Source of the DNA: an uncultured bacterium
GTDB lineage: Bacteria; UBP15; UBA6099; JAJRTR01
Assembly (NCBI GenBank): GCA_964595945.1
Contig: CAZQSL010000001.1
Location: 36,930 to 100,929 of the forward strand
Length of the DNA: 64,000 nt
Direction of reading: 5' to 3'
How positions within the stretch are numbered: the first letter of the stretch is position 1; every line of letters begins with the position of its first letter. The position numbers and the translations under genes were made by a program. The notes beneath the pieces are model-generated. The model had not been told where the DNA came from. It did not search any database and was given only the letters and a program-made list of their open reading frames with translations. Positions 1 to 64,000 of this stretch are shown piece after piece.

Positions 1-1
1 T

Positions 2-1066
2 GATATGAAGATTCAGCATTTCGCTGAGTCTGCCATCAAAAATGTGATGGCGACCTTTTCGCCCAGCTCCGTTACGGCGGTTGTACTCGAAGCGAAGACC
101 GGTCGTGTCCTCGCTATGGCCGATGCTCCGACGTACAACCCCAACAGTTTCCGGGAGTATGACGCGTCCAATTTTCACAACCGCGCCATCTGGAGGACTT
201 TCGAGCCGGGCTCCATTATGAAGCCGATTACAGCAGCCGCGTGCTTTGATTCGGGGACGGTCGATCCCTTTAAGGACAAGTTCTACTGCCCGGCAACCAT
301 TTTCATCGGTTCCAAAACAGTCGGCGAGCACGAAGGCGCCAAGACCAATGTCACCAATACGCCTACCGACATCATCGCCAATTCGTCAAATGTCGGTACG
401 GCTCTCATGGCCCTGAAAATGGGAGGCGACAACTGGAAGTCGTACATCAACAAATTCCACTTCGGACAGACCTACGGACTGCCGCTCAATGGCGAGTCTC
501 GCGGCCTGCTGCAGCGCGCGGAGCACTGGAGCGATCTCACGACGGCCAATGTGGGATTCGGGCAGGGCATTTCCGTCACCGCGTTTCAGATGATTATGGC
601 ATATTCGGTATTCGCCAACGATGGTATTTTGCTCAAACCTGCTGTCGTGCAGAAAATCGTGGATGCGGACGGTCAGATCACCAATCCATATCACCGGCAG
701 GAACTCCGCCGCGTCATCAAGCCGGAGACGGCGAAAGTAGTGCGCTACATGCTCCATCAGGTGGTGGAGCGCGGCACTGGCGAAGTGGCGCAGATCGATG
801 GATTCACGGTTGGCGGCAAGACCGGCACCGCTCAGATCGCAGAGGGCGGCGTCTATATTTCCGGCGCCTACAACGGATCATTTGTGGGCATGGCTCCGAT
901 TTCGGACCCGAGAATAATTGTACTCGTAACTGTCGAAAAACCCGCTGGATCAGGCTATGGCTCGGTCGTGGCGGCTCCGGCCTTCAAGGAAATCATGCAA
1001 AAGACACTGTGGTACATGGACATAAAACCTGATCACGTGAAAAAAGGCGGTGCCGCCGGACTGTGA
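2..1066 (+). CDS. ftsI: Penicillin-binding protein transpeptidase domain, C-terminal fragment (gene starts upstream of the window)
   Basis: The reading frame is open from the window start. Transpeptidase motifs SSN (ANSSNVGT) and KTG (GGKTGTAQ) are present. It sits immediately upstream of murE-murF-mraY, which is the canonical dcw position. Confidence 0.85.
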   Translation, partial: DMKIQHFAESAIKNVMATFSPSSVTAVVLEAKTGRVLAMADAPTYNPNSFREYDASNFHNRAIWRTFEPGSIMKPITAAACFDSGTVDPFKDKFYCPATIFIGSKTVGEHEGAKTNVTNTPTDIIANSSNVGTALMALKMGGDNWKSYINKFHFGQTYGLPLNGESRGLLQRAEHWSDLTTANVGFGQGISVTAFQMIMAYSVFANDGILLKPAVVQKIVDADGQITNPYHRQELRRVIKPETAKVVRYMLHQVVERGTGEVAQIDGFTVGGKTGTAQIAEGGVYISGAYNGSFVGMAPISDPRIIVLVTVEKPAGSGYGSVVAAPAFKEIMQKTLWYMDIKPDHVKKGGAAGL

Positions 1067-1101
1067 TGTCCAGATGGCACTGATTACATTTTAAGGCGGT
1101 A

Positions 1102-2604
1102 ATGAAAATGAAAAAAATCGGCGATCTTGTCAGGGGTATCGAATATGTGCTCGATGCCGGTACGCTTGATGCCGAAATCAGCGCCGTGGCATTCGACTCG
1201 CGCGAATGTTCTCCCGGCACTCTCTTTTTCTGTATCCCGGGATTCACTGTCGACGGCCACGAATTTGTCTCGGAGGCACTCGCGCGCGGCGCGTCGGCAC
1301 TCGTCGTCAGCCGTGCCGTGGAAGTGCCCGCCGGCGTCACCGTCATTGTCGTGCCGGACCCGCGATACGCCATGGGCGTGATGAGCGCGGCTTTCTTCGA
1401 CAACCCGTCCGACACACTGAAACTCATAGGCGTCACAGGCACCAACGGCAAGACAAGTGTGACGTACATGATCGACGAACTCCTCCGCCGCGCCGGCAAC
1501 ACCACCGGTCTGCTCGGCACGATCGAAAATCGCATCGCTGGCGATGTCCTTACCGTCAAACGCACCACTCCCGAATCACTCGATCTCCAGTTTCTCCTCT
1601 CTCGCATGAAAACAGCTGGCTGCTCGGACGCTATCATGGAAGTTTCCTCGCACGCGGTTGTGCTTAACCGTATCGCGGGCGCGAAATACAGAGCCGGCAT
1701 ATTCACCAACCTCACTCAGGATCATCTCGACTTCCATAAGACGATGGAGGCCTATTTCGATGCGAAAAAGAAATTTTTCGCCGATTATCTCGACACCGGC
1801 TCTATCGCGGTCATTAACTCTGACGACTCCTCCGGCCGCAGGATCGCCGACGGCATCGCCGCCCGCACCGTGTTTTACGCCATTGATGACGAAAGCGCCG
1901 ACGTCCGCGCCACAAACCTCAAATTTTCGGCGCAAGGCATGTCCTTCACAGTCGAAAGCAACATTGCCCCTGCCTTTGAAATCAAATCAGCCCTGATGGG
2001 CAAATTCAACGTATACAACTCACTCGCCATGATCGCCTATGGCCTCGCCGCCGGTTTCGCTCCGGTGCTCATCGCCGAATCACTCGCAGCCATCAAGGGC
2101 GTGCCCGGCCGCTTCGAGAGCGTCGCGGAAGGTCAGGATTTTATGGTCATCGTCGACTACGCACACACTCCCGACGGTCTCGAAAACGTACTGCGCGCAG
2201 CCCGCGAAATCTGCGAGGGACGCCTCATAGCGGTTTTCGGCGCAGGCGGCGATCGTGACAAGTCCAAACGCCCCCTCATGGGCGCCATCGCCGCACAGCT
2301 CGCCGATTTCGTCATCGTCACGTCTGACAATCCCCGCAGCGAAGAGCCTGACGAGATCATCGACCAGATCGTCCAGGGCCTGCAGGAGGCCCTGCATCGC
2401 GTCGAACCCTCGAAACGCTTCAAATACATCACCGAAACCGACCGCTTCGCCGCCATCAAAAAGGCCATCGACAACGCGCGTCCCGGCGATATTATCCTCG
2501 TCGCCGGCAAAGGCCACGAAAATTACCAGATTTTCAAAGACCGCACAATCCACTTCGACGACCGCGAAGTAGCGCGCGGCATCATCAGCGAAAGAGGCGA
2601 CTGA
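1102..2604 (+). CDS. murE: UDP-N-acetylmuramoyl-L-alanyl-D-glutamate--2,6-diaminopimelate ligase
   Basis: Mur ligase P-loop GVTGTNGKTS. The C-terminal DNPR motif (DNPRSE) is typical of meso-DAP-adding MurE. Position in the dcw cluster fits. Confidence 0.9.
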   Translation: MKMKKIGDLVRGIEYVLDAGTLDAEISAVAFDSRECSPGTLFFCIPGFTVDGHEFVSEALARGASALVVSRAVEVPAGVTVIVVPDPRYAMGVMSAAFFDNPSDTLKLIGVTGTNGKTSVTYMIDELLRRAGNTTGLLGTIENRIAGDVLTVKRTTPESLDLQFLLSRMKTAGCSDAIMEVSSHAVVLNRIAGAKYRAGIFTNLTQDHLDFHKTMEAYFDAKKKFFADYLDTGSIAVINSDDSSGRRIADGIAARTVFYAIDDESADVRATNLKFSAQGMSFTVESNIAPAFEIKSALMGKFNVYNSLAMIAYGLAAGFAPVLIAESLAAIKGVPGRFESVAEGQDFMVIVDYAHTPDGLENVLRAAREICEGRLIAVFGAGGDRDKSKRPLMGAIAAQLADFVIVTSDNPRSEEPDEIIDQIVQGLQEALHRVEPSKRFKYITETDRFAAIKKAIDNARPGDIILVAGKGHENYQIFKDRTIHFDDREVARGIISERGD

Positions 2605-2606
2605 AC

Positions 2607-4007
2607 TTGGAACCGATGAAGCTCTCACAGATCATCGAAGCAACCCGCGGCACTCTCACAAGAGGCAGCGCCGACGGCATCGTCATCTCCGGCATCCAGA
2701 CCGACAGCCGGCTCGACTGCTCCGGCTCGCTGTTTGTCCCACTTGCGGGGGAGACTTTCGATGGGCACGACTTCATCACACCCATTGCTGCCAAAGGCGC
2801 ACTGGGTTGCGTCGCATCCAGAGATTTCGACACTTCCGCGCTACCCGCAGAATTTTTCGTCATCCGCGTCGCTGATACCCTCGCGGCCCTTCAGGACATC
2901 TCTGGGGCTTACCGCCAGCAGTTCGACTCCGCTGTCATCGCCGTCACGGGCAGTTGCGGCAAAACGACTACCAAAAACATGCTTCGCACGATGTTTTCGG
3001 TCGCGGGAGACACCGTAGCGACTGCCAAAAACGAAAACAACGAAATCGGCGTACCATACACGCTGCTGCGGATCGCCTCCAGCACAAAATACACTGTCGT
3101 GGAAATGGGTATGCGCGCTCTCGGCGAAATCTCACGTCTCGCTCAAATCGCCGCTCCGACTCACGCCGTGATCACCAACGTCGAAAAAACACACATCGGC
3201 CGCCTCGGCTCAGAGGAAAACATCGCCAGGGCCAAGGGCGAACTGATCGAATCTCTCGATTCCTCCGGCACCGCGTTTCTCAATGCCGACAATATATGGA
3301 CATCCGAATTGCGCCGCCGCACCGCCGCCACTGTCATAACTTTCGGCATCGAACAAGGCGACGTGCGCTCGGAAAATGTCAAATTTTCTCTCGACGGCAT
3401 TTCGTTCGATCTGCTGCATCCCTCCGGCCGGATGAGCGTCACCCTGCCGCTGCCGGGCAAGGCGGCTGTATACAACGCGCTTTCCGCTGCCGCCGCGGGC
3501 CTTTCGCTCGGACTTTCTCCCGAAACGATCACCACCGGCCTCGCTGCTCCGATCGGCGAAAGCGGCCGCCTCGTCAAACATGTCTGTGACAACGGTACCG
3601 TCATACTCGACGATACTTACAACTCAAATCCGGCTTCGCTCAGCCTCGCGCTCGAACTCCTCGGCGGCGTAGCCTGGCATGGCCGCAAGGTCGCCGTACT
3701 CGGCGATATGCTCGAACTCGGTGACTTCAGCGAGAGCGAGCATTTCAGAGTCGGCGCTGAATTCGCTGCCGCCAACACCGATCTGCTCGTCACGATGGGC
3801 ACCGAAGCCGCCCACATAGCCGCCGGCGCACGCGGGGCGGCCCCAGCGATGCCGGTCATCTCTTTCGACACTTACGAACTGCTCGCCGATGCTGCGTCCT
3901 CGATTTTCAAATCCGGCGATCTCATTCTTGTCAAAGGTTCGCGCGGCATGAAGATGGAACGAATCGTGAATCTCATCAGCGGCAATCTTACGGGAGGGCG
4001 ATTATGA
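2607..4007 (+). CDS. murF: UDP-N-acetylmuramoyl-tripeptide--D-alanyl-D-alanine ligase
   Basis: Mur ligase P-loop GSCGKTTTK. Position between murE and mraY fits. The start is a TTG at 2607 or an ATG at 2616. Confidence 0.9.
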   Translation: MEPMKLSQIIEATRGTLTRGSADGIVISGIQTDSRLDCSGSLFVPLAGETFDGHDFITPIAAKGALGCVASRDFDTSALPAEFFVIRVADTLAALQDISGAYRQQFDSAVIAVTGSCGKTTTKNMLRTMFSVAGDTVATAKNENNEIGVPYTLLRIASSTKYTVVEMGMRALGEISRLAQIAAPTHAVITNVEKTHIGRLGSEENIARAKGELIESLDSSGTAFLNADNIWTSELRRRTAATVITFGIEQGDVRSENVKFSLDGISFDLLHPSGRMSVTLPLPGKAAVYNALSAAAAGLSLGLSPETITTGLAAPIGESGRLVKHVCDNGTVILDDTYNSNPASLSLALELLGGVAWHGRKVAVLGDMLELGDFSESEHFRVGAEFAAANTDLLVTMGTEAAHIAAGARGAAPAMPVISFDTYELLADAASSIFKSGDLILVKGSRGMKMERIVNLISGNLTGGRL

Positions 4008-4996
4008 GTCTGTTCGGCGATCCGGCGCTCGGCAAAGCCCTCTTGGCGGCAGGCATTTCATTTGCCTCCGGCATGGTGATCATGAAAGCGCTTATCGCGC
4101 TGCTCAACAAGGCCGGCATGCGGCAGATCATCCGCAAGGACGGTCCGCAGGCACATCTGAAAAAGGCGAAGACGCCGACTATGGGCGGTCTCGGTTTTTT
4201 CATCGCCTCCGTGATCGGCATCGCCGCTACCGGCGCGTTTGCGCACTCTACGACACGGCTTGTGATCATTACGGGATTTATTTGCCTGCTGATCGGTTTC
4301 GCTGATGATTTTGCCAAGTTCACGGGCAAGAGCACCGAAGGAGTCAAAGCCCGCTACAAGATTGTGATCGAACTCGCAGTAGCGATACTGCTCGCATATT
4401 TCATGGTCTGGCAAAGTACGCCAGACAAGCCTTACGACCTGATCTGGATGCCGTTCGGACTGAAGGGTATTCATCTTGGCCCGCTGTTTTACCCGTTTGT
4501 GATCGTGGTTTTCATGGGATCGCTAAACGGGGTCAATTTTACCGACGGTGTGGACGGGCTGCTGGGTGGCTGCTTCGTCGCCGTGTCGGCGGCATTCGCG
4601 GCGTTTATCGCGATGTATTCCGACCGCGCTCTGCTTGTGCCGCTAGCCGCAATATGCGGGGCTGTCGGCGCTTTTCTGTGGTACAACTCGCATCCCGCGA
4701 AGGTCTTTATGGGCGACACGGGATCGCTTTTCCTCGGCGGAGTGCTCGCGGCCATTGCAGTCGTTACGCGCACCGAGCTGTTTCTTTTTGTCGCCGGGCT
4801 TGTCTTCGTCGCCGAAGTGCTTTCGGTGATGATACAGGTGACATCGTACAAACTGACGAAAAAACGTGTTTTCCGCATGGCTCCGATACATCATCATTTC
4901 GAGCTTGGCGGCTGGAGCGAGACACAGGTATCAATACGATTTTGGATTGTCTCATGGGCCCTCGGACTCGTGGCTCTGCTGATTTTCGTAGTGTAA
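4004..4996 (+). CDS. mraY: Phospho-N-acetylmuramoyl-pentapeptide transferase
   Basis: Polytopic membrane protein whose ATGA start overlaps the murF stop. It carries the conserved MraY C-terminal motif (PIHHHFEL) and sits in the canonical dcw position. Confidence 0.92.
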   Translation: MSLFGDPALGKALLAAGISFASGMVIMKALIALLNKAGMRQIIRKDGPQAHLKKAKTPTMGGLGFFIASVIGIAATGAFAHSTTRLVIITGFICLLIGFADDFAKFTGKSTEGVKARYKIVIELAVAILLAYFMVWQSTPDKPYDLIWMPFGLKGIHLGPLFYPFVIVVFMGSLNGVNFTDGVDGLLGGCFVAVSAAFAAFIAMYSDRALLVPLAAICGAVGAFLWYNSHPAKVFMGDTGSLFLGGVLAAIAVVTRTELFLFVAGLVFVAEVLSVMIQVTSYKLTKKRVFRMAPIHHHFELGGWSETQVSIRFWIVSWALGLVALLIFVV

Positions 4997-5003
4997 AGAA
5001 CAG

Positions 5004-6410
5004 GTGGAGATGGATATTTACAGACCTCAAAATATAGAAGACGCTGTCGTGGCGGTGATCGGACTCAACGTCACGGGGCTCGCCTGCGCGTCGATTCTGC
5101 CTCATTTCGGAGCGGAAGTTGTGCTGTCGGACACACGGCCACTCGCTGAGATCAGGGATAAAGTCATGAGCCTGATCGACTCGGGTTATTCCTATCTGCC
5201 GATCAGTGAAATCGCCTCATTGTCACCAGATTTTATAATTGTCAGTCCCGGTCTCGACCCGCGATGCCGTTCGCTCGATCCGCTCAGAGATCTCGACGCC
5301 GAATGGGTTTCGGAAATCGAACTCGCGAGTCATATCAGCAGAGGCCGCATATTCGCCATAACCGGTACCAATGGTAAAACCACTGCCACTACTCTCGCCG
5401 GCCAGGTGCTCGGCAAAAAGTTTTCCGACGTCCGCGTTTGCGGCAATATCGGCCGCACTTTCATCGAGTCAGTCATCGACTCCACCGACGATACAGTCTA
5501 TGTCATCGAAGTCAGTAGCTATCAGCTCGAAGGCTGTACTTTCTTCAAGCCAGATGTGGCAGTCGAACTCAATCTCAGCGAAGACCATCTCAAACGTCAC
5601 GGCGATATGGATGGCTATGCGGGAGTCAAGGCAAAGATGGTAGCTACGCTCACCGCAGATGACTATGCGGTACTAAATGCTGATGACAGATATGTTTCTG
5701 CGATGGCGGCGGCCACAGCAGGTCGCGTGCTGGAATTCAGCACCAGTCGTGAAGTGGAACAGGGCGCGTACTACGACGGGAAAATGCTCAGGCTGAAAAT
5801 CGATGGAGTGCCCCATGATATCTGTGCCGCTGACGAACTGCTGATCGAGGGAAGTCACAATATTGCCAACGTGCTCGCCATAGCGGCCGGAGCGGCTGCA
5901 ATGGGTGTCAGCGCCCGTGAGATCGCGGAGACGGCAAAGACATTTCGCGGACTCGAACACCGCATCGAGCCGGTCGCGGAGATAAATGGAGTCAGATTCG
6001 TCAACGACTCGAAAGGCACAAATCCCGATTCGGTCTTTGTGGCTCTCGACGCGTTCCGGGACAAGCCGGTCGTGCTGATAGTTGGCGGCGATGACAAGGG
6101 GTTTGAATACACGGCTCTATATAATATCATCGCGCGGCGCGAAGTGCGTACGATCGTTTTGGGCGAAGGCCTTGTAAGGATGGCGCACGAAATGGAGCGG
6201 CGCGGCGATATTGATTTCAGACGTGTGCCGGATATGAAATCTGCTGTCTGGGCAGGATATGACATGCTCGGCGCCGGCGGCGTTGTGCTGCTTTCGCCCG
6301 GTTCGTCGAGCTTTGACTTGTATAAAAACTTCGAAGAACGCGGAAAACATTTTAAATCGGAGGTGGCGGCGCTTGAAGCAGAAGTCTCAAAAACCCGGTC
6401 AGCCTGTTGA
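5004..6410 (+). CDS. murD: UDP-N-acetylmuramoylalanine--D-glutamate ligase
   Basis: P-loop ITGTNGKTT. The N-terminal Rossmann-like domain is typical of MurD. Position after mraY fits. Confidence 0.9.
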   Translation: MEMDIYRPQNIEDAVVAVIGLNVTGLACASILPHFGAEVVLSDTRPLAEIRDKVMSLIDSGYSYLPISEIASLSPDFIIVSPGLDPRCRSLDPLRDLDAEWVSEIELASHISRGRIFAITGTNGKTTATTLAGQVLGKKFSDVRVCGNIGRTFIESVIDSTDDTVYVIEVSSYQLEGCTFFKPDVAVELNLSEDHLKRHGDMDGYAGVKAKMVATLTADDYAVLNADDRYVSAMAAATAGRVLEFSTSREVEQGAYYDGKMLRLKIDGVPHDICAADELLIEGSHNIANVLAIAAGAAAMGVSAREIAETAKTFRGLEHRIEPVAEINGVRFVNDSKGTNPDSVFVALDAFRDKPVVLIVGGDDKGFEYTALYNIIARREVRTIVLGEGLVRMAHEMERRGDIDFRRVPDMKSAVWAGYDMLGAGGVVLLSPGSSSFDLYKNFEERGKHFKSEVAALEAEVSKTRSAC

Positions 6411-7659
6411 CAGACGCTCCGGCCAGCAACCGCCATCGCCGCCGGCGAAGCAGAGTGCTGCTTTCGCCAATTTCGGCACGCCCGATTATACGTTTCTGAT
6501 GATCGTGATACTCCTGACCTGCGTGGGTCTTGTCATGGTCTTCAGTTCGAGTGGCGTCTTTTCGCTCAATACCCAGTCGGACGCACTGTATTATCTCAAG
6601 CAGGAAGCCAAGTGGGTAGCGATGAGCCTTTTTGCGATGGGCTTTATGATGGTGTTCAGCTACAAGCGTTTCAGGAAGCTGGCCCTGTGGGGGCTTGGCC
6701 TTGCGGTGGCGATGCTGGCGGCAGTGCTTGTGCTGCCGGAGAGTCTCGCGCCCACCGTCAACGGCTCCAACCGCTGGCTGCAGATACCTGGGCTGAGGAT
6801 ACATGTCGGCGAATTCGCCAAGTTGACGATGATTGTGTTTTTCGCCGTTTTTCTTTCAAGCAAACAAAGGGATATCAGGCAGTTGCCCAATCTGTTGACG
6901 ATAGTGGGCATCTATGGCGGCATCGGGGTTTTGCTGCTGATGGAGCCTGATTTCGGGATGACGTTTGTGATCGGTCTCATCCTGGTGGCGATGCTGTGCA
7001 TTGCCGGAGTCAACAGCGGTCTGCTACTTGGCGGCATCGCTGCCGGCGTTGTAGGCGGATGGTTTATCGCCATAGCCGAGCCTTACAGATATAAAAGGCT
7101 CATGGCCTTCCGCGATCCGTTCGCCGATGCGGATGGAGTGGGCTATCAGGTCGCCCAGTCGCTGATCGCGATTGGCAACGGAGGATGGTTCGGCCGCGGA
7201 CTGGGGAAAAGTCTCCAGAAGCTGATGTTTCTGCCTGAGCAACATACGGATTTCATATTCTCGATCATAGCCGAAGAACTCGGCATCCTCGGGGTCATGC
7301 TTGTCGTCGGGCTGTTCATAGCCCTTACGGTACAGGGGTTCAAGATCGCGATGAAATGCGAAGACCCGCTGGGTAAATACCTTGTGTTCGGGATTACGTT
7401 CATGATCTCGGCACAGGCGCTTTTCAACATGGGAGTAGCCACGGCTATGCTGCCGGTCAAGGGGCTGACACTGCCGTTCGTCAGCTTCGGCGGTGCGTCG
7501 CTTCTTCTGACTTACGCGGCTGTCGGCATAGTGCTCAATGTGTCGGCCAACTCAAACAGGGAACGGATGAAAAAGAATGAAATGTCTCCTTCTGGCGGTG
7601 GGGGGAACGGGCGGTCACATATTCCCGGCAATAGCCCTCGGCCGTCACGTAATGGATAA
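6373..7659 (+). CDS. ftsW: SEDS family peptidoglycan glycosyltransferase FtsW
   Basis: Ten-TM SEDS protein between murD and murG. The track ORF begins at 6259, inside murD. I prefer the in-frame TTG at 6373, which gives a basic cytoplasmic N-terminus before TM1. An ATG at 6499 is an alternative. The 3' end overlaps murG by 83 nt. Confidence 0.83.
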   Translation: MKQKSQKPGQPVDRRSGQQPPSPPAKQSAAFANFGTPDYTFLMIVILLTCVGLVMVFSSSGVFSLNTQSDALYYLKQEAKWVAMSLFAMGFMMVFSYKRFRKLALWGLGLAVAMLAAVLVLPESLAPTVNGSNRWLQIPGLRIHVGEFAKLTMIVFFAVFLSSKQRDIRQLPNLLTIVGIYGGIGVLLLMEPDFGMTFVIGLILVAMLCIAGVNSGLLLGGIAAGVVGGWFIAIAEPYRYKRLMAFRDPFADADGVGYQVAQSLIAIGNGGWFGRGLGKSLQKLMFLPEQHTDFIFSIIAEELGILGVMLVVGLFIALTVQGFKIAMKCEDPLGKYLVFGITFMISAQALFNMGVATAMLPVKGLTLPFVSFGGASLLLTYAAVGIVLNVSANSNRERMKKNEMSPSGGGGNGRSHIPGNSPRPSRNG

Positions 7660-8683
7660 AATGCCCGATGTGCGTGTGTGCATCGCCGGCAAACGCGGAG
7701 GACAGGAAGAGCGCGCCGCCGCTCTGTACGGGATCGAGTTTCACCCCGTGAAAGTGGCGAAGGCTCCTGCCCGAAAGCTTTCCGCAGGCACCTTGAAATT
7801 TCCAGCCGAAATTGGGTCTGCCGCAGCGACCGGAGTATCGACGATCAAAAAACTGTCCCCCGGTGTTGTCGTGGGATTCGGCGGCTACGTTTCTTTTCCA
7901 GCCACTGTCGGCGCTGCGCTATGTAAGGTGCCGGTCTATATCCACGAGCAAAACGCATTCGCGGGCAAAGCCAACCGGGTGCTCGCACGATTCGCCCGTG
8001 GTGTATTTATCAGCTACGAGGAGACCAGCGGTGTATTCGGGCAAAAGTCGATACTGACAGGCAATCCGTCGCGTTTCGAAAACGTGCCACTCCCCTCGAA
8101 GGAAGAAGCGCGTGTCAAGCTCGGCCTCGACCCGGTAAAGCGCACTGTGTTCGTTTTCGGCGGCAGCCAGGGCGCCCGCAGCATCAATACGGCAGCAGCC
8201 TCATTTGCCGCTTCGCTCGGTGAGCGGGCTGACATACAGATGCTCCACCTTTCGGGCAAGGCCAATTACGAAGCCGTACACGACGCCTATGCCGGGATCA
8301 CTTCACAGGATGGCATCAGAGTCTCCATCCTCGACTACCTCGATGACATGCTCTCGGCCTACTGCGCCGCCGATGTCATCGTGTGCCGCGCCGGAGCTTC
8401 GACGATCGCCGAAACGTGCTCGATCGGCATACCGTCGATCCTCGTACCGTTTCCCTTCGCTGCCGACGATCACCAGCGTTTCAATGCTCGGGCAGTCGCG
8501 CGCAAGGGCGCTGCGATCATGGTGGACGACACGGAATTCACCGGCGAAAGAATGGCCGCCGAAGTACTCGCTCTGATCGACGACCCGGCAGCCTGCGAAA
8601 GAATGACAAAAGCATCCAGAGACTCCTACACGGCCGGCGCGGCCGCGAAGATGCTGAAAACGATCGAAAGCCTGCTCTTGTGA
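7577..8683 (+). CDS. murG: UDP-GlcNAc:undecaprenyl-PP-MurNAc-pentapeptide GlcNAc transferase
   Basis: N-terminal GGTGGH motif (LLAVGGTGGHIFPA) and a GT28 fold. Follows ftsW. Confidence 0.9.
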   Translation: MKCLLLAVGGTGGHIFPAIALGRHVMDKMPDVRVCIAGKRGGQEERAAALYGIEFHPVKVAKAPARKLSAGTLKFPAEIGSAAATGVSTIKKLSPGVVVGFGGYVSFPATVGAALCKVPVYIHEQNAFAGKANRVLARFARGVFISYEETSGVFGQKSILTGNPSRFENVPLPSKEEARVKLGLDPVKRTVFVFGGSQGARSINTAAASFAASLGERADIQMLHLSGKANYEAVHDAYAGITSQDGIRVSILDYLDDMLSAYCAADVIVCRAGASTIAETCSIGIPSILVPFPFAADDHQRFNARAVARKGAAIMVDDTEFTGERMAAEVLALIDDPAACERMTKASRDSYTAGAAAKMLKTIESLLL

Positions 8684-8702
8684 AATTGATTGCCAAACGG
8701 CA

Positions 8703-9569
8703 ATGGAAATATTGATGATGATGAGTGAAGAAAAAAATGACAACATGCCAATAATTGGCGCATCCCCCGCGCCGGACGCCTCTCCGCGTCCAAAGCAGTC
8801 CGTGGGCACGCCGATGGAGACGACTATGCGCCGCATGAAAAAGCGAAAAGTCCGCGTCTGGCGTGTTGTGCTGCTCGCTTTTCTCGTCATGTGCGGCACT
8901 GTATTCGCTATCATCAACACCGATCCATTCAAAATCCGCACTGTAGAGGTCAGCGGCATCAGACGTGTCAGCGCCGAACAGATATACCGCGACTCTAATA
9001 TCGAAATCGGCGGCAACCTCGTGTGGCTGCGCACCTCGAAAATCAAACGCCGCATCGAACAGCGTCCTCTCGTCACCAGGGCTGTCATCCACAGGATACT
9101 CCCCTCGACTGTCAGCATCATCATCTTCGAGCGCAAGCCCTATGCCTATGTCACTAACGGCAAGGACTATTATCTGATCGACCGCGAGGGCTACGTGCTC
9201 GACCGCGTCGCGGGCATCGGCAACAAACAATTGTTCCGCGTCTACAGCAACAGTGTAAAACCCGCCCAAAGGGGCGAAAAACTCGTGTTTCCCCACTCGC
9301 CGGTATTCGACGATTTCGTGATCATACTCGACAAATACATGGCCGGCCGCTACCAGACCGTACGCTTTGACCGCCACGGCATCAAGCTCACGCTCCGCGA
9401 TGGCACCTACGTACTGCTCGGCAAGGGCAGCGACCTCGAAAAGAAAATTATGCTCGTACCGGTGATCACAGAAAAACTCAATGCCGCGCATGAGGAGTAC
9501 GAAGGCCTGAACCTTGAATACCTGTCAGTGCCGTCATTCATCGAAAAGGAGAAAACGGGCGCACAATGA
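8703..9569 (+). CDS. ftsQ: Cell division protein FtsQ/DivIB (POTRA domain)
   Basis: Single N-terminal TM segment (RVVLLAFLVMCGTVFAI) followed by a POTRA-like beta domain. Lies directly upstream of ftsA in the dcw cluster. Start codon choice is uncertain (8703 or 8715). Confidence 0.7.
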   Translation: MEILMMMSEEKNDNMPIIGASPAPDASPRPKQSVGTPMETTMRRMKKRKVRVWRVVLLAFLVMCGTVFAIINTDPFKIRTVEVSGIRRVSAEQIYRDSNIEIGGNLVWLRTSKIKRRIEQRPLVTRAVIHRILPSTVSIIIFERKPYAYVTNGKDYYLIDREGYVLDRVAGIGNKQLFRVYSNSVKPAQRGEKLVFPHSPVFDDFVIILDKYMAGRYQTVRFDRHGIKLTLRDGTYVLLGKGSDLEKKIMLVPVITEKLNAAHEEYEGLNLEYLSVPSFIEKEKTGAQ

Positions 9570-10156
9570 AACGCTTGGCCGCACTGATAATCTTTTCGAT
9601 CGTGATGGGTATCTGCATAAACCACATCGCGCGCGGCAACCTGCCCGTAGCAAGGCTGTCGGACTCACGCTACTTCTACGATGCACGTACCGAAAACGGT
9701 GAATCCTCCGCACGCATCGCGCGACTCGCGGGCATGACTCCCGTACACGGACAGGGCATCCGGCTCATCGTCGACGACGCCACACGCGACGGCTCCAATT
9801 CAAATGTGCCGGTGGAAAGACTCATCGTACACGAACGCGATCTGATGCTGATACGCAACGAACTTTTCGCCGCTGGCGCGACCGCCATGTCAATCAACGG
9901 CGAACGCATGGTCGCCACCACAGAAATCAGGTGCGTCGGTCCCGCCATAAGGATCAATACCCGCAACACCGCCCCCCCATATTATGTAGACGCGGTGGGC
10001 GACCCGAAAGTGCTCAAGAAAGCCGTCCTCGTCATGGGCGGCCTGTTCGACATCCTGACGATGGAGCGGATTTCCGTGAAAATCGAAGAGAAAGACAATC
10101 TCGTGATCCCGTCACTCATCTCAAGCGTGACGGTGCGCCCGGAGGCTCAGCAATGA
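9566..10156 (+). CDS. DUF881 family protein (YlxW/YlxX-like division-cluster protein)
   Basis: N-terminal TM segment followed by a roughly 170-aa domain. ATGA-coupled to ftsQ. In Bacillus-type clusters this position between divIB and ftsA is occupied by DUF881 proteins. The family assignment is from memory of that architecture, not a search. Confidence 0.55.
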   Translation: MKRLAALIIFSIVMGICINHIARGNLPVARLSDSRYFYDARTENGESSARIARLAGMTPVHGQGIRLIVDDATRDGSNSNVPVERLIVHERDLMLIRNELFAAGATAMSINGERMVATTEIRCVGPAIRINTRNTAPPYYVDAVGDPKVLKKAVLVMGGLFDILTMERISVKIEEKDNLVIPSLISSVTVRPEAQQ

Positions 10157-10485
10157 TCCTGTGTCTCGTCGGACTCGTGATCGGATATTTCATCGGCATG
10201 ACCATGGAAGCGACTTCGCTCGCACGCTTCGGCACGGAAAACGTCATGGTCGTATTCATCGCTATCGCCGATCTGACAGCTCTGATTCTGATGAGAAAAA
10301 ACACACCTATCCTCAGGGGCCTCGCCATCCGTTGTGCGATCTGCGCGGCGGCAATATGGATGGAAGCAAAAACGGATTTTCCCGTAGTTCTTTTATTGAC
10401 CGTACTGTTCACAGCGTCGTTATTCAAGACGCTCACAACAGACGCAATCAGGCAATCGCGGCTGGTGTCAGATGAAAAAGGCTGA
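10153..10485 (+). CDS. Small membrane protein (sbp/DUF1290-like)
   Basis: 110-aa protein with two or three TM segments. ATGA-coupled to the preceding gene and overlaps ftsA by 14 nt. The track lists it only as the tail of a 184-aa ORF starting at 9931. Confidence 0.45.
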   Translation: MILCLVGLVIGYFIGMTMEATSLARFGTENVMVVFIAIADLTALILMRKNTPILRGLAIRCAICAAAIWMEAKTDFPVVLLLTVLFTASLFKTLTTDAIRQSRLVSDEKG

Positions 10486-11719
10486 CGAAAACAGAATAGT
10501 GGCCGGCATAGACATCGGCACATCAAAAGTCTGCGCCCTCGTCGCCCGCGTGGACGAAGCCGGCAAGATCAGTGTCGCCGGCGCTGGCGTCGCGCCCAAT
10601 GACGGCATGAAAAAAGGCCTCGTCGTCGACATCGACAAGGTTTCACACGCGGTCTTTACAGCAGTAGATCAGGCCGAAAAAGCCGCTGGATGCGTCGCCG
10701 AAAACGTCTATGTGACCGTATCCGGCAATCACGTTACTACCAATGCCGGCAGAGGCTCGGCCCCCGTTGCCAATCCTGAACGGGGCGTCGCTCCCGACGA
10801 TGTCCGGCGCGCGCTCGACGCTTCGAAATATCTCTTGATCCCGCCAGACAAAAAGATCATTGGCGTGATCGAAAACGACTTCACTCTCGATGGCCACGGC
10901 GGAGTGACCGACCCGGTAGGCATGGCTGGCTCACACCTTGAGGTCAACGTCCAGATAGTCACCGGAGCCACGGCTTCCGTGCAAAATCTCCTGCGAAGCA
11001 TCGACAAGGTCGGCATAGAGGTCGATGCCATGATGCCCGCAGTGCTCGCCTCAGGCGAAGCCGTACTCAACAGCGACGAAAAGAAAGTCGGAATACTGCT
11101 GATCGATTTCGGCGCTGGCACGACGTCGCTCGCTATGTTTCGCAATGGTTTCATGACCGATGCGAGGGTCATCCCCATCGGCAGTTCACATATAGACAAC
11201 GACATCGCTGTAGTGCTCGGCACATCGCCGGCAGATGCCGAAAAACTAAAAATCGAATACGGCAGCGTATCACCGAAACTCCGCGATGAAAGTACTCCCG
11301 TCGAAGTCACCCTCATCGGACGCGACGAAAAAAACCAGATACCGCGAGGAATGCTCTGTCAGGTGATACAGCCACGTATCGCCGAACTCCTCGACATCAT
11401 CGTCAAGGAACTTCGCGACAGCTTCAGCAACGCCACACCGCCCGCCGGAATTGTCATCACTGGCGGCGGCGCTCACCTGCCCGGCATGATCGAGGCAGTC
11501 GAACAAAAACTCGGCTATCACGTACGACTCGGCAAAACGCTCTACGCGGGCGAAAACGCCGCTCGCCTCGGCGATCCGCGATTTACCGCTGCAGCTGGCC
11601 TCCTGAGATGCGCGGCAGCGAGAGTAGGGAAAATGCGCTATGAGCAAGAATCACAACCGTCCCCCTTCAAAGGAGCCTGGCTCACACTGGTTGCCTTTTT
11701 TAGAGGACTTTTTAAATGA
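10472..11719 (+). CDS. ftsA: Cell division protein FtsA
   Basis: Actin-fold N-terminus [17 protein letters not shown] and an FtsA-specific domain layout. Immediately upstream of ftsZ. Confidence 0.9.
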
Positions 11720-13028
11720 AGTGCCGCCCCCCGACGGCTGGCACGTGCAAGGTAAAAAATCCGACTCCGGCAGACAGCCGGGAGGAACCGATACCCACGG
11801 AGGTGCACAGGTGGAATTCGAACCAAAAGCTGAGAAATTCGCGAAGATAAAAGTCGCTGGTGTCGGCGGTGGCGGCTGCAACGCGGTCAACCGCATGATC
11901 GATGTTGGCGTCGGCGGTGTTGACTTCATCGTCGTCAACACAGACGCTCAGGTGCTCATTGACAGCAAGGCGGCACACAAGCTCCAGATCGGCGGAAAAC
12001 TCACTCGCGGCCTTGGCGCCGGCGCCGACCCCGAAGTCGGCAAACAGGCTGCCGAAGCGAGCGTAAGTGAAATCGAAACATCGCTCGAAGGATCCGACAT
12101 GGTATTCGTCACCTCCGGCATGGGCGGCGGCACCGGTACAGGGGCATCTCCCATAGTTGCGCGCATCGCACGCAAACTCGGCGCTCTCACTGTAGGTGTC
12201 GTCACAAAGCCCTTCGCCTTCGAGGGTAAACGCCGCATGGCTTTCGCCGAACGCGGCATCGAAGCTCTCGCCGCCGAGGTCGACACCCTCATCGTCATCC
12301 CCAATGACAAGCTGCTCGACATCATCAGTCCTGGCACATCGCTCGTCGAAGCTTTCAGGAGCGCCGACGACGTGCTCCGCCAGGGCGTGCAGGGCATTTC
12401 CGATCTCATTACAAAACCCGGTCTTATCAACCTCGACTATGCCGATGTCAAAACCATTATGAAAGACGCCGGCTCCGCTCTTGTCGGCATCGGCATGGCT
12501 TCCGGCGATGACCGCGCCAATCTCGCCGCGCAGCAGGCCATCTCATGTCCGCTGCTCGAAACTTCCATCGAAGGCGCCCGCGGCATTCTTATGAATATCA
12601 CCGGTGGCTCAGACATGAGTCTTCTCGAAGTCCACACCATCGCCCAGGTCATCAACACCGCCGCCTCCGAAGACGCCAATATCATCTTCGGCGCCGTCGT
12701 AGACGAAAAACTCAAGGACGAAATCAGCGTCACTGTCATCGCCACCGGCTTCGGCTCGGCCTCCTATTCGACAAAAAAGGTTTTCGCCCCTACAGTCGTC
12801 GCGCACAAACCCCAGGAGATCGTGTTTTCCAAACCCCTCCGCGACAGAATCCCCGAACCACCGCAACCGAAAACCCCTGTCGACGAAGTTGACACCGTCC
12901 GCGACGAGCCGGCACCCGCGCCGGCCGCTGCTCCCGAGCCCAAGTCCGAACCTCTCCCGCACACCCCTTCCGGCGACGAGCTCGATATCCCTTCATTCCT
13001 TCGCAACCGCAAGAAGAAAGACGACTGA
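11640..13028 (+). CDS. ftsZ: Cell division GTPase FtsZ
   Basis: Tubulin signature GGGTGTG and the [15 protein letters not shown] motif. Conserved C-terminal peptide [11 protein letters not shown]. The ATG at 11640 has an AGGGAA ribosome-binding site (RBS), gives a roughly 65-aa N-terminal extension and overlaps ftsA by 80 nt. Confidence 0.92.
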
Positions 13029-13044
13029 TCACTGGGCGGCCCCG

Positions 13045-14673
13045 ATGCGCGAGTCTCATCTCTACGAAAACACATCGGGCGCCTCCCCGGAAGCAGCGGC
13101 TCTCAAAGTAGCCATCTGCTTCCCAGGCAACTACAGGGTGGGCATGGCAAACCTCGGATTTCTCTGGGTGCGCCATCTCGCCAATTCCATGCAGGAGGTT
13201 CGCTGCGACCGGTTCTTTATGACTGACCGGCAACTTAATAAAAAAACGGCCCTCTTTTCGCCCGATTCCCACATGACACTCGCCGACTACGATGTCGTGG
13301 CGTTTGCCCTGCCCTACGAACCCGGCTATCTGAATGTCCCGGCAATGCTCGACGCTGGCGGCATCCCGGCGCTGGCGTCCACACGTTCGCGTCTGCCACT
13401 CGTGGTCGCAGGCGGCATGGCAGTCAGCGCCAATCCCGAGCCCATGTCCGCAATCCTCGATGCCGTCCTCATCGGCGAGGCCGAGGGAGCGTGGCAGATG
13501 CTGCTCGAAAAGTGCATGGACTACATCACAGGCGGCGCCAGAAAAGCACGTCGCGGACGGCCTTCCGAATCTTTTTTTCGCGCGCTCGCGTCCGAAGGCC
13601 CGTTCTATGTCCCGTCGCTGTATGACTACGCATTCGACGGAAAAGGTATTACTGAAATCACCGACATAGATGGTGGGCCGCCACTCGTGATCGAGTCCAA
13701 TTATGCCACACGCATCGACGCCGCACATTCGCCCCTGATCACCGACGGATCGGCGTTCCCGGGCATGTTCCTCGCAGAGCTCACACGTGGGTGCCCCCAC
13801 AGGTGCCGCTTCTGCCTCGCGGGCCACACGGGCGGAAAATTCCGCATCGCCGAAGGCGCCGCTGACGCAGTCGCACTTTCAAGGGGAAAGGCAAACGGCA
13901 TCGGACTCATCGGCACCGCGTTCACGCGATCGCCCGACACACGCGCAATATGTGCTTTCGCCGTCGAAAACGGTATGCGCGTTTCGTTTTCATCTGTGCG
14001 TCTCGATGCCGGCACGACCGCCCTCATGCGTGAATTTTCCCAAGCGGTCTCGATGGATACTGTCACGATCGCTCCTGAGACGGCTACCGACCGCCTCGGC
14101 GCCATTGTCGGTAAAAACATTTTCGCCGAGATGGAATCATTCGCCGACGCCGCCAGAGAAGCTGGCGTCAAACGGGTGCGCATGTACTACCTGATCGGAG
14201 TGCCGGGAGAAACGGACGGCGATGTGGCTGCCATCGCTGCCCACGCAAAGTCGTTCGGCGTGAAATCCGGTTGCGAGGTCATGGTGAGTGCTACTCCGCT
14301 GATCCCAAAGCCGATGACGCCGATGCAATGGTTCGCTTTCGCTGACGTTGGCGACCTGAAAAGAAAGCGAAAACTGCTAAAGAACACTGCTCGTAAAGAA
14401 GGGCTCGAAGTGAAAGTCGAGGGACTCGCCGAATCATTCACGCAAGCGGTGCTCGCCCGCGGCGACCGTCGCCTTTCGCCCCTGATCGCGGCTTGCGCGG
14501 ACAGTCGGCACGAACCTTTTGAAAATATGATCGCAGCGGCAGGACTCGACGCCTCGTACTGGACACGCGCTCTGCCGCTTGAGGCGATGCTGCCGTGGAG
14601 CACCGTAAGATATGGCCTCGCTGCTGAAGAACTTGAAAAAATATACATGGATACACTCGCAGCCGTGAAATGA
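13045..14673 (+). CDS. Radical SAM protein with B12-binding-like N-terminal domain (TIGR03960-like uncharacterized rSAM family)
   Basis: CxxxCxxC motif (CPHRCRFC). N-terminal VAICFPGNYRVGMANLGFLWV is typical of the B12-binding-like domain of this family. The track ORF starts at 12889, inside ftsZ. The ATG at 13045 lies just past the ftsZ stop. Confidence 0.72.
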   Translation: MRESHLYENTSGASPEAAALKVAICFPGNYRVGMANLGFLWVRHLANSMQEVRCDRFFMTDRQLNKKTALFSPDSHMTLADYDVVAFALPYEPGYLNVPAMLDAGGIPALASTRSRLPLVVAGGMAVSANPEPMSAILDAVLIGEAEGAWQMLLEKCMDYITGGARKARRGRPSESFFRALASEGPFYVPSLYDYAFDGKGITEITDIDGGPPLVIESNYATRIDAAHSPLITDGSAFPGMFLAELTRGCPHRCRFCLAGHTGGKFRIAEGAADAVALSRGKANGIGLIGTAFTRSPDTRAICAFAVENGMRVSFSSVRLDAGTTALMREFSQAVSMDTVTIAPETATDRLGAIVGKNIFAEMESFADAAREAGVKRVRMYYLIGVPGETDGDVAAIAAHAKSFGVKSGCEVMVSATPLIPKPMTPMQWFAFADVGDLKRKRKLLKNTARKEGLEVKVEGLAESFTQAVLARGDRRLSPLIAACADSRHEPFENMIAAAGLDASYWTRALPLEAMLPWSTVRYGLAAEELEKIYMDTLAAVK

Positions 14674-15377
14674 CTGCTGTGGAGATGATGAAAATGAAAA
14701 ATATAATTGCTGGAAACATCAACAGAATACTCGAAGACGTAGCTGATACTGCCGCGCGCTGCGGCAGGAGTGCCGGCGAGATCACTCTCGTGGCAGTGAC
14801 AAAAATGCGCAGCGAGGATGAAGTCATCGCCGTTATGGATGCAGGTATTACAAACATCGGCGAGAACCGCGTGAAAGATGCGTCTGAAAAAGCGCATGTC
14901 ATCCGCGAAGGTGTGACGTTCAGACTGATCGGGCACCTCCAGACCAACAAGGCGGCGCTGGCGGTCAGGATTTTTGACAAGATAGATTCGGTGGACACAG
15001 TGCGGCTCGCGGAAATCATTTCGGAGGAAGCTCTGAAAAAGGGCCGCGGCCCCCTTGAAATACTTGTGCAGGTGAATAGCTCGGGCGAGGAAAGCAAGTC
15101 GGGATTTGAGCCGCAGGAAACCGCAGATGCAGTGGCGGCAATCGCCCTGCTGCCCGGACTGTCAGTAAAGGGACTTATGACAATCGGCCCGCTTACATGG
15201 GACGAAATTGAAATCAGAAAGTCATTTCAGATGATGAATAGGCTTTTCGACGATATAAAAACCGGCCAACCCGGTTTCGACACCCTTTCGATGGGGATGT
15301 CCGGAGACTATCGGATAGCCATCGAAGAAGGCGCGACCATGATAAGGGTCGGCAGCGCGATTTTCGAAAGGAGGTGA
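14670..15377 (+). CDS. yggS: YggS/YlmE family pyridoxal-phosphate homeostasis protein
   Basis: Alanine-racemase-N-like TIM barrel with the conserved LVAVTK lysine region. ATGA-coupled to the upstream gene. Classic partner of sepF. Confidence 0.85.
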   Translation: MTAVEMMKMKNIIAGNINRILEDVADTAARCGRSAGEITLVAVTKMRSEDEVIAVMDAGITNIGENRVKDASEKAHVIREGVTFRLIGHLQTNKAALAVRIFDKIDSVDTVRLAEIISEEALKKGRGPLEILVQVNSSGEESKSGFEPQETADAVAAIALLPGLSVKGLMTIGPLTWDEIEIRKSFQMMNRLFDDIKTGQPGFDTLSMGMSGDYRIAIEEGATMIRVGSAIFERR

Positions 15378-15499
15378 CGATTTTCGCACAGTGGATTTCC
15401 ACACCAGCATCATGGCGGCCTTAAGGCCGCATGACCCCTGCATTTGAGAGAATAATACTACAAGTCTCCCATGAGAGACACGAAAACGGAGGTAACAAA

Positions 15500-15964
15500 G
15501 TGTTTGAAGCAATTTCCCAGAACGCGCTCGTAAAAAAGGTGCTTAATTTCATCACGTTCCAGGAAGATGACGAACAGGAGCAGGGATACCAGCCAGAAGC
15601 GCCGCAGAGCCAGCACACCGCCGCACCCCGCAAGACCGGCAAAGTCCTGCCCTTCACCAACAGCAATCCTATGGCAGTCGCTGTCAACGACCCGAAATCG
15701 ATGGAAGACGCCCGCGAAGTCGCGGACAATCTCCGCAGCAATATGGTCGTGCTGATGAACATCTCCAAGATGGAAAAGGACATGGCGAAAGAAATCCTGT
15801 TCTTCCTCAGCGGCGTGGTGTACGCACTCAATGGCGACTCGAAAAAAATCGGCGACGGTGTTTTTCTCTTCACGCCTCACGGCATCCCGATCCGTGACTT
15901 CGAAGCAGTTCAGGCCGAAGCGAAACCCGCACAGAAAAGCAGTCTTTTCATCGAAGAGCTGTGA
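15500..15964 (+). CDS. sepF: Cell division protein SepF (YlmF)
   Basis: C-terminal SepF domain (VVLMNISKMEKDMAKEILFFLSGVVYALNGDSKKIGDGVFLFTP). A GTG start at 15500 is preceded by a GGAGGT RBS at 15488-15493. The track ORF starts further upstream at 15431. Confidence 0.8.
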   Translation: MFEAISQNALVKKVLNFITFQEDDEQEQGYQPEAPQSQHTAAPRKTGKVLPFTNSNPMAVAVNDPKSMEDAREVADNLRSNMVVLMNISKMEKDMAKEILFFLSGVVYALNGDSKKIGDGVFLFTPHGIPIRDFEAVQAEAKPAQKSSLFIEEL

Positions 15965-16089
15965 CACGGCGGCAAATCTCGTGATGAGTCGCGGGGTGAT
16001 CGACTGATTGCAATGAAATACAGATGACCTGCGCAGACGGTATGCGGTGACGCTCCGTGGGCGTGTGTGTTTGCGACTGGAAGGAACTT

Positions 16090-16902
16090 ATGAAAATCGG
16101 ATTTTTCGGTGTAGGGAAAATGGGAGAGATCATACTTGGCGGATTGATCCGCGAGGGCATGTGCGTTGCGACCGATGTCATGATATTTGACGCCGTGATG
16201 GACAAGGCCGATGATGTGTCTGAGGCACTCGGTGTTGTCGCTGCTTCCGATCCGGCTGATGTGGCGCGCGAATGCGATATGATATTCCTTTGCGTCAAGC
16301 CCGATCAATTCGCGAGCCTTGCGAAATCCATCAGGAATGTTCTGAACGTCCGCGATGATAAACCCTGTTTCGTCAGCATCATGGCCGGTGTGAAAACAGA
16401 CCGCATCATGGATGCACTCGGGTGGGATGACCTCGCTGTCATCCGCGTGATGCCCAATGTCGCATGCACCGTAGGCAGGGGCATGGCAGGCATCGCCGCA
16501 AGTGACGAAGCGGAGGACGAAACGAACGAATTCGTCTTTGATCTCTTTGAAAAACTCGGCGGCGCCGTATGGGTCAAGGAAAAACAGATGGATGCGGTGA
16601 CGGCTGTCAGCGGTAGCGGGCCGGCCTATGTGTTTATGTTTATCGAAGCTCTCACCGATGCGGGAGTGATGATCGGCCTCGACCGCGCTACTTCACAAAA
16701 ACTTGCCGTCCGCACCCTTGCGGGCGCTACCGAAATGGTCAACCAGGAGCTTGGCGACACTCTCACTCTTCGAGCTCAGGTGTCTTCGCCCGGCGGCACA
16801 ACTGCTGCCGCTACGACAGCCCTCGAAAAATTCGGGTTCAGAAATGCCGTCATCGAAGCCGTCACGGCTGCCTGGAAAAAATCAATCGAACTTGGTTCGT
16901 AA
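16090..16902 (+). CDS. proC: Pyrroline-5-carboxylate reductase
   Basis: N-terminal Rossmann motif IGFFGVGKMGEIILGG and the C-terminal P5CR dimerisation domain (SSPGGTTAAATTALE). The ATG at 16090 has a GGAAGG RBS. Confidence 0.85.
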   Translation: MKIGFFGVGKMGEIILGGLIREGMCVATDVMIFDAVMDKADDVSEALGVVAASDPADVARECDMIFLCVKPDQFASLAKSIRNVLNVRDDKPCFVSIMAGVKTDRIMDALGWDDLAVIRVMPNVACTVGRGMAGIAASDEAEDETNEFVFDLFEKLGGAVWVKEKQMDAVTAVSGSGPAYVFMFIEALTDAGVMIGLDRATSQKLAVRTLAGATEMVNQELGDTLTLRAQVSSPGGTTAAATTALEKFGFRNAVIEAVTAAWKKSIELGS

Positions 16903-16921
16903 GAAAAAGGAAGCACTGCAA

Positions 16922-19351
16922 TTGGCTGAAAAGAAACCGGCAAAAAAAACGACCAATGCCTCGAAAAGCACGGGCAAGGGAAAACCGCGCGCGAAAAAAA
17001 ATGCCGCGAAAAAGCCTGCTCCCAATAACATGGTGCTGCGCGAAATCCTTGCTATCCTCGTCACGACATTCGCGATCCTTTCGGCGATCAGTCTTTTCGT
17101 CGGCAAAGACGCAAAGGCGCTGTACGCTATCAGACTCATGTATGCTTCGCTTTTTGGACTGCTGGCATTTACGGCACCCTTACTCGAAATCACCGCTGCA
17201 TTGTGGGTTTTCGCACGCCGGAGAGTACTCGCCCTTTCGATGTTGCACATCGCGATCGTGACTCTGCTCGCGGGATATGTTATCAATGTCGCCATGCACG
17301 CGGACACGATTACCGCATCCGCAAAGGCCGGCGGCCTCATCACGCTTTCGCTCGCATCATTTCTGTCGTCGCAGATCACCCCGGCAGGTGCTTGGGCAGT
17401 GGCAGGCGCGATAGCTCTCATCTACGCGCGGTTCGCGTTCAAGGTCTCGTATATCGAGATCGGGAGAAAGGCAGCGCCTCATGTAGCCGCCGGTGTCGAA
17501 GGCATAAAAAAAGCCGTCGCCGGCGTCGAGGAAACAGCAACTGCAAAAGTGCGCGAAGGCAGCGAAAAACGCCGCGAGAAGGCAAAGGAAATCAAAGAGA
17601 AAAAAGAAAAGGAAATGGAAGAAAAAGTGCGCCGCCTGCAGGAAGAGGAGGCGCGCAAAATGAGATCGGCAGACGCTATAATCGCCGAAGCCGAAGAAAT
17701 CACGCGGGATGCGGCTCCTGCAAGAAAGCCCGATCCCGCGCCGGCTCCACAGGCCGTCCCGCATATCACGCATGATGACAGGAAGGAAGAGCAGACTACC
17801 CTTTCATTTATGGATGACGATCCCGTCGACGAAATATCTGCGGACATGGCGCTCGAAGAAACACAGATCGTCCGCATGGTCGAAGGGGAAGACGGCGAAA
17901 TGATCGAAATTTCATGGCGGCTGCCAAAACCCGAAGACTGGCTCGACGAAGTCAGGGAAAAAGCCGAAGCGGTCATGGACAATTCGATGCGCGACAAGCT
18001 CGAAGATACCCTCAAGAGTTTTCAGGTGCCAGCCCGCATTTCCAACGTTGTCAAGGGGGCATCGTTCACGAGATTTGAGATCGAACTCGAACCCGGCACA
18101 AAAGTTAACCGCATCGTCTCTCTCGAAACCGACATCGCGCTCTCTCTCGCCACTGATTCGAAATCGATCCGCATCGAGGCCCCGATCCCCGGAAAATCCG
18201 CCATCGGCATCGAAGTACCCAATAAAAACAGGGCTGTCGTGCCCATGCGCCACCTCTTCGTGAAACCCGAATTCGCGCGCAACAACACACCTCTGTCATT
18301 CGTACTCGGCGAAGACATCATCGGGCAGGCAGTATTCCCGAGCCTGATCAAGATGCCGCATCTGCTCGTCGCAGGTTCGACCAATTCGGGTAAAAGCGTG
18401 TGTCTCAACTGCATCATTTCGAGCATACTTGCCAAGGAGTCGCCCGACGACATACGTTTTATCATGGTAGACATGAAGCGTGTCGAACTCACCCCATACG
18501 ACGGCGTGCCTCACCTGCTCTCGCCCATCATCACCGAGGCGCAGGAAGCCGCGAGCGCGCTCCGCTGGATATGTGAGGAGATGGATCGCCGCTATAAACT
18601 CTACGCGCAGATGGGCGTGCGCAACATAGACAGCTTCAATGCGAAAATGGAAAATCCCGAAGACAAAATGCACCGCATCGTCGTCGTCATCGACGAACTC
18701 GCCGACCTGATGATCGTATCATCGCCGGCCATGAATATCGAAAATTATATCTGCCGCATCACGCAGCTCGCCCGCGCTACGGGCATACACGCAGTACTCG
18801 CCACTCAGCGTCCCGACACCAAGGTCATCACCGGCACGATCAAAAACAACATCCCATCTCGTATCGCTTTCGGCGTCGCCTCGCAGATCGACTCGCGCAC
18901 GATCATAGATCAGAAGGGCGCGGAGTCACTCCTCGGGCGCGGCGACATGCTCTTTCTGCCATTCGGCTCCAACAAGCTCGAAAGACTCCAGGGCGCGTAC
19001 CTTTCTGACAACGAAGTCAACCGACTCGTGGATTTCTGGAAGGCACAAGTGCTCGACCAGTTCGTGTATCCGCTAAAATTCGACTCCGTAGACCCCGGCG
19101 CAATGGGCGGCGGCGGCAGCGACGAATTCCTCTCCGAAGACGAAAAGCTCTACAAGGCGGCCGTGGAAATAGTAGTGACGACAAGTCAGGCGTCGATTTC
19201 GATGATACAGCGCCGCCTGCGCATCGGCTACAACCGCGCCGCGCGCCTCGTCGAACAGATGGAAGAACGCGGTGTGGTCGGCAGCTACGACGGCAGCCGG
19301 CCCCGGGAAGTGCTGCTCACTAATGATCAGTTCCGCTCGGGCGAATATTGA
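16922..19351 (+). CDS. ftsK: DNA translocase FtsK/SpoIIIE
   Basis: Four N-terminal TM segments, a charged Lys/Glu-rich linker, a motor domain with Walker A GSTNSGKS, and a C-terminal gamma winged helix (ISMIQRRLRIGYNRAARLVEQME). The track ORF starts at 16703 inside proC. I chose the TTG at 16922, which has an AGGAAG RBS. An ATG at 17030 is an alternative. Confidence 0.87.
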   Translation: MAEKKPAKKTTNASKSTGKGKPRAKKNAAKKPAPNNMVLREILAILVTTFAILSAISLFVGKDAKALYAIRLMYASLFGLLAFTAPLLEITAALWVFARRRVLALSMLHIAIVTLLAGYVINVAMHADTITASAKAGGLITLSLASFLSSQITPAGAWAVAGAIALIYARFAFKVSYIEIGRKAAPHVAAGVEGIKKAVAGVEETATAKVREGSEKRREKAKEIKEKKEKEMEEKVRRLQEEEARKMRSADAIIAEAEEITRDAAPARKPDPAPAPQAVPHITHDDRKEEQTTLSFMDDDPVDEISADMALEETQIVRMVEGEDGEMIEISWRLPKPEDWLDEVREKAEAVMDNSMRDKLEDTLKSFQVPARISNVVKGASFTRFEIELEPGTKVNRIVSLETDIALSLATDSKSIRIEAPIPGKSAIGIEVPNKNRAVVPMRHLFVKPEFARNNTPLSFVLGEDIIGQAVFPSLIKMPHLLVAGSTNSGKSVCLNCIISSILAKESPDDIRFIMVDMKRVELTPYDGVPHLLSPIITEAQEAASALRWICEEMDRRYKLYAQMGVRNIDSFNAKMENPEDKMHRIVVVIDELADLMIVSSPAMNIENYICRITQLARATGIHAVLATQRPDTKVITGTIKNNIPSRIAFGVASQIDSRTIIDQKGAESLLGRGDMLFLPFGSNKLERLQGAYLSDNEVNRLVDFWKAQVLDQFVYPLKFDSVDPGAMGGGGSDEFLSEDEKLYKAAVEIVVTTSQASISMIQRRLRIGYNRAARLVEQMEERGVVGSYDGSRPREVLLTNDQFRSGEY

Positions 19352-19472
19352 ACTTTTCCGACAAACGCTCCGGACTCTCCGTCAGATTCCGGCTGGCAGA
19401 CAGGCAGTACCCAAACCAGTTCTCATCTTTACGGGCGATAGCCCGCAAAGTTGCGATCAGTATACCCCCTGA

Positions 19473-19499
19473 AGCTCCCCACGCGGGAGCTTTTTTTTT
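19473..19499 (+). terminator. Rho-independent terminator downstream of ftsK
   Basis: GC hairpin agctccc-cacgc-gggagc followed by a 9-nt T run. Confidence 0.6.
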
Positions 19500-19552
19500 G
19501 CAGGCAGGCATGATACCAGCAGGATAGTTCGGAATGATAAAAACTGCTACAG

Positions 19553-19752
19553 AATATACTGAATATCAATAGAAATTCCCCATCCATTGTCATTGAAGTC
19601 TCCCGGGAAAAAACCTTGCTATAGTGAAAACATGTTTGTATTATCCGTATTAATCCGTGTCAGAAAGTCTTTATTGTTTTCCGATGCTACGCAAGATCAT
19701 CTCGACAGACCATAACCATACACAGGGGAATTCGATTGATATTTCGTATAAT
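19553..19752 (+). repeat. Composite dispersed repeat, copy 1 (28-nt block 19553-19580, 100-nt block 19652-19752)
   Basis: The 28-nt block aatatactgaatatcaatagaaattccc and the 100-nt block ending in tataat recur at 27531-27557 and 27652-27753 with about 85-90% identity. The spacers between blocks are unrelated. Confidence 0.7.
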
Positions 19753-19827
19753 CGTCACGGACATCTTTTCGAAAAGCAGGAATTTCCGGCAGCTGATGCT
19801 CGAGCAGCGTCATTACGCCCCCGCTCA

Positions 19828-20145
19828 TCACTTGCGATCTGATGGCATAGTGGGGGGCTGCTGATGGTGGATGCGGTTGACATCTTTGTGGTGAAAACAG
19901 TGGTAGCAGAGCACGCGCGAGACTGCCGGGCGGTTTTGCGCGGTGACAGAATACGAAATCTTCATACACGATCGGCAGCAGATACGGTGGCACTCCTCGC
20001 AACGGGAGTAGAGGTCGATAGCAAACGATATGCCGCAGATATCGCAGGTCGCGGGAGCGATGCCTTCTCTGATCATGTTGACCTCATTTCCGATACCGGT
20101 ATTCCGGCAAAAATGATAGTGTAGCGCAATCATGTCTGATGTCAA
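19828..20145 (-). CDS. Cysteine-rich putative double zinc-ribbon protein (hypothetical)
   Basis: Four CxxC-like pairs (CDIC, CEEC, CCRSC, CYHC). Transcribed divergently from bamA. No homology search was possible. Confidence 0.35.
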   Translation of the reverse strand: MTSDMIALHYHFCRNTGIGNEVNMIREGIAPATCDICGISFAIDLYSRCEECHRICCRSCMKISYSVTAQNRPAVSRVLCYHCFHHKDVNRIHHQQPPTMPSDRK

Positions 20146-20361
20146 TGATCAAGGTGCCGCGAGGAAATCCGGCCGCGCGAAAAACTTTATTCATCCCAGC
20201 GTCATCATCCACCCGCGACTGTCCAATCTCATATCAGTATCGCCAGGTAAGCGTAGATACAGGCCGTTAGGGAGATGTTTTGAAATGCCATTGATTAAAT
20301 GTAGAACTAATTCCAATAATATATTAGAATGTGTCTGTTTATACGCTATTGGAGGAGATAG

Positions 20362-22140
20362 ATGAAAATCTGTAGAAGCGCATATCTGCTGTTTGCCCTC
20401 ATGCTCATGGTAACGGCAACCCCCGTCATGGCAGAGGATATGGCACGAGTCACATCGCAGGACGAAGTGATTGTCAAGGCGATCGATGTCGCCGGCAACT
20501 ACGAAATCACTGACGATGAAATCCTCGCCTCCGTCCTGACCAAAGTCGGCGAGCCCCTCTCGACTGAAAGCCTCGAAATCGATCTGCAGAAGATTTTCGA
20601 CCTCGGGTATTTTTCAAAAGATGTCAAGGCAAGCCTTTCGGAATATGACGGCGGGGCCAAAGTGACATTCAATGTCGAGGAAAACCCCGTAATTAACGAT
20701 ATTGTTTTCGACGATGCGAAATCAATACCTGCAGCGGACCTGCGTGACCAGATGAAGTCTGTCGTCAACAAACCGCTCAACAGCAATACGCTCAGGACCG
20801 ATATCGAGACGATCGAAAAATACTACAGCGCCAAGGGCTATCTCGCCGCCAGGGTGATCGACGCCAGGATGGACGAAAACAGGACGATACACATCGTCGT
20901 TTCCGAAGGCGTGATCAAGGCGATCAAGGTCGCGTATTTTTCGAAGGGCGATGACGAATCAAATCCCGAAGGCAGCCCCGAACAGTCGCAGATACTCGAC
21001 AACGGCAAGACAAAGCCCTATGTCGTCACCCGCGAGATGAAGACAAAACCGGGCGATGTATATAACACGCAGAAGATCAGCAAAGACCTCCAGAGAATAT
21101 ATAACCTCGGGTTTTTCGAAGATGTGCGCACAAGCATAGAAGCCGCCGAAGACCCCGGAGAAGTAGTGCTCGTCATCGAGGTCGAAGAGTCGCAGACAGG
21201 CTCATACGGATTCGGCGCGGGCTACAGCAACAGCACCGGATTCACCGGCTACCTCTCGGTGTCCGACCGCAATCTGCGTGGCAAGGGCCGTAGGGCCGAC
21301 GCAAAACTCGAATTCGGCGGCAGCGCCGACAGTTTCGAAATCGGATACTTCGAACCCTGGTTCGACAAAAAACAGACAAGCGTCGAAACTACCCTTTACA
21401 ACACTGTCAAGGAAAATCTCGACTATGGACTCGGCGGCGTCTATTCCCCGGACTACGAAGAGCGCCGCACCGGTTTCACATTCACCGTCGGCCGGCCACG
21501 CACGGATTACACAAAGGTTTTTCTCGGGCTCAAGGCCGAACGCATCAACGTCGACCCCGAAGAATTCGACTACCTCGACGGCTCCTCGCGCAGCATCACG
21601 GGCACTATCAGGACAGATACGCGCGACAATGTTTTTAACCCCGGCACTGGCCGCCTCGACTCTCTTTCGCTCGAACTCAACGGCATGTTTCTCGGCGGTG
21701 ACTATGACTTCGAAAAAATGAGCTTCGATCTCCGCCGCTTCCGCAAAGTCACAAAGAAGCAGACCATCGCGGTCCGCATGCTGATGGGATACTCGTGGGA
21801 CGACATCCCGGCGTTCGAATACTTCGACCTCGGCGGCGTCAACTCCATCAGAGGTTATGACGAAGACGAATACTCGGGTACGAAAATGATCCTTTACAAT
21901 GCCGAATACCGATTCACCCTTTCCGGCAATCTCTCGGCCGCGATCTTTGCCGACGCCGGCGACGCTTGGGGCAAAGGCGAAACTCTCGAACTCTCCCCCA
22001 TGAAATACCAGAAATCCATCGGCGCCGGCATCAGACTCAAAATCCCCCAATTCGGCATCGGCCCTGTCAGACTCGACTACGCCTACGCCCTTTCGGCGGA
22101 AGACACGAAGATTCACTTCGGCTTCGGACACATGTTTTAA
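20362..22140 (+). CDS. bamA: Omp85/BamA family outer membrane protein assembly factor (short form, reduced POTRA number)
   Basis: Signal peptide, POTRA-like repeats, and a C-terminal beta-barrel with alternating hydrophobic strands ending in a terminal Phe (GFGHMF). GGAGGAG RBS. Followed by skp and lpxD, the canonical order. Confidence 0.83.
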   Translation: MKICRSAYLLFALMLMVTATPVMAEDMARVTSQDEVIVKAIDVAGNYEITDDEILASVLTKVGEPLSTESLEIDLQKIFDLGYFSKDVKASLSEYDGGAKVTFNVEENPVINDIVFDDAKSIPAADLRDQMKSVVNKPLNSNTLRTDIETIEKYYSAKGYLAARVIDARMDENRTIHIVVSEGVIKAIKVAYFSKGDDESNPEGSPEQSQILDNGKTKPYVVTREMKTKPGDVYNTQKISKDLQRIYNLGFFEDVRTSIEAAEDPGEVVLVIEVEESQTGSYGFGAGYSNSTGFTGYLSVSDRNLRGKGRRADAKLEFGGSADSFEIGYFEPWFDKKQTSVETTLYNTVKENLDYGLGGVYSPDYEERRTGFTFTVGRPRTDYTKVFLGLKAERINVDPEEFDYLDGSSRSITGTIRTDTRDNVFNPGTGRLDSLSLELNGMFLGGDYDFEKMSFDLRRFRKVTKKQTIAVRMLMGYSWDDIPAFEYFDLGGVNSIRGYDEDEYSGTKMILYNAEYRFTLSGNLSAAIFADAGDAWGKGETLELSPMKYQKSIGAGIRLKIPQFGIGPVRLDYAYALSAEDTKIHFGFGHMF

Positions 22141-22164
22141 GCCGTGATCTCTGGAGGTGACTTA

Positions 22165-23487
22165 GTGACTATTTTTTTCGGGCGCATCACGACTGCAGTC
22201 GCACTGTGCTTACTTTCGATCGTCTGCCTGCAACTGCCGGCACGAGCCGAACTCCAGCCCCAGACCGCCACTGTCAGGGCTGTCACCGTGCAGGTACACT
22301 GCCAGACACCCCTGCCCGCGCCGCTCATGGACAAGATCAACACGAGTGTGCTTAAGGTCGGCCAAAAAGCGCTCGAAGGAAAATCCCTCTCCGAAGCACA
22401 GTCCCTTCAGGACGCACTCATGCAGGTCATGAAAAAAATCTTCAACGAGGTCCTGAGCGGATTCATCGTGACCGATATCGAAATAGCCGTCGGTGACTCC
22501 ACCGCCATCAGTATCTACATCGAACCCGAAGGCGCAACCATCCAGAAAGTGATCTTCGACCTCAACCTCCAGGAAGGCGTGCATCCGTTCTGGAAAGACA
22601 TCATCTCGAAGCGCCTCGGCGATGTACCGTCGAATATCGACACCGCGCTCGCAGGCATCCCGGTCGAATCAGCCCGCTGGGCCACTCCCATCATCACCGA
22701 AATCATCTCCGCCGAAATCGCGAAAGAAGACCGTTTCCCAGGCTTTGCGCACGATATCACCGTCACCATCTCACCTGACACCCACATCAGCGTCACCCTC
22801 AGACCCGACTCCCCCACTATCCGCTCCGCCCACCTGAAATTCCGCTCCGTCACTCTCCCCTCTCTCATGATCGAACAATTCAAATTTGACCTCGCGTCCA
22901 AATCAGACTATCTCATCGGCCTGCCTATCATTTTCGCTAAAGAAGAAGAACCCGCCATCCGGCAGCAATTTCTGAAATTCATCGAAGAAAACTCCTCGGC
23001 TCGCCGGCTCGGCGCCTCAAAATACTACGTTCGACTCTATCTGCAGAAAAAGGCCACTGTCAGCTATACCGTCAACTCCACCAAATATCACGGTTTCGCC
23101 CGCGTGAAGTTTTCTATCGGAAAAGAGGAAAACAACCCCGACGCCGAAGCGCATCTCGGCATTTTCCTCGGAAAACGCAACGAGCTGTTCACCGAAATCA
23201 ACCTCTTCCCAGGCCCGCTCGACCTTCAGTTCAACATCGGCATAGGCGAACACTTCGGCAACATCTACATCGCCGGCGGCCGCAACCTGATCGACGGCCT
23301 CGACCGATTCTGGGCCACCTACACGATCACGGAAGACATCTCCATCTCAATCGAAAAAAATGTCGTCGAAGACGACCGGCACGATACCGAAGGCTCCATC
23401 TCATTCAAAGCCCATGACTTCTACAGCATCGACCTCGTCACGGACTTCGAAGATACCACATGGCTCAGGTTCAATGCCAACCTATAA
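22165..23487 (+). CDS. Hypothetical exported protein, 440 aa, unknown function
   Basis: A GTG at 22165 is preceded by a GGAGGTGA RBS. Signal peptide with a predicted cleavage after PARA. The C-terminal third shows an amphipathic beta-strand pattern. No recognisable motif. Confidence 0.6.
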   Translation: MTIFFGRITTAVALCLLSIVCLQLPARAELQPQTATVRAVTVQVHCQTPLPAPLMDKINTSVLKVGQKALEGKSLSEAQSLQDALMQVMKKIFNEVLSGFIVTDIEIAVGDSTAISIYIEPEGATIQKVIFDLNLQEGVHPFWKDIISKRLGDVPSNIDTALAGIPVESARWATPIITEIISAEIAKEDRFPGFAHDITVTISPDTHISVTLRPDSPTIRSAHLKFRSVTLPSLMIEQFKFDLASKSDYLIGLPIIFAKEEEPAIRQQFLKFIEENSSARRLGASKYYVRLYLQKKATVSYTVNSTKYHGFARVKFSIGKEENNPDAEAHLGIFLGKRNELFTEINLFPGPLDLQFNIGIGEHFGNIYIAGGRNLIDGLDRFWATYTITEDISISIEKNVVEDDRHDTEGSISFKAHDFYSIDLVTDFEDTTWLRFNANL

Positions 23488-23519
23488 TCCCCGCCAATAT
23501 CGAAAGGAGCAATAAAGTA

Positions 23520-24071
23520 ATGAACAGAATGTGGAAAACCCTGATACCGGGTATCGCAATCATCCTCACCGTAGCAGCAGGCATCATCTACCTCCAATCC
23601 GGCAAAGCTGTCGCCGGCAGCCATGTAGTCGGCTATGTCGACTCCGACTCCATCCTCGAAGCCTACGCCCCGGCAATCGCAGTGCACAACGAGCTCGGCC
23701 AGCTCCAGAAAAAAAATGAAGACGCCCTCCGCGAAAAAATCACCGCAAAATTCGGCACCGGCGACCCCTCCCTCCTGCCCAAGGAATCCCAGATGGAAAT
23801 ACAGAAAATGATCGAAGAAGCCGAAGCTTCATACCAGTCCCAGATGGAAGACCTCCGCAACCGCAAATGGACGCCCATCGTCGAACAGGTTCATTCCGCA
23901 ATGGAAAAGGTCGCCGCTCAGGAAGGCACCGATGTCGTACTTGACCGCTCAGCCGTACTCGCTGGCGGTGTCGACCTTACACAAAATGTCATCGACTACC
24001 TCGGCAAACAACAACCCGGAGCCGCCCCCACTGCAGCGCCGGCCCAGCCTGCCGCACCTCCAAAAAAATGA
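23520..24071 (+). CDS. skp: Periplasmic chaperone Skp/OmpH family
   Basis: AAGGAG RBS. A signal peptide followed by a roughly 150-aa coiled-coil protein (VVGYVDSDSILEAYAPAIAVHNELGQLQKKNEDALREK). Positioned between bamA and lpxD. Confidence 0.7.
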   Translation: MNRMWKTLIPGIAIILTVAAGIIYLQSGKAVAGSHVVGYVDSDSILEAYAPAIAVHNELGQLQKKNEDALREKITAKFGTGDPSLLPKESQMEIQKMIEEAEASYQSQMEDLRNRKWTPIVEQVHSAMEKVAAQEGTDVVLDRSAVLAGGVDLTQNVIDYLGKQQPGAAPTAAPAQPAAPPKK

Positions 24072-25153
24072 AGAACCTTGCGTACATAGCTCTCCTCATC
24101 TTTTCAGCGGCGGCTCTCTCCGCCGCCCTGTACGTCAAGCACGACAAAAAAACTCATGCTTCCGTCATCGGCACTGTCGACGCCGTTACACTCTTCTCTC
24201 AATCCAGGGAATTTGTAACTATCGAAAATGCCAGATATGATCTCTTTTCAAAAACATTTCCGGAAAGATCATTTCCCGCATCTCAAACCAAATCCAGCAA
24301 ATACGCACAGGCGCTTGCCGAAAGGCAGGCGCTTTTTTCACATTTTTCGACTGAAGAATCCGCTGCCACCGTCCACAACGATACCGGCGAAGCCCAGCGC
24401 CTCCTCGACACCGAGCGCTCATCTGTCGCTACTTCATATCAGCAACGGCTTGAGTCTCTTTACCATGACATCTCATCACAGCCCCCCCCAGATCTTTCGC
24501 AAATCAGATTCGATCTCATGAATCTCGAACTCAAACTCAACGTCCTCAGCCGCGACCCGCTCGTCATGTCTGCCACACGGCTCAACAGCCTGGAGTCTCA
24601 GGCCAGCGAATACCGAAACCTTATCGCTCGCACCAATCAGGACCATATCGCGAGATCCGCTGCCGACTTTTCCGCCGGTGCCGAAAAACTCCGCGCCGAG
24701 CTTTCCGCACAGCTTTCCCTTCTCGAAGAACAGTACGCATCATCAGTAGCGGCAAGCGCAAGCAACGCTCAGGCAGTCGCCAGCGCCGAAATCACTTCAC
24801 AACGCAACCATATCGACTCCATCCGCCGCGAAATCGCCTCTCTGACATTTCCATCAACACTTTCGCAACATAATTTGAAACACGCAAATAACCAAACGAA
24901 GCAGTCCTTCGCCACCATCGAATCAAAACACAGAAAAGAATTCTACCGGCGTCTCCAGCGAAAAACCCCCGCCATCGCCGCCTCGAAAAAAATCGATACT
25001 GTCGTCATCAGCCCCTGGCCCACATGCGGCCGCAACTCGCGTGATCTTACCAGAGATCTCGCTCAAGCCATGTTTTTCGGCTCGCAGCATAAACGGGGCA
25101 CTCACAATGATACCTCAAAATTCACCAGCGACGGAGACACAAATGCTCGTTAG
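24068..25153 (+). CDS. Hypothetical signal-anchored coiled-coil periplasmic protein (possible second OmpH-like protein)
   Basis: ATGA-coupled to the skp stop. N-terminal signal/anchor and a long Q/E/S/A-rich heptad-like region. The 3' end overlaps the lpxD start. The last ~45 aa of the ORF look non-native. Confidence 0.45.
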
Positions 25154-26147
25154 CCAACTCGCAGCACAGCTCGAAGGCACCGTGGAAGGAAACGCGCAAT
25201 CGCTTATCTACGGCGCAAGCTCCATCGACGCCATCGAAGACGGCACCCTTGTTTTCCTCGAAAAACAAAAAGATGCCCACAAACTCGCAGGATCCGCCCC
25301 CGCGGCTGTCCTGTGCGCATCTACCGCCGATGTCCATGATCACACTCTCATCAGGGTCGCCAACCCGCGAAAAGCATTTCTCGCAGCCCTCCGCGCACTT
25401 TATCCCGTCATCCGGCCTGCCCCCGGCATACACCCCACTGCTGTCATATCACCATCCGCCAATATACATCCAACGGCCTCCATCGGCGCACTCTGCTTCG
25501 TCGGCGACGATGCGGCTGTTGCAGCGGACTCCGTTATTTCCCCCGGATGCCACATCGGCGCAGGTGCTTCGATCGGCGCACGCTCACTGCTTCACCCGAA
25601 AGTGACCATCCTCGACCGCTGCAGGGTAGGCACAGACGCAATCATCCACAGCGGCGTCGTCATAGGCGCGGACGGATTCGGATTTGTCGAAGAAGGAGCC
25701 GCCAAAGTCAAAATGCCGCAAGTCGGCAACGTCGTCATCGGCGACCGCGTGGAAATCGGCGCCAACACCACTATCGACCGCGCCACTCTCGGCTCCACGT
25801 TCATCGCCTCAGGCACCAAACTCGACAATCAGGTACAGATCGGCCACAATGTCAAAACCGGCGAAAACTGTATCATCTGCGGACAGGCCGGCATCGCCGG
25901 GAGTTCGACAATCGGAGACAATGTCACCATCGCCGGCCAGGCTGGCATCGGCGATCATCTCAGCGTTGGATCATGGACATTCATCACCGGCAAAGCCGGC
26001 GTCATGACCGATGTCCCCCCGAAAGTCATCTACTCGGGATTTCCCGCCGCACCGCACCGCGAAACCATGCGCATCTTTTCTGCGCTCCGCAAATTGCCAG
26101 CGCTCATCAGGGAAATCGAAAAACAGGCCAGAGCCGACAAAGGCTGA
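25143..26147 (+). CDS. lpxD: UDP-3-O-acylglucosamine N-acyltransferase
   Basis: N-terminal LpxD domain ([16 protein letters not shown]...[10 protein letters not shown]) followed by left-handed beta-helix hexapeptide repeats. The ATG at 25143 has a GGAG RBS. The track ORF starts at 25041. Confidence 0.88.
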
Positions 26148-26168
26148 CCTCACACCGGAGATATCCTC

Positions 26169-27176
26169 ATGACCACAAACAGCATCCAGCTACTCAGGGA
26201 AAAGGCCGAACTCTCCTTCGCCCGGCGTGGCCTCGCATGGGGGGGATTCACCGGCGCGCTCTGGGGACTCGACGGGGTACTTCTCGGCATCGTGCTTGGC
26301 ATGGCGCCGTTCAACGACGCAAAGGTTTCAATGCTCATCGCTCCCATCGTAGCCGCTGCCATCCATGACGGGTTCGCCGCACTGTGGCTATTTATCATTA
26401 ATATTTCATCCGGCAAATTCCGGGAATTTCGCCGCACGCTCGCTACCAGACCCGGCAAGGTCGTATGTATCGCGGCACTCTGCGGAGGCCCCATAGGCAT
26501 GACCGGCTACCTGCTGGGCATCAATCATGCCGGCCCAGCCTACGCGATGTCCATATCCGCGATCTATCCTGCTCTCGGGTCGGTATGCGCCATGTTTTTC
26601 CTCAAGGAACGTATCTCGCCACGCGCGTGGGCAGGCATTGCGTTAAGCGTCACGGGAGCCATTATTGTCGGGTGGCAGCCACCATCTGGCAACGCTCCAC
26701 ACTTCTATCTCGGCGTCGCTTTCGCCTGTATGGCCGCTGTCGGCTGGGGGCTCGAAAGCGTACTCTCCACCTACGGCATGGACCTCATCGACCCCGACAT
26801 CGCCATCAACATCCGGGAAGCCGTCTCTTTTCTCGCATACATGATCATCATTGTCCCGGCCATCGGCGGCATGGGATTTCTCGCCGCTGCCGTCCCTGAA
26901 AAAACCACTCTCCTCATCGCTGCCACCGCTCTCGCTGGCGGCCTGTCATACTTCTCGTGGTATCGTGCGATGAACATGACTGGTGTCGGACGCGCCATGG
27001 CTCTCAGTGTCACCTATGTCATCTGGAGCATCGTCTACAGTGTCGTACTGACCCGGTTGGGCCTGATGGAATTCCGCCTCACTCCATTTATCATCGGCGG
27101 CGCTGCCGCCATCACCACCGGCACACTTCTCATCATCAGCAATCCCGGAGAACTGCTCAAGCTCAGAAACAACTGA
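26169..27176 (+). CDS. DMT superfamily (EamA-like) transporter
   Basis: About 10 TM segments arranged as two EamA-like halves. GGAG RBS. Confidence 0.62.
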   Translation: MTTNSIQLLREKAELSFARRGLAWGGFTGALWGLDGVLLGIVLGMAPFNDAKVSMLIAPIVAAAIHDGFAALWLFIINISSGKFREFRRTLATRPGKVVCIAALCGGPIGMTGYLLGINHAGPAYAMSISAIYPALGSVCAMFFLKERISPRAWAGIALSVTGAIIVGWQPPSGNAPHFYLGVAFACMAAVGWGLESVLSTYGMDLIDPDIAINIREAVSFLAYMIIIVPAIGGMGFLAAAVPEKTTLLIAATALAGGLSYFSWYRAMNMTGVGRAMALSVTYVIWSIVYSVVLTRLGLMEFRLTPFIIGGAAAITTGTLLIISNPGELLKLRNN

Positions 27177-27194
27177 CCCGAGGAGGTGTCAACC

Positions 27195-27470
27195 TTGTCC
27201 GCCACGCAACTGCCCCTGAAAATGTCCGTACTCCGCGAAACCACCACCGCGGCGCTCTCCCCCGCGCAGATCGTCGAAAGGCTCGCCCCCTCGTACGGCG
27301 GCGAAAAACAGCTCAACCTTTCGACTGTCGAGTCGCATCTCATGGCCCTCCGCGCAGTGGGACTCGTCGAGGCGGACAATCCGCGGATCATCGACGGCTC
27401 TCTTGTCCTCAGCTTCGCCGCTACCGATGCCGGTCGCGCTAAATTCGCTCAGTATGGAAATAATTCCTAA
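27195..27470 (+). CDS. Small hypothetical protein, possible winged-helix DNA-binding protein
   Basis: A TTG at 27195 lies 9 nt after a GAGGAGG RBS. The segment STVESHLMALRAVGLVE resembles an ArsR/MarR-type recognition helix. Confidence 0.35.
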   Translation: MSATQLPLKMSVLRETTTAALSPAQIVERLAPSYGGEKQLNLSTVESHLMALRAVGLVEADNPRIIDGSLVLSFAATDAGRAKFAQYGNNS

Positions 27471-27753
27471 CCGTTCACGGAATACTCGCGGAGGACCTTT
27501 TGTGCAGAAAAGGTCCTCCGCACCTCTCATATATACTGAATATCAACAGAAATTCCCTACCACAATTTATCGAAGCGACCCGATAGAGCAGCCTTGTATC
27601 AGGCGGGGATAACCCCAGCCCCTTCGAAAAACAGTCATGAGCTATCCGTGAAATCCGTGTCAAAAAGTTTTTTATTGTTTTCGGATGGTACACCAGATCA
27701 TCCCGGCAGACCATAACCATACGTTGGGAAATTCGATTGATATTTCATATAAT
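27468..27753 (+). repeat. Composite dispersed repeat, copy 2 (flank 27468-27491, palindromic hairpin 27490-27519, 28-nt block 27531-27557, 100-nt block 27652-27753)
   Basis: Shares the 28-nt and 100-nt blocks with copy 1. Its 5' flank plus hairpin recur inverted at 40223-40278. Its 28-nt block recurs inverted at 48262-48290. Confidence 0.7.
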
Positions 27754-27896
27754 ATTTCAATGTTTTTCTGGTAAACCATGAAATAGTGATGTGGGGTTAT
27801 GCGAGCCGGGCAAAGCCCGGAGAGGCGGGTTTTTATTGAGGAAATGTCTCTCCGGAAAGATGCTCGAATCGGGGAAACCCGGGGAGTCCGGGCGGC

Positions 27897-28814
27897 TTAT
27901 TTGGCCGGATCTGTTTTTTTGTCTTCTCTTGGGCCTACGGACCACTGTCCGCCTTTTGCGTTGACTTTGAGATATTCATTGTACTGGCGGGCGCAGCCGC
28001 TGGCGATTTCGCGGACGCGGCCTATCATGTTCTGTCGTTCGGTGACGCTGATGGCGTTGCGAGCGTCTAGCAGGTTGAAGCAGTGCGAACATTTGAGGAC
28101 GCGGTCGTAGGCGGGGAGCACGAGTGAGAGGCCGAGGAGGCGTTTGGCTTCGGCTTCGTGGATATCGAACATTTTGAATTGGCCTTCGATGTCGGCGTAT
28201 TGCAGGTTGTAGTAGGATTGCTGACGCTCGTTTTCGTGGTAGATGTCGCCATATTTGAGGTCGCCGGTCCATGTGAGGTCGTAGACGCTGTCGACGCCCT
28301 GCATGTACATGCTGATGCGTTCGAGTCCGTAGGTGATTTCGGCGCATACGTTGGTGCAGTCGACACCGCCGACTTGCTGGAAGTAGGTGAACTGGGTAAT
28401 TTCGTTGCCGTCGAGCCAGACTTCCCAGCCGAGTCCCCATGCGCCGAGAGTGGGTGATTCCCAGTCGTCTTCGACGAACCGGATGTCGTGATCCTTGAGA
28501 GAGAGTCCGACTGTTTCGAGGCTTTTGAGGTAGATGTCCTGTACGTCGTCTGGTGAGGGTTTGAGGATGACCTGATATTGGAAGTAGTGCTGGAGGCGGA
28601 GCGGGTTTTCGCCGTAGCGGCCGTCGGCGGGGCGGCGCGAGGGTTGCACGTAGGCGACTTTCCAGGGATCGTCGCCGATGGCCTTGAGGAATGTGAATGG
28701 ATGAAATGTGCCGGCGCCGACCTCGTTGTCGAAGGGTTGTGCGATGACGCAGCCGTAGTCGGCCCAGAAGCGCTGGAGGCGCATGATGAGTTCCTGAAAT
28801 GTGATCTTGTCCAT
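27897..28814 (-). CDS. glyQ: Glycine--tRNA ligase alpha subunit
   Basis: Strong GlyQ-family similarity throughout ([11 protein letters not shown]...FW...GC; [32 protein letters not shown]). I chose the internal ATG at 28814, which matches the usual GlyQ N-terminus, over the 42-aa longer track ORF. Confidence 0.9.
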
Positions 28815-29010
28815 GTGTGAGTGTGGGACGGAGAGAGTGTGGGGACTATTGGAGTGGGGGTTCAGTCGCGCCGTGGTTTCTCCGTTTTCCTCCTTGATGT
28901 ATATTATTGCATCTTCTTGTAAAAAATGCTGAGTGGGCACAGGTTTTTCCGTCTGGCAACGGTTGCAACCGATGTTGCCGGGTGCGGCATGTGATTGTCG
29001 GTTGTGTAAG

Positions 29011-30141
29011 TCACAGGCCTTTCATGGTGTGCATGATCGATGCGATTCGATGCTTATAGGTGTGTGCGGCGAGGATTTTTTCGCGGGCCGAGGCTGTGAC
29101 GCGCAGTCGCTGTGATTCGTATTTTGAGTAATATTTGATCTGTTCTTTCAGTTCATCTTCGGAAGAAAAGGCGATGAAATCCTGGTCGCGGGTGAATAGT
29201 TCGTGAAGTCCTGGACTGTCTTCGACGAGGATAAACGCGCCGACAGAGGGAGCGTCGAAAAACCGTGTGCCGGGTGCTGTCGGCAGCAGGAATGAGCGGA
29301 GGTCGAGATTGATGATGGTGCGGGTGTAGATACCGGGGGCGGCGCCGTATGTGACGTTTTCCACCATCCGGCCGAGTCCGCCGGCTACCGTCGTCCAGCC
29401 GCTGTCGCCGAATACCGCGACATTTTCGCCGGAATTCATCATCAGTGCCGTGCGCCTGCGGAATGTGGCTTCGGATGCAACGACCATGCGTGCCGCGGCG
29501 AGCAGCGCGGGGTCGGCAGAAGCGTACTTTTCGCTGATAGCGGTTGCGAAGTCATAACTGCGGTCGGTAGCTGCCTTGCCAGCTGTTTCATCGAGAAATG
29601 CCGCTGCGCCGGGGAGTTCCGCGCACAAGGCCGATGCCCTTGCGCGGTAGCCGCCGCTGTTGCTTGATCCGACGAATGAAACCATGTCGTGGTAGCACAC
29701 GTAGTGGTGCGAATAATACCTGAACTTTGCCGTATTGACGGCAAGCGGCAGGAATTCGGAACTGTATCCCATAGCCGTGAGCGTGTCGCAGAATGTCCGG
29801 TCGGCGCAGAAATAACTGACCGTGTCCGGGGAGAAATCGCCTGCACGGTGCGCCGCCGGGTCTTCCGTGAACCATGCCGCGAGCGGCAGCGCTGTCTCTT
29901 TGAAGCAACCGGTGTGTTCTTTCACTACATCGAGATTGACCGAAAGGATCATGTCGCCGGGATTGTTTTTCAGAAAGAGTTCAACATCTCCGCCCGTCAC
30001 GGCGCGCTTATGGCTGGCCTCCATGCTGAGCGCGTCAAAAACCGCCGTGGCATGTCCCGCGTGCTGCAGCGACCGTGAGCACGCATCCATGAGATAGCGG
30101 TCGAATTCCCGGCGTGGCATTATCAGTAGTATCTTCATCAT
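29011..30141 (-). CDS. Glycosyltransferase, CgeB-like (DUF3880 plus GT1-type C-terminal domain)
   Basis: C-terminal segment [41 protein letters not shown] is typical of the CgeB/GT1 C-terminus. Confidence 0.6.
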
Positions 30142-30320
30142 CGACTCCCGTCCGGATGCGGCAATCCGGCCTTCCTGTTTGTGTTTGCCGTTCTGATAAT
30201 TCTATTACACAAAGCACCTTTGTAAAACATTTCCTCAATTAAGCGCCAATGTGCTATCCTACTATCTGAAATAGCGGGCGTGCGCGCCCAACCCAACACT
30301 AACTGCCGAACGGAGACACC

Positions 30321-31313
30321 ATGAAGGGCGGAACCATCCTCATCACAGGCGGCGCGGGCTTCATCGGAAGCTGGACCGTCAGAGCATTTCTCGCAGATAC
30401 TTCCTGCAATATCGTAATCCTCGACAACTTCTCGAACGGCTCGAAGGCCAATCTCGAATCCTTTAGAAACGACTCCCGCATCCTCGATGTCATCAAATGC
30501 GATGTGGCCAATTCGCGACGTACGGCTGAAATCGTCTCGCGTGTCAAACCAGATATCTGCGTCCATCTCGCGGCACAGATCAACGTGCAACACAGCATCG
30601 ACGATCCCTGCGACACATTCAGATCCGACGTCACCGGCACATTCCATCTCCTCGAAGCCTGCCGCGCAGCAGGGGCGAAATTCGCATTTATGAGCACCTG
30701 CATGGTCTACGATCTCTCCGCGCCTTCCGGCTCCATCGCCGAAACTCATCCTGCCGTCCCTCGCTCACCCTATGCCGCGGCCAAGCTCGCGGGCGAAAAT
30801 CTCACTGTCTCCTACTTTCACGCATACGGCATGCCCACTGTCGTCATGCGCCCCTTCAATACCTATGGCCCCCGCCAGAAAGCATCGGGCGAAGGCGGTG
30901 TCGTTTCCATCTTCCTCTCGAAGCATATCAAGGGCGAAAACCTCAACATCTACGGCACAGGCAGGCAGACCCGCGACCTGCTCTATGTCGAAGACTGCGC
31001 CGATTTCATCCTCCGCGCCGTCAGTTCGAAAAAATGCTACGGCCGCATCATCAACGCCGCAACCGGTTCGGATATCACGGTCAATGACCTCGCCGCCCTC
31101 ACACTCACTTTGCCCACCGCCAACCCCGGAGCGAAAATCAAACATGTCAAACATATCCACCCGCAGAGCGAAATCATGAAACTCTGCGGCAATTACGACC
31201 TCGTCGCCTCGCTCCTCGGCTGGCGGCCGAAAACCGATCTGCGCACTGGCCTCGAAAAGACTTCCGAGTGGCTTACTTCCCTTATCGAAAAAGGAGATAC
31301 GCGATGGCTATGA
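30321..31313 (+). CDS. NAD-dependent sugar epimerase/dehydratase (SDR family)
   Basis: Rossmann motif ILITGGAGFIGS and a catalytic YxxxK region. Confidence 0.85.
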   Translation: MKGGTILITGGAGFIGSWTVRAFLADTSCNIVILDNFSNGSKANLESFRNDSRILDVIKCDVANSRRTAEIVSRVKPDICVHLAAQINVQHSIDDPCDTFRSDVTGTFHLLEACRAAGAKFAFMSTCMVYDLSAPSGSIAETHPAVPRSPYAAAKLAGENLTVSYFHAYGMPTVVMRPFNTYGPRQKASGEGGVVSIFLSKHIKGENLNIYGTGRQTRDLLYVEDCADFILRAVSSKKCYGRIINAATGSDITVNDLAALTLTLPTANPGAKIKHVKHIHPQSEIMKLCGNYDLVASLLGWRPKTDLRTGLEKTSEWLTSLIEKGDTRWL

Positions 31314-32503
31314 GCAAACCCGCAATCGAAGGCGGCACACCAGTCCGCGACAGGGTCCTGCCATATTCCACCCAATGGATCGAACAGTGCGACATCGACG
31401 CCGTCGTCGACACGCTACAGTCCGACTGGCTCACGACAGGACCCAAAGTGCGCGTTTTCGAAAAAGACTTCGCGGAATACACAGGCGCGGCTGCCACAGC
31501 CGCCGTCAACTCATGCACATCGGCGCTCAACGTGTCGGTCGTCGCATCCGGTATTGGCCCCGGTGACGAAGTCATCACCACGCCGCTGACATTTATCGCC
31601 ACGACCGCTGCCATCATCCATGCTGGCGCGACACCGGTTTTCGCCGACATAAGGCCCGACACATACAATATCGATCCCGCAGCCGTCGAAGCTGCCATTA
31701 CCCCACGCACCAGGGCCATCATTCCGGTCCACTACGCTGGCAACCCAGTCGACATCGACCCCATCATGGAGATAGCCCGCAGGCACGGACTCATCATCAT
31801 CGAAGACGGCGCGCACGCCGCCGGCGCTGAGTATAAAGGGAAAAAAATAGGCGCCTTCGATGTCACTACCTGCTTCAGCTTCCATCCCATCAAAAACATG
31901 ACCACAGCCGAAGGCGGCGTCATCACCACCCATGACACCGCGTTCGCGGACCGTATCCGCTCGCTCGCGTATTTCGGCATACCCAACGATCCCTACAAAC
32001 GCGCATCCAGCCCCCGCCCGTGGCATTATGATGTCGAAGCCCTCGGCTATAAATACAACATGAACGAGATTTCCGCCGCGCTCGGCATTTCCCAGCTCAA
32101 ACGCCTCGACCACTTCACTGCTCTGCGCACCGCCATTGCCGCCCGCTATGACGAGGCTTTCTCCACTCTTGACGCCATCGCCACTCCTGTCGTCACCGCA
32201 GACGCGAAATCCGCATGGCACCTTTATGTAATACGGCTGCGCGAAGGCGCGCTGCGTGTCGATCGCGATCATATCCTCGCCGCGCTACGTGCCGAGAACA
32301 TTTTCGCCAACCTCCACTACACGCCTGTCTATCGCCATCCGTACTGTGTGGAAGCACTCGGTAAAAATCCGGCCGATTACCCTGTCTGCGATGCCACTGG
32401 CGCTTCGATCATCACCGTTCCGCTGTTCCCGAAAATGACAGCCGCCGACACACAGTCAGTCATCGACGCAGTCACGAAGCTCGCTGAATGGTATGCGGCG
32501 TAG
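31304..32503 (+). CDS. DegT/DnrJ/EryC1/StrS family PLP-dependent sugar aminotransferase
   Basis: Family-typical aminotransferase fold with a conserved Lys region (SFHPIKNMTTAEGG). Overlaps the epimerase stop by 10 nt. Confidence 0.88.
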   Translation: MAMSKPAIEGGTPVRDRVLPYSTQWIEQCDIDAVVDTLQSDWLTTGPKVRVFEKDFAEYTGAAATAAVNSCTSALNVSVVASGIGPGDEVITTPLTFIATTAAIIHAGATPVFADIRPDTYNIDPAAVEAAITPRTRAIIPVHYAGNPVDIDPIMEIARRHGLIIIEDGAHAAGAEYKGKKIGAFDVTTCFSFHPIKNMTTAEGGVITTHDTAFADRIRSLAYFGIPNDPYKRASSPRPWHYDVEALGYKYNMNEISAALGISQLKRLDHFTALRTAIAARYDEAFSTLDAIATPVVTADAKSAWHLYVIRLREGALRVDRDHILAALRAENIFANLHYTPVYRHPYCVEALGKNPADYPVCDATGASIITVPLFPKMTAADTQSVIDAVTKLAEWYAA

Positions 32504-32574
32504 GCGGTTTTGATCAGTAGATGGATTGGGTGAGCAGATACGATCTGAAAAAAAACAATAATTCATACAACGAT

Positions 32575-33672
32575 CTATCCATTTTCCCTTAACAGTTCGG
32601 CGACGATGCGGTCGACGGCGAGGGCGTCTTCGCCGGTAGCAGCGGTGCCGGACTCTGCCGGGTCGAGGAGTCCGCGCGTGGCGCGCAGGAAGTTGTCGAT
32701 CTTGCGGTAGTGCGTGAAGGCGCGTGGCGTAAGAGCAGGGGGCAGGGAGACGGGTTTGCGCATGCCGAAGAGTCCGGTGTCGAGTTCGGTCGTGACCCTG
32801 GCCGGCAGGAACGGTGTGCGTGAGGAGGTAGTGCTGTAGCGCAGGTTGCCGCCGGAGCACTGGAAATAGCCGTAGTCTTCTTCGGCGAGAGAAAGGGTGT
32901 GGCGGCTCATGCGGATGTAGGAGATGACGCCTGAGGGAGCTGTGAGGAGGATGGCTGCGTGATCTGGTTTTGCCGAGCCGGATTCGAGAGTGCGGAGCTG
33001 GCCCTGCACGCGGACGGGCTGTCCGAAAAACCACAGGGCGGTGTCGATGAGGTGGCAGATGACTTCGAAGATGCCGCCCGGGCAGCGTGGGTCGGCGGTG
33101 CGCCATCCGGGCGAGAAGGATTCGGTCGAGCGGCCGGCGCGGCGCGCGAGGTCCATGGCGCGGTTGACGATTGGCACGTTGCCATAGGTGATGAGTCCGT
33201 TCCAGACGAATTCGGCCTGATAGCAGTCGCCGTAATTACCCGAGTTGATGAGGTCGCGGACGTGGTGGATGCCGCGGTCGCAGCGTTTGTGGTAGCCGAC
33301 GTGGAGCACGACGCCCGCGTCGCGGCAGGCGGCTATCATGCGTTCGCCGTCTTCGATGGTGGGAGCCATGGGTTTTTCGCACAGGACGTGTATGCCGCGG
33401 CTGGCGGCGGCGATGACGTGCTGCGGGTGCAGGAATGTAGGGGTGCAGATGCTGACGGCGTCGGGGCGGACGGTGTCGAGCATTTCTTCGTAGTCGGTGA
33501 ATATCTGAGGGACGCCGTAGCGGCGGGCCATCTTGGCGGCGACTTCTTCACGTGAGTCGCACAGGGCGGCGAATTCGACTTGCGGGTGCATGCGGTAGTA
33601 GGCGATATGGCCGGGTTCGGCGAATCGCCCGCATCCGACTACGGCTACTTTGTATTTTGATTTGCTGGTCAT
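32575..33672 (-). CDS. Gfo/Idh/MocA family NAD(P)-dependent oxidoreductase
   Basis: N-terminal Rossmann region KVAVVGCGRFAEPGHIAYY and the EKP motif region (LCEKPMA). Start taken at the ATG at 33672. Confidence 0.85.
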   Translation of the reverse strand: MTSKSKYKVAVVGCGRFAEPGHIAYYRMHPQVEFAALCDSREEVAAKMARRYGVPQIFTDYEEMLDTVRPDAVSICTPTFLHPQHVIAAASRGIHVLCEKPMAPTIEDGERMIAACRDAGVVLHVGYHKRCDRGIHHVRDLINSGNYGDCYQAEFVWNGLITYGNVPIVNRAMDLARRAGRSTESFSPGWRTADPRCPGGIFEVICHLIDTALWFFGQPVRVQGQLRTLESGSAKPDHAAILLTAPSGVISYIRMSRHTLSLAEEDYGYFQCSGGNLRYSTTSSRTPFLPARVTTELDTGLFGMRKPVSLPPALTPRAFTHYRKIDNFLRATRGLLDPAESGTAATGEDALAVDRIVAELLRENG

Positions 33673-33716
33673 TGGCTTCCATTCGGGAGGGAGATAAGAA
33701 GAAATAAACGTCAATT

Positions 33717-33971
33717 TTATGTGTGAGAGCTATTGTTAATATTTTGTAAGAATTGCTGAGCTGCAGGAGATGTTTCAGGAACAATAAGTTCAGAACCACA
33801 GTGTGGGCATATTTTCTTTCGAGAAGATATTCGCCAAATCGAATATATAATACCAGGTATGCAAAAAATTGGAATGAACATTATCCACAAAAACAATTCT
33901 AAGCAGCCTGTACCGGGTGTTTTAGTTGCGGGTTTTGCAAATATGTTTTTGCATGTAGTACAAAATGGCAT
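33717..33971 (-). CDS. Small zinc-ribbon membrane protein (CxxC-TM-CxxC, LITAF-like topology)
   Basis: 84 aa. An AGGAGG RBS lies 6 nt before the ATG at 33971. Motifs CTTC and CPHC flank one TM helix. The gene sits in an AT-rich islet. The track ORF is 8 codons longer, from a TTG. Confidence 0.45.
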   Translation of the reverse strand: MPFCTTCKNIFAKPATKTPGTGCLELFLWIMFIPIFCIPGIIYSIWRISSRKKICPHCGSELIVPETSPAAQQFLQNINNSSHT

Positions 33972-34143
33972 ACTATGCCTCCTGAATGTTTTCAAACGAA
34001 TAACACATTTCTGGCATGATCAAAAACATTATACCGCATTTATTGACCAAGTCGAGCAATTCATATGTTCATATTGTTGCTACATTACTGCAAAATACTC
34101 CATCATTCCTATTTAACAATATTGAAGCTTATAGCTATAAAAT

Positions 34144-35068
34144 TCAGAGCAGACCGGCCTGCTGGAGAGCGGCGCGGAGGATTTCCTTTTCGGCAGGGTC
34201 GGTGATTTCGAGCAGGGGCTGGCGCATGACGGAATTTTTGATGACGCCGAGCATGACGAGAGATGCTTTCATGCGCGCGCGGTAGTCGCGGACCGGGCGT
34301 GCGAAAATGGCTTCTTCGAGCGGACGGATGCGCTGCCAGAGAGCGGAGCCGCGCGCGAAGTCGCCGGAGAGGGTCGCCGCGCACATTTCGATCTGTTCGG
34401 CGATGGCGATGGTGCCGAATCCGATGAGCGCGCCGCGCGCGCCGAGGACGAGGGATTCGTAGATGAAGTTGTCATTGCCGGTGAGCAGTGTGATTTTGCG
34501 GTCGAGGCGCGACATGATGGCGGCTGTTTCGACGAATGTGACGGCGTCGAAGGAGGCTTCCTTGAGAGCGATTACTTCGGGGATGGCCGCGAGCTGGCGC
34601 AGGGTGGGTTCGTCGAAGATCACGCCTGCGAGGTCTTTCTGGAGCTGGAAAAGGATAATGGGGAGGCCGGAAGCATCGGCGATGGTTTTGTGGTAGTCGA
34701 AGGGGATGCGGGGGTCGAGATTGGTGCCGGAATAGACGGGGATGGGGAACACGACGAGTCCGTCGGCGCCGGCTTCGCGATACATGGCAGCCTGATCGGC
34801 AGCTTCGCGGTTGTATCTTGCGCTGAGTCCGGCGAAGACGGGGAATCTGCCTTTGACGCGTGACTTGAAGCGTTGGACGATGGTGGCACGTTCGCCGTCG
34901 GTGAGGTGTGGCCCTTCGCCGGTGTCCATGTTGACCGCGACGCCCTTGAGTCCGTCGAATGTGAGCAGCCAGTCGATGTAGGAGTCGAGCTGGCGGATGT
35001 CGAGTTCGGCGTCGGCGTTCATGGGGGTAACGGTTGCAGGAAAAATGCCTTCGAGATCGAATGTCATG
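34144..35068 (-). CDS. Dihydrodipicolinate synthase/N-acetylneuraminate lyase family (DapA-like) aldolase
   Basis: DapA-family TIM barrel. The ATG at 35068 has an AAAGGGG RBS. Confidence 0.8.
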
Positions 35069-35102
35069 TTGTTAAGCCCCTTTCGGTTGTGTCGGGTGTA
35101 AA

Positions 35103-36278
35103 TCATTTTGAATTATTCAGTGAGCGAAGGATATCTCGGTATTCCTTCTTATAGACGGTGCAGCCGACTATGGCGCCCGAGCGCAGGAGAGCGGGGCAGC
35201 CGCCGGTGGCGCATCCGGCGCAGAAGCGGACTGAGGATATGTCGCCGCTAAGGACCTTGCGGGGAAGTTCGTGATCGGCGAAGGTCTGGCGGCCGAATCC
35301 GATGAAATCGACATGTCCGGCAGAGAGGGCGGACTCGGCCCGGTCGATGAACGAGGGGCCGGGGATGGTGTATCCCGCGCTCATCACGGCGAGTGAGGGA
35401 GATTGTGATTTTGCCCAGCGCGCGAGGTCGTGATGGCGGTCGGTGAATGATAGCGGCTGCTTGCGCGCGGGGCGTGAGACTTCGGGGTTGATGTACGGGT
35501 TGCCAGCGGTTTCGCAGAGAAAGTCGGCACCGAGGCTGGTGAGCCGTGAGAGCAGTGCGGCTGGCTCGGCGGGGTCGAAAATATCGGGGTCGCAGGGCGA
35601 CACGCCGAACCCGCGCAGGTAGCCTTCGTAGAGAGAAACGCGCGAGCCGACTATGTGGGAGGGCAGGGCTTCGCGTACGGTTTTGAAAAGGTCGAGGACA
35701 AATCGCGCACGGTTGTCGAATGAGCCGCCGAACGAACCGGGACGTTCGTTGGAGGGCGCGAGGAGTTCCATGGGCAGATAGCCGTGGCAGCATTTGACGT
35801 CGATGCCGTCGACGCCGGCCGTGGCGGCGAGAAGTGCGAGCCGGGCGAGTGAATCGCGGGCGGCGAGGAGTTCTGAATCGGTCGCAAGCGGCAAATCCTG
35901 CTGGCCTGGTCGCATGCGGAATGGATCGGATGTGGGGACGAATGGTGTGATTGCATAGCGGCCTGCATGGTTGATCTGGAGTATGACGACTGGTGCGGGA
36001 TCGGCGGCTGATTTTATTGCGTCGACGAGCCGGGCAAATGCAGGGGCGTTGCCGGCAGTGAGCATGAGCTGCTGAGGGCGTGCCTTGGCATCGGGCGCGG
36101 GGGCTACCGCTTCGATGAAAATGAGGCCCCAGCCTCCGGCGGCGAGCGCGGCGTATCGCGAGACTGTGAGAGCGGTAGGCGAGCCGTCGGGAGCGGCGTC
36201 ATTGGCTTCCATCGGAAGTGCGGCGAACCGGTTGGGCGCCGTGTGATTTCTGAATTTGTAAGAGGTGGCGGCAAGCAT
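35103..36278 (-). CDS. NADH:flavin oxidoreductase, Old Yellow Enzyme family, with C-terminal Cys cluster
   Basis: OYE motifs QINHAGRYA and CCHGYLPMELL. The C-terminal C-x2-C-x4-C-x11-C arrangement resembles the 4Fe-4S motif of the 2-enoate/2,4-dienoyl-CoA reductase subgroup. Confidence 0.8.
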   Translation of the reverse strand: MLAATSYKFRNHTAPNRFAALPMEANDAAPDGSPTALTVSRYAALAAGGWGLIFIEAVAPAPDAKARPQQLMLTAGNAPAFARLVDAIKSAADPAPVVILQINHAGRYAITPFVPTSDPFRMRPGQQDLPLATDSELLAARDSLARLALLAATAGVDGIDVKCCHGYLPMELLAPSNERPGSFGGSFDNRARFVLDLFKTVREALPSHIVGSRVSLYEGYLRGFGVSPCDPDIFDPAEPAALLSRLTSLGADFLCETAGNPYINPEVSRPARKQPLSFTDRHHDLARWAKSQSPSLAVMSAGYTIPGPSFIDRAESALSAGHVDFIGFGRQTFADHELPRKVLSGDISSVRFCAGCATGGCPALLRSGAIVGCTVYKKEYRDILRSLNNSK

Positions 36279-36419
36279 GGGAAACCCCGGATGCGGGGCG
36301 GCGGTCTTTGGCTCGCGCGGCGAGTCGGCCCCGTGTGTGTCAGCATGATAACACTGCGCGCGCCGCATAGTCAATTATGTGATGTGAAAGGCAATCGGGA
36401 AATGGCCTGGACGGCGAAA

Positions 36420-37133
36420 TCAGACGACGATCAGCAACATGAGGAAGAAGTGCATGATGCTGCCGAGCATGACAAAGATGTGCCAGAGTTCGTGATAGCT
36501 GAAAACGCCGGGGCGGATGGCGGGTTTTTTGAACGCGAGCAGTATCGCGCCCGCAGTGTAAGCAATGCCGCCGGAAACCAGCAGCAATATTTGAGCTATG
36601 CTGAAGGTACGGCAGATCGGCACGATGGCCACGAGCGCGAGCCAGCCCATGATGCCATAGAGCGAATAGCTGAAAACATCGTCGGCGTTTTTGAGGAATA
36701 TCTTGAGAGCGATGCCCACGAATGCGAGTCCCCAGCTCACGCCGAGCAGCGACCAGCCCCATCCGCCTCTGATGACGAGCAGGCAGAGCGGGGTGTATGA
36801 TCCTGCTATGAGCAGATAGATGGCGCTGTGGTCGACCCGCTGAAATGCCAGAGCGCCCCGCAGCCTCAGCCTGCACAGCAGGTGATAGACCGAACTGCAC
36901 AGATACAGCGCGCAGAGCGTCGCGCCGTAGATGGAAAACGACACGATGCGCAATGCAGGGTAGGGCTCTCGCGCCGAAAGCACGATCAACACCACGAGGC
37001 CGGCGACCGAAAGGGCAAAGCCGAAAATGTGCGAGACGAAATTGAAGGTTTCATTATTTGTGTCGGCACGTTTGAGAAATGCGTCGGTTGCCGGGTCGAT
37101 TGTATTATTGACCATAAAAACTCCACTTCTCAC
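36420..37133 (-). CDS. Hemolysin III family (PAQR) membrane protein
   Basis: Seven TM segments and the C-terminal HELWHIFV motif. Confidence 0.85.
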   Translation of the reverse strand: MRSGVFMVNNTIDPATDAFLKRADTNNETFNFVSHIFGFALSVAGLVVLIVLSAREPYPALRIVSFSIYGATLCALYLCSSVYHLLCRLRLRGALAFQRVDHSAIYLLIAGSYTPLCLLVIRGGWGWSLLGVSWGLAFVGIALKIFLKNADDVFSYSLYGIMGWLALVAIVPICRTFSIAQILLLVSGGIAYTAGAILLAFKKPAIRPGVFSYHELWHIFVMLGSIMHFFLMLLIVV

Positions 37134-37186
37134 TTAACAACGTTATAACAAAACTGATGGTGCCTGGCAAACACTGGTGTGTGGGA

Positions 37187-38128
37187 CTATTCGCCCCGCA
37201 TCGCATCACGCAGCGCGCGGTAGCCGAGCAGTTTTATACCGTTGTCCATTATGGCGGCCTGCACATCCTTGTCGAGCAGCAGATCGAGATGTGTCTGCCG
37301 GTTGAGGCGGTCAGAGTCACCAGGGGCGCCGGCGCCGGGATGCAGCAGCAATTCGGAAACGCCGTCGGGCATGGTGGAGATAATGGTGAGGAGCTTCGCT
37401 TTTTTCTCTTCGAATGGACCCGGGATGTCGATGGCGAAAAAACGATCGGGCACGGCGATGCCCTTCGAGGCAGGCATGGGGTCGGCCGGTTTGCCCACCC
37501 ACCGGATCGGCAGCCGGTACTTGCGAGCGAGCGAAAAAACCACCGACAGCATGTTGGGATCGTAAGAATGGTAAAATCCTCTGTGACAGTCGAAATGGGT
37601 GACATCTACACCGAGAGCGAAGGCGCGGTCGAGCTGCGCGGTGAGTTCCGCCTCCACATCCTTCTTCTTCATCCTGGCCGGATTGGGGATGCCGTCGAAA
37701 AACGCGCCATCGGAGTCAAGTAGCGAAACGACAGCCTGGGGCGGCGCAAGAGGGCGCACGCGCGTGCCGTAATTGCCCTCATCGCTTCCGAGTACGAGAT
37801 GTACTCCTACATCCATATCCGGGCGTGTCCTGATAATGCCCATAGCTTCGTTTGCATAAGGGAATGAAACCATAAAACTCGTACTCGTCAGGTATCCACT
37901 GTCGAATCCCTTAACTATAGCCTCGTTGACCCACTCATTCATGCCGAGGTCATCACCGTTGATTATCAGGACTTTTCTGGCATTGTACTTTTCGAGGACG
38001 AGCCTGGAATATTTCCCAACATCTGCCGCCTGGATGCTCACACAGGCAAGCAATGTGAGTAGGAATATCGTCAAAAATGACAAAACGCGGAGCTTATTGC
38101 CGTTGAGGTTGTCATTGTCCATCATCAT
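37187..38128 (-). CDS. ChbG/YdjC family carbohydrate deacetylase
   Basis: YdjC-like N-terminal INGDDLGMNEWVNEAIVKGFDSGYLTS. Start chosen at the ATG run at 38128, which has a GGGGGAG RBS. Confidence 0.75.
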   Translation of the reverse strand: MMMDNDNLNGNKLRVLSFLTIFLLTLLACVSIQAADVGKYSRLVLEKYNARKVLIINGDDLGMNEWVNEAIVKGFDSGYLTSTSFMVSFPYANEAMGIIRTRPDMDVGVHLVLGSDEGNYGTRVRPLAPPQAVVSLLDSDGAFFDGIPNPARMKKKDVEAELTAQLDRAFALGVDVTHFDCHRGFYHSYDPNMLSVVFSLARKYRLPIRWVGKPADPMPASKGIAVPDRFFAIDIPGPFEEKKAKLLTIISTMPDGVSELLLHPGAGAPGDSDRLNRQTHLDLLLDKDVQAAIMDNGIKLLGYRALRDAMRGE

Positions 38129-38295
38129 TCTCCCCCAAAAAATCATTTGCCACCGAACCAATACTGATTATAATAAAATTGCGTGATGAAAAGCACACCT
38201 ATTTTTTTTAAAAATTATATGGCGAAAGATGTGTTGGTGGTATAATTGAATTGAGCATATACATTCTGACGCCAACATGAGATAAGGTGGTCAAT

Positions 38296-39393
38296 ATGAA
38301 AAAACTGATAACAGCACTCACGACAACGGCGTTCTGCGCATTCATGGCAATGGCCGCGCAAGCCGGTACCGGTACAGAGACCAACTGGTCCGCATCGCTA
38401 CTCTTTTCGACCCAGCCATCAGGCGGAGCGGCAGGGACAGAGGTAAAAGACCTCATGCCCATCGTCGTGGGTCAGGGGCCGGTCGCAACCGAGCTCCTGA
38501 AACCACCGTCGCTGCCGGGAAAAAATATCACCAATAGCGATGATGACGCCAGAGTCAACGCATATATCGTGACAGAAGACTCCAAAAAGGCAGCCCGCAG
38601 CCTTTCGCTTGCGAGCGCCGCAACGAACGGCAAAGCCTGGGCGATAGATGTAGAAGTGGAGCAAACCGGTACAGACCTCTATGTCGAGGTAGACCCTTCA
38701 TCGTTCTACAATGGTTACACATTCACCGTCGTCAATCCCGACACCAAGGAACTCACCTCCTTCACCACGGCTGAAATGGCTACGACCACAAAGAAAAAAG
38801 TCGCCACAAATGTAGCGGCCAAGACCACGATTGTCGTGGTCGCCGGCACATCGCAGACATTCGCGGTGTCCAACGGCACAAGCGTATTCGGTACGGCAGC
38901 CAGAAAAGGCGGTGCGCCACAGTCCGGTATTGGCATCTATGTGGGAAAAATCCCCGGGGAGGGCGTGACTCCTGATGCTATAACGGATTCCACTGGTGTA
39001 TATTCGCTTGCCCTGTCTTCTGGCACATACAAGATCAGGATGGACAAAGATTATTATCTCGGTACCGAATGCGACAGCATCACGGTATCAGACGCAGGAT
39101 CATCAACCGTAGTATGCGGTGACATCTATGCCGGTGATTTCAACAACAATGGTAGTATCAACGCATTAGACATCGCAGTGCTCGCAAAAGTGTATTTATG
39201 TGCTTACACTCAGGCGATCGCCACGTGCATGGTAGATGATACTAAATGCAATTACTGCAACATGCTCAAGACCACCTATGCTTCTGATCCCAATTCAAGC
39301 ATCTTTTATGATATTAACAACGATAAGGTGATCAACGTACTGGATATCGCCCAAATGAAAAGCGGGTACTACAGATCCGAGCCGTGGAAATAA
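38296..39393 (+). CDS. Secreted dockerin-containing protein with carboxypeptidase-regulatory-like (PEGA/CarbopepD_reg) domain
   Basis: Signal peptide and AAGGTGG RBS. A DSTGVYSLALSSGTYKI beta-sandwich segment. Two C-terminal dockerin type-I calcium-binding repeats (DFNNNGSINALDIAVLAKVY and DINNDKVINVLDIAQMKSGYY). Confidence 0.75.
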   Translation: MKKLITALTTTAFCAFMAMAAQAGTGTETNWSASLLFSTQPSGGAAGTEVKDLMPIVVGQGPVATELLKPPSLPGKNITNSDDDARVNAYIVTEDSKKAARSLSLASAATNGKAWAIDVEVEQTGTDLYVEVDPSSFYNGYTFTVVNPDTKELTSFTTAEMATTTKKKVATNVAAKTTIVVVAGTSQTFAVSNGTSVFGTAARKGGAPQSGIGIYVGKIPGEGVTPDAITDSTGVYSLALSSGTYKIRMDKDYYLGTECDSITVSDAGSSTVVCGDIYAGDFNNNGSINALDIAVLAKVYLCAYTQAIATCMVDDTKCNYCNMLKTTYASDPNSSIFYDINNDKVINVLDIAQMKSGYYRSEPWK

Positions 39394-39423
39394 TAGATCA
39401 TACCGAAGTAACCGGAATTTATA

Positions 39424-39453
39424 GCCCCCGCGAGATACATCGGGGGCTTTTTT
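39424..39453 (+). terminator. Rho-independent terminator after the dockerin gene
   Basis: Hairpin gcccccg-cgagatacat-cgggggc followed by a T run. Confidence 0.65.
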
Positions 39454-40062
39454 GCGGGCGCTTCCTTCTTTTGGATACTTTGTGAAACATCCTTGTTGAT
39501 AATATTTCTGGCTTTCGCCATCCGAAATAGTACAATTCTTCGCTGCTTGCGGCGAATATGAACGTGTGCATCTTATGATACCCCGCAAGCGGCGTGGAAT
39601 TAGACCCGAAGAGAATGAATGACCCCGGAGCAAATTCTCTCCGATCAAACTATCCTTGTATGGTAAGCCCAATGCTGTTTACTTAAGCTGTCATTCCGGG
39701 ACGATGCCCCGGATTCTATGAGACATGAAGTCAGGAGGGGCTTTCGAATACAGATGTTATTATCTTAAGTAAACAGCATAGAGGCTAAGCCAGTGAAAAC
39801 TGAATTGCATCAGTTGGTAATTATAGCTTATGATGGCGGTATGGTATGATTCGCATTAGAGCCTGTCCACGAACTGTCGAGTTGCCGAATGACAATGTAT
39901 TTTCTATAACAATGCGGCATCATAATCGCTAACCATGAGGTATTATTGTAACATCGTCACAATCGTTTACGAGTTTTTAGCCAGGCTCATAAATGCTTGT
40001 CATTCTGAGCGAAGCGAAGAATCTTGCTTGCCTTTTCTTAACATTATCGGCAAGCGTTCACG

Positions 40063-40094
40063 ACAAGAGCATGGAGACCCCCTTTTTGAAAAAA
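40063..40094. repeat. GGAG...CTCC palindromic hairpin family member
   Basis: ggagaccccctttttgaaaaaatggggtctcc. Perfect long palindrome with a T-run/A-run interior. Confidence 0.6.
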
Positions 40095-40150
40095 TGGGGT
40101 CTCCAAACCTCTACCGAAAAACTTTATATGATATACTCCAGCCATTTTTT

Positions 40151-40188
40151 GCGGGTTACAAGCGGCATATCAGCCGCTTGTAACCCGC
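40151..40188. repeat. Perfect 16-bp-stem hairpin flanked by a T run (5') and an A run (3')
   Basis: gcgggttacaagcggc-atatca-gccgcttgtaacccgc. Looks like a bidirectional terminator between convergent genes. Confidence 0.55.
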
Positions 40189-40222
40189 AAAACCAGAGAA
40201 TCCTCCAAACATAGGGAGTTTT

Positions 40223-40278
40223 TTGGAGAGGTGCGGAGAACCTTTTTTGCAAAAAAGGTTCTCCGCGAGTATTCCGTG
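40223..40278. repeat. GGAG...CTCC palindromic hairpin plus inverted copy of the repeat-copy-2 flank
   Basis: gcggagaaccttttttgcaaaaaaggttctccgc, then cgagtattccgtgaacggttaac. This is the reverse complement of 27468-27519. Confidence 0.65.
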
Positions 40279-40478
40279 AACGGTTAACATTATCGCGCGT
40301 GCGGGGCTGAGGCGCGTTCCATCAGCCATTTGGTTATGACATACGCTTTTTCCAGCGCTACAGCTTCACTTGAAATCCCGCATCACCCCTATTCTAAAAT
40401 TTTTTCGGAGAGCAGGGGGCTCCGCCCCCTGCACCCCCACAAAGGATAAAAGATTAAAAGCAAAAAGGCTAAAAAAGA

Positions 40479-43040
40479 TTAGTCCTGAGCACAACGAAAG
40501 CCGCGATTGAGGGACCAGTTAGAAGGAACGTACCTGAAGCGAACGGAGACGCGCGAGTACCAGACGTAGTCGATGCCGTCCCAGGAGCCGCCGCGCAAAA
40601 CCCGGAGGTCGTAGTCGCCTATAGTTGGGCCTGTCGGGTCGGTCGACGGGCTCGATGAATAATAGTCGCTCCCATACCAGTCGTTCACCCATTCCCACAC
40701 ATTCCCGCCCATATCCATCACTCCATAATAGCTCTTGTCACTCGAATAACTCCCCACTGCCGCCGTATCGTTTGTTTCACCAGTTACACATGAATGATAT
40801 GTGCTATTTATATCGTGGTAGCCCCTGACATTGCCATAGCATCCGGGCGTACTTCCCCACGGATAGATGTTTGTACTCGGACTCGGCCCCCGCGCCGCCT
40901 TTTCCCACTGCGCTTCCGTAGGCAACTTGCCCCCATACCACGCGCAGAAAAGCGCCGCCTGCGTCCATGTCACATTTATCACGGGATAGTTCGCATACGC
41001 CGAGTTACCGTAATATGACGCCCGTGTGGATGACGATGTGCTACCCGGCGCGGTGCATGAGCCAGCCGCGACGCACGCCTCATATTGCGCGTTCGTCACT
41101 TCGTGTTTCATGATCTTGTATTCAGAAAGATTTACCGTGTGCCTCGGCTGTTGGTCGCTCAAGCAAAAGGAATACCACTTTTTTATTGGGTTACCGTATC
41201 CGTCGTCTGTGTCGTAATAATACCCATCGCCGCTGGCCGCTGATGTGTCCGAGCACCCCATGAGGAAATTCCCCGCGGGGATCGTGATCCACTCGTCCGT
41301 CGGCGTGCCGCTCACCTCGTTGCTTGCCGTGCATTTATCACTGGTATCGCAGGCGTAGACCTTGAAGTAGTATTTCGTGTCCTTCGTCAGCCCCGTGACA
41401 GTCTGTGTGGTATGTGTTTTCGATGTGATGGTGTTGACAGGAGTTGACGACAGAGTGACGCCGGGTGAGGTGGAGCGATAGACTTTGTAGTAGGCGAAAT
41501 TGGTTTTCGAGCTTTGCGACCATGAGAGATCGAGAGATGTGGCCGTGATGTTGAACGGTACGTTCAGGGGCAGCCCGTTTTCGACCGTGATTGATTCGGA
41601 TGTCAATTCGGTAGTGGCGCCATCCTTGTCGGTGACGGTGACTTTTGCGGTGTATGTGCCTGCCGTTTCGTAGGTGTGCGAGGGATTTTTTTCCGTGGAC
41701 GTGCCGCCGTCGCCGAATTTCCACGAATAGGACACGCACGTGATGTCGTCGTCGCTGCAATCAATTTTGAAGCTGACGTCGAGTGGCGATTCGCCGCTTG
41801 CGGGTGATGCTTCCATGGTGGGGGCATGTGCGATTTTTCTTTCGGTAATTGTGAATGCTCCCGTATCCCAGCTCTCAAGCTCATGATCGAAAATTTCTAT
41901 TTGAAATTTTGCCCCGGCTTCAAGGCCGGCGGCAAGTTCCCACAGAGGTTTGACCGTCACTCCTTCGGACAATTGAACGGATTCGCCAGCCAGCATCCTG
42001 AGGTACCCGTTTATGTAGGCTGAGGGCCCGGCAACATTGTACAGCAGCAGTTCGAGTTCGAGGCCGCAATATGCCTTGACCTCTGCCGTGAGAGTTACCT
42101 TTGGAGCATCGTACGAAATGACATTGGTGAATTCCTTGACGGTTGACCATTTCTTGTCGGCATAGCGCATGCCCGCAGTGACCTTAGCGGATTGGACGAT
42201 CTCGGCGGTGAGCGTAGTGGTGATCTTGCCCTGAAGACCAACGTAGACTGTCAGCTTGGGGACGAATACGAGCGGTATGCCGGCATTTACCACAAACGGT
42301 TTGAATTTGAATTTATATATCGGGATTTCCTCTTTAAAACCGGCCAACGGCAGTTTTGAATCCAGTTTGATGTCGAGTTCTTCTTTTGCCGAAGTGGTAA
42401 ACAACAGGCTTTCGAGTTTGAAGCTCTTGATCCGCGCTTTGAAATTCACCGAAGGAGTGAGTGTCACAGAACCCGTGATAGTGGTCTGGTCGTCAAGAGT
42501 GTTTTTGTTGTTGTCCTCGTCATACAGCACATTTTTCAGTTCAATGGAAAAGGATTTCAGATCAAGGTTCGCGGACCGTTTCAGCGAAACGCCTTTCTGA
42601 AGAGCCTCCTCCGAGCTAACATCGTCGAGGGTCAATTCACGGGACACCTCGATGTCGGCCTGCTCAATAGCGTCAGCAAGCGCGGCATTTTCCACGGTGA
42701 CAACGGTGGAGCCGCTGTTGGATGTTTTGGCAACAACCTTCTTCAGCAAGCCGTATGGCGCAGCATCCGTTGGCGCGGAGGCGATGATATCGCCGATGGC
42801 AAGCGCCTGAAGTTGCGGGGTATCGGTGGCGAAAGTGATGGTGTCGGTGGCGACTTCGGTTATGCCAGCGCGAGTTTCGCCATCTAACACACGGGTTTTT
42901 TCACTGAGTACTGTGGGCACGCTCGAATCAGAGGTGCTGCCGCCCCCTCCCCCGCAGCCGCCTGCTGCTATGACGAGGATGGCAAGGATTGCGATGCTGG
43001 TGATGTGTTTCAGATGGTTTGTGCGGTGTGTGTTTTTCAT
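40479..43040 (-). CDS. Large lipoprotein with PKD, fibronectin-III-like and C-terminal FGE-sulfatase (SUMF1-like) domains
   Basis: The ATG at 43040 has a GGAGGA RBS. Lipobox at IAAGGC followed by a Gly/Ser linker. PKD-like motif WKFGDGGTSTEKNPSHTYETAGTYTAKVTVTD. FN3-like segment with FAYYKVYRS. The final ~300 aa carry FGE-sulfatase signatures (RGGSW...GFRCA). The track ORF starts 39 codons upstream. Confidence 0.8.
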   Translation of the reverse strand: MKNTHRTNHLKHITSIAILAILVIAAGGCGGGGGSTSDSSVPTVLSEKTRVLDGETRAGITEVATDTITFATDTPQLQALAIGDIIASAPTDAAPYGLLKKVVAKTSNSGSTVVTVENAALADAIEQADIEVSRELTLDDVSSEEALQKGVSLKRSANLDLKSFSIELKNVLYDEDNNKNTLDDQTTITGSVTLTPSVNFKARIKSFKLESLLFTTSAKEELDIKLDSKLPLAGFKEEIPIYKFKFKPFVVNAGIPLVFVPKLTVYVGLQGKITTTLTAEIVQSAKVTAGMRYADKKWSTVKEFTNVISYDAPKVTLTAEVKAYCGLELELLLYNVAGPSAYINGYLRMLAGESVQLSEGVTVKPLWELAAGLEAGAKFQIEIFDHELESWDTGAFTITERKIAHAPTMEASPASGESPLDVSFKIDCSDDDITCVSYSWKFGDGGTSTEKNPSHTYETAGTYTAKVTVTDKDGATTELTSESITVENGLPLNVPFNITATSLDLSWSQSSKTNFAYYKVYRSTSPGVTLSSTPVNTITSKTHTTQTVTGLTKDTKYYFKVYACDTSDKCTASNEVSGTPTDEWITIPAGNFLMGCSDTSAASGDGYYYDTDDGYGNPIKKWYSFCLSDQQPRHTVNLSEYKIMKHEVTNAQYEACVAAGSCTAPGSTSSSTRASYYGNSAYANYPVINVTWTQAALFCAWYGGKLPTEAQWEKAARGPSPSTNIYPWGSTPGCYGNVRGYHDINSTYHSCVTGETNDTAAVGSYSSDKSYYGVMDMGGNVWEWVNDWYGSDYYSSSPSTDPTGPTIGDYDLRVLRGGSWDGIDYVWYSRVSVRFRYVPSNWSLNRGFRCAQD

Positions 43041-43640
43041 GTGTGTCCTCCGGCCGGGTGATTGTGGCTGCTGGTGGCTCTGTTTTGCGTTTTCGCGAAG
43101 CGGAATTTTCATGCAGTTACAATTGTTGAAGTGTGTCTTTTTGCGATTATATATCATTGCACGCTGTATGGGAAGGGAAATATTGAATATCCCGAGAACA
43201 TCAAGAAGTCAAACCTAAAATCATCTGAAGAATAATTTGTAACAAAATCACTCGGTACAATTAGTCATGCAACTCGATGATAGCTAATGGAAGCGGTAGT
43301 ATTTCCGCATATATGGCGATCTATCCGACACTCGTTGCCGTAATCCGAAAGAGTAGTTGTCAATAATTTGTGGTCTTGTATGTTACATATAAAAAGATGC
43401 TATATGTTACGTCAAATGTAGCAGATCGGGCTATACCGGATTGTATGTCATTGGAGTAATCTTAAGTGGTAAGTTGAGATGTCAGCGTTATGGCAGACAT
43501 CATGTGAGCATAAGTCCACATTGTTGCCCAATGTCTCACAAGTCGGGCAGGATACGGCAGATCGTTGCCGGATGTCATGGTTACAACCGGCATCCTAATG
43601 CCGGGAACAAATTCGAAGTCATTTTTGGCCATTCAAATAA

Positions 43641-44996
<1,356 letters not shown>

Positions 44997-45031
44997 TCAG
45001 TATCGGCTGTATCATTACTCATGTATGAAAT

Positions 45032-45052
45032 GGCGGGGCCTTTGCGCCCCGC
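45032..45052 (+). terminator. Terminator-like GC hairpin downstream of gdhA (weak U-tract)
   Basis: ggcggggc-ctttgc-gccccgcc, 8-bp perfect stem. Confidence 0.4.
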
Positions 45053-45064
45053 CTACTCGTTGTT

Positions 45065-47719
45065 GTGAGGTCCAATGCCATGTCACAGATAGACTCCCAA
45101 CTCAGCACCGGACTGTCAGGGCTCGACAGGATGATTACCGGACTGATCCCCGGCGACAACATCGTGTGGCATGCCGACACCGTCGACGAATACAAAATCT
45201 TCCTCGCTCCCTATCTCAAGAGCGCGCTCAATTCCGGCCGACGCCTTGTCTATTTCAGATTCGCTACACATGACCCTCTCGTCAGCGACGCAGCAGGCGT
45301 CGAAATAGTGCGGCTCGATGTCGAAAACGGGTTTGAGAACTTCGTATCGGAAATCCACAAAATCGTCCGCGATGCGGGCCGCAACACGTCCTATGTGTTC
45401 GACTGCCTCTCCGACATAGCGCGGTACTGGCTGAGCGACAGGATGCTCGGCAACTTTTTCAAACTTATCTGTCCCTATATCCTCGACATAGAAGCGATCG
45501 CGTACTTCTGCGTGCTGCGCGGCCGGCAAAGCGCCGACGCACTCGAACCCATCCGTGAAACGGCGCAGGTCGTAATCGACATTTTCCGCCACAGAGGAGC
45601 GCTATACCTCCTGCCGCAGAAAGTCCAGCGTCGACATTCCAGCACCATGTACATGCTCCACAAATGGGACGGCATTTACTTCACGCCAGTCGCCGACAGT
45701 TCCACCATCTCCGAAGTGATGATGACAGTTTCCAGCTATTACCTCAATGAAAACAGCGACGAGTGGGGCTATGTCAATCAGGTGTTTCGCGATGCCGCCG
45801 CCGCGTGGGAAAAGACCGGGACCACGAAAAAAAACACCAAGGATGTAGCGCATCTCCTGCGGCAAATCCTCACTATCACCGTCTCGCGCGATCCGCGCAT
45901 CATTGACCTTGCGTCAAAACATCTCACCATCGGCGATGTCCTCGACATCCGCAAACGTATGATCGGCACCGGCCTCATCGGCGGCAAGGCCATCGGCATG
46001 CTCATCGCGGATGCCATCCTGCGAAACAGCGGACGCCAGTGGGACTCACTCCTCGAACGCCATGACTCATTCTACGTTGGCTCCGATGTCTTCTATTCGT
46101 TCATCGTGCGCAACGGCATCTGGTTCATGCGCGAAAAGCAGAAAGACCCGGAATCATACCTTGACGGAGCAAAGGAAGCCCGCCAGCGGATACTCCTCGG
46201 CACTTTCCCCGCCGCGATCAGGGAGCAGTTCTCGAAGATGCTCGACTACTTCGGCCAGTCTCCCGTCATCGTACGCTCAAGCAGCCTGCTCGAAGACAAC
46301 TTCGACAACGCGTTTTCGGGAAAATATGAAAGCGTTTTCTGCGCCAATCAGGGCTCGCGCGAAAAGCGGCTCGAAGATTTCATATCCGCCGTCCTCACCA
46401 TCTACGCCGGCACCATGGGCGAAAAAGCGCTCACCTACCGCGCCCACCGCGGCCTGCTCGCCTCCGACGAACAGATGGCGCTGCTCGTGCAGCGCGTATC
46501 CGGCACAATGCACGACCGGCTGTTTTATCCTCACATCGCTGGCGTGGCATATTCATACAATCCATACGTATGGAGCGACCGCATCGACCCTGACGCCGGC
46601 ATGCTGCGGCTCGTGTTCGGACTCGGCACCCGAGCCGTCGACCGCGTCGACGACGACTATACTCGCATCGTCGCACTCAACGCACCCGAGGTCAGGCCCG
46701 AGTCAGGCCAATCAGGCATCAGGAAATACGCGCAGCACAAAATCGACCTTATCGATCTCGACTCCAACCAGCTTGTCACCGCACAATTCCCCGACATCGC
46801 GGCCCGCAGCGCCGGGCTCAAACTCGAAATGTTCGCCTCGCGCGATCGCGAGGTCGAGCGCCGCGCGGCCGAAAACGGCATGCGCAACGTGTTCTCCTGG
46901 GTGCTCACCTTCAACAAACTCCTGCAGGAAACAGAATTCGTCCACAGAATGCGCGAAATCCTCCAAACCCTCCGCGAATCCTATGGATGCAATGTCGATA
47001 TCGAGTTTACGGCCAATTTCGACAGCGACAATAACTTTCGCATCAGCCTCGTACAATGCCGGCCTTTCATGATCAAGGGCGACGGGCCCGCCAGCAGCCC
47101 GCCCGTTATCATCAAAAAAAAGGACCTCATCGTGCGCTCGTCAGGCGTCGTCATCGGTCGCAGCCGGTCGCTTTCCGTCGACTGGATAGTGTTCGTATCA
47201 CCAGCGGCATACGGAGTGCTGCCGCGTGGCGACCGCTACGAAGTCGCACGACTGCTCGGCACCGTCACTTCCGCGATTTCCCCGCAGAGAGACAAAAATA
47301 TCGTCCTCATCGGCCCAGGCAGATGGGGCTCGTCCATGCCCGAACTCGGCATCCCCGCCACTTTTTCCGAAATCCGCCGCGCCTCAGTCCTCTGCGAAGT
47401 CGTAGCCATGAACAGCAATCTCGTCCCCGAAGTCTCCCTCGGCACTCATTTCTTCAATGACCTTGTCGAAACCGACATACTCTACCTCGCACTCTTCCCC
47501 AATTCGCCCAATAACACAATCAACGAAGCTTTTTTCACCGGCGCGCACAACAGTCTCCTCGAAATATCTCCAGCGGCCACGCATCTTGGCGATGTCGTCA
47601 AGGTCATCGATATCCCCAGAGCCACCGGCGGTCGTACTCTCTGTCTCCACGCTAATGTTTTCAATCAGGAAGTCATAACTTACATCGACGCCGCTGACCG
47701 GTCGCGCACACAGAAATGA
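45065..47719 (+). CDS. PEP/pyruvate-binding (PPDK_N-type) domain protein with N-terminal degenerate KaiC/RecA-like domain
   Basis: The N-terminal ~270 aa resemble a KaiC-like fold but lack a Walker A motif (GLIPGDNIVWHADT). The central PPDK_N signature VRSSSLLEDNFDNAFSGKYESV is present. No PEP-utilising phospho-His domain was recognised. Confidence 0.72.
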   Translation: MRSNAMSQIDSQLSTGLSGLDRMITGLIPGDNIVWHADTVDEYKIFLAPYLKSALNSGRRLVYFRFATHDPLVSDAAGVEIVRLDVENGFENFVSEIHKIVRDAGRNTSYVFDCLSDIARYWLSDRMLGNFFKLICPYILDIEAIAYFCVLRGRQSADALEPIRETAQVVIDIFRHRGALYLLPQKVQRRHSSTMYMLHKWDGIYFTPVADSSTISEVMMTVSSYYLNENSDEWGYVNQVFRDAAAAWEKTGTTKKNTKDVAHLLRQILTITVSRDPRIIDLASKHLTIGDVLDIRKRMIGTGLIGGKAIGMLIADAILRNSGRQWDSLLERHDSFYVGSDVFYSFIVRNGIWFMREKQKDPESYLDGAKEARQRILLGTFPAAIREQFSKMLDYFGQSPVIVRSSSLLEDNFDNAFSGKYESVFCANQGSREKRLEDFISAVLTIYAGTMGEKALTYRAHRGLLASDEQMALLVQRVSGTMHDRLFYPHIAGVAYSYNPYVWSDRIDPDAGMLRLVFGLGTRAVDRVDDDYTRIVALNAPEVRPESGQSGIRKYAQHKIDLIDLDSNQLVTAQFPDIAARSAGLKLEMFASRDREVERRAAENGMRNVFSWVLTFNKLLQETEFVHRMREILQTLRESYGCNVDIEFTANFDSDNNFRISLVQCRPFMIKGDGPASSPPVIIKKKDLIVRSSGVVIGRSRSLSVDWIVFVSPAAYGVLPRGDRYEVARLLGTVTSAISPQRDKNIVLIGPGRWGSSMPELGIPATFSEIRRASVLCEVVAMNSNLVPEVSLGTHFFNDLVETDILYLALFPNSPNNTINEAFFTGAHNSLLEISPAATHLGDVVKVIDIPRATGGRTLCLHANVFNQEVITYIDAADRSRTQK

Positions 47720-47775
47720 CGATTGCACGGCACGCCCCAGCTATCCAATTCTATACTCACCTTGTCAAAAAGTGC

Positions 47776-47804
47776 TTGACAGCCGAAAGAAACGGTGCAT
47801 AAAT
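47776..47804 (+). promoter_or_regulatory. Sigma-70-type promoter (TTGACA-17-ATAAAT)
   Basis: TTGACA at 47776-47781, a 17-nt spacer, and ATAAAT at 47799-47804. Immediately followed by GAAGGAGG and the ATG at 47816. Confidence 0.55.
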
Positions 47805-47815
47805 GAGAAGGAGGA

Positions 47816-47944
47816 ATGATGAAAATCAGCAGGAGCGAACACCATGCCACTCATCACATAGTTTCCGAAAGGCGTCAGCGCACAGCGGACAAGTTCAGCA
47901 AAGTAACAGCAAACGCTACAGCACAGACAATATCACACCTGTAG
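47816..47944 (+). CDS. Candidate 42-aa small basic His-rich protein (MMKISRSEHHATHHIVSERRQRTADKFSKVTANATAQTISHL)
   Basis: The ORF lies directly behind a consensus promoter and a GGAGG RBS. It is below the track's length cutoff. There is no downstream same-strand gene. The hairpin at 48155-48188 follows. Confidence 0.3.
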   Translation: MMKISRSEHHATHHIVSERRQRTADKFSKVTANATAQTISHL

Positions 47945-48154
47945 TCGTCGGCGTGTAGAGCCCCATTATCGGTAACGGCTTCAACGAATACTACTCGCTT
48001 TTCAGACGTACAACTTCCTGCCAGACGACATCCAAACCGCAAAGTCCGGTATTATGAGAATGGTTCACTTGGAGATGGAACTGCGACAACCAGAACAACG
48101 CCTGTAACAATAATTGGATTCTATCTATACGATAAATTATTTAAATTTGCCTAC

Positions 48155-48188
48155 CGGAGAAACCTTATTCGAGAAAAAGGTTTCTCCG
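48155..48188. repeat. GGAG...CTCC palindromic hairpin family member
   Basis: cggagaaaccttattcgagaaaaaggtttctccg between convergent genes. It is followed at 48262-48290 by an inverted copy of the 28-nt repeat block. Confidence 0.6.
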
Positions 48189-48421
48189 CACCTCTTCCCA
48201 AAAGCTTTATATGATTAACTTTTCTCCAAGTTACCGTTTCATTGTGCTACCCACAGCGGTAGGTAATTTCTATTGATATTCAGTATATTCCAATATTAGG
48301 AGGAACATCAATGAAAACGCAGGGAACCAGGCATCCATATCGGATGATCCTTTGTTCATAAAGGAGGCGTTCAGACGGCAGGATTAGGGATTTGCACAAA
48401 GTCTGAATTGGTGGAGCAATA

Positions 48422-49696
48422 TTACAGCAGTCCGTGGCGTATGATCATAAATCCGGTGTACAGCTGATTGTGAGCGGTCAGCAGGAACCAGACGAATGTG
48501 AACGCGAGCATCAACTTGTCGAGCACGGCAGTGCGGTGAGTGAGCGCGATGTATGACGTGATGACAAAAAAATCAGTGAAGACGCGGATGTAGGTGGTGG
48601 TGTCCTTCCATACGGTGCTGAGTGTGAAAAACATGACGGCAAAAATCAGCCACGAAATGTGAAACGGTGATGAAAACCTGTCCCTGATCCCATAGTACAG
48701 CCCCGCTCCGAAGATCATGGCAAGCCCTGCCATGTGCGTATAGTCCACGAGGCCGAAGATGTCGCTTGCGCGAATATGCCATCTGATGTATTCCACAAAA
48801 CCGGACATCGGCGCGCCTACATTGGCATCGCCGCTCGCGAGGATCGGGAATTCACCCCAATTTAGGCGCATGATTATCTGTATCGTTGCAAAACACGCGA
48901 ACGGCAGGAGCGACCACACGAACTGCTTTTTGTCGAGTCCGCGCCTGAACACAAATTTTATGATCTGAAATCCCGTAATGCCCATTGCCACGATCAGCAT
49001 TGGCTCTCGTGTCAGCACCGCGAGCGAGAGAGTCACTGAGGCGTGAGGCCACTTTTTACGATGGTAGAAAATAAGGCTTGAGACAAGGAACATCGTTGCC
49101 ATCGGCTCGCACAGATCACGCTCGAAACAGAATATCAATCCGGGATAGAGCGAAAACAGAATGCCCCATGCCGGCTCGCGGCCGAGCATGGCGGCAAGGC
49201 GCGCGCCGAGCCACGCGAGCATCACGAGCGCGGCAAAATTGACTACTATCAGCATTGCCGGCACATATCGCCAGTTGCCGCCGAGCGACGCGGCCCACAC
49301 GGTCAGCGGATAGACGATGCGCTGATGACGCAGTGACGGGCAGTCGATGGTTACGCCATGATCTGTCGCCTTGCTGGTGAAAGGGTCAAGTGCGAGACGG
49401 TAGTAAAACTCGCCGTCGTAGCCGTCGCTCTGTCTGATAACGGTGACGTTGGGTGCGATTTTCGCCCTGTTGCCGTACACATCGCCAATGTTGATAAATC
49501 CTGAAAGGTCATAGCGATAATTGAAAAACGTAAGCGCGAAGAACGTACCCCATATTATTGCGGCAAGTATTGCCATCGCGCCGGGACTTATGCCTGATCT
49601 GAGGTTCGTTTTCGTTTCCAGTTTGGTAGTTCCTCGATGAGTATTTGCCCGCCGTCGAGATTCCAGATGAATCCGGGACACGATCCGGCCATGCAA
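48422..49696 (-). CDS. Polytopic membrane protein, putative GT-C-type glycosyltransferase / surface-glycopolymer membrane protein
   Basis: About 11 TM segments and an early loop with SDGYDGEFYYRLALDP. Lies directly downstream of the GH38 mannosidase on the same strand. The start is uncertain (TTG at 49696 or ATG at 49576). Confidence 0.55.
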   Translation of the reverse strand: MHGRIVSRIHLESRRRANTHRGTTKLETKTNLRSGISPGAMAILAAIIWGTFFALTFFNYRYDLSGFINIGDVYGNRAKIAPNVTVIRQSDGYDGEFYYRLALDPFTSKATDHGVTIDCPSLRHQRIVYPLTVWAASLGGNWRYVPAMLIVVNFAALVMLAWLGARLAAMLGREPAWGILFSLYPGLIFCFERDLCEPMATMFLVSSLIFYHRKKWPHASVTLSLAVLTREPMLIVAMGITGFQIIKFVFRRGLDKKQFVWSLLPFACFATIQIIMRLNWGEFPILASGDANVGAPMSGFVEYIRWHIRASDIFGLVDYTHMAGLAMIFGAGLYYGIRDRFSSPFHISWLIFAVMFFTLSTVWKDTTTYIRVFTDFFVITSYIALTHRTAVLDKLMLAFTFVWFLLTAHNQLYTGFMIIRHGLL

Positions 49697-49703
49697 GCAT
49701 TCG

Positions 49704-52700
49704 TTATTTATAGCTTACCTTAATAGTCTTTATCTCGAAATGACCGACAGGGATCGTAAGCGTGTTGCCGGAGATTTTGATGGCGGCTGGCTGCCAGTCG
49801 GGTTTCTGCTCGATGAGATTGACCTCTACGGCAGACGCGACGGGTGCGGGGAGAGTAATGGTGGCGATCGAGTCTTTGCCGGTAGACTCGAAGAGCCGGA
49901 TAATGGCGCCATCGTCGTCCTCCGCCTTTTTGAGGGCAGTGAGTACGATGTTCGCGGGAGTTGCGCCGAAGAATGATTTTGCGGGGGGGAGCGTGCCGGC
50001 GTGGTTTTCGCTGATGCGGTAGATGGCAGGGTAATTGAAAGCGTAGGCCTGCTGATGGGTGCCGGCGTCGCGCCAGTCGGATTTGTGGGGGAAGAGCGCA
50101 TATTTGAAAGTGTGTTTGCCACGGTCGGCCACGGGGTCGGGTTCGGTGGGAGCGCGGAGGACAGTCATGCGCATGATGTTGTCCTTGATGTCGAATCCGT
50201 ATTTGCCGTTGTTGAGCAGGCTCACTCCGAAGGCTGCGGCCGGGTCGGTATAGTCGATCCATTTGATAGCGGAGACTTCATATTTCGCGCGGTCGGCATC
50301 GGTGAGGGAGACTGTGCGGCGCTCGATAGCGGCGTAGGGAATGTCATACCACGCGGTTTCGCTCTGGAGATTGAGATCGAAGGCGAGTTTTGTGACGACG
50401 TGATCCTCATGCCAGTCGGCGTCGATGCGGCCTTCGATGATGGGGAGTCCGGAGTAAAGGGAAACGTATTGTGTGAAAGTCGATTTGGCGGTGCCGGTGG
50501 TGAATCGGAAGGTGGAGCGCACGGGACCGTTTTCGATGATGGCGGGAGCGGATTTTGTCGTGAGCGGGATTTCGGGGCCGAAGGCGAGTTCCCACGCGTC
50601 ATACTGCGCGGGCCGGTCGGTGAAGAGCTGTAGGTAGTTGGCGGATTTGCCTGGGGCGATGATTTCGCGCCGTGATTTTTTGTCGATGATCGAAGTGATG
50701 GCGCCGGATGTCTGGTCAAAGGTGAGGCGGAAGTAGTCGTTTTCGATGACATTGGGAGATGGCGCCGCAATGCCGGTTGCGGGTTTTGCGCCTTTGGGGG
50801 CGTTGGTGATGCGGTAGACGGCATAGCCGCCGGCCGGTATGTTGCGTGCGACGAATACCAGATTTTTGTCGGGAGGATTGACTATCTGGAATTGCGATGG
50901 CACGGGATTGCCTCTATCGTCGAGGATGATCGGGTTTTCGGGCAGGGAGTAAGTCCAGGGGATTTCCATTACCGAGTCGCGGGGAAATGACAGGGGATTG
51001 TGGATGACGAGGGGCGTACCATTGCCTGTGGTGTCAATATGAGACTCGATGGTGGCGAGTGATTCGGCGATTACGGAGCCGAGTGTCTGCTGCTGGATGG
51101 CATAATCCCTGTCGGCATCCCTGTATACAGAATTGATGCTCGAGCCGGGGAGAATGTCGTGGAACTGGTTGAAGAGGATCGTGTGCCATCCGTCGAGGAT
51201 GCGTGATGAAGGATAGGGAAGTGAGAAGAGCGTGGATGCGACCGAAGCGAATTTCTCGCCTTCCTCCTGAAGGATTTCGCCTATGCGGTTGTTGCGTTTC
51301 GTGTCTGACTGAGTGGTGTAAGTGCCGCGGTGGAATTCGAGGTAGAGTTCGTCTTTCCAGACCGGGAACTGCTGTTGTTTCGCGAGCTGGGCGAGATGAT
51401 CGAAGTAATCTTCGGCGGTGGTGAATCTGATGTTGGGGAAAATGTCATTGTCCCTGAGCGAAAACGCGCGGTTGAGATGTGTGCGGGTGACAGCGCCTCC
51501 GTGGTCGCCGACGCCGAATATCATAAGGTTCTCCGGCACATTGTGGTGGTCAAGGACTGTCTTGAGCTGAGTGAGCATATTGCGCGAGTTGTTGTCTTCG
51601 CAGTAGCTGCCGACTGGAAAATACGTCAGGACGCGCGAACCGTCGGGGCCTTCCCACCAGAAGATGTTGTAGGGAAATTTCGTGGTGTCATTCCAGTTGA
51701 TCTTCTGCGTGAGAAATCCGCTGATGCCAGAGCGGCGGAGTATCTGAGGGAGTCCGAGGTTGTAGCCGAATGAGTCGGGTGTCCAGCCGATCCTGACGTC
51801 TTTGCCGAATCGTGACTGGAAATAGCGTTTGCCATAGAGATATTGCCGCACGTAGGCTTCGCCCGATGGGACGTTGCCGTCATGCTCGACCCACGCGCCG
51901 CCGACTGCTTCCCAGCGGTTTTCGGCTATTCGCTTTTTGATGCCGTCGAATGTATGCGGGTAGTCGTGCTCCATCCATGCGTATCCATGCGCCTGGCCGG
52001 CGTTGAAGATAAATTCGGGATACTCATCCATAAGGTTGAGTACCGTGTTGGAAGTGTTGAGCCATACGTCCTCGCCTTCGTGTTTGTCCCAGAGCCACGC
52101 GAGGTCGATGTGGGAGTATCCGATGAGGTAGATGGTGTATTTTTTTGCGACTTCCCTGAAGGGCAGGAGCAGCTTGCCGGCTTCGTCAAGTGATTTGACA
52201 AAGGCGGATTCGTCGGTCACGCGAGCCTTGAGATCGACGAGCGCGGCGGACTGGTCGAGCAGCGATTTCCATTTTTCCGGGTCGGGCGTGAGTGTAAGCA
52301 GTGCTTCGACGGCGCGAACCTTGTCGATATACTCGTTGGCGCGGCGGCCTGAGTCATCCATCGATGTAAATGATATGTACGCGTTGCGGAATAGTCCGAT
52401 GTCTCGCTGATTGTCGACTCGCAGCACGATTACATATTCTTCGCCGGGATTAGCGTTTGAGGTGAGTATGGCATCGCCGCCCTCATGGCGGAAATAACCT
52501 CCGAAATTGCCGTTGACGTAGATCGAGCCTGGTGGTGACATGGCAATGTTGACGAGCACTTTTGCCCCTTTTGTGGAGCGGCCGCCAATGGTTTCTGGGA
52601 TTTTGTATGAAGTGCGGAACCAGCGTACGCCCTGATCTTTCCACATGAATCCGTTGTTGGGCACGGTACGCCATCCCTGCGGTTCATAGTTGGGATCGGT

Positions 52701-52880
52701 GACATGCATGTCGGCTGTCATCGTCGATTTCCATTTGGGCAGATTGATTTCGTAGGCGCTCCGGGCTTCAGAAAGCGCGGTGATGACATCCTGATACTTC
52801 GGAGCCTGTTCGGCTGCGTGTACCGGCATGGCAAATGCCATCAGGAACAACGCCGCGCGGATTGTCCGGAATAGTTTCAT
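49704..52880 (-). CDS. Glycoside hydrolase family 38 alpha-mannosidase (secreted)
   Basis: Signal peptide. GH38 N-terminal catalytic region with GYSHIDLAWLW. The central and C-terminal beta domains have typical length. Confidence 0.88.
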   Translation of the reverse strand: MKLFRTIRAALFLMAFAMPVHAAEQAPKYQDVITALSEARSAYEINLPKWKSTMTADMHVTDPNYEPQGWRTVPNNGFMWKDQGVRWFRTSYKIPETIGGRSTKGAKVLVNIAMSPPGSIYVNGNFGGYFRHEGGDAILTSNANPGEEYVIVLRVDNQRDIGLFRNAYISFTSMDDSGRRANEYIDKVRAVEALLTLTPDPEKWKSLLDQSAALVDLKARVTDESAFVKSLDEAGKLLLPFREVAKKYTIYLIGYSHIDLAWLWDKHEGEDVWLNTSNTVLNLMDEYPEFIFNAGQAHGYAWMEHDYPHTFDGIKKRIAENRWEAVGGAWVEHDGNVPSGEAYVRQYLYGKRYFQSRFGKDVRIGWTPDSFGYNLGLPQILRRSGISGFLTQKINWNDTTKFPYNIFWWEGPDGSRVLTYFPVGSYCEDNNSRNMLTQLKTVLDHHNVPENLMIFGVGDHGGAVTRTHLNRAFSLRDNDIFPNIRFTTAEDYFDHLAQLAKQQQFPVWKDELYLEFHRGTYTTQSDTKRNNRIGEILQEEGEKFASVASTLFSLPYPSSRILDGWHTILFNQFHDILPGSSINSVYRDADRDYAIQQQTLGSVIAESLATIESHIDTTGNGTPLVIHNPLSFPRDSVMEIPWTYSLPENPIILDDRGNPVPSQFQIVNPPDKNLVFVARNIPAGGYAVYRITNAPKGAKPATGIAAPSPNVIENDYFRLTFDQTSGAITSIIDKKSRREIIAPGKSANYLQLFTDRPAQYDAWELAFGPEIPLTTKSAPAIIENGPVRSTFRFTTGTAKSTFTQYVSLYSGLPIIEGRIDADWHEDHVVTKLAFDLNLQSETAWYDIPYAAIERRTVSLTDADRAKYEVSAIKWIDYTDPAAAFGVSLLNNGKYGFDIKDNIMRMTVLRAPTEPDPVADRGKHTFKYALFPHKSDWRDAGTHQQAYAFNYPAIYRISENHAGTLPPAKSFFGATPANIVLTALKKAEDDDGAIIRLFESTGKDSIATITLPAPVASAVEVNLIEQKPDWQPAAIKISGNTLTIPVGHFEIKTIKVSYK

Positions 52881-53030
52881 TGACTCAGCACTCCTTCATG
52901 ATACTTCATCAGTTGTACTAACTGCGTGAGGCTTGATTTACAGCCATTATACCACGGGGCAACTGTCGAAAAAGGGCGGCAAAATGAAATCGCCGCCCTT
53001 TGGGGAAAGCGTATCAGAGAGCCGGAAAGA

Positions 53031-54479
53031 TCACTTCCGTGCGCCTTTTTTCGCAAGCATCATCTCCGCGTGCTTGTTGAGGTCCTTGGGGAAGATGAGA
53101 AATGCAATAACACCGGTAAGCGCGAAAAAAGCGCCGACGAGTCCCGTGAGCTGTATGCCCAGAGGATGCTCGATGCTGAATCCGTAGATGTTGAACATCT
53201 GTGTCATCAGAAGCGATGAAATCCCGAGATTGACCTTCTGGAAAAATCCCTGAGTGCCGAAGTAGATGGCTTCGCGGCGAAGCCCGGTGAATTTTTCGTC
53301 GTAGTCTGTCAGGTCGGCTACGAGCGCGTTGGGCACGATGAAGAGGCTGCCGAGCGGTATGCCGATCAGAGCGATGATCATGTAGCCGAAAATGACGGGG
53401 CTTTTGGGGATTGCGTGCAGCCCGAGTGCCGTTACTCCTTGATTGACGAAGTCGATGAATGCGTAGAATCTGATTGTTTCGAGCGGTTTTTCCATGCCGA
53501 AGAAGTAAATTGTCGGCAGAAGTACGAGGAACATCAGGAGTGACATCAGCATGAGTACTCGTTTGCTGATGACGCGTGACAGGGCGTTGATGAGGAAGAT
53601 CGACAGGAAGGCGACTCCGAGCGCGAGTGCGAAAAATATGGTCGACTGTTCCTTGGGAAGCTTGAGAAGGGCCGTGACATAATATGGCACGCAGGTAGTG
53701 ATGATGTTGAATCCGAACCAGAAGCTCAGATTGCCGATGAGATAAATGACATAGGGCGTGTTTTTCAGGGTGGAGACAATGGTCTCCGTGACGCTCAGAT
53801 GCGATGGCTCGGCGACGCAGTATTTCTTTTCGTCAATGCCAATGACCGGCAGGTAAAACGTGATCGCCGCGAGTATCGCCATGAAAACCGCCATGCCGCC
53901 GTATCCGAATTTTTCGATCAGCATGGGCGACATCACCATGCCGATGACTGTGCCGATCAGCATCAGGATACCCTGCATGGATGTCAGATTGATGCGGTCT
54001 TCGGGTGTGCGGGTGAGCTCCGGCAGCAGCCCGAGATATGGGCACACATAGAAGGAAAAGAAGAAGAAAAACGTCGAGAGCATCACCGCGAGATAGACCG
54101 TGTTGAGGATATGTACATGGTTGACGGGCGGGAAAAACATAAGCGCAAGCGATGTGGCGAGCGGTATGCCGCCGTAAAGCATGAATGGCATCCTGCGTCC
54201 GCGCCGCGAACCGCACTTGTCCGAAAAATATGCCACCCCGGGATCGATGAACGTGTCAAGTGTGCGCCCCAGCAGGAAGATAAATCCTACGACTTTTACT
54301 GGCACAAGCTCGACCATCCCCTGAGTGCCTGCCGGCGGCGCGTAGAAAAACATCAGCCATGTCGCCATGACTCTGTCCACTATCGAAATCCCGACGTTGC
54401 CGAGTGAATATAATACCTGATTGCCAAACGGCAACCGCGGCGGCGCCGCCTGTGTGTTTCCCTGTCCCTTTTCAGCCAT
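53031..54479 (-). CDS. GPH-family (glycoside-pentoside-hexuronide) MFS symporter
   Basis: Twelve TM segments and a GPH-type N-terminus. The ATG at 54479 has a GAGGG RBS. Confidence 0.8.
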   Translation of the reverse strand: MAEKGQGNTQAAPPRLPFGNQVLYSLGNVGISIVDRVMATWLMFFYAPPAGTQGMVELVPVKVVGFIFLLGRTLDTFIDPGVAYFSDKCGSRRGRRMPFMLYGGIPLATSLALMFFPPVNHVHILNTVYLAVMLSTFFFFFSFYVCPYLGLLPELTRTPEDRINLTSMQGILMLIGTVIGMVMSPMLIEKFGYGGMAVFMAILAAITFYLPVIGIDEKKYCVAEPSHLSVTETIVSTLKNTPYVIYLIGNLSFWFGFNIITTCVPYYVTALLKLPKEQSTIFFALALGVAFLSIFLINALSRVISKRVLMLMSLLMFLVLLPTIYFFGMEKPLETIRFYAFIDFVNQGVTALGLHAIPKSPVIFGYMIIALIGIPLGSLFIVPNALVADLTDYDEKFTGLRREAIYFGTQGFFQKVNLGISSLLMTQMFNIYGFSIEHPLGIQLTGLVGAFFALTGVIAFLIFPKDLNKHAEMMLAKKGARK

Positions 54480-54627
54480 TTCAAGCCCTCGCATTATTGT
54501 CATGTTTTATATTCATCAATGCAGTCCAAGCTATTCTATCACAAGCAAAGCACATTAGAAACAGCAAAAAACGCCTGAGCCATAAAAGCCTTCGAAATGG
54601 AGCCGGCGCCGGGAAATGACAGGCAAG

Positions 54628-55461
54628 TCAGCGTTTGCCTATCTCGATAAGCGTGTCTATGGTTACAAACCTGTAGCCCTGTTTTTCGAGGGTGGAAATG
54701 ATGATTTCGAGTGCCTGGACGGTGGCGGTGCGGTTGCCGCGCGAGTCGTGCATGAGGACGATAGCGCCGGGGTGCGCCTTTTTGATGACATTCTCCGCGA
54801 TGATCTTGGGATGTTTATGAGTGACGTCGCCGGAAGTGATGTCATGGCCGATATAGGTATATTCGAAACTGTCCACAAGTCTCATCAGACGCATGTCACG
54901 ATACTCGTATGGAGCGCGGAAAAATGCCGGCTTCACTCCCGCCGTGCGCACAATGACTTCGGCGGTGCTCATGATATCCTTTTCGCGTTCCGCAGTGCTC
55001 ATGTCATAATAAAAGCCGTGTGCCCATGAATGAATACCGATCGAGCATCGCGCCCGGGCGATGTCACGCATGATCGAGGGGTTGCGCCACGCGCTTTCAC
55101 CAGTGACGAAAAATGTGGCGCGCGCATTGTGCCGCCTGAGTATTTCGAGTATCTGCGGAGTGTACCTGGCGCTCGGGCCATCGTCGAACGTGACCGCTAT
55201 GACTTTTTTTCTCGTCTCTACACTGCGCGTGACAGTGCCGAAAAAATCGAACGGCCACGCGATGCAAAACAGCGAGTAACACGCAAAAGCGGCGATGAGT
55301 GTCAGTACTTCGTTGCGCAGCCTGTGATGTCCCGCAAGCAGACGCCATACGACCACTGACAGCACTGTTGTTATCAGTGCTATCCGTATCAGGTATCGGA
55401 CGATTGTAAATGTAAATATCTCCATCATCGTGCCGCGAGTATATTTTTCACCATCAAACAT
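54628..55461 (-). CDS. Polysaccharide deacetylase (CE4/NodB domain) with N-terminal TM anchor
   Basis: NodB motif VTFDDGP and His-containing motifs. The start is uncertain (ATG at 55461 or 55429). The track ORF extends to 55617. Confidence 0.72.
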   Translation of the reverse strand: MFDGEKYTRGTMMEIFTFTIVRYLIRIALITTVLSVVVWRLLAGHHRLRNEVLTLIAAFACYSLFCIAWPFDFFGTVTRSVETRKKVIAVTFDDGPSARYTPQILEILRRHNARATFFVTGESAWRNPSIMRDIARARCSIGIHSWAHGFYYDMSTAEREKDIMSTAEVIVRTAGVKPAFFRAPYEYRDMRLMRLVDSFEYTYIGHDITSGDVTHKHPKIIAENVIKKAHPGAIVLMHDSRGNRTATVQALEIIISTLEKQGYRFVTIDTLIEIGKR

Positions 55462-55603
55462 TGTAGCATCTGGCGTTTGATTGGCAAAACTGATAGCAGA
55501 CTCACCCAGTCCATGTCTATGACACAATCCCAATGATCCGGTAATAATCCTCAAACATTTCTTCGTTATCATCAAACTGGACACAACAATTTGGAGGCAA
55601 GCA

Positions 55604-56275
55604 ATGGAAGCGCTCAATAAAAGAATGTCGAAAAACCTTGTAACCTATGGCGAATTACTCAAGTCCACGATTGACACTATGGCGCAGTCATTCGACGCAC
55701 TTTACCGGAATTCCGCTCCCGTCGTATTTGAAAATGTGGCGAGAAACGTGCGCGATGCCGAGTCGAAGTGCGACATGATAAGGCGCGAGATGGAGTATCA
55801 GTTGTGCGCTGTCAAGATGGATGAAAGCGCCCGGAATGACCTTATTTCGCTCCTGCATCAGATGGATAAAGTCCCGAACAGGGCCGAAGATGTGGCGAAT
55901 TTCATTTACATGACCGGAGTCATGCTGCCGGAAAACTATCGCGATCAGATGCGGGAAATACTGCGATTCACGACACAGTGCTGCGCGGCGCTCGCCGGGA
56001 GTTTCGCTGACGCTTTCACGCGCGGTGAAATCACGCCTGATGCCACGGCTGAAGTTTCCCGCCTCGAAAGCGCTGTCGACACGATCGAGAGGCATACCAT
56101 CAAACGGTTTTTCACAGATAACGCACTCGACATGGGCACGCGGCTGTTGCTACGCGAACTCACGATGATGTTGTGCGATATTTCAGACCATGCCGAAAAC
56201 GCTGCGAATACTCTTGATATCTTTATGATGAAACATGGCAGTAATGCAGGGATGGGAAACTCGCACGTCGCCTGA
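55604..56275 (+). CDS. DUF47 family protein (PhoU-like, Pit accessory-type)
   Basis: GGAGG RBS. A roughly 210-aa all-helical protein with DUF47-like conserved acidic/His positions (DISDHAEN). Confidence 0.65.
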   Translation: MEALNKRMSKNLVTYGELLKSTIDTMAQSFDALYRNSAPVVFENVARNVRDAESKCDMIRREMEYQLCAVKMDESARNDLISLLHQMDKVPNRAEDVANFIYMTGVMLPENYRDQMREILRFTTQCCAALAGSFADAFTRGEITPDATAEVSRLESAVDTIERHTIKRFFTDNALDMGTRLLLRELTMMLCDISDHAENAANTLDIFMMKHGSNAGMGNSHVA

Positions 56276-56285
56276 TGGCAACTGC

Positions 56286-56783
56286 TTACTGGTCGAGAAA
56301 TAGAAAAGAACGTTTTTTGCTTTCAAGTGAAAGAAGCGAAGCCTTGACATCGAGTCCGAGAGCGAAGCCGCCGAGGTCGCCGTCGCTTCTGAGTATCCTA
56401 TGACAGGGGATTATGACCGGGATGGGGTTGGCGCCGAGGGCTGTGCCAGCGGCGCGGACGGCGCGCGGACATCCGGCCATTTCGGCGAGCTGGCCGTATG
56501 ATACTGTCTCTCCGTATTTCACCTGACGTGCCGCGTTCCAGATTCTGGTCCTGAAATCCGTTGCTCCGGTTGGGGCGAGCGGCAGATTGAATTCTACTTT
56601 CTTTCCAGAAAAATATGAGTCGAGAAGCTTGACCGCTTTTGAGATGAATGCCGGGGCGGGAGGGTTATCGTATGTTATGTAATCTTTTTTGATGGCGAAT
56701 CCGAAGCGCTCTATCCCCTCTTCGCGCCATGCTATTTCACAGAGGCCGGCACGGTTTTCCCATCTTAAGATTTTTTGATCCAT
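56286..56783 (-). CDS. ogt: Methylated-DNA--protein-cysteine methyltransferase
   Basis: Active-site motif IPCHRIL and a C-terminal wHTH. Confidence 0.88.
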   Translation of the reverse strand: MDQKILRWENRAGLCEIAWREEGIERFGFAIKKDYITYDNPPAPAFISKAVKLLDSYFSGKKVEFNLPLAPTGATDFRTRIWNAARQVKYGETVSYGQLAEMAGCPRAVRAAGTALGANPIPVIIPCHRILRSDGDLGGFALGLDVKASLLSLESKKRSFLFLDQ

Positions 56784-56840
56784 TGCAGCAGCCCAGTATA
56801 TTGACGTATGGACATCTTATCACAATGGGGCAAACGAAGA

Positions 56841-58505
56841 CTATGATTCGAGCATTTTTTTCGAGCGTTTGTGACGGTGGAAAGTGATGGCAAAGCGGTG
56901 GACTTCGTCGATGATGGACAGGACAAGAGCGGTAGCCGGCTCTTCGGGCGAAAAAACGATGGGCTGTGAGCCGTCTCCGAAGTGAGAGATGCCGGAGTGT
57001 TTTGCAAACCCGATCACGCGCGGCGGCGTGACACCGGCCTTTTCGATGCCGGCCATCACTGCCGAAACCTGCCCCCTGCCGCCGTCGACTATGACAAGGT
57101 CGGGACCTATTTCCTTGCCTTCGGCGATGCGGCGGAAGTATCGTTCGGCCATTTCCGACATCGATGAAAAATCGTCGCGCCCCGATCCCTTGATGATGAA
57201 TTTTCGATAGCCGTCGCGGTAGGGTTTTGCTTCGAAGAAAGTGATGGCCGCGCCGACCGTGCTGGTGCCCTGAATGGTAGAGATGTCGAATGCTACGATG
57301 CGGCGCAGGAGTTTTGGCGCGCCGACGCGGTTGGTGATGGCGGCAGTGGCGGCGATGCGGTATTCCCTGTCGGCTGTGGTACGTACGATTTCGTCGGCGA
57401 GGCGTTTTTTTGCGTTGGTGCGCGCGTTTTCGATGAGCGAGAGTTTTTCGCCACGTTTCGGCACTGCTATTATGACTTTTCGGCCGGCGTGCGATCGGAC
57501 GAACTCTTCGACGAGAGCGCGGTCGGAGGGTTCGTCACTGAGGAGTATTTCGCGGGGCGCGATGCCTGGACGGTCGTAATAGAGAGTGAGAAATCCGGCG
57601 AGCGCCTCTGCGGCTGTCTGTCCGGGGACGATCGAGAGGATGAAAGGATCATGCCCCGAAAGTGCGCCGTCGCGTACGAACATGATTTCGGCGCATGCGA
57701 TTTCGCCTTCGAGCGCTATGGCGATGATGTCGCGGTCGACCTTGTCGCCGGGCATGACGGCTTGTCGCTGACTGGCAATCATTTCGAGAGCGTGCGCGCG
57801 GTCACGTAGCAGCGCGGCTTTTTCGAATTGGAGGTTTGATGCGGCGCGCTCCATTTCCTTTCGCATTTCACGGATGACGTTTGCCGAACGGCCTTCGAGG
57901 AACATTACGACGGATTTCACGTTTTGCGCATAATCTGCTTTTGAAAGGTTGCCCGAGCAGGGGCCGGGGCATTTGTCGAGGTGGTTATAGAGGCATGGCT
58001 GTTTTTTCATTTCGCGGCAGTGACGCATGGGGAATGTGCGGCGGAGGAAACGTAGTGTGTCGCGCACGGCAGAAGTCGAGGAAAAGGGGCCGAAGTAACG
58101 GGCATCGGGCTGATCGACGCGGCGGGCGAGTTCGAGGCGCGGGAAGTCTTCGGCAGTGATGCGAATGTATGGATAGCCCTTGCTGTCCTTGAGCAGCACG
58201 TTGTAGCGCGGCTGATGTTTTTTGATCAGGGTCGATTCGAGCAGCAGCGCTTCGAGTTCGTTGGCAGTGATGATGAAGTCGATGGTGCGGCCATAGCGCA
58301 TGAGGCGTTTCGATTTTTCGGGTTCGGGCGCGGGCGAGCGGAAATAGGAAGCGACGCGCTCGCGCAGGACCTTGGCTTTGCCGACATAGATCACCCGGTC
58401 GAAACGGTCGATGAAAAGATAGACGCCGGGTTTGCGCGGGAGTGCTTCGGCCTGCGCGGCGAGCGATACGATTTCTCGTGTGATTTCGACGATTTCCTCT
58501 GTCAT
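56841..58505 (-). CDS. uvrC: Excinuclease ABC subunit C
   Basis: N-terminal GIY-YIG domain (PGVYLFIDRFDRVIYVGKAKVLRERV), a UvrBC-interaction region and an RNase-H-like endonuclease domain. At 554 aa it is somewhat short, so the HhH tail may be reduced. Confidence 0.85.
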   Translation of the reverse strand: MTEEIVEITREIVSLAAQAEALPRKPGVYLFIDRFDRVIYVGKAKVLRERVASYFRSPAPEPEKSKRLMRYGRTIDFIITANELEALLLESTLIKKHQPRYNVLLKDSKGYPYIRITAEDFPRLELARRVDQPDARYFGPFSSTSAVRDTLRFLRRTFPMRHCREMKKQPCLYNHLDKCPGPCSGNLSKADYAQNVKSVVMFLEGRSANVIREMRKEMERAASNLQFEKAALLRDRAHALEMIASQRQAVMPGDKVDRDIIAIALEGEIACAEIMFVRDGALSGHDPFILSIVPGQTAAEALAGFLTLYYDRPGIAPREILLSDEPSDRALVEEFVRSHAGRKVIIAVPKRGEKLSLIENARTNAKKRLADEIVRTTADREYRIAATAAITNRVGAPKLLRRIVAFDISTIQGTSTVGAAITFFEAKPYRDGYRKFIIKGSGRDDFSSMSEMAERYFRRIAEGKEIGPDLVIVDGGRGQVSAVMAGIEKAGVTPPRVIGFAKHSGISHFGDGSQPIVFSPEEPATALVLSIIDEVHRFAITFHRHKRSKKMLES

Positions 58506-58547
58506 GCGCTTTCATGCCATGTCGCGCCAATGCGCTGTTATTTACTA

Positions 58548-58576
58548 TTAACATTATATGTCATCTGGAATATAAT
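58548..58576 (+). promoter_or_regulatory. Sigma-70-type promoter (TTAACA-17-TATAAT) for the transaldolase-like gene
   Basis: TTAACA at 58548-58553, a 17-nt spacer, and TATAAT at 58571-58576. A GGAG RBS lies before the ATG at 58620. Confidence 0.5.
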
Positions 58577-58619
58577 GATTGGGATTGCCGAAGCAGTCAA
58601 TTCGCAGATGGAGTGTCCC

Positions 58620-60746
58620 ATGAGCAACAAAAAGAATTTTGCAGATGAGGTCAAGCAGGTAATCGCGGCCGCAGTGCCCGCGCCCCTGACCCTCGGCGAA
58701 GGATTTCAGCCCGATGAAGACCATGCGGCAGGCGCAGTGAAACTCACTCTCGCAGGCCAGACACATGTCGCAGCTGACCACTTCCTGTTCCCCGAACTCG
58801 CGGAAGTGGCCGCCGAGATCATCGGCGAATCCATCCGCCGCCTCAACCTCGCGCTCGCCGGCGCTACAATTACAGATTCCGACAACGGCGAAACACGCTC
58901 CAAAAAAATTCTGACCTGGTTCTACACATACGATTTTCTGCTCGAACTCGCCCTCAACTATGTCGGGCTCGAAAGCCGCGAAATCCACGATCACTCGAAG
59001 ACGCAGGCTCTCGACTACATCAGCAATATGCTCGAATACATGGAAGAAGTCGAGTGCGAACAGCACGGCGAATCCTTCATCGCCGCCGCGACAGTGTTGC
59101 GCATCCTCGAAAAGATGAAGCTCGTGCAGGGCGGCGTCAGCATGGTCGCCAGAGCCGCCGGCCGCATCGAAAAGGCACTCGCCGAAGATGAAGGCGATTT
59201 CGTCACCATCGCTTTCCTCTCAGCCGCCGAAGATGAAATCCTCGACAACATCTACACCCAGATGATCACGGCTGGAGTATGCCGCTTCGGCAACGATTAT
59301 GCTCTCGGCCTTCGCTGGTTGCGCCACCTCGGATTCGAGCAGGTTTCGACCAACCCCGTCCTTGCCGCAAAAGCGTACGCCGATGATCCGTCCCTCAAAG
59401 GGGAATTCATCAGAGCCGCAAAATGTCATCCGAAATATGCTGAATGGAAAAAGAATCCCGCCAAGGCAGGCGACGAAATCACTCTCTTCGCCACCCTAAC
59501 CGCGCTCTGGGACAACCTGCATGTATACCGCCCTGTCTTCTATAATCTCGCCGAAGAATCAGGCGGCGGTGTCGTCAGCTTCCAGCTCAATCCCAACCTC
59601 GCGCACCTCGCCGACGAGAGCATCGCCGATGCTCTCGATGCGCTCGCTCAGGCCGAATCCGACCTCCGCATCTATGACGAATACCTCCTTGCAGGATTTC
59701 CCAACTACACCGACAAGGGCCGAGCCAACATGGTCATCAAAGTCGCAGCCGCTCATCCTGCAGCCATGGATATCGCCGCCGCCATCAACTCCTTCGGCCT
59801 CGGATCAAACATCACTGTCATCTACACCGTCGCTCAGGAAGCCACTATGATCATCGAAGAAATGCGCGGCATGGCGCGCGCTATTCGCCGCGGCATCGTA
59901 CCCACTCAGCTCTACATGACCAACATGGGCGGCCGCCTCGAAAGCCACCTCCGCGAAGTTTTCCTCGAAGCCGCTTTCGCAAAGCTCGCAAAAAAATCAG
60001 GCGAATCCGCCGCACTCTCCGCCGTCGAAAAACTCGCCGTCGCCAATGGTTCGGTAGCCGCAGTCAACGGAGCTTCTTCCTTCGCCGAAAAAGTCATTGC
60101 CGTCACAAGGTTCGGCGTCCAGAAAACCATCGACCACAACATCACCACCGCACTCGCCGGACTCTATACCGCTGACGAACTCACTGCCTGGGAAGACGCT
60201 ATCGGCAAATCCGGCACACTCGTCGCCCGCCGCGTGTGGAGCCTTTTCTTCAGCGACAAAAACCGCGCCCGCTGGATGGCCTTCATGTGCGAAGAATTCG
60301 AGATCGACGAAGAACAGGCCGAATTCATCCTCTCGCGCATCAACGTGCTTCCCGCTTCCAAACGCAAACCCCACGATACTTACTGGACTCTTTCTTCCAC
60401 CAACATGGTACATACCGAATTCGGCAACCATCAGGAAAACGTGCGTGTCATGGCCGACGATGAAGAATTCATCATATCCGACTATGTCGAATCCATCCGC
60501 GACGCATTCCCGCAGCAGGTTACCGATATGCTCATGCAGATTCCAGACTTCGTCACGGCTTACGAACTCAGTGAAGACCTCGCCCAACTCGCCGAAGCCC
60601 TCGGCATAAAAGACGACCTCGGCGCGCGCGGCCACACGCCCGAACAGTGGGGCGAATTCGGCTCAGTCAAAAAAACCATCACCGAATTCAAGGCCGCTTA
60701 CAGCGAATTCAGAGACTACATCGTCGCAGCATTCGCCGAGGCATGA
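58620..60746 (+). CDS. Large (708 aa) transaldolase-family protein with N- and C-terminal extensions
   Basis: The central region carries transaldolase/FSA signatures (GLRWLRHLGFEQVSTNPVL and NITVIYTVAQ...TNMGGRLE). The track ORF starts at 58215, but the ATG at 58620 has an RBS and a promoter. Confidence 0.6.
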   Translation: MSNKKNFADEVKQVIAAAVPAPLTLGEGFQPDEDHAAGAVKLTLAGQTHVAADHFLFPELAEVAAEIIGESIRRLNLALAGATITDSDNGETRSKKILTWFYTYDFLLELALNYVGLESREIHDHSKTQALDYISNMLEYMEEVECEQHGESFIAAATVLRILEKMKLVQGGVSMVARAAGRIEKALAEDEGDFVTIAFLSAAEDEILDNIYTQMITAGVCRFGNDYALGLRWLRHLGFEQVSTNPVLAAKAYADDPSLKGEFIRAAKCHPKYAEWKKNPAKAGDEITLFATLTALWDNLHVYRPVFYNLAEESGGGVVSFQLNPNLAHLADESIADALDALAQAESDLRIYDEYLLAGFPNYTDKGRANMVIKVAAAHPAAMDIAAAINSFGLGSNITVIYTVAQEATMIIEEMRGMARAIRRGIVPTQLYMTNMGGRLESHLREVFLEAAFAKLAKKSGESAALSAVEKLAVANGSVAAVNGASSFAEKVIAVTRFGVQKTIDHNITTALAGLYTADELTAWEDAIGKSGTLVARRVWSLFFSDKNRARWMAFMCEEFEIDEEQAEFILSRINVLPASKRKPHDTYWTLSSTNMVHTEFGNHQENVRVMADDEEFIISDYVESIRDAFPQQVTDMLMQIPDFVTAYELSEDLAQLAEALGIKDDLGARGHTPEQWGEFGSVKKTITEFKAAYSEFRDYIVAAFAEA

Positions 60747-60786
60747 CCGGTGTGCCGCCTCAGGCGGAAAGATCAGAATAGCAAAA

Positions 60787-60811
60787 GGCGGGGAGTGATC
60801 CCCGCCTTTTT
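60787..60811. terminator. Bidirectional terminator between the transaldolase-like gene and hydA
   Basis: ggcgggga-gtga-tccccgcc, with an A run on the 5' side and a T run on the 3' side. Confidence 0.55.
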
Positions 60812-60847
60812 ATATGGAGTAATGCGGCACTTGTGTCGCTGGGCGCG

Positions 60848-62869
60848 TCAGTCGTCGGCGACGGTGACGGCGGGAGGGAAAGCCGGAATGATTTCTTCGT
60901 CGAAGATTTCTTCGAGCCGGCCCGCGGTAGCATTGCCGATGACTTTTCCGTTGACAGAAAGGTTGGGGCTGGCCGTGCAGTTTTCGAAGCAGAAAGTGGC
61001 TTTGAGATCGACTTCGCTCAGCAGACCCTTTGATTTGAGCATTCGGCTGAGTTTCTGCATGACATCGTACGAGCCGTTCTGGAAGCAGCAGGTACCGACA
61101 CATACACGGATTTCGACGGGGCCGGCGCTTTCGCCGAGAGTGATGGTTTCCTCAATGCGGCGGCGCGAGGAGAAATGTGTGTGGAGGGCGTGGTGGGCTT
61201 CGTCGCTGTTGGGTGTGACGAGATGTTTCGAGTAGAGGGTTTTGATGTCTTCGTTGTTGTGGGACTGGCGGAATTTTTTAACCTTGTCGATAGTTGCAAG
61301 GCCTTTGGCGCGTTTTGCGCGGTTTTCGAGGGTGTCGTGAGCGACATTGCCAGCGCCGCCGATGCAGCCGCCGGGACATGCCATGACTTCGACAAGGTGG
61401 TATTTCTTTTTGTTTTCCTTGATCTCGGCGATGAGGCGTTCGGCGGCGGCCATGCCGTTGACGGTGGCGATGCGGATTTCGGTGCCGTTGATTGTGACGG
61501 CCGTTTCGCGGTGCGAGACGCCGGCGGCGGCGGTTTCCCACACGTCGCGTTCGAGTTCTTCGCCGGTGAGTGCCTTGTAGGCAGTGCGTAGCGCGGCTTC
61601 GGCTACGCCGCCGGACGCGCCGAATATTACACCCGCGCCGGTGGATTCGCCATAGGGTTTTTCCCATTCGCCGTCGGGGAGGTTGTGGAAGTCGAGACCG
61701 TAGGCGCGGATCATTTTGGCGAGTTCGTGTGTTGTGATGACGACATCCGTGTCGAGATGGCCGTTTGTGGAAAATTCTTCGCGCTGGGCTTCGAACTTTT
61801 TGGCGCTGCACGGCATGACGGATACGGAGAAGATATCTTCGGTTTTCAGTCCGTGGTCTTCGGCGTAGTATTTTTTGATGACGGATGCGAACATCTGCTG
61901 CGGTGAGCGGCAGGAAGAGAGGTTGGCGAGGAGTTCGGGATGGTTGTGTTCGGCGGTCTTGACCCAGCCGGGGCAGCATGATGTGAAGATGGGAAGGTTT
62001 TCGTCGGCTTCGAGGCGTTTGAGGAATTCGGTGGCTTCTTCCATGATAGTGAGGTCGGCGGCGAAGTTGGTGTCGAAGACGGCGTGGGCGCCCATCGCGC
62101 GGAGCGCGGAGACGATTTTGCCCTCGCAGTTGACGCCGGGTTCGAGTCCGAAAAACTCGCCGATGCCGACGCGGACTGATGGCGCGACCTGGAAGACGAC
62201 TTTTTTGTTGGGGTCGCCGAGTGCTTTGAAGACTTTCGAAAAATCGGCTTTGACCATGAGTGCGCCGGTGGGGCAGACGGTGGTGCACTGGCCGCAGAAG
62301 ATACATTCGACTTCGTGGAGTTTCATGCCGTATGCGGGAGCGACTTCGACATTGGAGCCGCGGTTGGCGAAGTCGATGATATGCAGGCCCTGATGTTCGA
62401 GGCACATGCGGACGCAGGCGCCGCAGAGGATGCACTTGTTGGGGTCGCGTATGATCGAGGGGTTGTAATTGTCGATGGGTTCCTTGTGCTCCATCTTGTT
62501 GTCGAAGCGGACGTGGTCGATGCCGAGGCGTTCGGAGTAGTCCTGTAGTTTGCATTCGCCGCTTTTATGGCAGGTGAGGCAGTCGCGGTCGTGAGCTGCG
62601 AGCATGAGTTCGAGAGCCATTTTGCGCACGCGCAGGGTGCGGTCGGTGTGGGTGCGGATTTCGAGATTGTCTTCCGGCGGGGCGGTGCAGGATGTGAGGA
62701 GCCCGCGTTTGCCGGCGTCGACGACGCACATGCGGCAGGCGCCGAATGGCGTGAGGTGGGCCTGATAGCAGAAAGTGGGAAGCTCGATTCCGGCTTTTTT
62801 TACTACTTCGAGGATATTTTTTTCGGCGCCGAATTCGACGGGTTGGCCGTTAACGATCATCTGTGGCAT
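60848..62869 (-). CDS. hydA: [FeFe]-hydrogenase catalytic subunit with NuoG-like N-terminal ferredoxin domains and C-terminal thioredoxin-like [2Fe-2S] domain
   Basis: H-cluster motifs L1 TSCCPGW, L2 MPCSAKKFE and L3 EVMACPGGCIGG. N-terminal 2Fe-2S and 2x 4Fe-4S motifs. The ATG at 62869 has an AAGGAGG RBS and overlaps the upstream stop as TAATG. Confidence 0.88.
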   Translation of the reverse strand: MPQMIVNGQPVEFGAEKNILEVVKKAGIELPTFCYQAHLTPFGACRMCVVDAGKRGLLTSCTAPPEDNLEIRTHTDRTLRVRKMALELMLAAHDRDCLTCHKSGECKLQDYSERLGIDHVRFDNKMEHKEPIDNYNPSIIRDPNKCILCGACVRMCLEHQGLHIIDFANRGSNVEVAPAYGMKLHEVECIFCGQCTTVCPTGALMVKADFSKVFKALGDPNKKVVFQVAPSVRVGIGEFFGLEPGVNCEGKIVSALRAMGAHAVFDTNFAADLTIMEEATEFLKRLEADENLPIFTSCCPGWVKTAEHNHPELLANLSSCRSPQQMFASVIKKYYAEDHGLKTEDIFSVSVMPCSAKKFEAQREEFSTNGHLDTDVVITTHELAKMIRAYGLDFHNLPDGEWEKPYGESTGAGVIFGASGGVAEAALRTAYKALTGEELERDVWETAAAGVSHRETAVTINGTEIRIATVNGMAAAERLIAEIKENKKKYHLVEVMACPGGCIGGAGNVAHDTLENRAKRAKGLATIDKVKKFRQSHNNEDIKTLYSKHLVTPNSDEAHHALHTHFSSRRRIEETITLGESAGPVEIRVCVGTCCFQNGSYDVMQKLSRMLKSKGLLSEVDLKATFCFENCTASPNLSVNGKVIGNATAGRLEEIFDEEIIPAFPPAVTVADD

Positions 62870-64000
62870 TACGCGACCTCCTTGATAGCGTGAAATGGGC
62901 AACTGCCGACGCAGGCGCCGCAACGTACGCATGTTTCAGGATCAATGACGAAAGGTTCCTTGATTTTTCCGCTGATGGCGGCGGCGGGGCAGACGCGAGA
63001 GCACTTGCCGCAGCCTTTGCATTCGAGCGGTTCGATCTTGTACGACTTGAATGCCTGACAGACCTTCGCCGGGCAGCGCCCTTCGATGACGTGGGCGTTG
63101 TATTCGTCGAGAAAGTATTTGAGAGTGGAGAGTACGGGGTTGGGGGCGGTTTTGCCGAGTCCGCACAGGGATCCGTCTTTCACGGCGACGGCGAGTTCTT
63201 CGATTGTAATGAGGTCTTCCGGAGTGCCGATGCCACCGGTAATTTTTTCGAGGATTTGCAGCATGCGTTTGGTGCCTTCGCGGCAGAGCACGCATTTTCC
63301 GCAGCTTTCGTTTTGCGTGAAGTTCATGAAGAATCGTGCGACGTCGACTATGCAGGTGTCTTCGTTCATGACGACGAGTCCGCCCGAACCTATCATTGCG
63401 CCTACGGACAGCAGGCTGTCGTAGTCGAGGGGGAGATCGAGATGTTGCTCGGTGAGACATCCGCCGGACGGTCCGCCGATCTGGACTGCCTTGAACTTTT
63501 TGCCGTTGCGGCAGCCGCCGCCGATTTCGAATATGATTTCGCGGAGTGTCGTGCCCATCGGGACTTCGATCAACCCTGTGTTGACGACTTCGCCAGTGAG
63601 AGCGAAGGTCTTGGTGCCTTTGCCCTTTTCGGTGCCCATCGAGGCGAACCAGTCAGCGCCGCGCTGGATGATGAGCGGGATGTTGGCGAGAGTTTCGACA
63701 TTGTTGATGAGGGTGGGTTTGCCGAAGAGGCCGGAATTGGCGGGGAAGGGCGGTTTGCTGCGGGGCATGCCGCGGTAGCCTTCGATAGAAGCGATGAGGG
63801 CGGTTTCTTCGCCGCAGACAAAAGCGCCAGCGCCCTCTTTAACTTTTACTTTGAAATTGAATTTGTAGCCAAGAATGTTTTCGCCGAGGAGTCCCTGTTC
63901 GGTTGCCTGGGCGATAGCGGTTTTCATGCGTGCGACGGCAAGGGGATATTCGGCGCGTACATATATGTATCCTTCGTCCGCTCCGATTGCGTAGGCCGCG
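62869..64000 (-). CDS. NuoF-like NADH-binding FMN/FeS subunit of bifurcating hydrogenase (HydB/HndC-type), 5' end beyond the window
   Basis: NuoF motifs [21 protein letters not shown]-terminal 2x[4Fe-4S] ferredoxin ([12 protein letters not shown]...[12 protein letters not shown]). The frame stays open to the window edge at 64000. Confidence 0.85.

Follow-up and report, generated by a model that had tools for sequence, protein, structure and literature searches.

The window analysed here, a 64-kb stretch of DNA that supplies all of our copies from the source organism (n = 4), contains four hairpins of 30-34 nt, E1 to E4, each with a GGAG…CTCC clamp (Table 1). Recognised in the original prediction as one family with a common clamp, all four exist as such, and the positions given for E1 and E4 stand, while E2 and E3 (given as 40063-40094 and 40223-40256) were placed 10 nt off. 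E2, which had been quoted as a perfect palindrome, is interrupted at one site (…CCCCCTTTTT / AAAAATGGGG…). E1 starts 17 nt past the stop codon of a 91-aa ORF (27195-27470) on the forward strand and has glyQ on the reverse strand as its other neighbour, hence a convergent arrangement. The earlier assignment of the hairpins to convergent gaps at gene ends is thus correct and also covers E1, which had been put between same-strand genes: 4/4 copies lie in convergent gaps, and such gaps make up about 5% of the window. The stems are 12-17 bp long and RNA folding gives stable stem-loops on both strands (dG -17.6 to -27.2 kcal/mol). Only 12 hairpins in the window have a stem of at least 10 bp, and these four are among them. 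The pattern GGAG-N2-4-CCTT-N14-19-CTCC-RM-ACCTCT matches four times in the window vs 0 times in 100 dinucleotide shuffles, and searching with three mismatches allowed found no further window copies. The oriented flank CTCC-NN-ACCTCT, conserved in all four copies, had been missed earlier.

Table 1. Positions and parts of the repeat units in the window; the fit is the number of positions agreeing with the triple code
Feature	Position	Strand	Sequence or description	Value
E1 unit as common to E3	27468-27528	+	61 nt, 93% identity, 5′ flank TAACCGTTCACGGAATACTCGC included	
E1 hairpin	27488-27521	+	GCGGAGGACCTTTT/gtgcag/AAAAGGTCCTCCGC	RNA dG -27.2 kcal/mol, z -6.9
E1 linker and truncated box	27520-27528	+	GCA, CCTCTC	fit only 7/12
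Direct repeat, left copy	40038-40049		TTAACATTATCG, exact, 12 bp, flanking the E2-E3 doublet	
E2-E3 inverted doublet	40050-40283		both boxes inward	DNA dG -74 kcal/mol, z -12.6
E2 hairpin	40072-40105	+	TGGAGACCCCCTTTTT/ga/AAAAATGGGGTCTCCA, single C.T mismatch	
E2 linker and box	40105-40125	+	AAA, CCTCTACCGAAAAAC, then TTT	fit 12/15
Central hairpin of the doublet	40147-40192		TTTTGCGGGTTACAAGCGGC/atatca/GCCGCTTGTAACCCGCAAAA, perfect 20 bp	
E3 box and linker	40217-40234	-	GCA-CCTCTCCAAAAAAC-T (read on the - strand)	fit 12/14
E3 hairpin	40233-40266	-	GCGGAGAACCTTTTTTGCAAAAAAGGTTCTCCGC, perfect 34-nt palindrome, unit oriented on the - strand	
E3 unit, bottom strand	40217-40266	-	5′-AGTTTTTTGGAGAGGTGCGGAGAACCTTTTTTGCAAAAAAGGTTCTCC-3′	
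Direct repeat, right copy	40284-40295		TTAACATTATCG, exact, 12 bp, flanking the E2-E3 doublet	
E4 hairpin	48155-48188	+	CGGAGAAACCTT/attcgagaaa/AAGGTTTCTCCG, inner T/A block degenerate	dG -17.6 kcal/mol
E4 linker and box	48188-48208	+	GCA, CCTCTTCCCAAAAGC, then TTT	fit 11/14

The hairpin is one part of a larger, oriented unit, in which it is followed by a 3-nt linker and then a box (CCTCT-CC-AAAAA-C-TTT). E2 and E3 form a doublet with imperfect terminal inverted repeats, ordered as outer stem (CGTTCACG/CGTGAACG), E2 hairpin, box arm, central hairpin, box arm′ and E3 hairpin, which on folding gives a single composite palindrome. E4 has its flank in common with E2 as far as TTATATGAT at 48215, and the box of E1 ends where an unrelated 26-nt repeat starts (27532).

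The same unit occurs in multiple copies in MAGs labelled Clostridia, Thermodesulfobacteriota and Chloroflexota. Scanning for the pattern returned at least 45 further palindromic copies in at least 11 MAGs, and a search on architecture only yielded 118 hairpins (78 different stems), spread over 43 loci and the window. The original prediction had allowed that the four might be the only copies and belong to one duplicated segment; they are not one duplicated segment, and many others are found in other genomes. Linkers are 3 nt long (AAA, GCA or ACA), and in most units the box is followed by C and 3-4 T. The densest genome (DATEAM) has 57 units in 90 kb, mostly in inverted doublets resembling E2-E3; facing pairs occur throughout its loci, its doublets combine two subtypes, and some of its units carry a GGGGGAAAC stem. 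The two nearest relatives, at 84% and 79% GlyQ identity, are not syntenic and have no units in 11 kb and 6.9 kb respectively, and a metagenome scan with the flank of the window subfamily (CGTTCACG…) gave only two chance matches. No match at gathering score was found with Rfam 15 in the window or at the elements in 12 loci, the permissive matches on the doublet being generic hairpin models far below threshold, and the family's sequence strings were not found in the literature. In all, the family consists of dispersed, non-coding, structure-selected intergenic repeat units.

Selection on structure rather than on sequence, as the original prediction had argued from paired changes in the stems, is supported by stem covariation. 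In the window, a hairpin's own arms pair at 92% of variable positions vs 62% with arms taken from different copies. In a set of 30 distinct hairpins from 49 copies, Watson-Crick pairs occupy 95.6% of variable positions, each position having 2-3 pair types; exchanging partner arms at random lowers this to 67.6% (no higher than 77% in any of 2000 shuffles). Since the stems differ between copies while palindromy is kept, it is the structure that would be recognised rather than the sequence. Stems are perfect in 80 of 118 hairpins, G.T mismatches are symmetric between the strands (9 vs 10) and about 20% of copies have the loop turned round, with TTCA in place of TGAA, which together suggest selection at the DNA rather than the RNA level.

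The box, in turn, is the mirror image of the 3′ arm of its own hairpin, a feature missed earlier that breaks the symmetry of the unit and suggests a fold of triplex type. Across 56 distinct stems, with the box side picked by an independent criterion, the box agrees with the mirrored arm at 6.09 of 7 positions vs 5.14 for swapped boxes (sd 0.10, maximum 5.48 in 2000 permutations; z 9.2 for own boxes), although such permutation tests overstate independence because copies within a genome are related by descent. The subset outside the search pattern behaves likewise (6.11 vs 5.22 on swapping), the reverse-complement relation is null (2.66 vs 2.59), and sides without the tail score 4.04. Thus a GAGGGGAA-C-T5 stem goes with a CTCCCCT-C-A5 box, GAGGAA-CCC with CTCCT-CCC, GGGGAGAAA-C with CCCCTCTT-C, and TTTCT/AGAAA stems with AAAGA boxes. 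Watson-Crick pairing cannot explain mirror covariation, while an intrastrand-triplex code can; at the sequence level, an intrastrand triple helix is encoded by just this mirror symmetry of a duplex arm with a third segment beside it. Two details depart from it. The C run of the box is identical to that of the 5′ arm, contrary to the triple code, and the pyrimidine block is 1 nt short; a strand-switch linker would be an ad hoc account of both. In some hairpins (E1, one in locus L033, and one in locus L002 at 4390) a compensated stem change has no matching change in the box, so the palindrome is held more tightly than the box relation.

Read along its length, each unit has five parts. The first is the 5′ arm of a near-perfect palindrome, made of a purine block (GGAG plus A/G), 1-3 C and 4-6 T; a small loop, the complementary 3′ arm and the 3-nt linker follow. 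The fifth, on one side only, is the box mirroring the 3′ arm, its pyrimidine block 1 nt shorter and its C run equal in length; next comes an A run, in which any G sits at the mirrored place, and the box finishes with C and TTT. The order along the strand that carries the box, R-Y-Y*, is that of pyrimidine-motif class III. On the complementary strand, with the order R*-R-Y, the purine block could take part in G.G-C and A.A-T triples and the A.T block in T.A-T triples, a version that would need no cytosine protonation. For a triplex to form on the mRNA-sense strand, several neighbouring cytosines would have to be protonated, and neutral pH does not favour this. The preserved entity may be a folded single DNA strand, with the box in the major groove of the hairpin, formed transiently when the DNA is unwound. 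We infer triplex folding, a DNA-level target of selection and a means of spread for these units. They behave like REP or BoxC/PIT elements, being located in gene-free DNA just past gene ends, either singly (E1, E4) or as inverted doublets (E2-E3), with unrelated genes as neighbours, and related genomes differ by gains and losses of units. From the sequence comparisons, we consider it probable that they are triplex-motif repeats that fold as single-strand DNA and are not terminators. The more specific proposal, of a cross-phylum family whose three covarying segments (5′ arm, 3′ arm and box) fold on one DNA strand as an alternate-strand intramolecular triple helix, with purine-motif triples at the G/A block and T.A-T triples along the A.T block, is put forward tentatively and is less likely than not. 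Such a family would be invisible to existing triplex finders, as the first ‘loop’ is itself a helix.

One possibility, which we regard as doubtful but which is compatible with triplex folding and would add a specific means of spread, is that the units are mobile elements of MITE or REPIN type, moved in trans by a transposase such as a Y1 HUH enzyme (RAYT, IS200/IS605) that recognises folded single-stranded hairpin ends, with the box as part of the recognition or cleavage site. Copies within a genome are nearly identical (nine identical hairpins, with flanks of 200-500 nt at 75-90% identity), they adjoin unrelated genes, they reach a density of 6.4 units per 10 kb and the family is found in several phyla. 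Inverted doublets are also known from REPINs (PMC3337134). The 12-bp direct repeat flanking E2-E3 and the interruption of the E1 box by another repeat would fit as well. However, neither the families recurring in 133 neighbouring genes nor the top families of 49 window ORFs include a transposase, the units have neither a GTAG nor a CGTC tag, and the 13-copy alignment from the densest genome shows no target-site duplications. At one orthologous site the unit is present in locus L002, while locus L015 is shorter by about 63 nt exactly, with the junction in a short direct repeat. This presence/absence site speaks for gain or loss of whole units, yet the junction lies inside element-internal repeats, so deletion by slippage fits better than insertion. 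Stems moreover vary widely within a single genome, an unusual trait in an element that has spread recently, and the searches used found no units on mobile replicons: the viral scan returned only three chance matches without stems and plasmid blastn was empty, for which reason we also set aside a phage or plasmid origin.

A role as intrinsic terminators, proposed earlier in bidirectional form, is rejected. The units do share with intrinsic and bidirectional terminators a stable, G+C-clamped stem-loop soon after a stop codon, often between convergent genes. Unlike those, they have no T-tract after the stem on either strand, and their T and A runs lie within the stem, the reverse of the A-stem-T arrangement. 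Our terminator scan (at least 5 T within 0-2 nt after the stem) flagged 0/4 copies on either strand, their stems being followed by GCACCTCT or AAACCTCT, and canonical A-stem-T terminators were found elsewhere in the window (52971-53001 and 60783-60810).

Of 40 copies that could be evaluated in the other genomes, about 21 start 9-90 nt past a stop codon, the gene being co-oriented and the box facing away from it, vs about 6 in the opposite arrangement, and 10/10 co-oriented genes checked are real and unrelated. The bias was obtained with a self-trained codon model validated on Pfam-verified genes; Pfam exposed antisense shadow ORFs in L015, and with such ORFs excluded the bias persists in weaker form. 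This orientation relative to the upstream gene could instead indicate a role at the transcript level.

Such a role, in which the units would be 3′ UTR stem-loops that terminate transcription in an unusual way or shield the mRNA 3′ end from 3′-to-5′ exonucleases, with the box included in the RNA structure, possibly as a pyrimidine-motif RNA triplex reaching the short U run, seems unlikely to us. The short distance from the stop codons of verified genes, the 17 nt between a stop codon and E1, the stability of the RNA folds and the C plus 3-4 T after most boxes all favour it, REPs are thought to be RNA elements downstream of ORFs (PMC3733652), and intrastrand triplexes of pyrimidine type can form in RNA (PMC4666352). 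Against this, a U-tract directly after the stem is missing and no copy passes the terminator scan, the sense strand has no excess of G.U-type mismatches, and the loop changes orientation as described above. Placement is not uniform either, since in one exceptional genome, JBGVEW, the units precede the starts of genes on the other strand by about 65 nt, doublets fill intergenic regions in gaps of every gene orientation, and for 3/4 window copies the nearest stop codon upstream is 214-680 nt away. The C-rich third strand would need protonation, and the analogous PIT elements showed no terminator activity (PMC4666352).

The least probable reading, to which we give little weight, is that the palindromes are bound as duplex by a dimeric protein (at an operator, or by a nucleoid protein or by gyrase, as at REP/BIME) and insulate convergent genes topologically or transcriptionally: perfect palindromes, the invariant clamp of the window copies and the convergent gaps would suit it, and REP/BIME elements are reported to bind gyrase and IHF, but stems that differ within one genome while palindromy is kept point to structure and not sequence, and the one-sided mirror box covarying with the stem is left unexplained.

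Several other candidates were rejected. Mimicry of the anti-Shine-Dalgarno sequence, for which ACCTCT resembles the 16S rRNA 3′ end, does not agree with a box that changes with the stem (GGGGG stems have CCCCC boxes). A small peptide on the opposite strand is not supported, its frame being not conserved between E1/E3 and E2. As for integron attC sites or targets of group IIC introns, the hairpin is part of the repeated unit and not a target, and it has no extrahelical bases and no R or L boxes. A diversity-generating retroelement beside the FGE-sulfatase-domain gene was dismissed, there being no template repeat in the window.

If triplex folding of these DNA units is correct, they would be a second and more elaborate natural class of triplex motifs beside BoxC/TMECO. 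Base-triple codes kept by covariation are rare in natural sequences, and the BoxC/TMECO case rests on one near-invariant consensus. Here, dozens of different stems, each with its own third segment, would provide comparative evidence of the kind used for RNA helices, in this case for a triple helix. The bias towards 3′ ends of co-oriented genes would then point to a role specific to one strand (the folded non-template strand might, for instance, stop read-through arriving from the convergent gene), and a confirmed fold would make the role of triplexes in bacterial chromosomes testable in organisms with hundreds of copies. In practice, annotating the units as terminators should be avoided; short-read assemblies break at them, and they mark places where related genomes differ by small deletions.

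Among known classes, BoxC/PIT/TMECO and REP/REPIN come closest, and the family resembles both while failing a defining feature of each: it has no GTAG or CGTC tag, its first loop is long, and it has no sequence similarity to TMECO. BoxC/PIT/TMECO elements, PIT standing for potential intrastrand triplex, occur in E. coli and other Proteobacteria (Hoyne et al. 2000; Holder et al. 2015, PMC4666352), and the TMECO triplex has been seen only in vitro, with isolated single strands, and not in vivo (PMC4666352). Both they and the present family are short dispersed intergenic repeats of three consecutive blocks, in which a purine block is joined by the pyrimidine block that pairs with it in Watson-Crick fashion and by a mirror copy able to serve as third strand, with a second loop of 3 nt. 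Both adjoin unrelated genes, often combine two subtypes in inverted pairs, have no linked transposase, phage or plasmid, and show small deletions in copies between related genomes; in both, when one strand belongs to a purine-motif class, the other belongs to a pyrimidine-motif class. The three-block triple code is present here (6.09 vs 5.14), but the length of the first loop and the sequence do not match. There is no similarity to CCCTCNCCC-N3-6-GGGNGAGGG-N3-GGGNGAGGG, the block order is that of class I/III and not of class II/IV as in TMECO, and the first ‘loop’ is a hairpin extension of 16-20 nt (C-run/T-run/loop/A-run/G-run), outside the 1-6 nt limit of the published finder ITxF. The third segment runs on as a C run and an A run mirroring the inner A.T block; the arrangement implied would be an alternate-strand one. 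Hosts also differ, being anaerobe MAGs with the three labels given above plus this diderm anaerobe, and the units favour the 3′ end of a co-oriented gene, whereas TMECO has no strand bias and is more often upstream of ORFs.

The comparison with REP elements in the original prediction fits the architecture, with a palindrome of 30-34 bp, a one-sided tag, an inverted doublet, positions downstream of ORFs and many copies in other genomes. REP, BIME and REPIN elements are palindromes of 20-40 bp with a conserved element on one side only; as here, they occur in many copies, mostly between convergent or co-directional genes near the 3′ end of the upstream ORF, they often pair up as inverted dimers, 20-100+ bp apart, and then fold as one larger hairpin, and their stems are kept by compensatory changes. 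GTAG and CGTC tags are defining for that class, together with RAYT transposases (PMC3733652, PMC3116915), whose single-copy gene is flanked by the repeats, and no RAYT gene was seen in the neighbouring-gene and window-ORF families surveyed above. The side element of the present family is neither tag (N3 plus CCTCT…) but a box of 15-20 nt that changes with the stem, its stems are essentially perfect with internal T and A runs, and the two hairpins of a doublet have different stems.

The four GGAG…CTCC hairpins of the window (E1–E4) all exist, though the original prediction placed E2 and E3 10 nt too low and took E2, which carries one C·T mismatch, for a perfect palindrome. Counting pairs inward from the stem base over variable positions 5–13, in 30 distinct hairpins out of 49 copies, 95.6% of cells are Watson–Crick when a copy's own arms are paired, versus 67.6% with arms taken from different copies (2000 shuffles reached at most 77%), and each variable position holds two to three pair types. 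E1–E4 alone gave 92% versus 62%. The central claim, that the variable stem positions change in pairs, is thus correct; the structural argument was right and the family is real. Our census of the window (stem ≥10 bp, ≤1 mismatch) returned 12 hairpins, four belonging to this family and two being canonical A-stem-T terminators. Overlooked in the original prediction was an oriented, one-sided flank common to E1–E4, CTCC-NN-ACCTCT; a pattern including it matched four times in the window versus 0 in 100 shuffles, and searches tolerating three mismatches found no further copies there. E1 and E3 are 93% identical over 61 nt, while E2 and E4 have a common 3′ flank as far as TTATATGAT.

Coordinates of the hairpins and of neighboring features in the window
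Feature	Position	Strand
E1 hairpin, full stem	27488-27521	
E2 hairpin, full stem	40072-40105	
E3 hairpin, full stem	40233-40266	- (unit)
E4 hairpin, full stem	48155-48188	
Composite palindrome with E2 and E3 as its two ends	40050-40283	
12-bp direct repeat TTAACATTATCG	40038-40049, 40284-40295	
16-nt inverted repeat	39672-39687 / 39764-39779	
26-nt repeat TATACTGAATATCAAYAGAAATTCCC, copy 1	19555-19580	+
26-nt repeat, copy 2	27532-27557	+
26-nt repeat, copy 3	48262-48287	-
Modules with the 26-nt repeat as left end	19555-19752, 27532-27753	
ORF of 91 aa	27195-27470	+
Gene of 892-aa protein	40479-43157	-
GC-rich hairpin following the 892-aa gene	40410-40434	
Canonical A-stem-T terminators	52971-53001, 60783-60810	

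A reading of these hairpins as bidirectional terminators is wrong, as their T and A runs sit within the stem, which is directly followed by GCACCTCT or AAACCTCT, and a consensus terminator scan flagged 0 of 4 on either strand. RNA folding in both orientations gave equal stability (−17.6 to −27.2 kcal/mol). Rfam at gathering thresholds gave nothing, and permissive matches were to generic hairpin models only.

The window belongs to the core chromosome of a diderm anaerobe, with a dcw cluster, FtsK, BamA, LpxD and an Fe-only hydrogenase. E1–E4 all lie within three long convergent gaps, convergent gaps making up ~5% of the window. E1 had been placed between same-strand genes, wrongly, because it sits between the 91-aa ORF, a called gene immediately 5′ of it, and minus-strand glyQ. 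This ORF has no homologue but itself among 5.8 billion proteins and no Pfam match, and is therefore an orphan. E2 and E3 are flanked by a dockerin-domain gene and a PKD/fn3/FGE-sulfatase gene, E4 by a PPDK-like gene and a 424-aa ORF. The 892-aa PKD/fn3 protein has its FGE-sulfatase domain at the C-terminus; its gene, with the GC-rich hairpin after it, resembles a diversity-generating retroelement target, a candidate we rejected as the window holds no template repeat.

Each hairpin is part of an oriented unit. An architecture-only search (purine block, C run, T run, loop, complementary arm) yielded 118 hairpins with 78 distinct stems. After each come a 3-nt linker and a box; the box mirrors the hairpin's own 3′ arm or, equivalently, is the parallel complement of its 5′ arm. 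The pyrimidine block of the box is recurrently one nucleotide shorter than the purine block of the stem, its C run equals that of the 5′ arm in length and is uncomplemented, and the box closes with C and three to four T.

Stems and the boxes that follow them
Stem	Box
GAGGGGAA-C-TTTTT	CTCCCCT-C-AAAAA
GAGGAA-CCC	CTCCT-CCC
GGAGAAA-CC	CCTCTT-CC
GGGGAGAAA-C	CCCCTCTT-C
GGAGAGGA-CC	CCTCTCT-CC
TTTCT/AGAAA	AAAGA in box
TTCTT	AAGAA in box

With the box side picked by its tail alone and only the pyrimidine block scored, the mirror relation reached 6.09 of 7 for a stem's own box versus 5.14 for swapped boxes (sd 0.10, maximum 5.48 in 2000; z 9.2), and 6.11 versus 5.22 (maximum 5.57) for the 47 stems outside the pattern selection. 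Tail-less sides scored 4.04. The direct-repeat relation gave 5.00 versus 4.59, the reverse-complement relation 2.66 versus 2.59. To our knowledge, mirror repeats never arise from copying or Watson–Crick pairing, whose products are direct or inverted repeats. H-DNA and intrastrand triplexes require mirror symmetry between one strand of a duplex and a third segment next to it (PMC4666352). A base-triple code fits 12 of 15 positions in E2, 12 of 14 in E3 and 11 of 14 in E4; in E1 it fits only 7 of 12, because the box is cut after CCTCTC at the start of the unrelated 26-nt repeat.

By published pairing rules, the box strand, ordered purine–pyrimidine–mirror pyrimidine, would be class III, with C+·G-C and T·A-T triples. 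The complementary strand would be class I, with G·G-C and A·A-T triples across the purine block, while in its inner A·T block the T run could form parallel T·A-T triples, so that this strand would not need protonated cytosine. The C run and the one-nucleotide offset of the box deviate from the triple code; the only explanation we can offer, an ad hoc one, is a linker where the third strand would swap sides. Stems are perfect in 80 of the 118 hairpins, G·T mismatches are equally common on the two strands (9 and 10; transversion-type mismatches number 19), and 62 units have a TGAA loop, against 15 with the flipped TTCA. Triplexes of the purine motif are reported not to form in RNA (PMC4666352). 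These four points favor, without proving, a constraint at the DNA level. We infer the triplex fold, the level of selection and the mode of spread of the units.

E2 and E3 form an inverted doublet with boxes facing inward, in the order outer stem, E2 hairpin, box arm, perfect 20-bp central hairpin, second box arm, E3 hairpin; the whole folds at −74 kcal/mol (z −12.6). The exact 12-bp direct repeat bracketing it may have arisen by target-site duplication or as a recombination scar, a single case and not decisive. The same 1085-nt intergenic gap holds a perfect 16-nt inverted repeat, its arms ~76 nt apart, which may be another small palindromic element.

A second interspersed repeat, of 26 nt, has three copies in the window versus 0 expected. 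At two sites it forms the left end of a ~200-220-nt module whose right end is an imperfect inverted copy with a sigma-70-like TTGGGA-18-TATAAT; the inner 102 nt of the two modules are 86% identical. Of the three copies, two adjoin E1 and E4 on the box side, and one truncates the E1 box. The module resembles a separate element of the MITE type.

Our scan of species-representative genomes listed at least 75 matches in 73 stretches. Among the matches listed, 30 were chance, without a stem, and at least 45 were near-perfect palindromes also having downstream ACCTCTnCCAAAAACTTT. The palindromic copies come from at least 11 MAGs labeled Thermodesulfobacteriota (DATEAM01), Eubacteriales (JAZQXI01, JBGVEW01, JAZQUQ01), Clostridia (JAGARU01 and others), Lachnospiraceae and Chloroflexota. 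Viral contigs searched with the same pattern, and JGI metagenomes searched with the window's own 5′-flank subfamily, gave chance matches only; blastn found no match to the unit in plasmids, a full-text literature search by unit sequence strings found no paper, and there was no unit near glyQ in the two nearest relatives available. In multi-copy genomes the hairpin is one edge of a repeat that runs only toward the box side, for 60-500 nt. The DATEAM genome follows the E2–E3 plan at high density, with 57 such hairpins over 90 kb, most of them as facing pairs 150-190 nt long; the pairs fill intergenic regions whatever the gene orientation and join different stems of two subtypes, T5 run and TTTCT.

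With a self-trained codon model able to tell verified genes from antisense shadow ORFs, we found ~21 of 40 evaluable pattern copies 9-90 nt past a co-oriented gene's stop codon; ~6 were oppositely arranged. All 10 upstream co-oriented genes checked are real and unrelated. The 3′ neighbor is convergent and co-directional equally often, so the orientation bias tracks the adjacent gene end, not the replication strand. Among 133 genes within 2.5 kb of units, a Pfam census found ferredoxin domains as the only recurrent family, with no transposase among recurrent families. In the JBGVEW01 MAG locus (L015), Pfam shows phosphorylase, glgA and dnaN to be the real genes, encoded opposite to the units, which lie ~65 nt ahead of their starts. 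Units 4411-4438 and 6562-6589 there lie ~65-100 nt upstream of the glgA and dnaN starts, with a conserved body of 400-500 nt, a placement opposite to that at gene ends in other genomes.

Upstream of the phosphorylase gene, an orthologous site (flanking genes 83-90% identical) has box, hairpin and A-run in a JAZQXI01 locus (L002), while L015 lacks exactly ~63 nt, the junction lying inside a direct repeat, AAAGTT(TT). The pattern suggests slippage deletion, a type of loss reported at TMECO sites (PMC4666352). L002, from a gut Eubacteriales MAG, also has two BoxC/TMECO-resembling motifs, CCTCTCCC-ttt-GGGAGAGG…GGGGAGAGGG at ~3900-3960 and CCTCCCCC-aga-GGGGAGAGG at ~4040-4090, both within a ~640-nt repeat common to another locus (L003). 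A Logan contig from an independent short-read assembly of the source organism (SRR15237810; L082 3447 = window 27501) stops exactly at the tip of the E1 5′ arm (…GCGGAGGACCTTTT); palindromes of this kind fragment assemblies.

The proposal that the hairpins are REP-like was right in spirit: the unit resembles REP/BIME/REPIN (PMC3733652) in its size, copy number and placement, in forming inverted dimers and in having a conserved element on one side, but it is missing their defining GTAG or CGTC tag. With BoxC/PIT/TMECO (PMC4666352) it has in common a three-block triplex code, a 3-nt second loop, intergenic dispersal beside unrelated genes, inverted pairs of two subtypes and no transposase link. 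It differs from them in sequence, block order (class I/III, versus II/IV in TMECO) and host taxa, in a first 'loop' that is a 16-20 nt helix, beyond the limits of the published finder, in a third strand that reaches over a second block, and in its bias to gene ends. The TMECO triplex formed in vitro and was undetectable in vivo, and PIT elements are without promoter or terminator activity (PMC4666352). The unit is best seen as a variant of structural repeats of the REP and BoxC kind, and its unusual feature is a three-way covariation that fits a triplex fold.

Follow-up and report, generated by a model that had tools for sequence, protein, structure and literature searches.

A spacer dense in hairpins between convergent genes

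Within the 64-kb window that we analysed (64,000 nucleotides from an uncultured bacterium), a spacer of about 1 kb at 39454-40478 separates two convergent genes: a Dockerin_1 protein gene on the plus strand (38287-39393) and a PKD/fn3/FGE-sulfatase protein gene on the minus strand (40479-43157). The preliminary description of this locus had recognized the convergent pair and had called the spacer low in GC and free of credible open reading frames (ORFs); both points hold. The GC content of the spacer is 0.40-0.48 compared with ~0.52-0.62 for most of the flanking coding sequence, and at the 3' end of the dockerin gene it is down to 0.43-0.45. When the ten longest stop-to-stop segments of the spacer were searched with Pfam, none gave a match with E < 0.1, which rules out a pseudogene. 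Low GC is usual in the intergenic DNA of the window (for example, 0.36 at 43100-43400).

The spacer contains no tRNA or tmRNA, and neither integrase nor transposase was found in it or among the 27 larger window ORFs covered by the Pfam scan, which left out about 20 ORFs, all upstream of 25 kb. The Rfam scan advised as a check for known non-coding RNA gave no significant match: nothing in the spacer reached a gathering threshold, the best hit being a plastid 3'-UTR hairpin model (29.8 bits versus the required 51.5), and loci related to the spacer repeats were equally negative. Promoter-like sites were no more frequent in the spacer than in shuffled sequence, and no terminator-like end was found inside it. 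The collections that we searched contained no close relative of the host. An independent assembly breaks off at 39456. The dockerin protein matched only itself, on a 1.4-kb Logan contig; the FGE-sulfatase protein found matches to its PKD domain only; and the glutamate dehydrogenase of the window had no relative above 78% identity, with Planctomycetota-type proteins the closest at only 77%.

The preliminary description had depicted the spacer as packed with hairpins, and this was borne out. We found a perfect 20-bp stem with a 6-nt loop (40147-40192), a perfect 17-bp palindrome (40233-40266), a hairpin with 16-nt arms that are 94% complementary (40072-40105), a 9-bp GC stem (40412-40432) and two stem-loops that begin with tgtcattc (TGTCATTCCGGG at 39689 and TGTCATTCTGAG at 39998), as well as a pair of perfect 16-nt arms lying 76 nt apart (39672-39687 and 39764-39779) that had not been listed before. 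Some details needed correction. The 16-bp perfect stem reported at 40151-40188 exists as the G+C core of the 20-bp stem; the 9-bp GC stem had been placed about 12 nt away, at 40399-40420; and the first tgtcattc stem-loop starts at 39689 rather than 39692, the second at 39998 as given. The spacer has three perfect stems of at least 14 bp and six of at least 9 bp, compared with means of 0.0 and 0.4 in 500 dinucleotide shuffles, none of which contained a stem of at least 14 bp. Three of the six perfect stems of at least 12 bp (loop of up to 100 nt) in the whole window fall inside the spacer, and two of the remaining three are copies of the GGAG-hairpin family described below. A 262-nt composite (40036-40297) folds at -73.4 kcal/mol versus -27.6 +/- 3.4 for shuffles (z = -13.6). 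Taken singly, the tgtcattc stem-loops are thermodynamically unexceptional (z = -0.4 and -1.8); they are significant because of their family membership, not their fold energy.

The dockerin gene is followed by a terminator-like hairpin on the plus strand at 39423-39453 (AGCCCCCG, a 10-nt loop and CGGGGGCT, then TTTTTT; DNA fold -9.5 kcal/mol, z = -1.9), which was read directly from the sequence, as a terminator pattern scan with loops of up to 8 nt misses it. It is the sole hairpin here with a canonical G+C stem followed by a T run, and the earlier view that the spacer is more than a terminator region is upheld. At 39534-39601 lies an imperfect inverted pair with 24-nt arms (79% complementary) around CCGCAAGCGG-type mini-hairpins, without strand assignment, which probably represents two decayed repeat units; the fold of 39530-39660 has z = -3.6, and the left arm carries ATTCTTCGCT, which is a piece of the 25-mer repeat discussed below in reverse complement. 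A degenerate tagged unit on the minus strand (39579-39623, GTCATTC tag at 39623-39617) overlaps 32-42 nt that resemble intergenic sequence from proteobacterial plasmids (identities of 86-94%, E values of 2e-3 to 7e-3). We traced these plasmid matches to loci of Edwardsiella, Caballeronia and E. coli and gained no explanation from them; the E. coli follow-up mostly matched an unrelated plasmid palindrome. The next feature, at 39666-39786, is a 121-nt unit, also unstranded, with ~22-nt terminal inverted repeats (16 nt of them perfect: ATGCTGTTTACTTAAG and CTTAAGTAAACAGCAT) and a fold of z = -5.4; it encloses the first of the tagged repeats below. A repeated MITE was ruled out here, as neither the window nor IMG/VR holds a second copy.

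At the other end of the spacer, 47 nt downstream of the FGE-sulfatase stop codon, a minus-strand GC hairpin (40401-40443) consists of GCAGGGGGC-GGA-GCCCCCTGC with a 5' GGGGGT flank. Its fold has z = -3.2 and an adjacent T run is absent. The 9-bp GC stem occurs in 27 IMG/VR loci, several of which also have a GGGGT or GGGT flank. This hairpin may stabilize the 3' end of the mRNA or act as a weak terminator.

TGTC-tagged palindromic repeats

The two tgtcattc stem-loops share a common build, with an unpaired TGTC at one end of the palindrome (39689 and 39998) and stems that begin AT...AT. The unit that we call TGTC-REP 1 (39689-39716, plus strand) reads TGTC-ATTCCGGG-ACGATGC-CCCGGATT-C and has eight stem positions, one mismatch and a 7-nt loop. 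Judged by its sequence, it is a diverged copy of a widespread (C/T)GTCATTCCGGG...CCCGGAATCCA repeat with a CCGGG stem, from which it differs in its longer loop and one broken pair; scanning with GTCATTCCGGGN{3,9}CCCGGAWTC recovered 20 loci in IMG/VR, with as many as 18 copies within 7.4 kb. TGTC-REP 2 (39998-40023, plus strand; T-GTCATTCTGAGCGAAGCGAAGAATC) has nine stem positions, two G.A mismatches and a 3- or 5-nt loop, its ATTCT/AGAAT stem enclosing tandem G.A pairs and a GCGAAGC mini-hairpin. The tails of the two units are CTT and CTA. REP 2 has a head-to-head partner, a degenerate TGTCATTC-tagged unit on the minus strand (39868-39894), with the tags 104 nt apart. Half of the six occurrences of TGTCATTC in the window fall in the spacer (P = 1.9e-5), and the GTCATTC tag occurs there four times where 0.10 would be expected from the rest of the window, a 40-fold enrichment (P = 3.5e-6). 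Canonical relatives in IMG/VR fit the stem, loop and tail published for CGTC repeats, and on sequence grounds we provisionally place both stem-loops, each opposed by a degenerate minus-strand copy, in the CGTC superfamily as TGTC-tagged REPs.

The exact 25-mer of REP 2 (GTCATTCTGAGCGAAGCGAAGAATC, 39999-40023) was present in 35 IMG/VR contigs with GC contents of 0.37-0.64 and unrelated flanks, often together with an inverted partner. In one of these contigs (L037), a 100-aa-class GIY-YIG ORF (10847-11218, minus strand) has the exact 25-mer on its upstream side and, on its downstream side, both a variant and an exact copy in inverted orientation. We found this ORF by phmmer with a YhbQ query, and Pfam then confirmed it (PF01541, E = 5.5e-12); NCBIfam and PDB sequence searches with the ORF added nothing. 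Proximity to a single-domain GIY-YIG gene is thus a property of the 25-mer sequence type in L037 and not of this window, which contains no Ssn-like GIY-YIG gene. The published SRM expression, HGTCWYN(0-2)YYVSBRHN(0-5)WNVSBRGN(0-2)RNCYNB, had 0 matches on either strand of the window and did match a Neisseria NTS control.

A second kind of oriented repeat

The GGAG/CTCC hairpins form the second kind of repeat. Copy D (40053-40137, plus strand; 79.7 bits with a covariance model) has a head beginning CGTTCACG, a hairpin GGAGACCCCC-TTTTTGAAAAAAT-GGGGTCTCC and a tail AAACCTCTACCGAAAAACTTTATATGAT. Copy A (40200-40283, minus strand; 53.4 bits) has the head AACCGTTCACGGAATACTCGC, the 17-bp perfect palindrome GCGGAGAACCTTTTTTG/CAAAAAAGGTTCTCCGC and the tail ACCTCTCCAAAAAACT. 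These copies are inverted and lie tail to tail, and between the tails stands the unstranded 20-bp perfect hairpin (40147-40192; TTTTGCGGGTTACAAGCGGC, loop ATATCA, GCCGCTTGTAACCCGCAAAA). This central hairpin has its T run 5' and its A run 3' and is therefore not a terminator on either strand. Its membership of a wide family was ruled out, as the 16-mer core gave chance IMG/VR matches without a partner arm. Together, the two copies and the central hairpin make a 260-nt palindrome that is bracketed by a perfect 12-nt direct repeat, TTAACATTATCG (plus strand, left copy at 40038-40049 and right copy at 40284-40295). The direct repeat resembles a target-site duplication.

Further copies lie elsewhere in the window: copy B (27468-27537, plus strand), in a convergent spacer 27 nt past a stop codon, is 88.6% identical to copy A over 70 nt, and copy C (48154-48220, plus strand), in another convergent spacer of 700 nt, is 75% similar to copy D over 48156-48220. 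None of these four window copies is expected by chance, and all lie between convergent genes; more were found in two unrelated metagenome contigs, L004 (three copies) and L007. The stems covary, with 97% of stem cells paired and four of twelve pairs changed on both sides, a score reached by 0 of 500 shuffles. A pattern search of genome contigs for the repeat of copies A, B and D returned a single chance match, in an actinomycete MAG.

Kind 2 belongs to a wider class that apparently has no name, Rfam and a sequence-based literature search having supplied none. This class, with a T/A centre and the motif TTTTTGAAAAA..CMAAAAACTTT, was recovered from at least 120 IMG/VR loci with GC contents of 0.32-0.72, 35 of them with well-paired stems. 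Its units would be built alike, from a head rich in purines, a stem that covaries, an invariant TTTTTTGAAAAAAA centre and a CAAAAAACTTTT tail; the A/T-rich centre and the tail stay constant over 32%-72% GC while the stems covary. The units would almost always form tail-to-tail pairs around a variable core: we counted ~15 distinct pairs of this geometry, which the A/D pair shares, compared with 1-2 head-to-head. Several readings of the class were rejected. A target-site duplication as a family feature was ruled out, 15 related pairs elsewhere being not above the control level; a small conserved ORF across the T/A hairpin was rejected, as differences in run length between copies throw the frame off; and a terminator role for tail-to-tail pairs was unsupported by gene context, which on crude gene calls was mixed and included divergent and tandem spacers.

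Discussion

The repeats described here are not confined to this spacer, their stems show covariation, and in another contig the 25-mer brackets a GIY-YIG gene. We consider that the spacer is probably a mosaic of small interspersed palindromic repeats, of at least two kinds, piled up between two convergent genes. The repeat assignments cover about half of the spacer, with 39787-39997, 40296-40398 and part of 39454-39533 outside them, and the copy number in the host refers to 64 kb of its genome. Kind 2 is not linked to any enzyme. The TGTC units would form a hairpin in single-stranded DNA, whose 5' GTC tag and C after the stem would, by analogy, be what Ssn-type GIY-YIG nucleases bind and cut beside. 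The kind-2 repeat comprises a head, a covarying stem round a T-run/A-run centre and an ACCTCT..CCAAAAACT tail, and two copies placed tail to tail round the 20-bp hairpin give the single 260-nt palindrome, which the bracketing 12-nt direct repeat makes look like an insertion. Units of both kinds may act at the DNA level as hairpin substrates for structure-specific enzymes, spreading or decaying as selfish or domesticated elements, and the absence from a 3'-3' spacer of any promoter that they could disrupt may explain their survival here. Where transcribed, they may do no more than stabilize or insulate the two mRNAs at their 3' ends.

Could the spacer instead encode structured non-coding RNA, either small RNAs or long 3'-UTR elements with regulatory hairpins? 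The fold is very stable, the GGAG-family stems covary, window copies A-D and a copy in L004 (copy E) are co-oriented with the upstream gene, and REPs of 3' spacers are thought to be transcribed (PMC3733652). We nevertheless regard this as unlikely: Rfam gave no significant match, promoter-like sites did not exceed shuffles and the spacer contains no terminator-like end, the L007 copy is antisense to both neighbours, and the short units turn up in many taxa amid unrelated flanks, behaving as a dispersed DNA repeat does and not as a gene does. SsnA, moreover, acts at the related NTS on single-stranded DNA, not RNA. Less likely still is that the hairpins are terminators or insulators that separate two convergent transcription units. 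G+C-rich stems downstream of genes do recall intrinsic terminators, every GGAG copy in the window sits between convergent genes, and a canonical terminator lies at 39423-39453 and a GC hairpin 47 nt past the other stop. Except at 39423-39453, however, the T run precedes or sits inside the stem, so that the hairpins at 40072-40105, 40147-40192, 40233-40266 and 40412-40432 do not have the form of intrinsic terminators. On neither strand are the three longest hairpins followed by a T run, and 210-680 nt separate them from the stop codons. Elsewhere, related tail-to-tail pairs occupy divergent and tandem spacers as well, and a 1-kb spacer far exceeds the needs of insulation.

The preliminary description had also suggested the remnant of a mobile or phage element. 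The idea survives in part, as small REP- or MITE-like repeats with further copies in the window and in unrelated contigs; as a phage remnant it fails, given that phage and plasmid similarity is limited to 32-42 nt and that no tRNA and no integrase or transposase remnant was found. We judge it very unlikely that the spacer is what decay has left of some larger mobile element, for example the end of a prophage, an insertion sequence or an integrative element. In favour of such a remnant, the GC of the spacer lies below that of the flanking genes, the 12-nt direct repeat brackets a 234-nt inverted-repeat structure and the 121-nt unit has terminal inverted repeats. Against this, low GC is normal for intergenic DNA of the window, no frame gives a protein-family signal, no tRNA is present, the 27 larger window ORFs scanned with Pfam include no transposase or integrase, phage records show no similarity and the plasmid matches span just 32-42 nt. 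A recombination hotspot, also proposed earlier, is plausible only by analogy with the dRS3/NTS clusters of Neisseria (PMC11893778).

CGTC REPs have an unpaired CGTC (or TGTC/CCTC), an 8-9-bp stem with complementary A-T at its positions 1 and 2, a 4-5-nt loop and a 3-nt tail near CCA (PMC3733652); they have been described as bearing TGTC tags and A-T at the base of the stem, as pairing head to head and as favouring convergent or tandem spacers (Di Nocera et al. 2013, PMC3733652). The superfamily includes Neisseria dRS3/NTS and Ssn-related motifs. The spacer units likewise have a 5' unpaired (C/T)GTC tag, an ATTC...GAAT stem and a C after the stem, and they are paired head-to-head and extragenic between convergent genes. 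They depart from CGTC REPs in the G.A mismatches and GCGAAGC mini-hairpin that replace the G+C stem in REP 2, in the 7-nt loop and broken pair of REP 1 and in tails of CTT and CTA rather than CCA. The bracketing of a small GIY-YIG gene by the 25-mer in L037 resembles the SRM-ssn-SRM layout (Chenal et al. 2025, PMC11893778), although neither spacer copy fits the published expression and the window has no ssn gene. The host appears to lie outside the five phyla catalogued for CGTC repeats in 2013, and our assignment would add an uncultured, anaerobic, Gram-negative lineage to those that carry TGTC/CGTC (Ssn-related) hairpin repeats. The exact 25-mer variant with a GCGAAGC core is common to very different genomes and adjoins a GIY-YIG gene.

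As a whole, the spacer resembles the BIMEs of enterobacteria and the NIMEs of Neisseria in packing several kinds of palindromic unit in alternating orientation, with unique linker DNA and decayed copies: it holds four tagged units in two head-to-head pairs, two GGAG units tail to tail and extra hairpins. CGTC units of Neisseria also cluster in mosaic intergenic regions with other repeat families. It differs from BIMEs and NIMEs in its unit sequences, in that no RAYT, IHF site or Correia-type element was identified, and in that the window shows one such cluster plus a partial second at 47720-48421. The composite at 40050-40283 is MITE-sized and, like MITEs or REPIN doublets, carries long, imperfect inverted repeats at its termini and folds into a single long hairpin, with the 12-nt direct repeat on either side; its solo arms occur elsewhere, as REP singletons do. 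Unlike in MITEs, only the arms recur and not the whole, and related pairs elsewhere lack a target-site duplication. We know of no cognate transposase for the composite or its arms.

An odd 1-kb spacer thus reads as a fairly ordinary repeat cluster rather than a concealed gene, a locus for small RNAs or a scar left by a prophage. It is possible, though rather unlikely, that the GGAG/CTCC hairpins represent an undescribed cross-phylum class of oriented repeats with its own dedicated structure-specific DNA enzyme, and that the window palindrome with its 12-nt direct repeat is a fresh insertion; this second kind of repeat may merit its own study. The two kinds also meet outside the window: L004 contains a 950-nt ORF-free spacer in which a canonical CGTC REP is mixed with kind-2 variants.

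A palindrome-rich spacer between convergent genes

The genes for a Dockerin_1-domain protein (38287-39393, plus strand) and a PKD/fn3/FGE-sulfatase protein (40479-43157, minus strand) are convergent and enclose the intergenic region 39394-40478. Beyond a canonical terminator-like hairpin of the dockerin gene (39423-39453), the spacer (39454-40478) has a GC content of 0.40-0.48, compared with ~0.52-0.62 across most of the adjacent coding sequence, except that the dockerin gene has already dropped to 0.43-0.45 at its 3' end. The preliminary description called the spacer ORF-free, and we found no credible ORF: its ten longest stop-to-stop segments had no Pfam match below E = 0.1. No tRNA or tmRNA was found in the window. 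All hairpins described earlier are there, with slight corrections: the perfect stem reported as 16 bp is 20 bp long (40147-40192), the 9-bp GC stem lies at 40412-40432 rather than 40399-40420, and the first tgtcattc motif begins at 39689. An additional perfect inverted repeat of 16 nt (39672-39687 and 39764-39779) has its arms 76 nt apart. Structure exceeds that of shuffled sequence, with three perfect stems of at least 14 bp compared with none in 500 dinucleotide shuffles; of the perfect stems of at least 12 bp in the whole 64-kb window, half lie in this spacer.

We conclude that the spacer, lying 3'-3' between its genes, is a mosaic of palindromic REP-type repeats similar to BIMEs and NIMEs. 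Intergenic features of this kind are known, and roughly half of the spacer can be assigned to repeats. One component is a CGTC/Ssn-related hairpin class; the other appears to be a widespread class that has no name.

A covarying GGAG/CTCC hairpin family

Sensitive self-comparison of the window matched 40217-40286 (minus strand) to 27468-27537 at 88.6% identity, and found 40073-40137 similar to 48156-48220. Aligned, the four copies share a head, a GGAG...CTCC stem around a T-run/A-run centre, and the tail (G/A)(C/A)ACCTCT.CC.AAAA.CT. A covariance model detected exactly these four in the window. Their stems covary (97% of cells paired, both sides changed in 4 of 12 pairs), with a score reached by none of 500 shuffles. 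The two spacer copies are inverted, tail to tail, flanking the 20-bp hairpin; together, 262 nt fold into a single branched palindromic structure (-73.4 kcal/mol, z = -13.6) with the perfect 12-nt direct repeat TTAACATTATCG on both sides.

Pattern scanning of JGI metagenomes revealed true relatives on two contigs that are unrelated: L004, with a GC of 0.59 and two additional variant copies, and L007, with a GC of 0.39. The covariance model also found weaker relatives in high-GC IMG/VR contigs. Scanning for TTTTTGAAAAA..CMAAAAACTTT matched at least 120 loci; among the matches listed, 35 loci (GC 0.32-0.72) have at least 11 paired stem positions. In this wider T/A-centre class the centre and tail are constant, and the stems and purine-rich heads vary. 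Among the matches listed, nearly all units are paired tail to tail (~15 distinct pairs, versus 1-2 head to head), the same geometry as in the window. Between the two units lies a variable segment of 43-62 or ~99 nt, often with a GC hairpin. Target duplication around the pairs did not exceed the control level, and gene context, from crude gene calls, is mixed. No Rfam family covers the class, and a literature search by sequence found no paper on it. In the copies read, T and A runs differ in length, which excludes a conserved small ORF.

The other window copies have settings of their own. A second ORF-poor spacer of ~700 nt (47720-48421), between convergent genes for a PPDK_N-domain protein and an unannotated 424-aa ORF, holds the copy at 48154-48220 and may be a smaller cluster of the same sort. 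Upstream of the copy at 27468-27537, an EamA-transporter ORF (26169-27176) overlaps a 161-aa ORF without Pfam match (26957-27442) by 220 nt in a different frame, so the true gene ends there are uncertain.

TGTC-tagged hairpins resemble Ssn target sites

The second tgtcattc stem-loop contains the 25-mer GTCATTCTGAGCGAAGCGAAGAATC (39999-40023), which recurs exactly in 35 IMG/VR contigs of GC 0.37-0.64 with unrelated flanks, in many cases with a slightly different partner in inverted orientation after it. The first (39689-39716) is a diverged copy of a very common repeat, (C/T)GTCATTCCGGGCTYGACCCGGAATCCA, present in up to 18 copies within 7.4 kb of one contig. A sequence-based literature search pointed to the dRS3/NTS repeat of Neisseria, CGTCATTCCCGCGMAVGCGGGAATCYRG. 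dRS3 belongs to the CGTC-tagged REP superfamily, in which the tag is often TGTC, stems begin with A-T pairs, and units dimerize head to head and are found chiefly in spacers of convergent or tandem genes (Di Nocera et al., PMC3733652). The 94-aa single-domain GIY-YIG nuclease SsnA binds NTS and cuts a few nucleotides upstream, in single-stranded DNA only; the most important positions are the three bases ahead of the stem and the C that follows it, and ssn genes across phyla are typically flanked on both sides by such motifs (SRM; Chenal et al., PMC11893778).

Like NTS, both window hairpins have GTC before the stem and C after it, but neither matches the published SRM expression (PMC11893778), and the nearest-neighbour energy of each is unremarkable. 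One external locus, L037, has a GIY-YIG ORF (PF01541, E = 5.5e-12) with the exact 25-mer on its upstream side and, downstream, a variant differing at one base plus an exact copy in inverted orientation, reproducing the SRM-ssn-SRM layout of PMC11893778; the 64-kb window has no small GIY-YIG ORF. The spacer has four GTCATTC tags where 0.10 would be expected (P = 3.5e-6), two of these tags being on the minus strand and facing the readable units. The TGTC units thus form two head-to-head pairs in which the minus-strand partner has decayed.

We infer a mechanism by analogy: the hairpins would be extruded in single-stranded DNA, where structure-specific nucleases or transposases could use them as substrates; the repeats would be tolerated where no promoter is disrupted and, if transcribed, might stabilize mRNA 3' ends.

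Other spacer segments and comparison loci

The GC hairpin at 40412-40432, 47 nt after the FGE-sulfatase stop codon, has a GGGGGT flank on the minus strand and no adjacent T run; stem and flank recur in IMG/VR, and it may itself be a tagged repeat. Eight high-GC IMG/VR contigs fetched via the GCAGGGGGC hairpin (L049, L052, L058, L060, L061, L063, L065 and L068) contain 'GGGT + GC hairpin' units in tandem, such as GGGT-GCAGGGGGC-TCG-GCCCCCTGC-C-GGGT-CCAGGGC-GGC-GCCCTGG; L049, L061 and L063 have T/A-centre repeats as well. We found no other copy of a 121-nt unit with terminal inverted repeats (39666-39786). Positions 39579-39620 resemble intergenic DNA of a few proteobacterial plasmids: the stretch CCGCAAGCGGC.GGGAAT..GACCCGRAGAG is 86-94% shared with intergenic DNA of Pantoea and Edwardsiella plasmids and a Caballeronia plasmid (loci L043, 3001-3032, and L044, 3001-3042). 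In the Caballeronia plasmid it lies ~430 nt upstream of an IS110-family transposase; E. coli genomes and IMG/VR lack it.

Genes in the window are ordinary chromosomal ones (FtsK, BamA, LpxD, GlyQ, UvrC, [FeFe]-hydrogenase, GH38 mannosidase, glutamate dehydrogenase). A Pfam scan of 27 larger ORFs turned up neither a transposase nor an integrase nor any phage gene; the ~20 ORFs outside the scan are confined to the part upstream of 25 kb. The collections yielded no close relative of the source organism, and the dockerin protein is an orphan. The best non-self matches of the glutamate dehydrogenase are 74-78% identical, those named being mostly Planctomycetota-type MAGs (Phycisphaerae, Sedimentisphaerales), with others from Zixibacteria, Omnitrophica and Bacteroidota. 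An independent assembly of the source sample (Logan SRR15237810) covers 38042-39456 and ends directly past the dockerin terminator, exactly where the repeat-rich spacer starts, as expected if repeats break short-read assembly; low coverage could also explain it.

L004 (Ga0351881_1034) has a 950-nt ORF-free spacer (3600-4540) with a canonical CGTC REP (CCGTCATCCCAGCGAAAGCTGGGATCCA), two copies of a CCCCGGACTGAAGTCCGG hairpin, a GGAGTGCG...CGCACTCC hairpin and a T/A-centre variant, so these kinds of repeat are found together in another organism too. A cobalamin riboswitch (9306-9493, minus strand; RF00174, 92 bits) precedes an operon ending in an ABC-transporter ATPase-like gene, the neighbour of this contig's GGAG-family copy E. 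In L007 (1840-2046), two further hairpins come after the GGAG hairpin, and the nearer one reuses the tail (CTTCCCAAAAACTTT / AAAGTTTTTGGGAAG). Inverted ends of ~29 nt, rich in GCAGAG (CAACGCAGAGGTCGCAGAGTACGCAGAGA ... TCTCTGCGACCTCTGCGTACTCTGCGTTG), enclose the whole group, which thus resembles a MITE.

Follow-up and report, generated by a model that had tools for sequence, protein, structure and literature searches.

A ~700-residue protein family of the TAL/FSA superfamily in uncultured bacteria and archaea, with D-fructuronate as a possible substrate

The DNA stretch analysed here (the window, 64,000 nucleotides or 64 kb from an uncultured bacterium, a diderm anaerobe) contains a gene for a 708-residue protein, which a sequence-only reading had assigned to the transaldolase family, possibly as a new subfamily or as the fold reused for another reaction. 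Transaldolase and FSA are textbook enzymes of pentose-phosphate metabolism and widely used biocatalysts. Their chemistry is thought to be decided by the acid/base arrangement, Glu with Phe in a transaldolase and Gln with Tyr in an aldolase. The questions raised by the locus are whether such a long protein truly belongs to this fold and, if so, which reaction it would catalyse.

The open reading frame is genuine and comprises exactly 708 codons, from the ATG at position 58620 to the stop codon at 60744-60746. The promoter TTAACA-17-TATAAT and the ribosome-binding site that had been proposed for it were all located (Table 1). Longer starts, represented by a mechanical ORF of 843 residues and by the deposited 723-residue protein P0001, were rejected, as they would begin upstream of the promoter or inside it. 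The gene is monocistronic and flanked by uvrC and hydrogenase genes. Its GC content (0.566) and its GC3 (0.681) are comparable to those of the neighbours, on which ground an artefact of horizontal transfer was rejected. The hairpin found downstream has a dG of -22.7 kcal/mol (z -5.34), and 0 of 200 shuffled sequences folded equally well. It is probably a bidirectional intrinsic terminator shared by the 708-residue gene and the convergent hydrogenase gene. This hairpin is missing from the output of the consensus terminator scan, and Rfam gave no match in the 64-kb window.

Table 1. Features of the gene for the 708-residue protein, in positions of the window.
Feature	Position	Strand	Basis and remarks
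Sigma-70-like promoter TTAACA-17-TATAAT	58548..58576	+	11/12 consensus positions (consensus scan); sequence read
Ribosome-binding site GGAG	58610..58613	+	6 nt before the ATG; read from the sequence
CDS, 708-aa transaldolase-fold protein, stop included	58620..60746	+	Homologue starts coincide (alignment A1)
N-terminal all-helical domain, aa 1-217	58620..59270	+	AF2 secondary structure; acidic, pI 4.56; family-specific
β1-β6 and helices, aa 218-436	59271..59927	+	Carries D226, N245, Q322, K374, N397, T399, T434, M436
Codon of Gln322	59583..59585	+	At the catalytic Glu position (TalB E96, NgTAL E93); hmmsearch and hhalign
Codon of Lys374, predicted Schiff-base lysine	59739..59741	+	On β4 strand 371-376; Lys in 83/84 members
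Helical segment β6-β7, aa 437-573 (137 aa)	59928..60338	+	AF2 helices; begins with invariant GGRxESHLRE, including R439
β7 and β8, aa 574-601	60339..60422	+	LPASKR (S580, R582) and HTEF (E600)
C-terminal helices, aa 602-708	60423..60743	+	Acidic; still conserved in the ~450-aa relatives
G+C-rich hairpin between A- and U-runs	60783..60812	.	RNA fold; between the 708-aa gene and the convergent hydrogenase gene

With the Pfam family TAL_FSA (PF00923), the protein obtained a score of 35.6 bits (gathering score 27, E 8.5e-9) over the profile positions 4-146 of 285, and the same family was matched by 21 of 24 diverse relatives. No other Pfam family, PGI included, was found in the query or in these 24 relatives. 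The NCBIfam transaldolase equivalogs were far from reached (22 bits vs 367 for NF002881 and 14.8 vs 233.75 for TIGR00876), and a single-sequence phmmer search of the PDB returned nothing relevant. The AF2 model is of high confidence (pLDDT 91.8); it was obtained from an input of 120 sequences, an earlier model from 20 sequences being weak exactly at β1, β2 and β8. The (β/α)8 barrel in it is complete and can be superposed on solved transaldolases, and every significant Foldseek match was a transaldolase, with a probability of 1.0. The protein genuinely has the transaldolase/FSA fold, and the first family assignment holds.

The limits of the domains have to be redrawn. The barrel had been placed only at residues ~230-500, whereas the strands of the model are at 222-225, 241-243, 318-322, 371-376, 395-401, 431-435, 574-577 and 596-599, so that the barrel comprises residues 222-600 and is followed by the C-terminal helices. 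The N-terminal extension, estimated at ~270 residues, has ~217. It contains the invariant motif AADHxL (aa 51-56) and the invariant residues E109, N113 and G116, and matches no Pfam family in the query or the 24 relatives. What was taken for a C-terminal extension of ~200 residues consists mostly of the segment between β6 and β7 (~45 residues in TalB), of β7 and of β8, with the phosphate-site motif ASKR, and of C-terminal helices that are found in ordinary transaldolases too. The flanks are indeed acidic and helical, the C-terminal part having a pI of 4.20; the additional regions are all-helical and gave no structural match above the generic level. Tal-Pgi fusions are also long polypeptides with a transaldolase barrel, but they have PGI/SIS whereas the extra sequence is here helical and family-specific. 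No PGI or SIS domain was detected in the query or in the 24 relatives, and such a fusion is rejected, in agreement with the sequence-only reading.

More than 800 full-length homologues share 53-59% identity with the protein, and an archaeal branch is found at 40-42%. The family forms ~15 full-length clusters at 50% identity. Its members have about 650-790 residues and are encoded in metagenome-assembled genomes from several phyla, both bacterial and archaeal; ~200 GTDB species carry the gene. Identities of 40-59% are kept across a range that extends from Thermodesulfobacteriota and Methylomirabilota to Thermoprotei and Bathyarchaeia. They are named in databases "hypothetical" or at most "transaldolase family protein", some sources giving "transaldolase". 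No paper was found in the literature on the ~700-residue family or on a fructuronate aldolase. Outside the family, the sequences closest to it (E 1e-5 to 1e-7) are uncharacterised TAL-like proteins of ~450 residues (P0206, P0210, P0218 and P0224), with Pfam TAL_FSA scores of 79-108 bits. They share the motifs WGNDYA, TTNP, VSFQLNP (with the Gln), FKV, GVNxTV, GRLDD and AS.R and the C-terminal FxQAYE...F helices, and they too are extended by helices at the N-terminus. However, the β6-β7 insertion is missing from them, as is the larger part of the N-terminal domain (alignment A2), and they have a Val where the ~700-residue family has Glu600. One of them lies in a LacI-TAL-MFS transporter module. 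The ~700-residue proteins are a distinct, strongly conserved and uncharacterised subfamily of the TAL/FSA superfamily, as had been suspected.

Concerning the active site, the conservation was counted in 84 family members, and the Schiff-base Lys and the Asp, Asn, Thr and Arg/Ser residues are retained in 82-84 of them. The residues were compared with those of TalB, whose sequence was checked against PDB 1ucw. The unedited hhalign alignment ended at β5, and nothing was aligned with the C-terminal half alone; after removal of two insertions, the alignment (probability 93%, E 3e-7) reached β7, that of β8 to TalB being unreliable. Of the catalytic Lys and Glu expected, the first is present and the second is not. 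K374, in IKVAAAHPAAMD, aligns with TalB K132 and with the lysine of "AMIKVPAT" in the N. gonorrhoeae transaldolase (NgTAL), while position 322 is a Gln in 83 of 84 members and never a Glu. The donor-binding residues are each conserved in 82-83 members: N245, N397 and T399 are equivalent by hhalign to TalB N35, N154 and T156, and D226 follows β1 as does TalB D17, an equivalence drawn from strand position and the spacing of motifs instead of a tool alignment. In the insertion-trimmed hhalign alignment, T434, M436 and R439 correspond to S176, F178 and R181, and S580 and R582 to S226 and R228. Met436 (82 of 84 members) occupies the position of TalB Phe178 and FSA Tyr131. The equivalents of the phosphate-site triad, R439, S580 (84/84) and R582 (83/84), are conserved in 83-84 sequences. 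Glu600, on β8, is invariant in all 84.

The classical long transaldolases (E. coli TalB, PDB 1onr/1ucw; N. gonorrhoeae TAL, 3clm; C. glutamicum TAL, 3r5e) have in common with the 708-residue protein the Schiff-base Lys on β4, and the equivalents of Asp17, Asn35, Asn154, Thr156, Ser176, Arg181, Ser226 and Arg228 are kept in the family. However, the identity is of only 14-17%, Glu96 and Phe178 are replaced by Gln322 and Met436, and the protein adds the 217-residue N-terminal helical domain and ~90 residues between β6 and β7. FSA (E. coli FsaA, PDB 1l6w) displays Gln59 at the transaldolase Glu position, like Gln322, and from its published active-site set the Schiff-base Lys (K85), the Asp, the Asn and the Thr are common to the 708-residue protein (PMC13259622). 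Contrary to the latter, FSA has 220 residues, forms decamers and is without the N-terminal domain and the β6-β7 insertion. Its proton shuttle is Tyr131, to which Met436 corresponds, so that the FSA pair of Gln and Tyr is not reproduced. With Gln322 in place of the acid/base Glu, as in FSA, and Met436 in place of the FSA Tyr, the proton shuttle must lie elsewhere. The best candidate, conjectural as its role is, would be Glu600, which is invariant, family-specific and situated where β8 ends.

The genes surrounding the family members were surveyed in 78 species-level loci. At least one hexuronate or inositol gene lies within 6 kb in 50 of these loci, and the other 28 have no linked sugar gene. 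UxaE, the tagaturonate/fructuronate epimerase, has unphosphorylated uronates as known substrates. This tagaturonate epimerase (PF16257, 549 bits) is present in 33 of the 78 loci and is the immediate same-strand neighbour in 27; in 23 of the 33, neither IolG nor IolM is found within 7 kb. The other neighbours are IolG, IolM, IolN, IolO-like, IolB, UxaC and glyoxylate reductase genes. Many archaeal loci, and some bacterial ones, have IolG (TIGR04380, 359 bits vs a cut-off of 355) and IolM (NF041097, 521 vs 450) as neighbours, and IolG directly adjoins the family gene in 8. Operons with overlapping genes have the order IolB-UxaE-X-TIM, for example in L048, and IolM-GlyoxRed-UxaE-X-UxaC in L034 (X being the family gene; UxaC 499 bits vs a cut-off of 387). 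The glyoxylate reductase, like IolG, IolM and UxaC, was also recognised by a curated model. In the archaeal clusters L060, L063, L068 and L089, IolG, IolM, IolN, IolO-like and UxaE genes accompany X and a glyoxylate reductase, and IolN (NF041098, 240 bits vs a cut-off of 245) lies alongside X in the fullest of them, L063 and L068. A GntR regulator and a TRAP transporter are beside X and UxaE in L001. None of the pentose-phosphate genes, which had been suggested as a test of the assignment, is a conserved neighbour in the surveyed loci; here too the relatives differ from the classical transaldolases by their uronate and inositol neighbours. UxuA, UxuB and KdgK are absent from the conserved neighbour clusters that were annotated, which are a part of all the neighbours. 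The window protein itself clusters (at least 50% identity) with UxaE-linked bacterial members. No homologue of UxaE, IolM, IolO, IolB or IolN lies within the 64-kb window, and the three closest homologues (57-58% identity) are solitary among housekeeping genes, with no uronate or inositol gene cluster.

We prefer to read the protein as a catalytically competent enzyme of the TAL/FSA superfamily, a class-I aldolase or transaldolase with a Schiff-base lysine, that would most likely cleave D-fructuronate; we give this reading a probability of roughly 40%. This retro-aldol reaction is favoured by the operons that associate the gene with UxaE, uronate isomerases, a TIM protein similar to IolO and to hydroxypyruvate isomerase, and a glyoxylate/hydroxypyruvate reductase. 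The uronate isomerase in those operons is an IolB-like gene, or UxaC in one locus. The suggestion that the fold has been reused for another reaction fits with the changes of Glu to Gln and of Phe/Tyr to Met, with the failure of the NCBIfam equivalogs and with hexuronate and inositol rather than pentose-phosphate neighbourhoods. Together these observations suggest a new sugar-acid-cleaving reaction instead of that of an ordinary transaldolase.

The alternative that survives best is an enzyme for a phosphorylated ketose, which we consider unlikely. The protein would be a divergent housekeeping transaldolase of the pentose-phosphate pathway, or an aldolase/transaldolase for tagatose-6-P, F6P or a phosphorylated keto-uronate, and its extra domains would serve for oligomerisation or regulation. 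It would account for the conservation of the complete triad equivalent to TalB R181, S226 and R228, and judging from its residues the R439/S580/R582 site would suit a phosphate as well as a carboxylate. The window gene, with its own promoter, and its closest homologues have a solitary, housekeeping-like setting, in 5 archaeal loci the family gene lies directly beside a PfkB or FGGY kinase, and "transaldolase" is the name given by some sources. On the other hand, 83 of 84 members have a Gln for the acid/base Glu, a Met stands in place of the Phe, and the exchange of these water-organising residues interconverts the aldolase and transaldolase activities of FSA and TalB (work summarised in PMC13259622). 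The scores with the NCBIfam transaldolase models also argue against it, as do the neighbourhoods, where pentose-phosphate genes are never conserved and UxaE, acting on unphosphorylated uronates, dominates.

A second alternative, which appears quite improbable, is the opening of the inositol ring: a Schiff base would be formed on scyllo-inosose or 3-dehydro-scyllo-inosose, and a retro-aldol or retro-Claisen step would give a 5-keto-hexose or a 5-keto-hexonate for IolO and UxaE. By our reasoning, a carbonyl followed by an α-carbon and a β-carbon both bearing OH is what transaldolases cleave, and the loci where IolG and IolM adjoin X would be explained. However, the dedicated ring-opening hydrolase IolN coexists with X in L063 and L068, the majority of the UxaE loci (23 of 33) have no IolG or IolM nearby, and the conserved Arg/Ser/Lys/Arg anion site would be superfluous for a neutral cyclitol. 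Two replacements were also rejected, that of IolN, since it coexists with the family gene, and that of the ThDP enzyme IolD, since an imine should not be able to stabilise the acyl-anion needed for the cleavage of an α-diketone. Finally, a pseudoenzyme, scaffold or sensor built on the transaldolase barrel is hardly credible: the big helical additions have a non-catalytic look, the canonical acid/base residue is lost and one divergent member (P0156) has lost the Lys, the Gln and the Arg, but between bacteria and archaea, whose proteins share only 40% identity overall, Lys374 and ten other active-site positions are near-invariant, a pattern typical of an active enzyme, and the gene lies inside catabolic operons with overlapping genes.

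For the cleavage of D-fructuronate, the following course can be proposed. The substrate would be the 6-carboxylate analogue of fructose 6-phosphate. A precedent is provided by the sulfofructose transaldolase BmSF-TAL (PDB 8bc3/8c4i), which accepts a fructose analogue with a sulfonate in place of the 6-phosphate; this enzyme is short (~220 residues), decameric and encoded in sulfoquinovose operons, and no specific sequence relationship to the 708-residue protein was seen beyond the superfamily. Lys374, on β4, would form an imine with the C2 carbonyl of the ketose-type substrate, a role supported by the alignment. The donor moiety would be held by Asp226, Asn245, Asn397 and Thr399, as in TalB and FSA, and the distal anionic group by Arg439, Ser580, Lys581 and Arg582. 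Breaking the C3-C4 bond would split the substrate into a dihydroxyacetone unit and tartronate semialdehyde. Of these, the former may be either released, which agrees with FSA as a true aldolase releasing dihydroxyacetone, or passed to an acceptor, and the latter may be converted into hydroxypyruvate or glycerate. The reaction would be the final step to break a C-C bond in a hexuronate branch and in a Thermotoga-type inositol branch that do without UxuB, UxuA, KdgK and KdgA. More doubtful is the complete scheme, in which the family would be a previously unknown keto-hexuronate (D-fructuronate) aldolase of a new hexuronate/inositol branch to dihydroxyacetone and tartronate semialdehyde, bypassing these four enzymes in uncultured bacteria and archaea, and in which the acid/base residue would have moved from β3 (Glu96) to β8 (Glu600), acting with the N-terminal and β6-β7 helical domains.

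The ~700-residue family represents a third arrangement of the active site, with Gln, Met and an invariant Glu on β8, in a protein three times the size of FSA. If fructuronate is cleaved, a gap would be closed in the use of pectin-derived uronates and of inositol by many uncultured anaerobes and hyperthermophilic archaea. The metabolic reconstructions that score the genes of this family as pentose-phosphate transaldolases would then need revision, and the family would offer a new biocatalyst forming C-C bonds in carboxylated sugars.

The 708-aa protein is a transaldolase-fold protein. The Pfam family TAL_FSA is detected with a score of 35.6 bits (gathering threshold of 27), over positions 4-146 only of the 285 positions of the profile. 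A profile built from the family matched the transaldolase of Neisseria gonorrhoeae (NgTAL) in the PDB with an E value of 1e-11, and the AF2 model obtained from 120 homologues displays a pLDDT of 91.8 and a pTM of 0.91. The membership of the transaldolase/fructose-6-phosphate aldolase (TAL/FSA) family, proposed by the sequence-only reading, is thus confirmed by HMM. In the model, the eight strands correspond to residues 222-225, 241-243, 318-322, 371-376, 395-401, 431-435, 574-577 and 596-599, so the barrel extends from about 222 to 600; it is followed by C-terminal helices (602-707) like those of ordinary long transaldolases. The first of two additions is an N-terminal domain of 217 aa which, as expected for this flank, is acidic (pI 4.56) and all-helical. 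The second is a helical stretch of 137 aa between β6 and β7, whereas this connection has about 45 residues in the Escherichia coli transaldolase TalB. A barrel limited to residues ~230-500 between two large extensions, as previously pictured, is not retained: the strands reach residue 599, and the supposed C-terminal extension of ~200 aa contains β7, β8 and the ordinary helices. A Pfam search with the protein and 24 relatives gave no family match in either added region and no PGI domain, in agreement with the view that this is not a Tal-Pgi fusion.

The gene is real. The mechanical ORF list contains a longer frame of 843 aa from 58215; as deposited, the protein (P0001) begins 15 codons 5' of 58620. 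The position 58620 was taken as the start because the promoter-like element, a GGAG located six bases 5' of the ATG and the start position shared by the homologues agree; the 708-aa ORF with its own promoter and ribosome-binding site is hence upheld. Its base composition (GC 0.566, GC3 0.681) is like that of its neighbours. Between the gene and the convergent hydrogenase gene lies a hairpin (AAAAGGCGGGGA-GUGA-UCCCCGCCUUUU), so the former is monocistronic. As an A-run and a U-run lie on opposite sides of this hairpin, it could be a terminator for both convergent genes; it is not among the sites listed by the consensus terminator scan.

Features of the window around the gene of the 708-aa protein
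Feature	Position	Strand	Remarks
Transaldolase-fold protein, CDS	58620-60746	+	ATG 58620, stop 60744-60746; 708-codon ORF
Promoter-like TTAACA-17-TATAAT	58548-58576	+	11/12 consensus positions
G+C-rich hairpin	60783-60812		12 bp, flanked by A- and U-runs; fold -22.7 kcal/mol, z -5.3
[FeFe]-hydrogenase large subunit	60848-62932	-	convergent
NuoF-like flavoprotein	62869-63927	-	64-nt overlap with hydrogenase gene
DUF47/PhoU_div protein	55604-56275	+	2.3 kb upstream
GH38 alpha-mannosidase (1058 aa) with adjoining MFS_2 sugar transporter	49704-52880 / 53031-54503	-	pair
891-aa protein	40479-43157	-	PKD and fn3 repeats, C-terminal FGE-sulfatase domain
Dockerin-domain protein	38287-39393	+
884-aa protein	45065-47719	+	PPDK_N nucleotide-binding domain as only match

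With an E value of at most 1e-3, a word-indexed search recovered 826 proteins, the best 120 of which display 95-100% of query coverage and 53-59% of identity; those of the 120 that are named by their source are annotated as "hypothetical protein". Searched exhaustively, the 50%-identity representatives gave only 110 matches, with about 15 full-length clusters (626-725 aa) and weakly related TAL-like proteins of ~450 aa. The latter (P0206, P0210, P0218 and P0224, with the loci L085 and L086) form a separate group, also uncharacterised, which has in common with the family the replacement of Glu by Gln, the C-terminal helices and a helical extension at the N-terminus. The module LacI regulator - TAL-like - MFS transporter contains one of these ~450-aa proteins. 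With one genome scanned per GTDB species, homologues were found in 202 species. The best 80 of these are represented throughout by MAGs, from Methylomirabilota, Armatimonadota, Thermodesulfobacteriota/Syntrophaceae, Chloroflexota, Thermoprotei and Bathyarchaeia. The archaeal members (Thermoprotei, Bathyarchaeia) share 40-42% of identity with the 708-aa protein and are named "hypothetical", "transaldolase family protein" or "transaldolase". No solved structure was found by the PDB search and no paper on the family by the literature searches.

The alignments (hhalign and hmmsearch; TalB reference identical to PDB 1ucw) reveal that Asn245, Ser320, Gln322, Lys374, Asn397 and Thr399 correspond to Asn35, Ser94, Glu96, Lys132, Asn154 and Thr156 of TalB, Gln322 being also aligned with Glu93 of NgTAL. 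After removal of the two insertions (hhalign, probability 93%, E value 3e-7), Thr434, Met436, Arg439, Ser580 and Arg582 correspond to Ser176, Phe178, Arg181, Ser226 and Arg228. Asp226 follows β1, as does Asp17 in TalB, the strand position being the sole basis of this equivalence. Each aligned residue is kept in 82-84 of the 84 full-length members, bacterial and archaeal; by this measure, the family retains an intact Schiff-base machinery and anion site. The sole deviant, P0156 (626 aa), has Gly for the Schiff-base Lys and Arg for the Gln, lacks the Arg of GGR along with most of the remaining residues of the active site, matches no Pfam family and is probably a non-catalytic paralogue. The catalytic Lys anticipated from the sequence is present (Lys374), but the accompanying Glu is not: the position of the transaldolase acid/base Glu is occupied by Gln322, and that of the TalB Phe or FSA Tyr by Met (82-84 of 84 members). 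FSA catalysis involves Lys85 and Tyr131, with a catalytic water organised by Gln59 and Thr109, and residue swaps between FSA and TalB interconvert their two activities (PMC13259622); the Gln and Met of the family match neither arrangement. At the C-terminal end of β8, all 84 members have a Glu (Glu600), whereas the nearest ~450-aa relatives have Val, and we propose this Glu as a candidate for the missing acid/base.

The neighbouring genes of 78 loci were clustered, and the link to pentose-phosphate genes envisaged earlier was not found among them. In 50 of the 78 loci, one or more hexuronate or inositol genes are located within 6 kb. The dominant partner is the tagaturonate epimerase UxaE (PF16257, 549 bits), present in 33 loci and the immediate same-strand neighbour in 27, with frequent overlap of stop and start codons among the linked genes. 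In Thermodesulfobacteriota, the gene belongs to the operon IolB-like - UxaE - transaldolase-fold protein - xylose-isomerase-like TIM protein, the best matches of the last, all sub-threshold, being IolO, psicose epimerase and hydroxypyruvate isomerase. Locus L034 displays IolM - glyoxylate reductase - UxaE - transaldolase-fold protein - UxaC (glucuronate isomerase, 499 bits for a cut-off of 387). In Methylomirabilota and Armatimonadota, the gene directly precedes UxaE. Locus L001 displays both, with a TRAP transporter and a GntR regulator beside them. The clusters of Thermoprotei contain IolG and IolM (both above cut-off), UxaE, the family member and a glyoxylate reductase (602 bits), with additionally IolN (240 vs 245) and an IolO-like protein (229 vs 300) in L063 and L068; an Ignisphaera locus resembles them. 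A DeoC-type aldolase occurs in a few archaeal loci. UxaE has been described along with the downstream operon kdgA-kdgK-uxuB-uxuA (PMC3750489), and the pathway intermediates are listed in PMC5931981. None of the conserved neighbour clusters annotated, which cover part of the neighbours, is UxuA, UxuB or KdgK.

Other genes recur at these loci. In 14-18 loci of Thermodesulfobacteriota (L026-L052), the Memo-like AmmeMemoRadiSam system protein B and an arginyl-tRNA synthetase (assigned by inspection of its sequence) are upstream of the operon on the opposite strand, and a Memo gene also directly precedes the family member of L004, an unrelated locus. In Bathyarchaeia (L071, L072, L081 and L083), a fused Fae-Hps gene (formaldehyde-activating enzyme/hexulose-phosphate synthase) is located three genes upstream and adjoins a TIM-barrel gene and IolG; in this lineage, such a position suggests a possible connection with the archaeal synthesis of pentose phosphates.

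D-fructuronate is equivalent to fructose 6-phosphate with a carboxylate instead of CH2-OPO3, and its C3/C4 configuration is that cleaved by TAL and FSA enzymes. It is made by UxaE and the uronate isomerases. The fold, the conserved Lys with its partner residues, the loss of the Glu and the linkage to UxaE are established, and the simplest reading is that the family comprises fructuronate-cleaving Schiff-base enzymes, with putative substrate and products. The carboxylate of D-fructuronate would be held by Arg439, Ser580, Lys581 and Arg582, and Lys374 would form an imine at C2. Cleavage of the C3-C4 bond would give a dihydroxyacetone unit and tartronate semialdehyde. The latter would then be turned into glycerate or hydroxypyruvate by the 2-hydroxyacid dehydrogenase encoded next to the gene, or by a hydroxypyruvate-isomerase-like TIM protein. 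We infer a role of Glu600 in this reaction; the dihydroxyacetone may be released or transferred. Sulfofructose transaldolase, a TAL-family enzyme acting on a non-phosphate anionic fructose analogue, is a precedent. Action on a phosphorylated substrate, or as a housekeeping transaldolase, would fit the conserved anion site, the kinases encoded beside the gene in some archaeal loci and the solitary gene of the window, but the Gln and Met substitutions and the failure of the NCBIfam models on the protein argue against it. An opening of the ring of inosose or diketo-inositol is disfavoured by the coexistence with IolN and by the 23 of 33 UxaE loci that contain neither IolG nor IolM. A non-catalytic role is opposed by the pattern of residue conservation.

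The gene of the window is localized between uvrC and the [FeFe]-hydrogenase cluster; no homologue of UxaE, IolM, IolO, IolB or IolN was found within the 64 kb, and the same solitary setting is seen for the three closest homologues located on long contigs. The protein clusters at ≥ 50% identity with UxaE-linked bacterial proteins (UxaE present in 27 of the 46 loci of this cluster), and so a transfer of the function to it is reasonable but not certain.

The hydrogenase large subunit contains 2Fe-2S/NuoG-type and 4Fe-4S domains at its N-terminus and the small-subunit domain; an additional 2Fe-2S domain, thioredoxin-like, lies at its C-terminus. Together with the NuoF-like gene, it seems to form an electron-bifurcating cluster of the HydABC type in which a HydC-like domain is fused. 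The GH38 and MFS_2 pair is 4-9 kb upstream of the transaldolase-fold gene. A GH38 gene is likewise present in the contig of a close homologue, P0003, at about 1.5 kb upstream; this could be shared synteny, or could reflect some weak functional connection with the use of sugars. In three Desulfurococcales loci (L075, L079 and L084), the homologue is directly followed by a PhoU_div protein; its proximity there and in the window may be a coincidence.

The proposal of a new subfamily, probably with another reaction, holds in substance, given the Gln/Met set and the UxaE linkage, although its domain picture does not. The family combines an unusual set of catalytic residues with large family-specific additions, and its predicted role, which is testable, would be in the catabolism of uronates and inositol in mostly uncultured bacteria and archaea.
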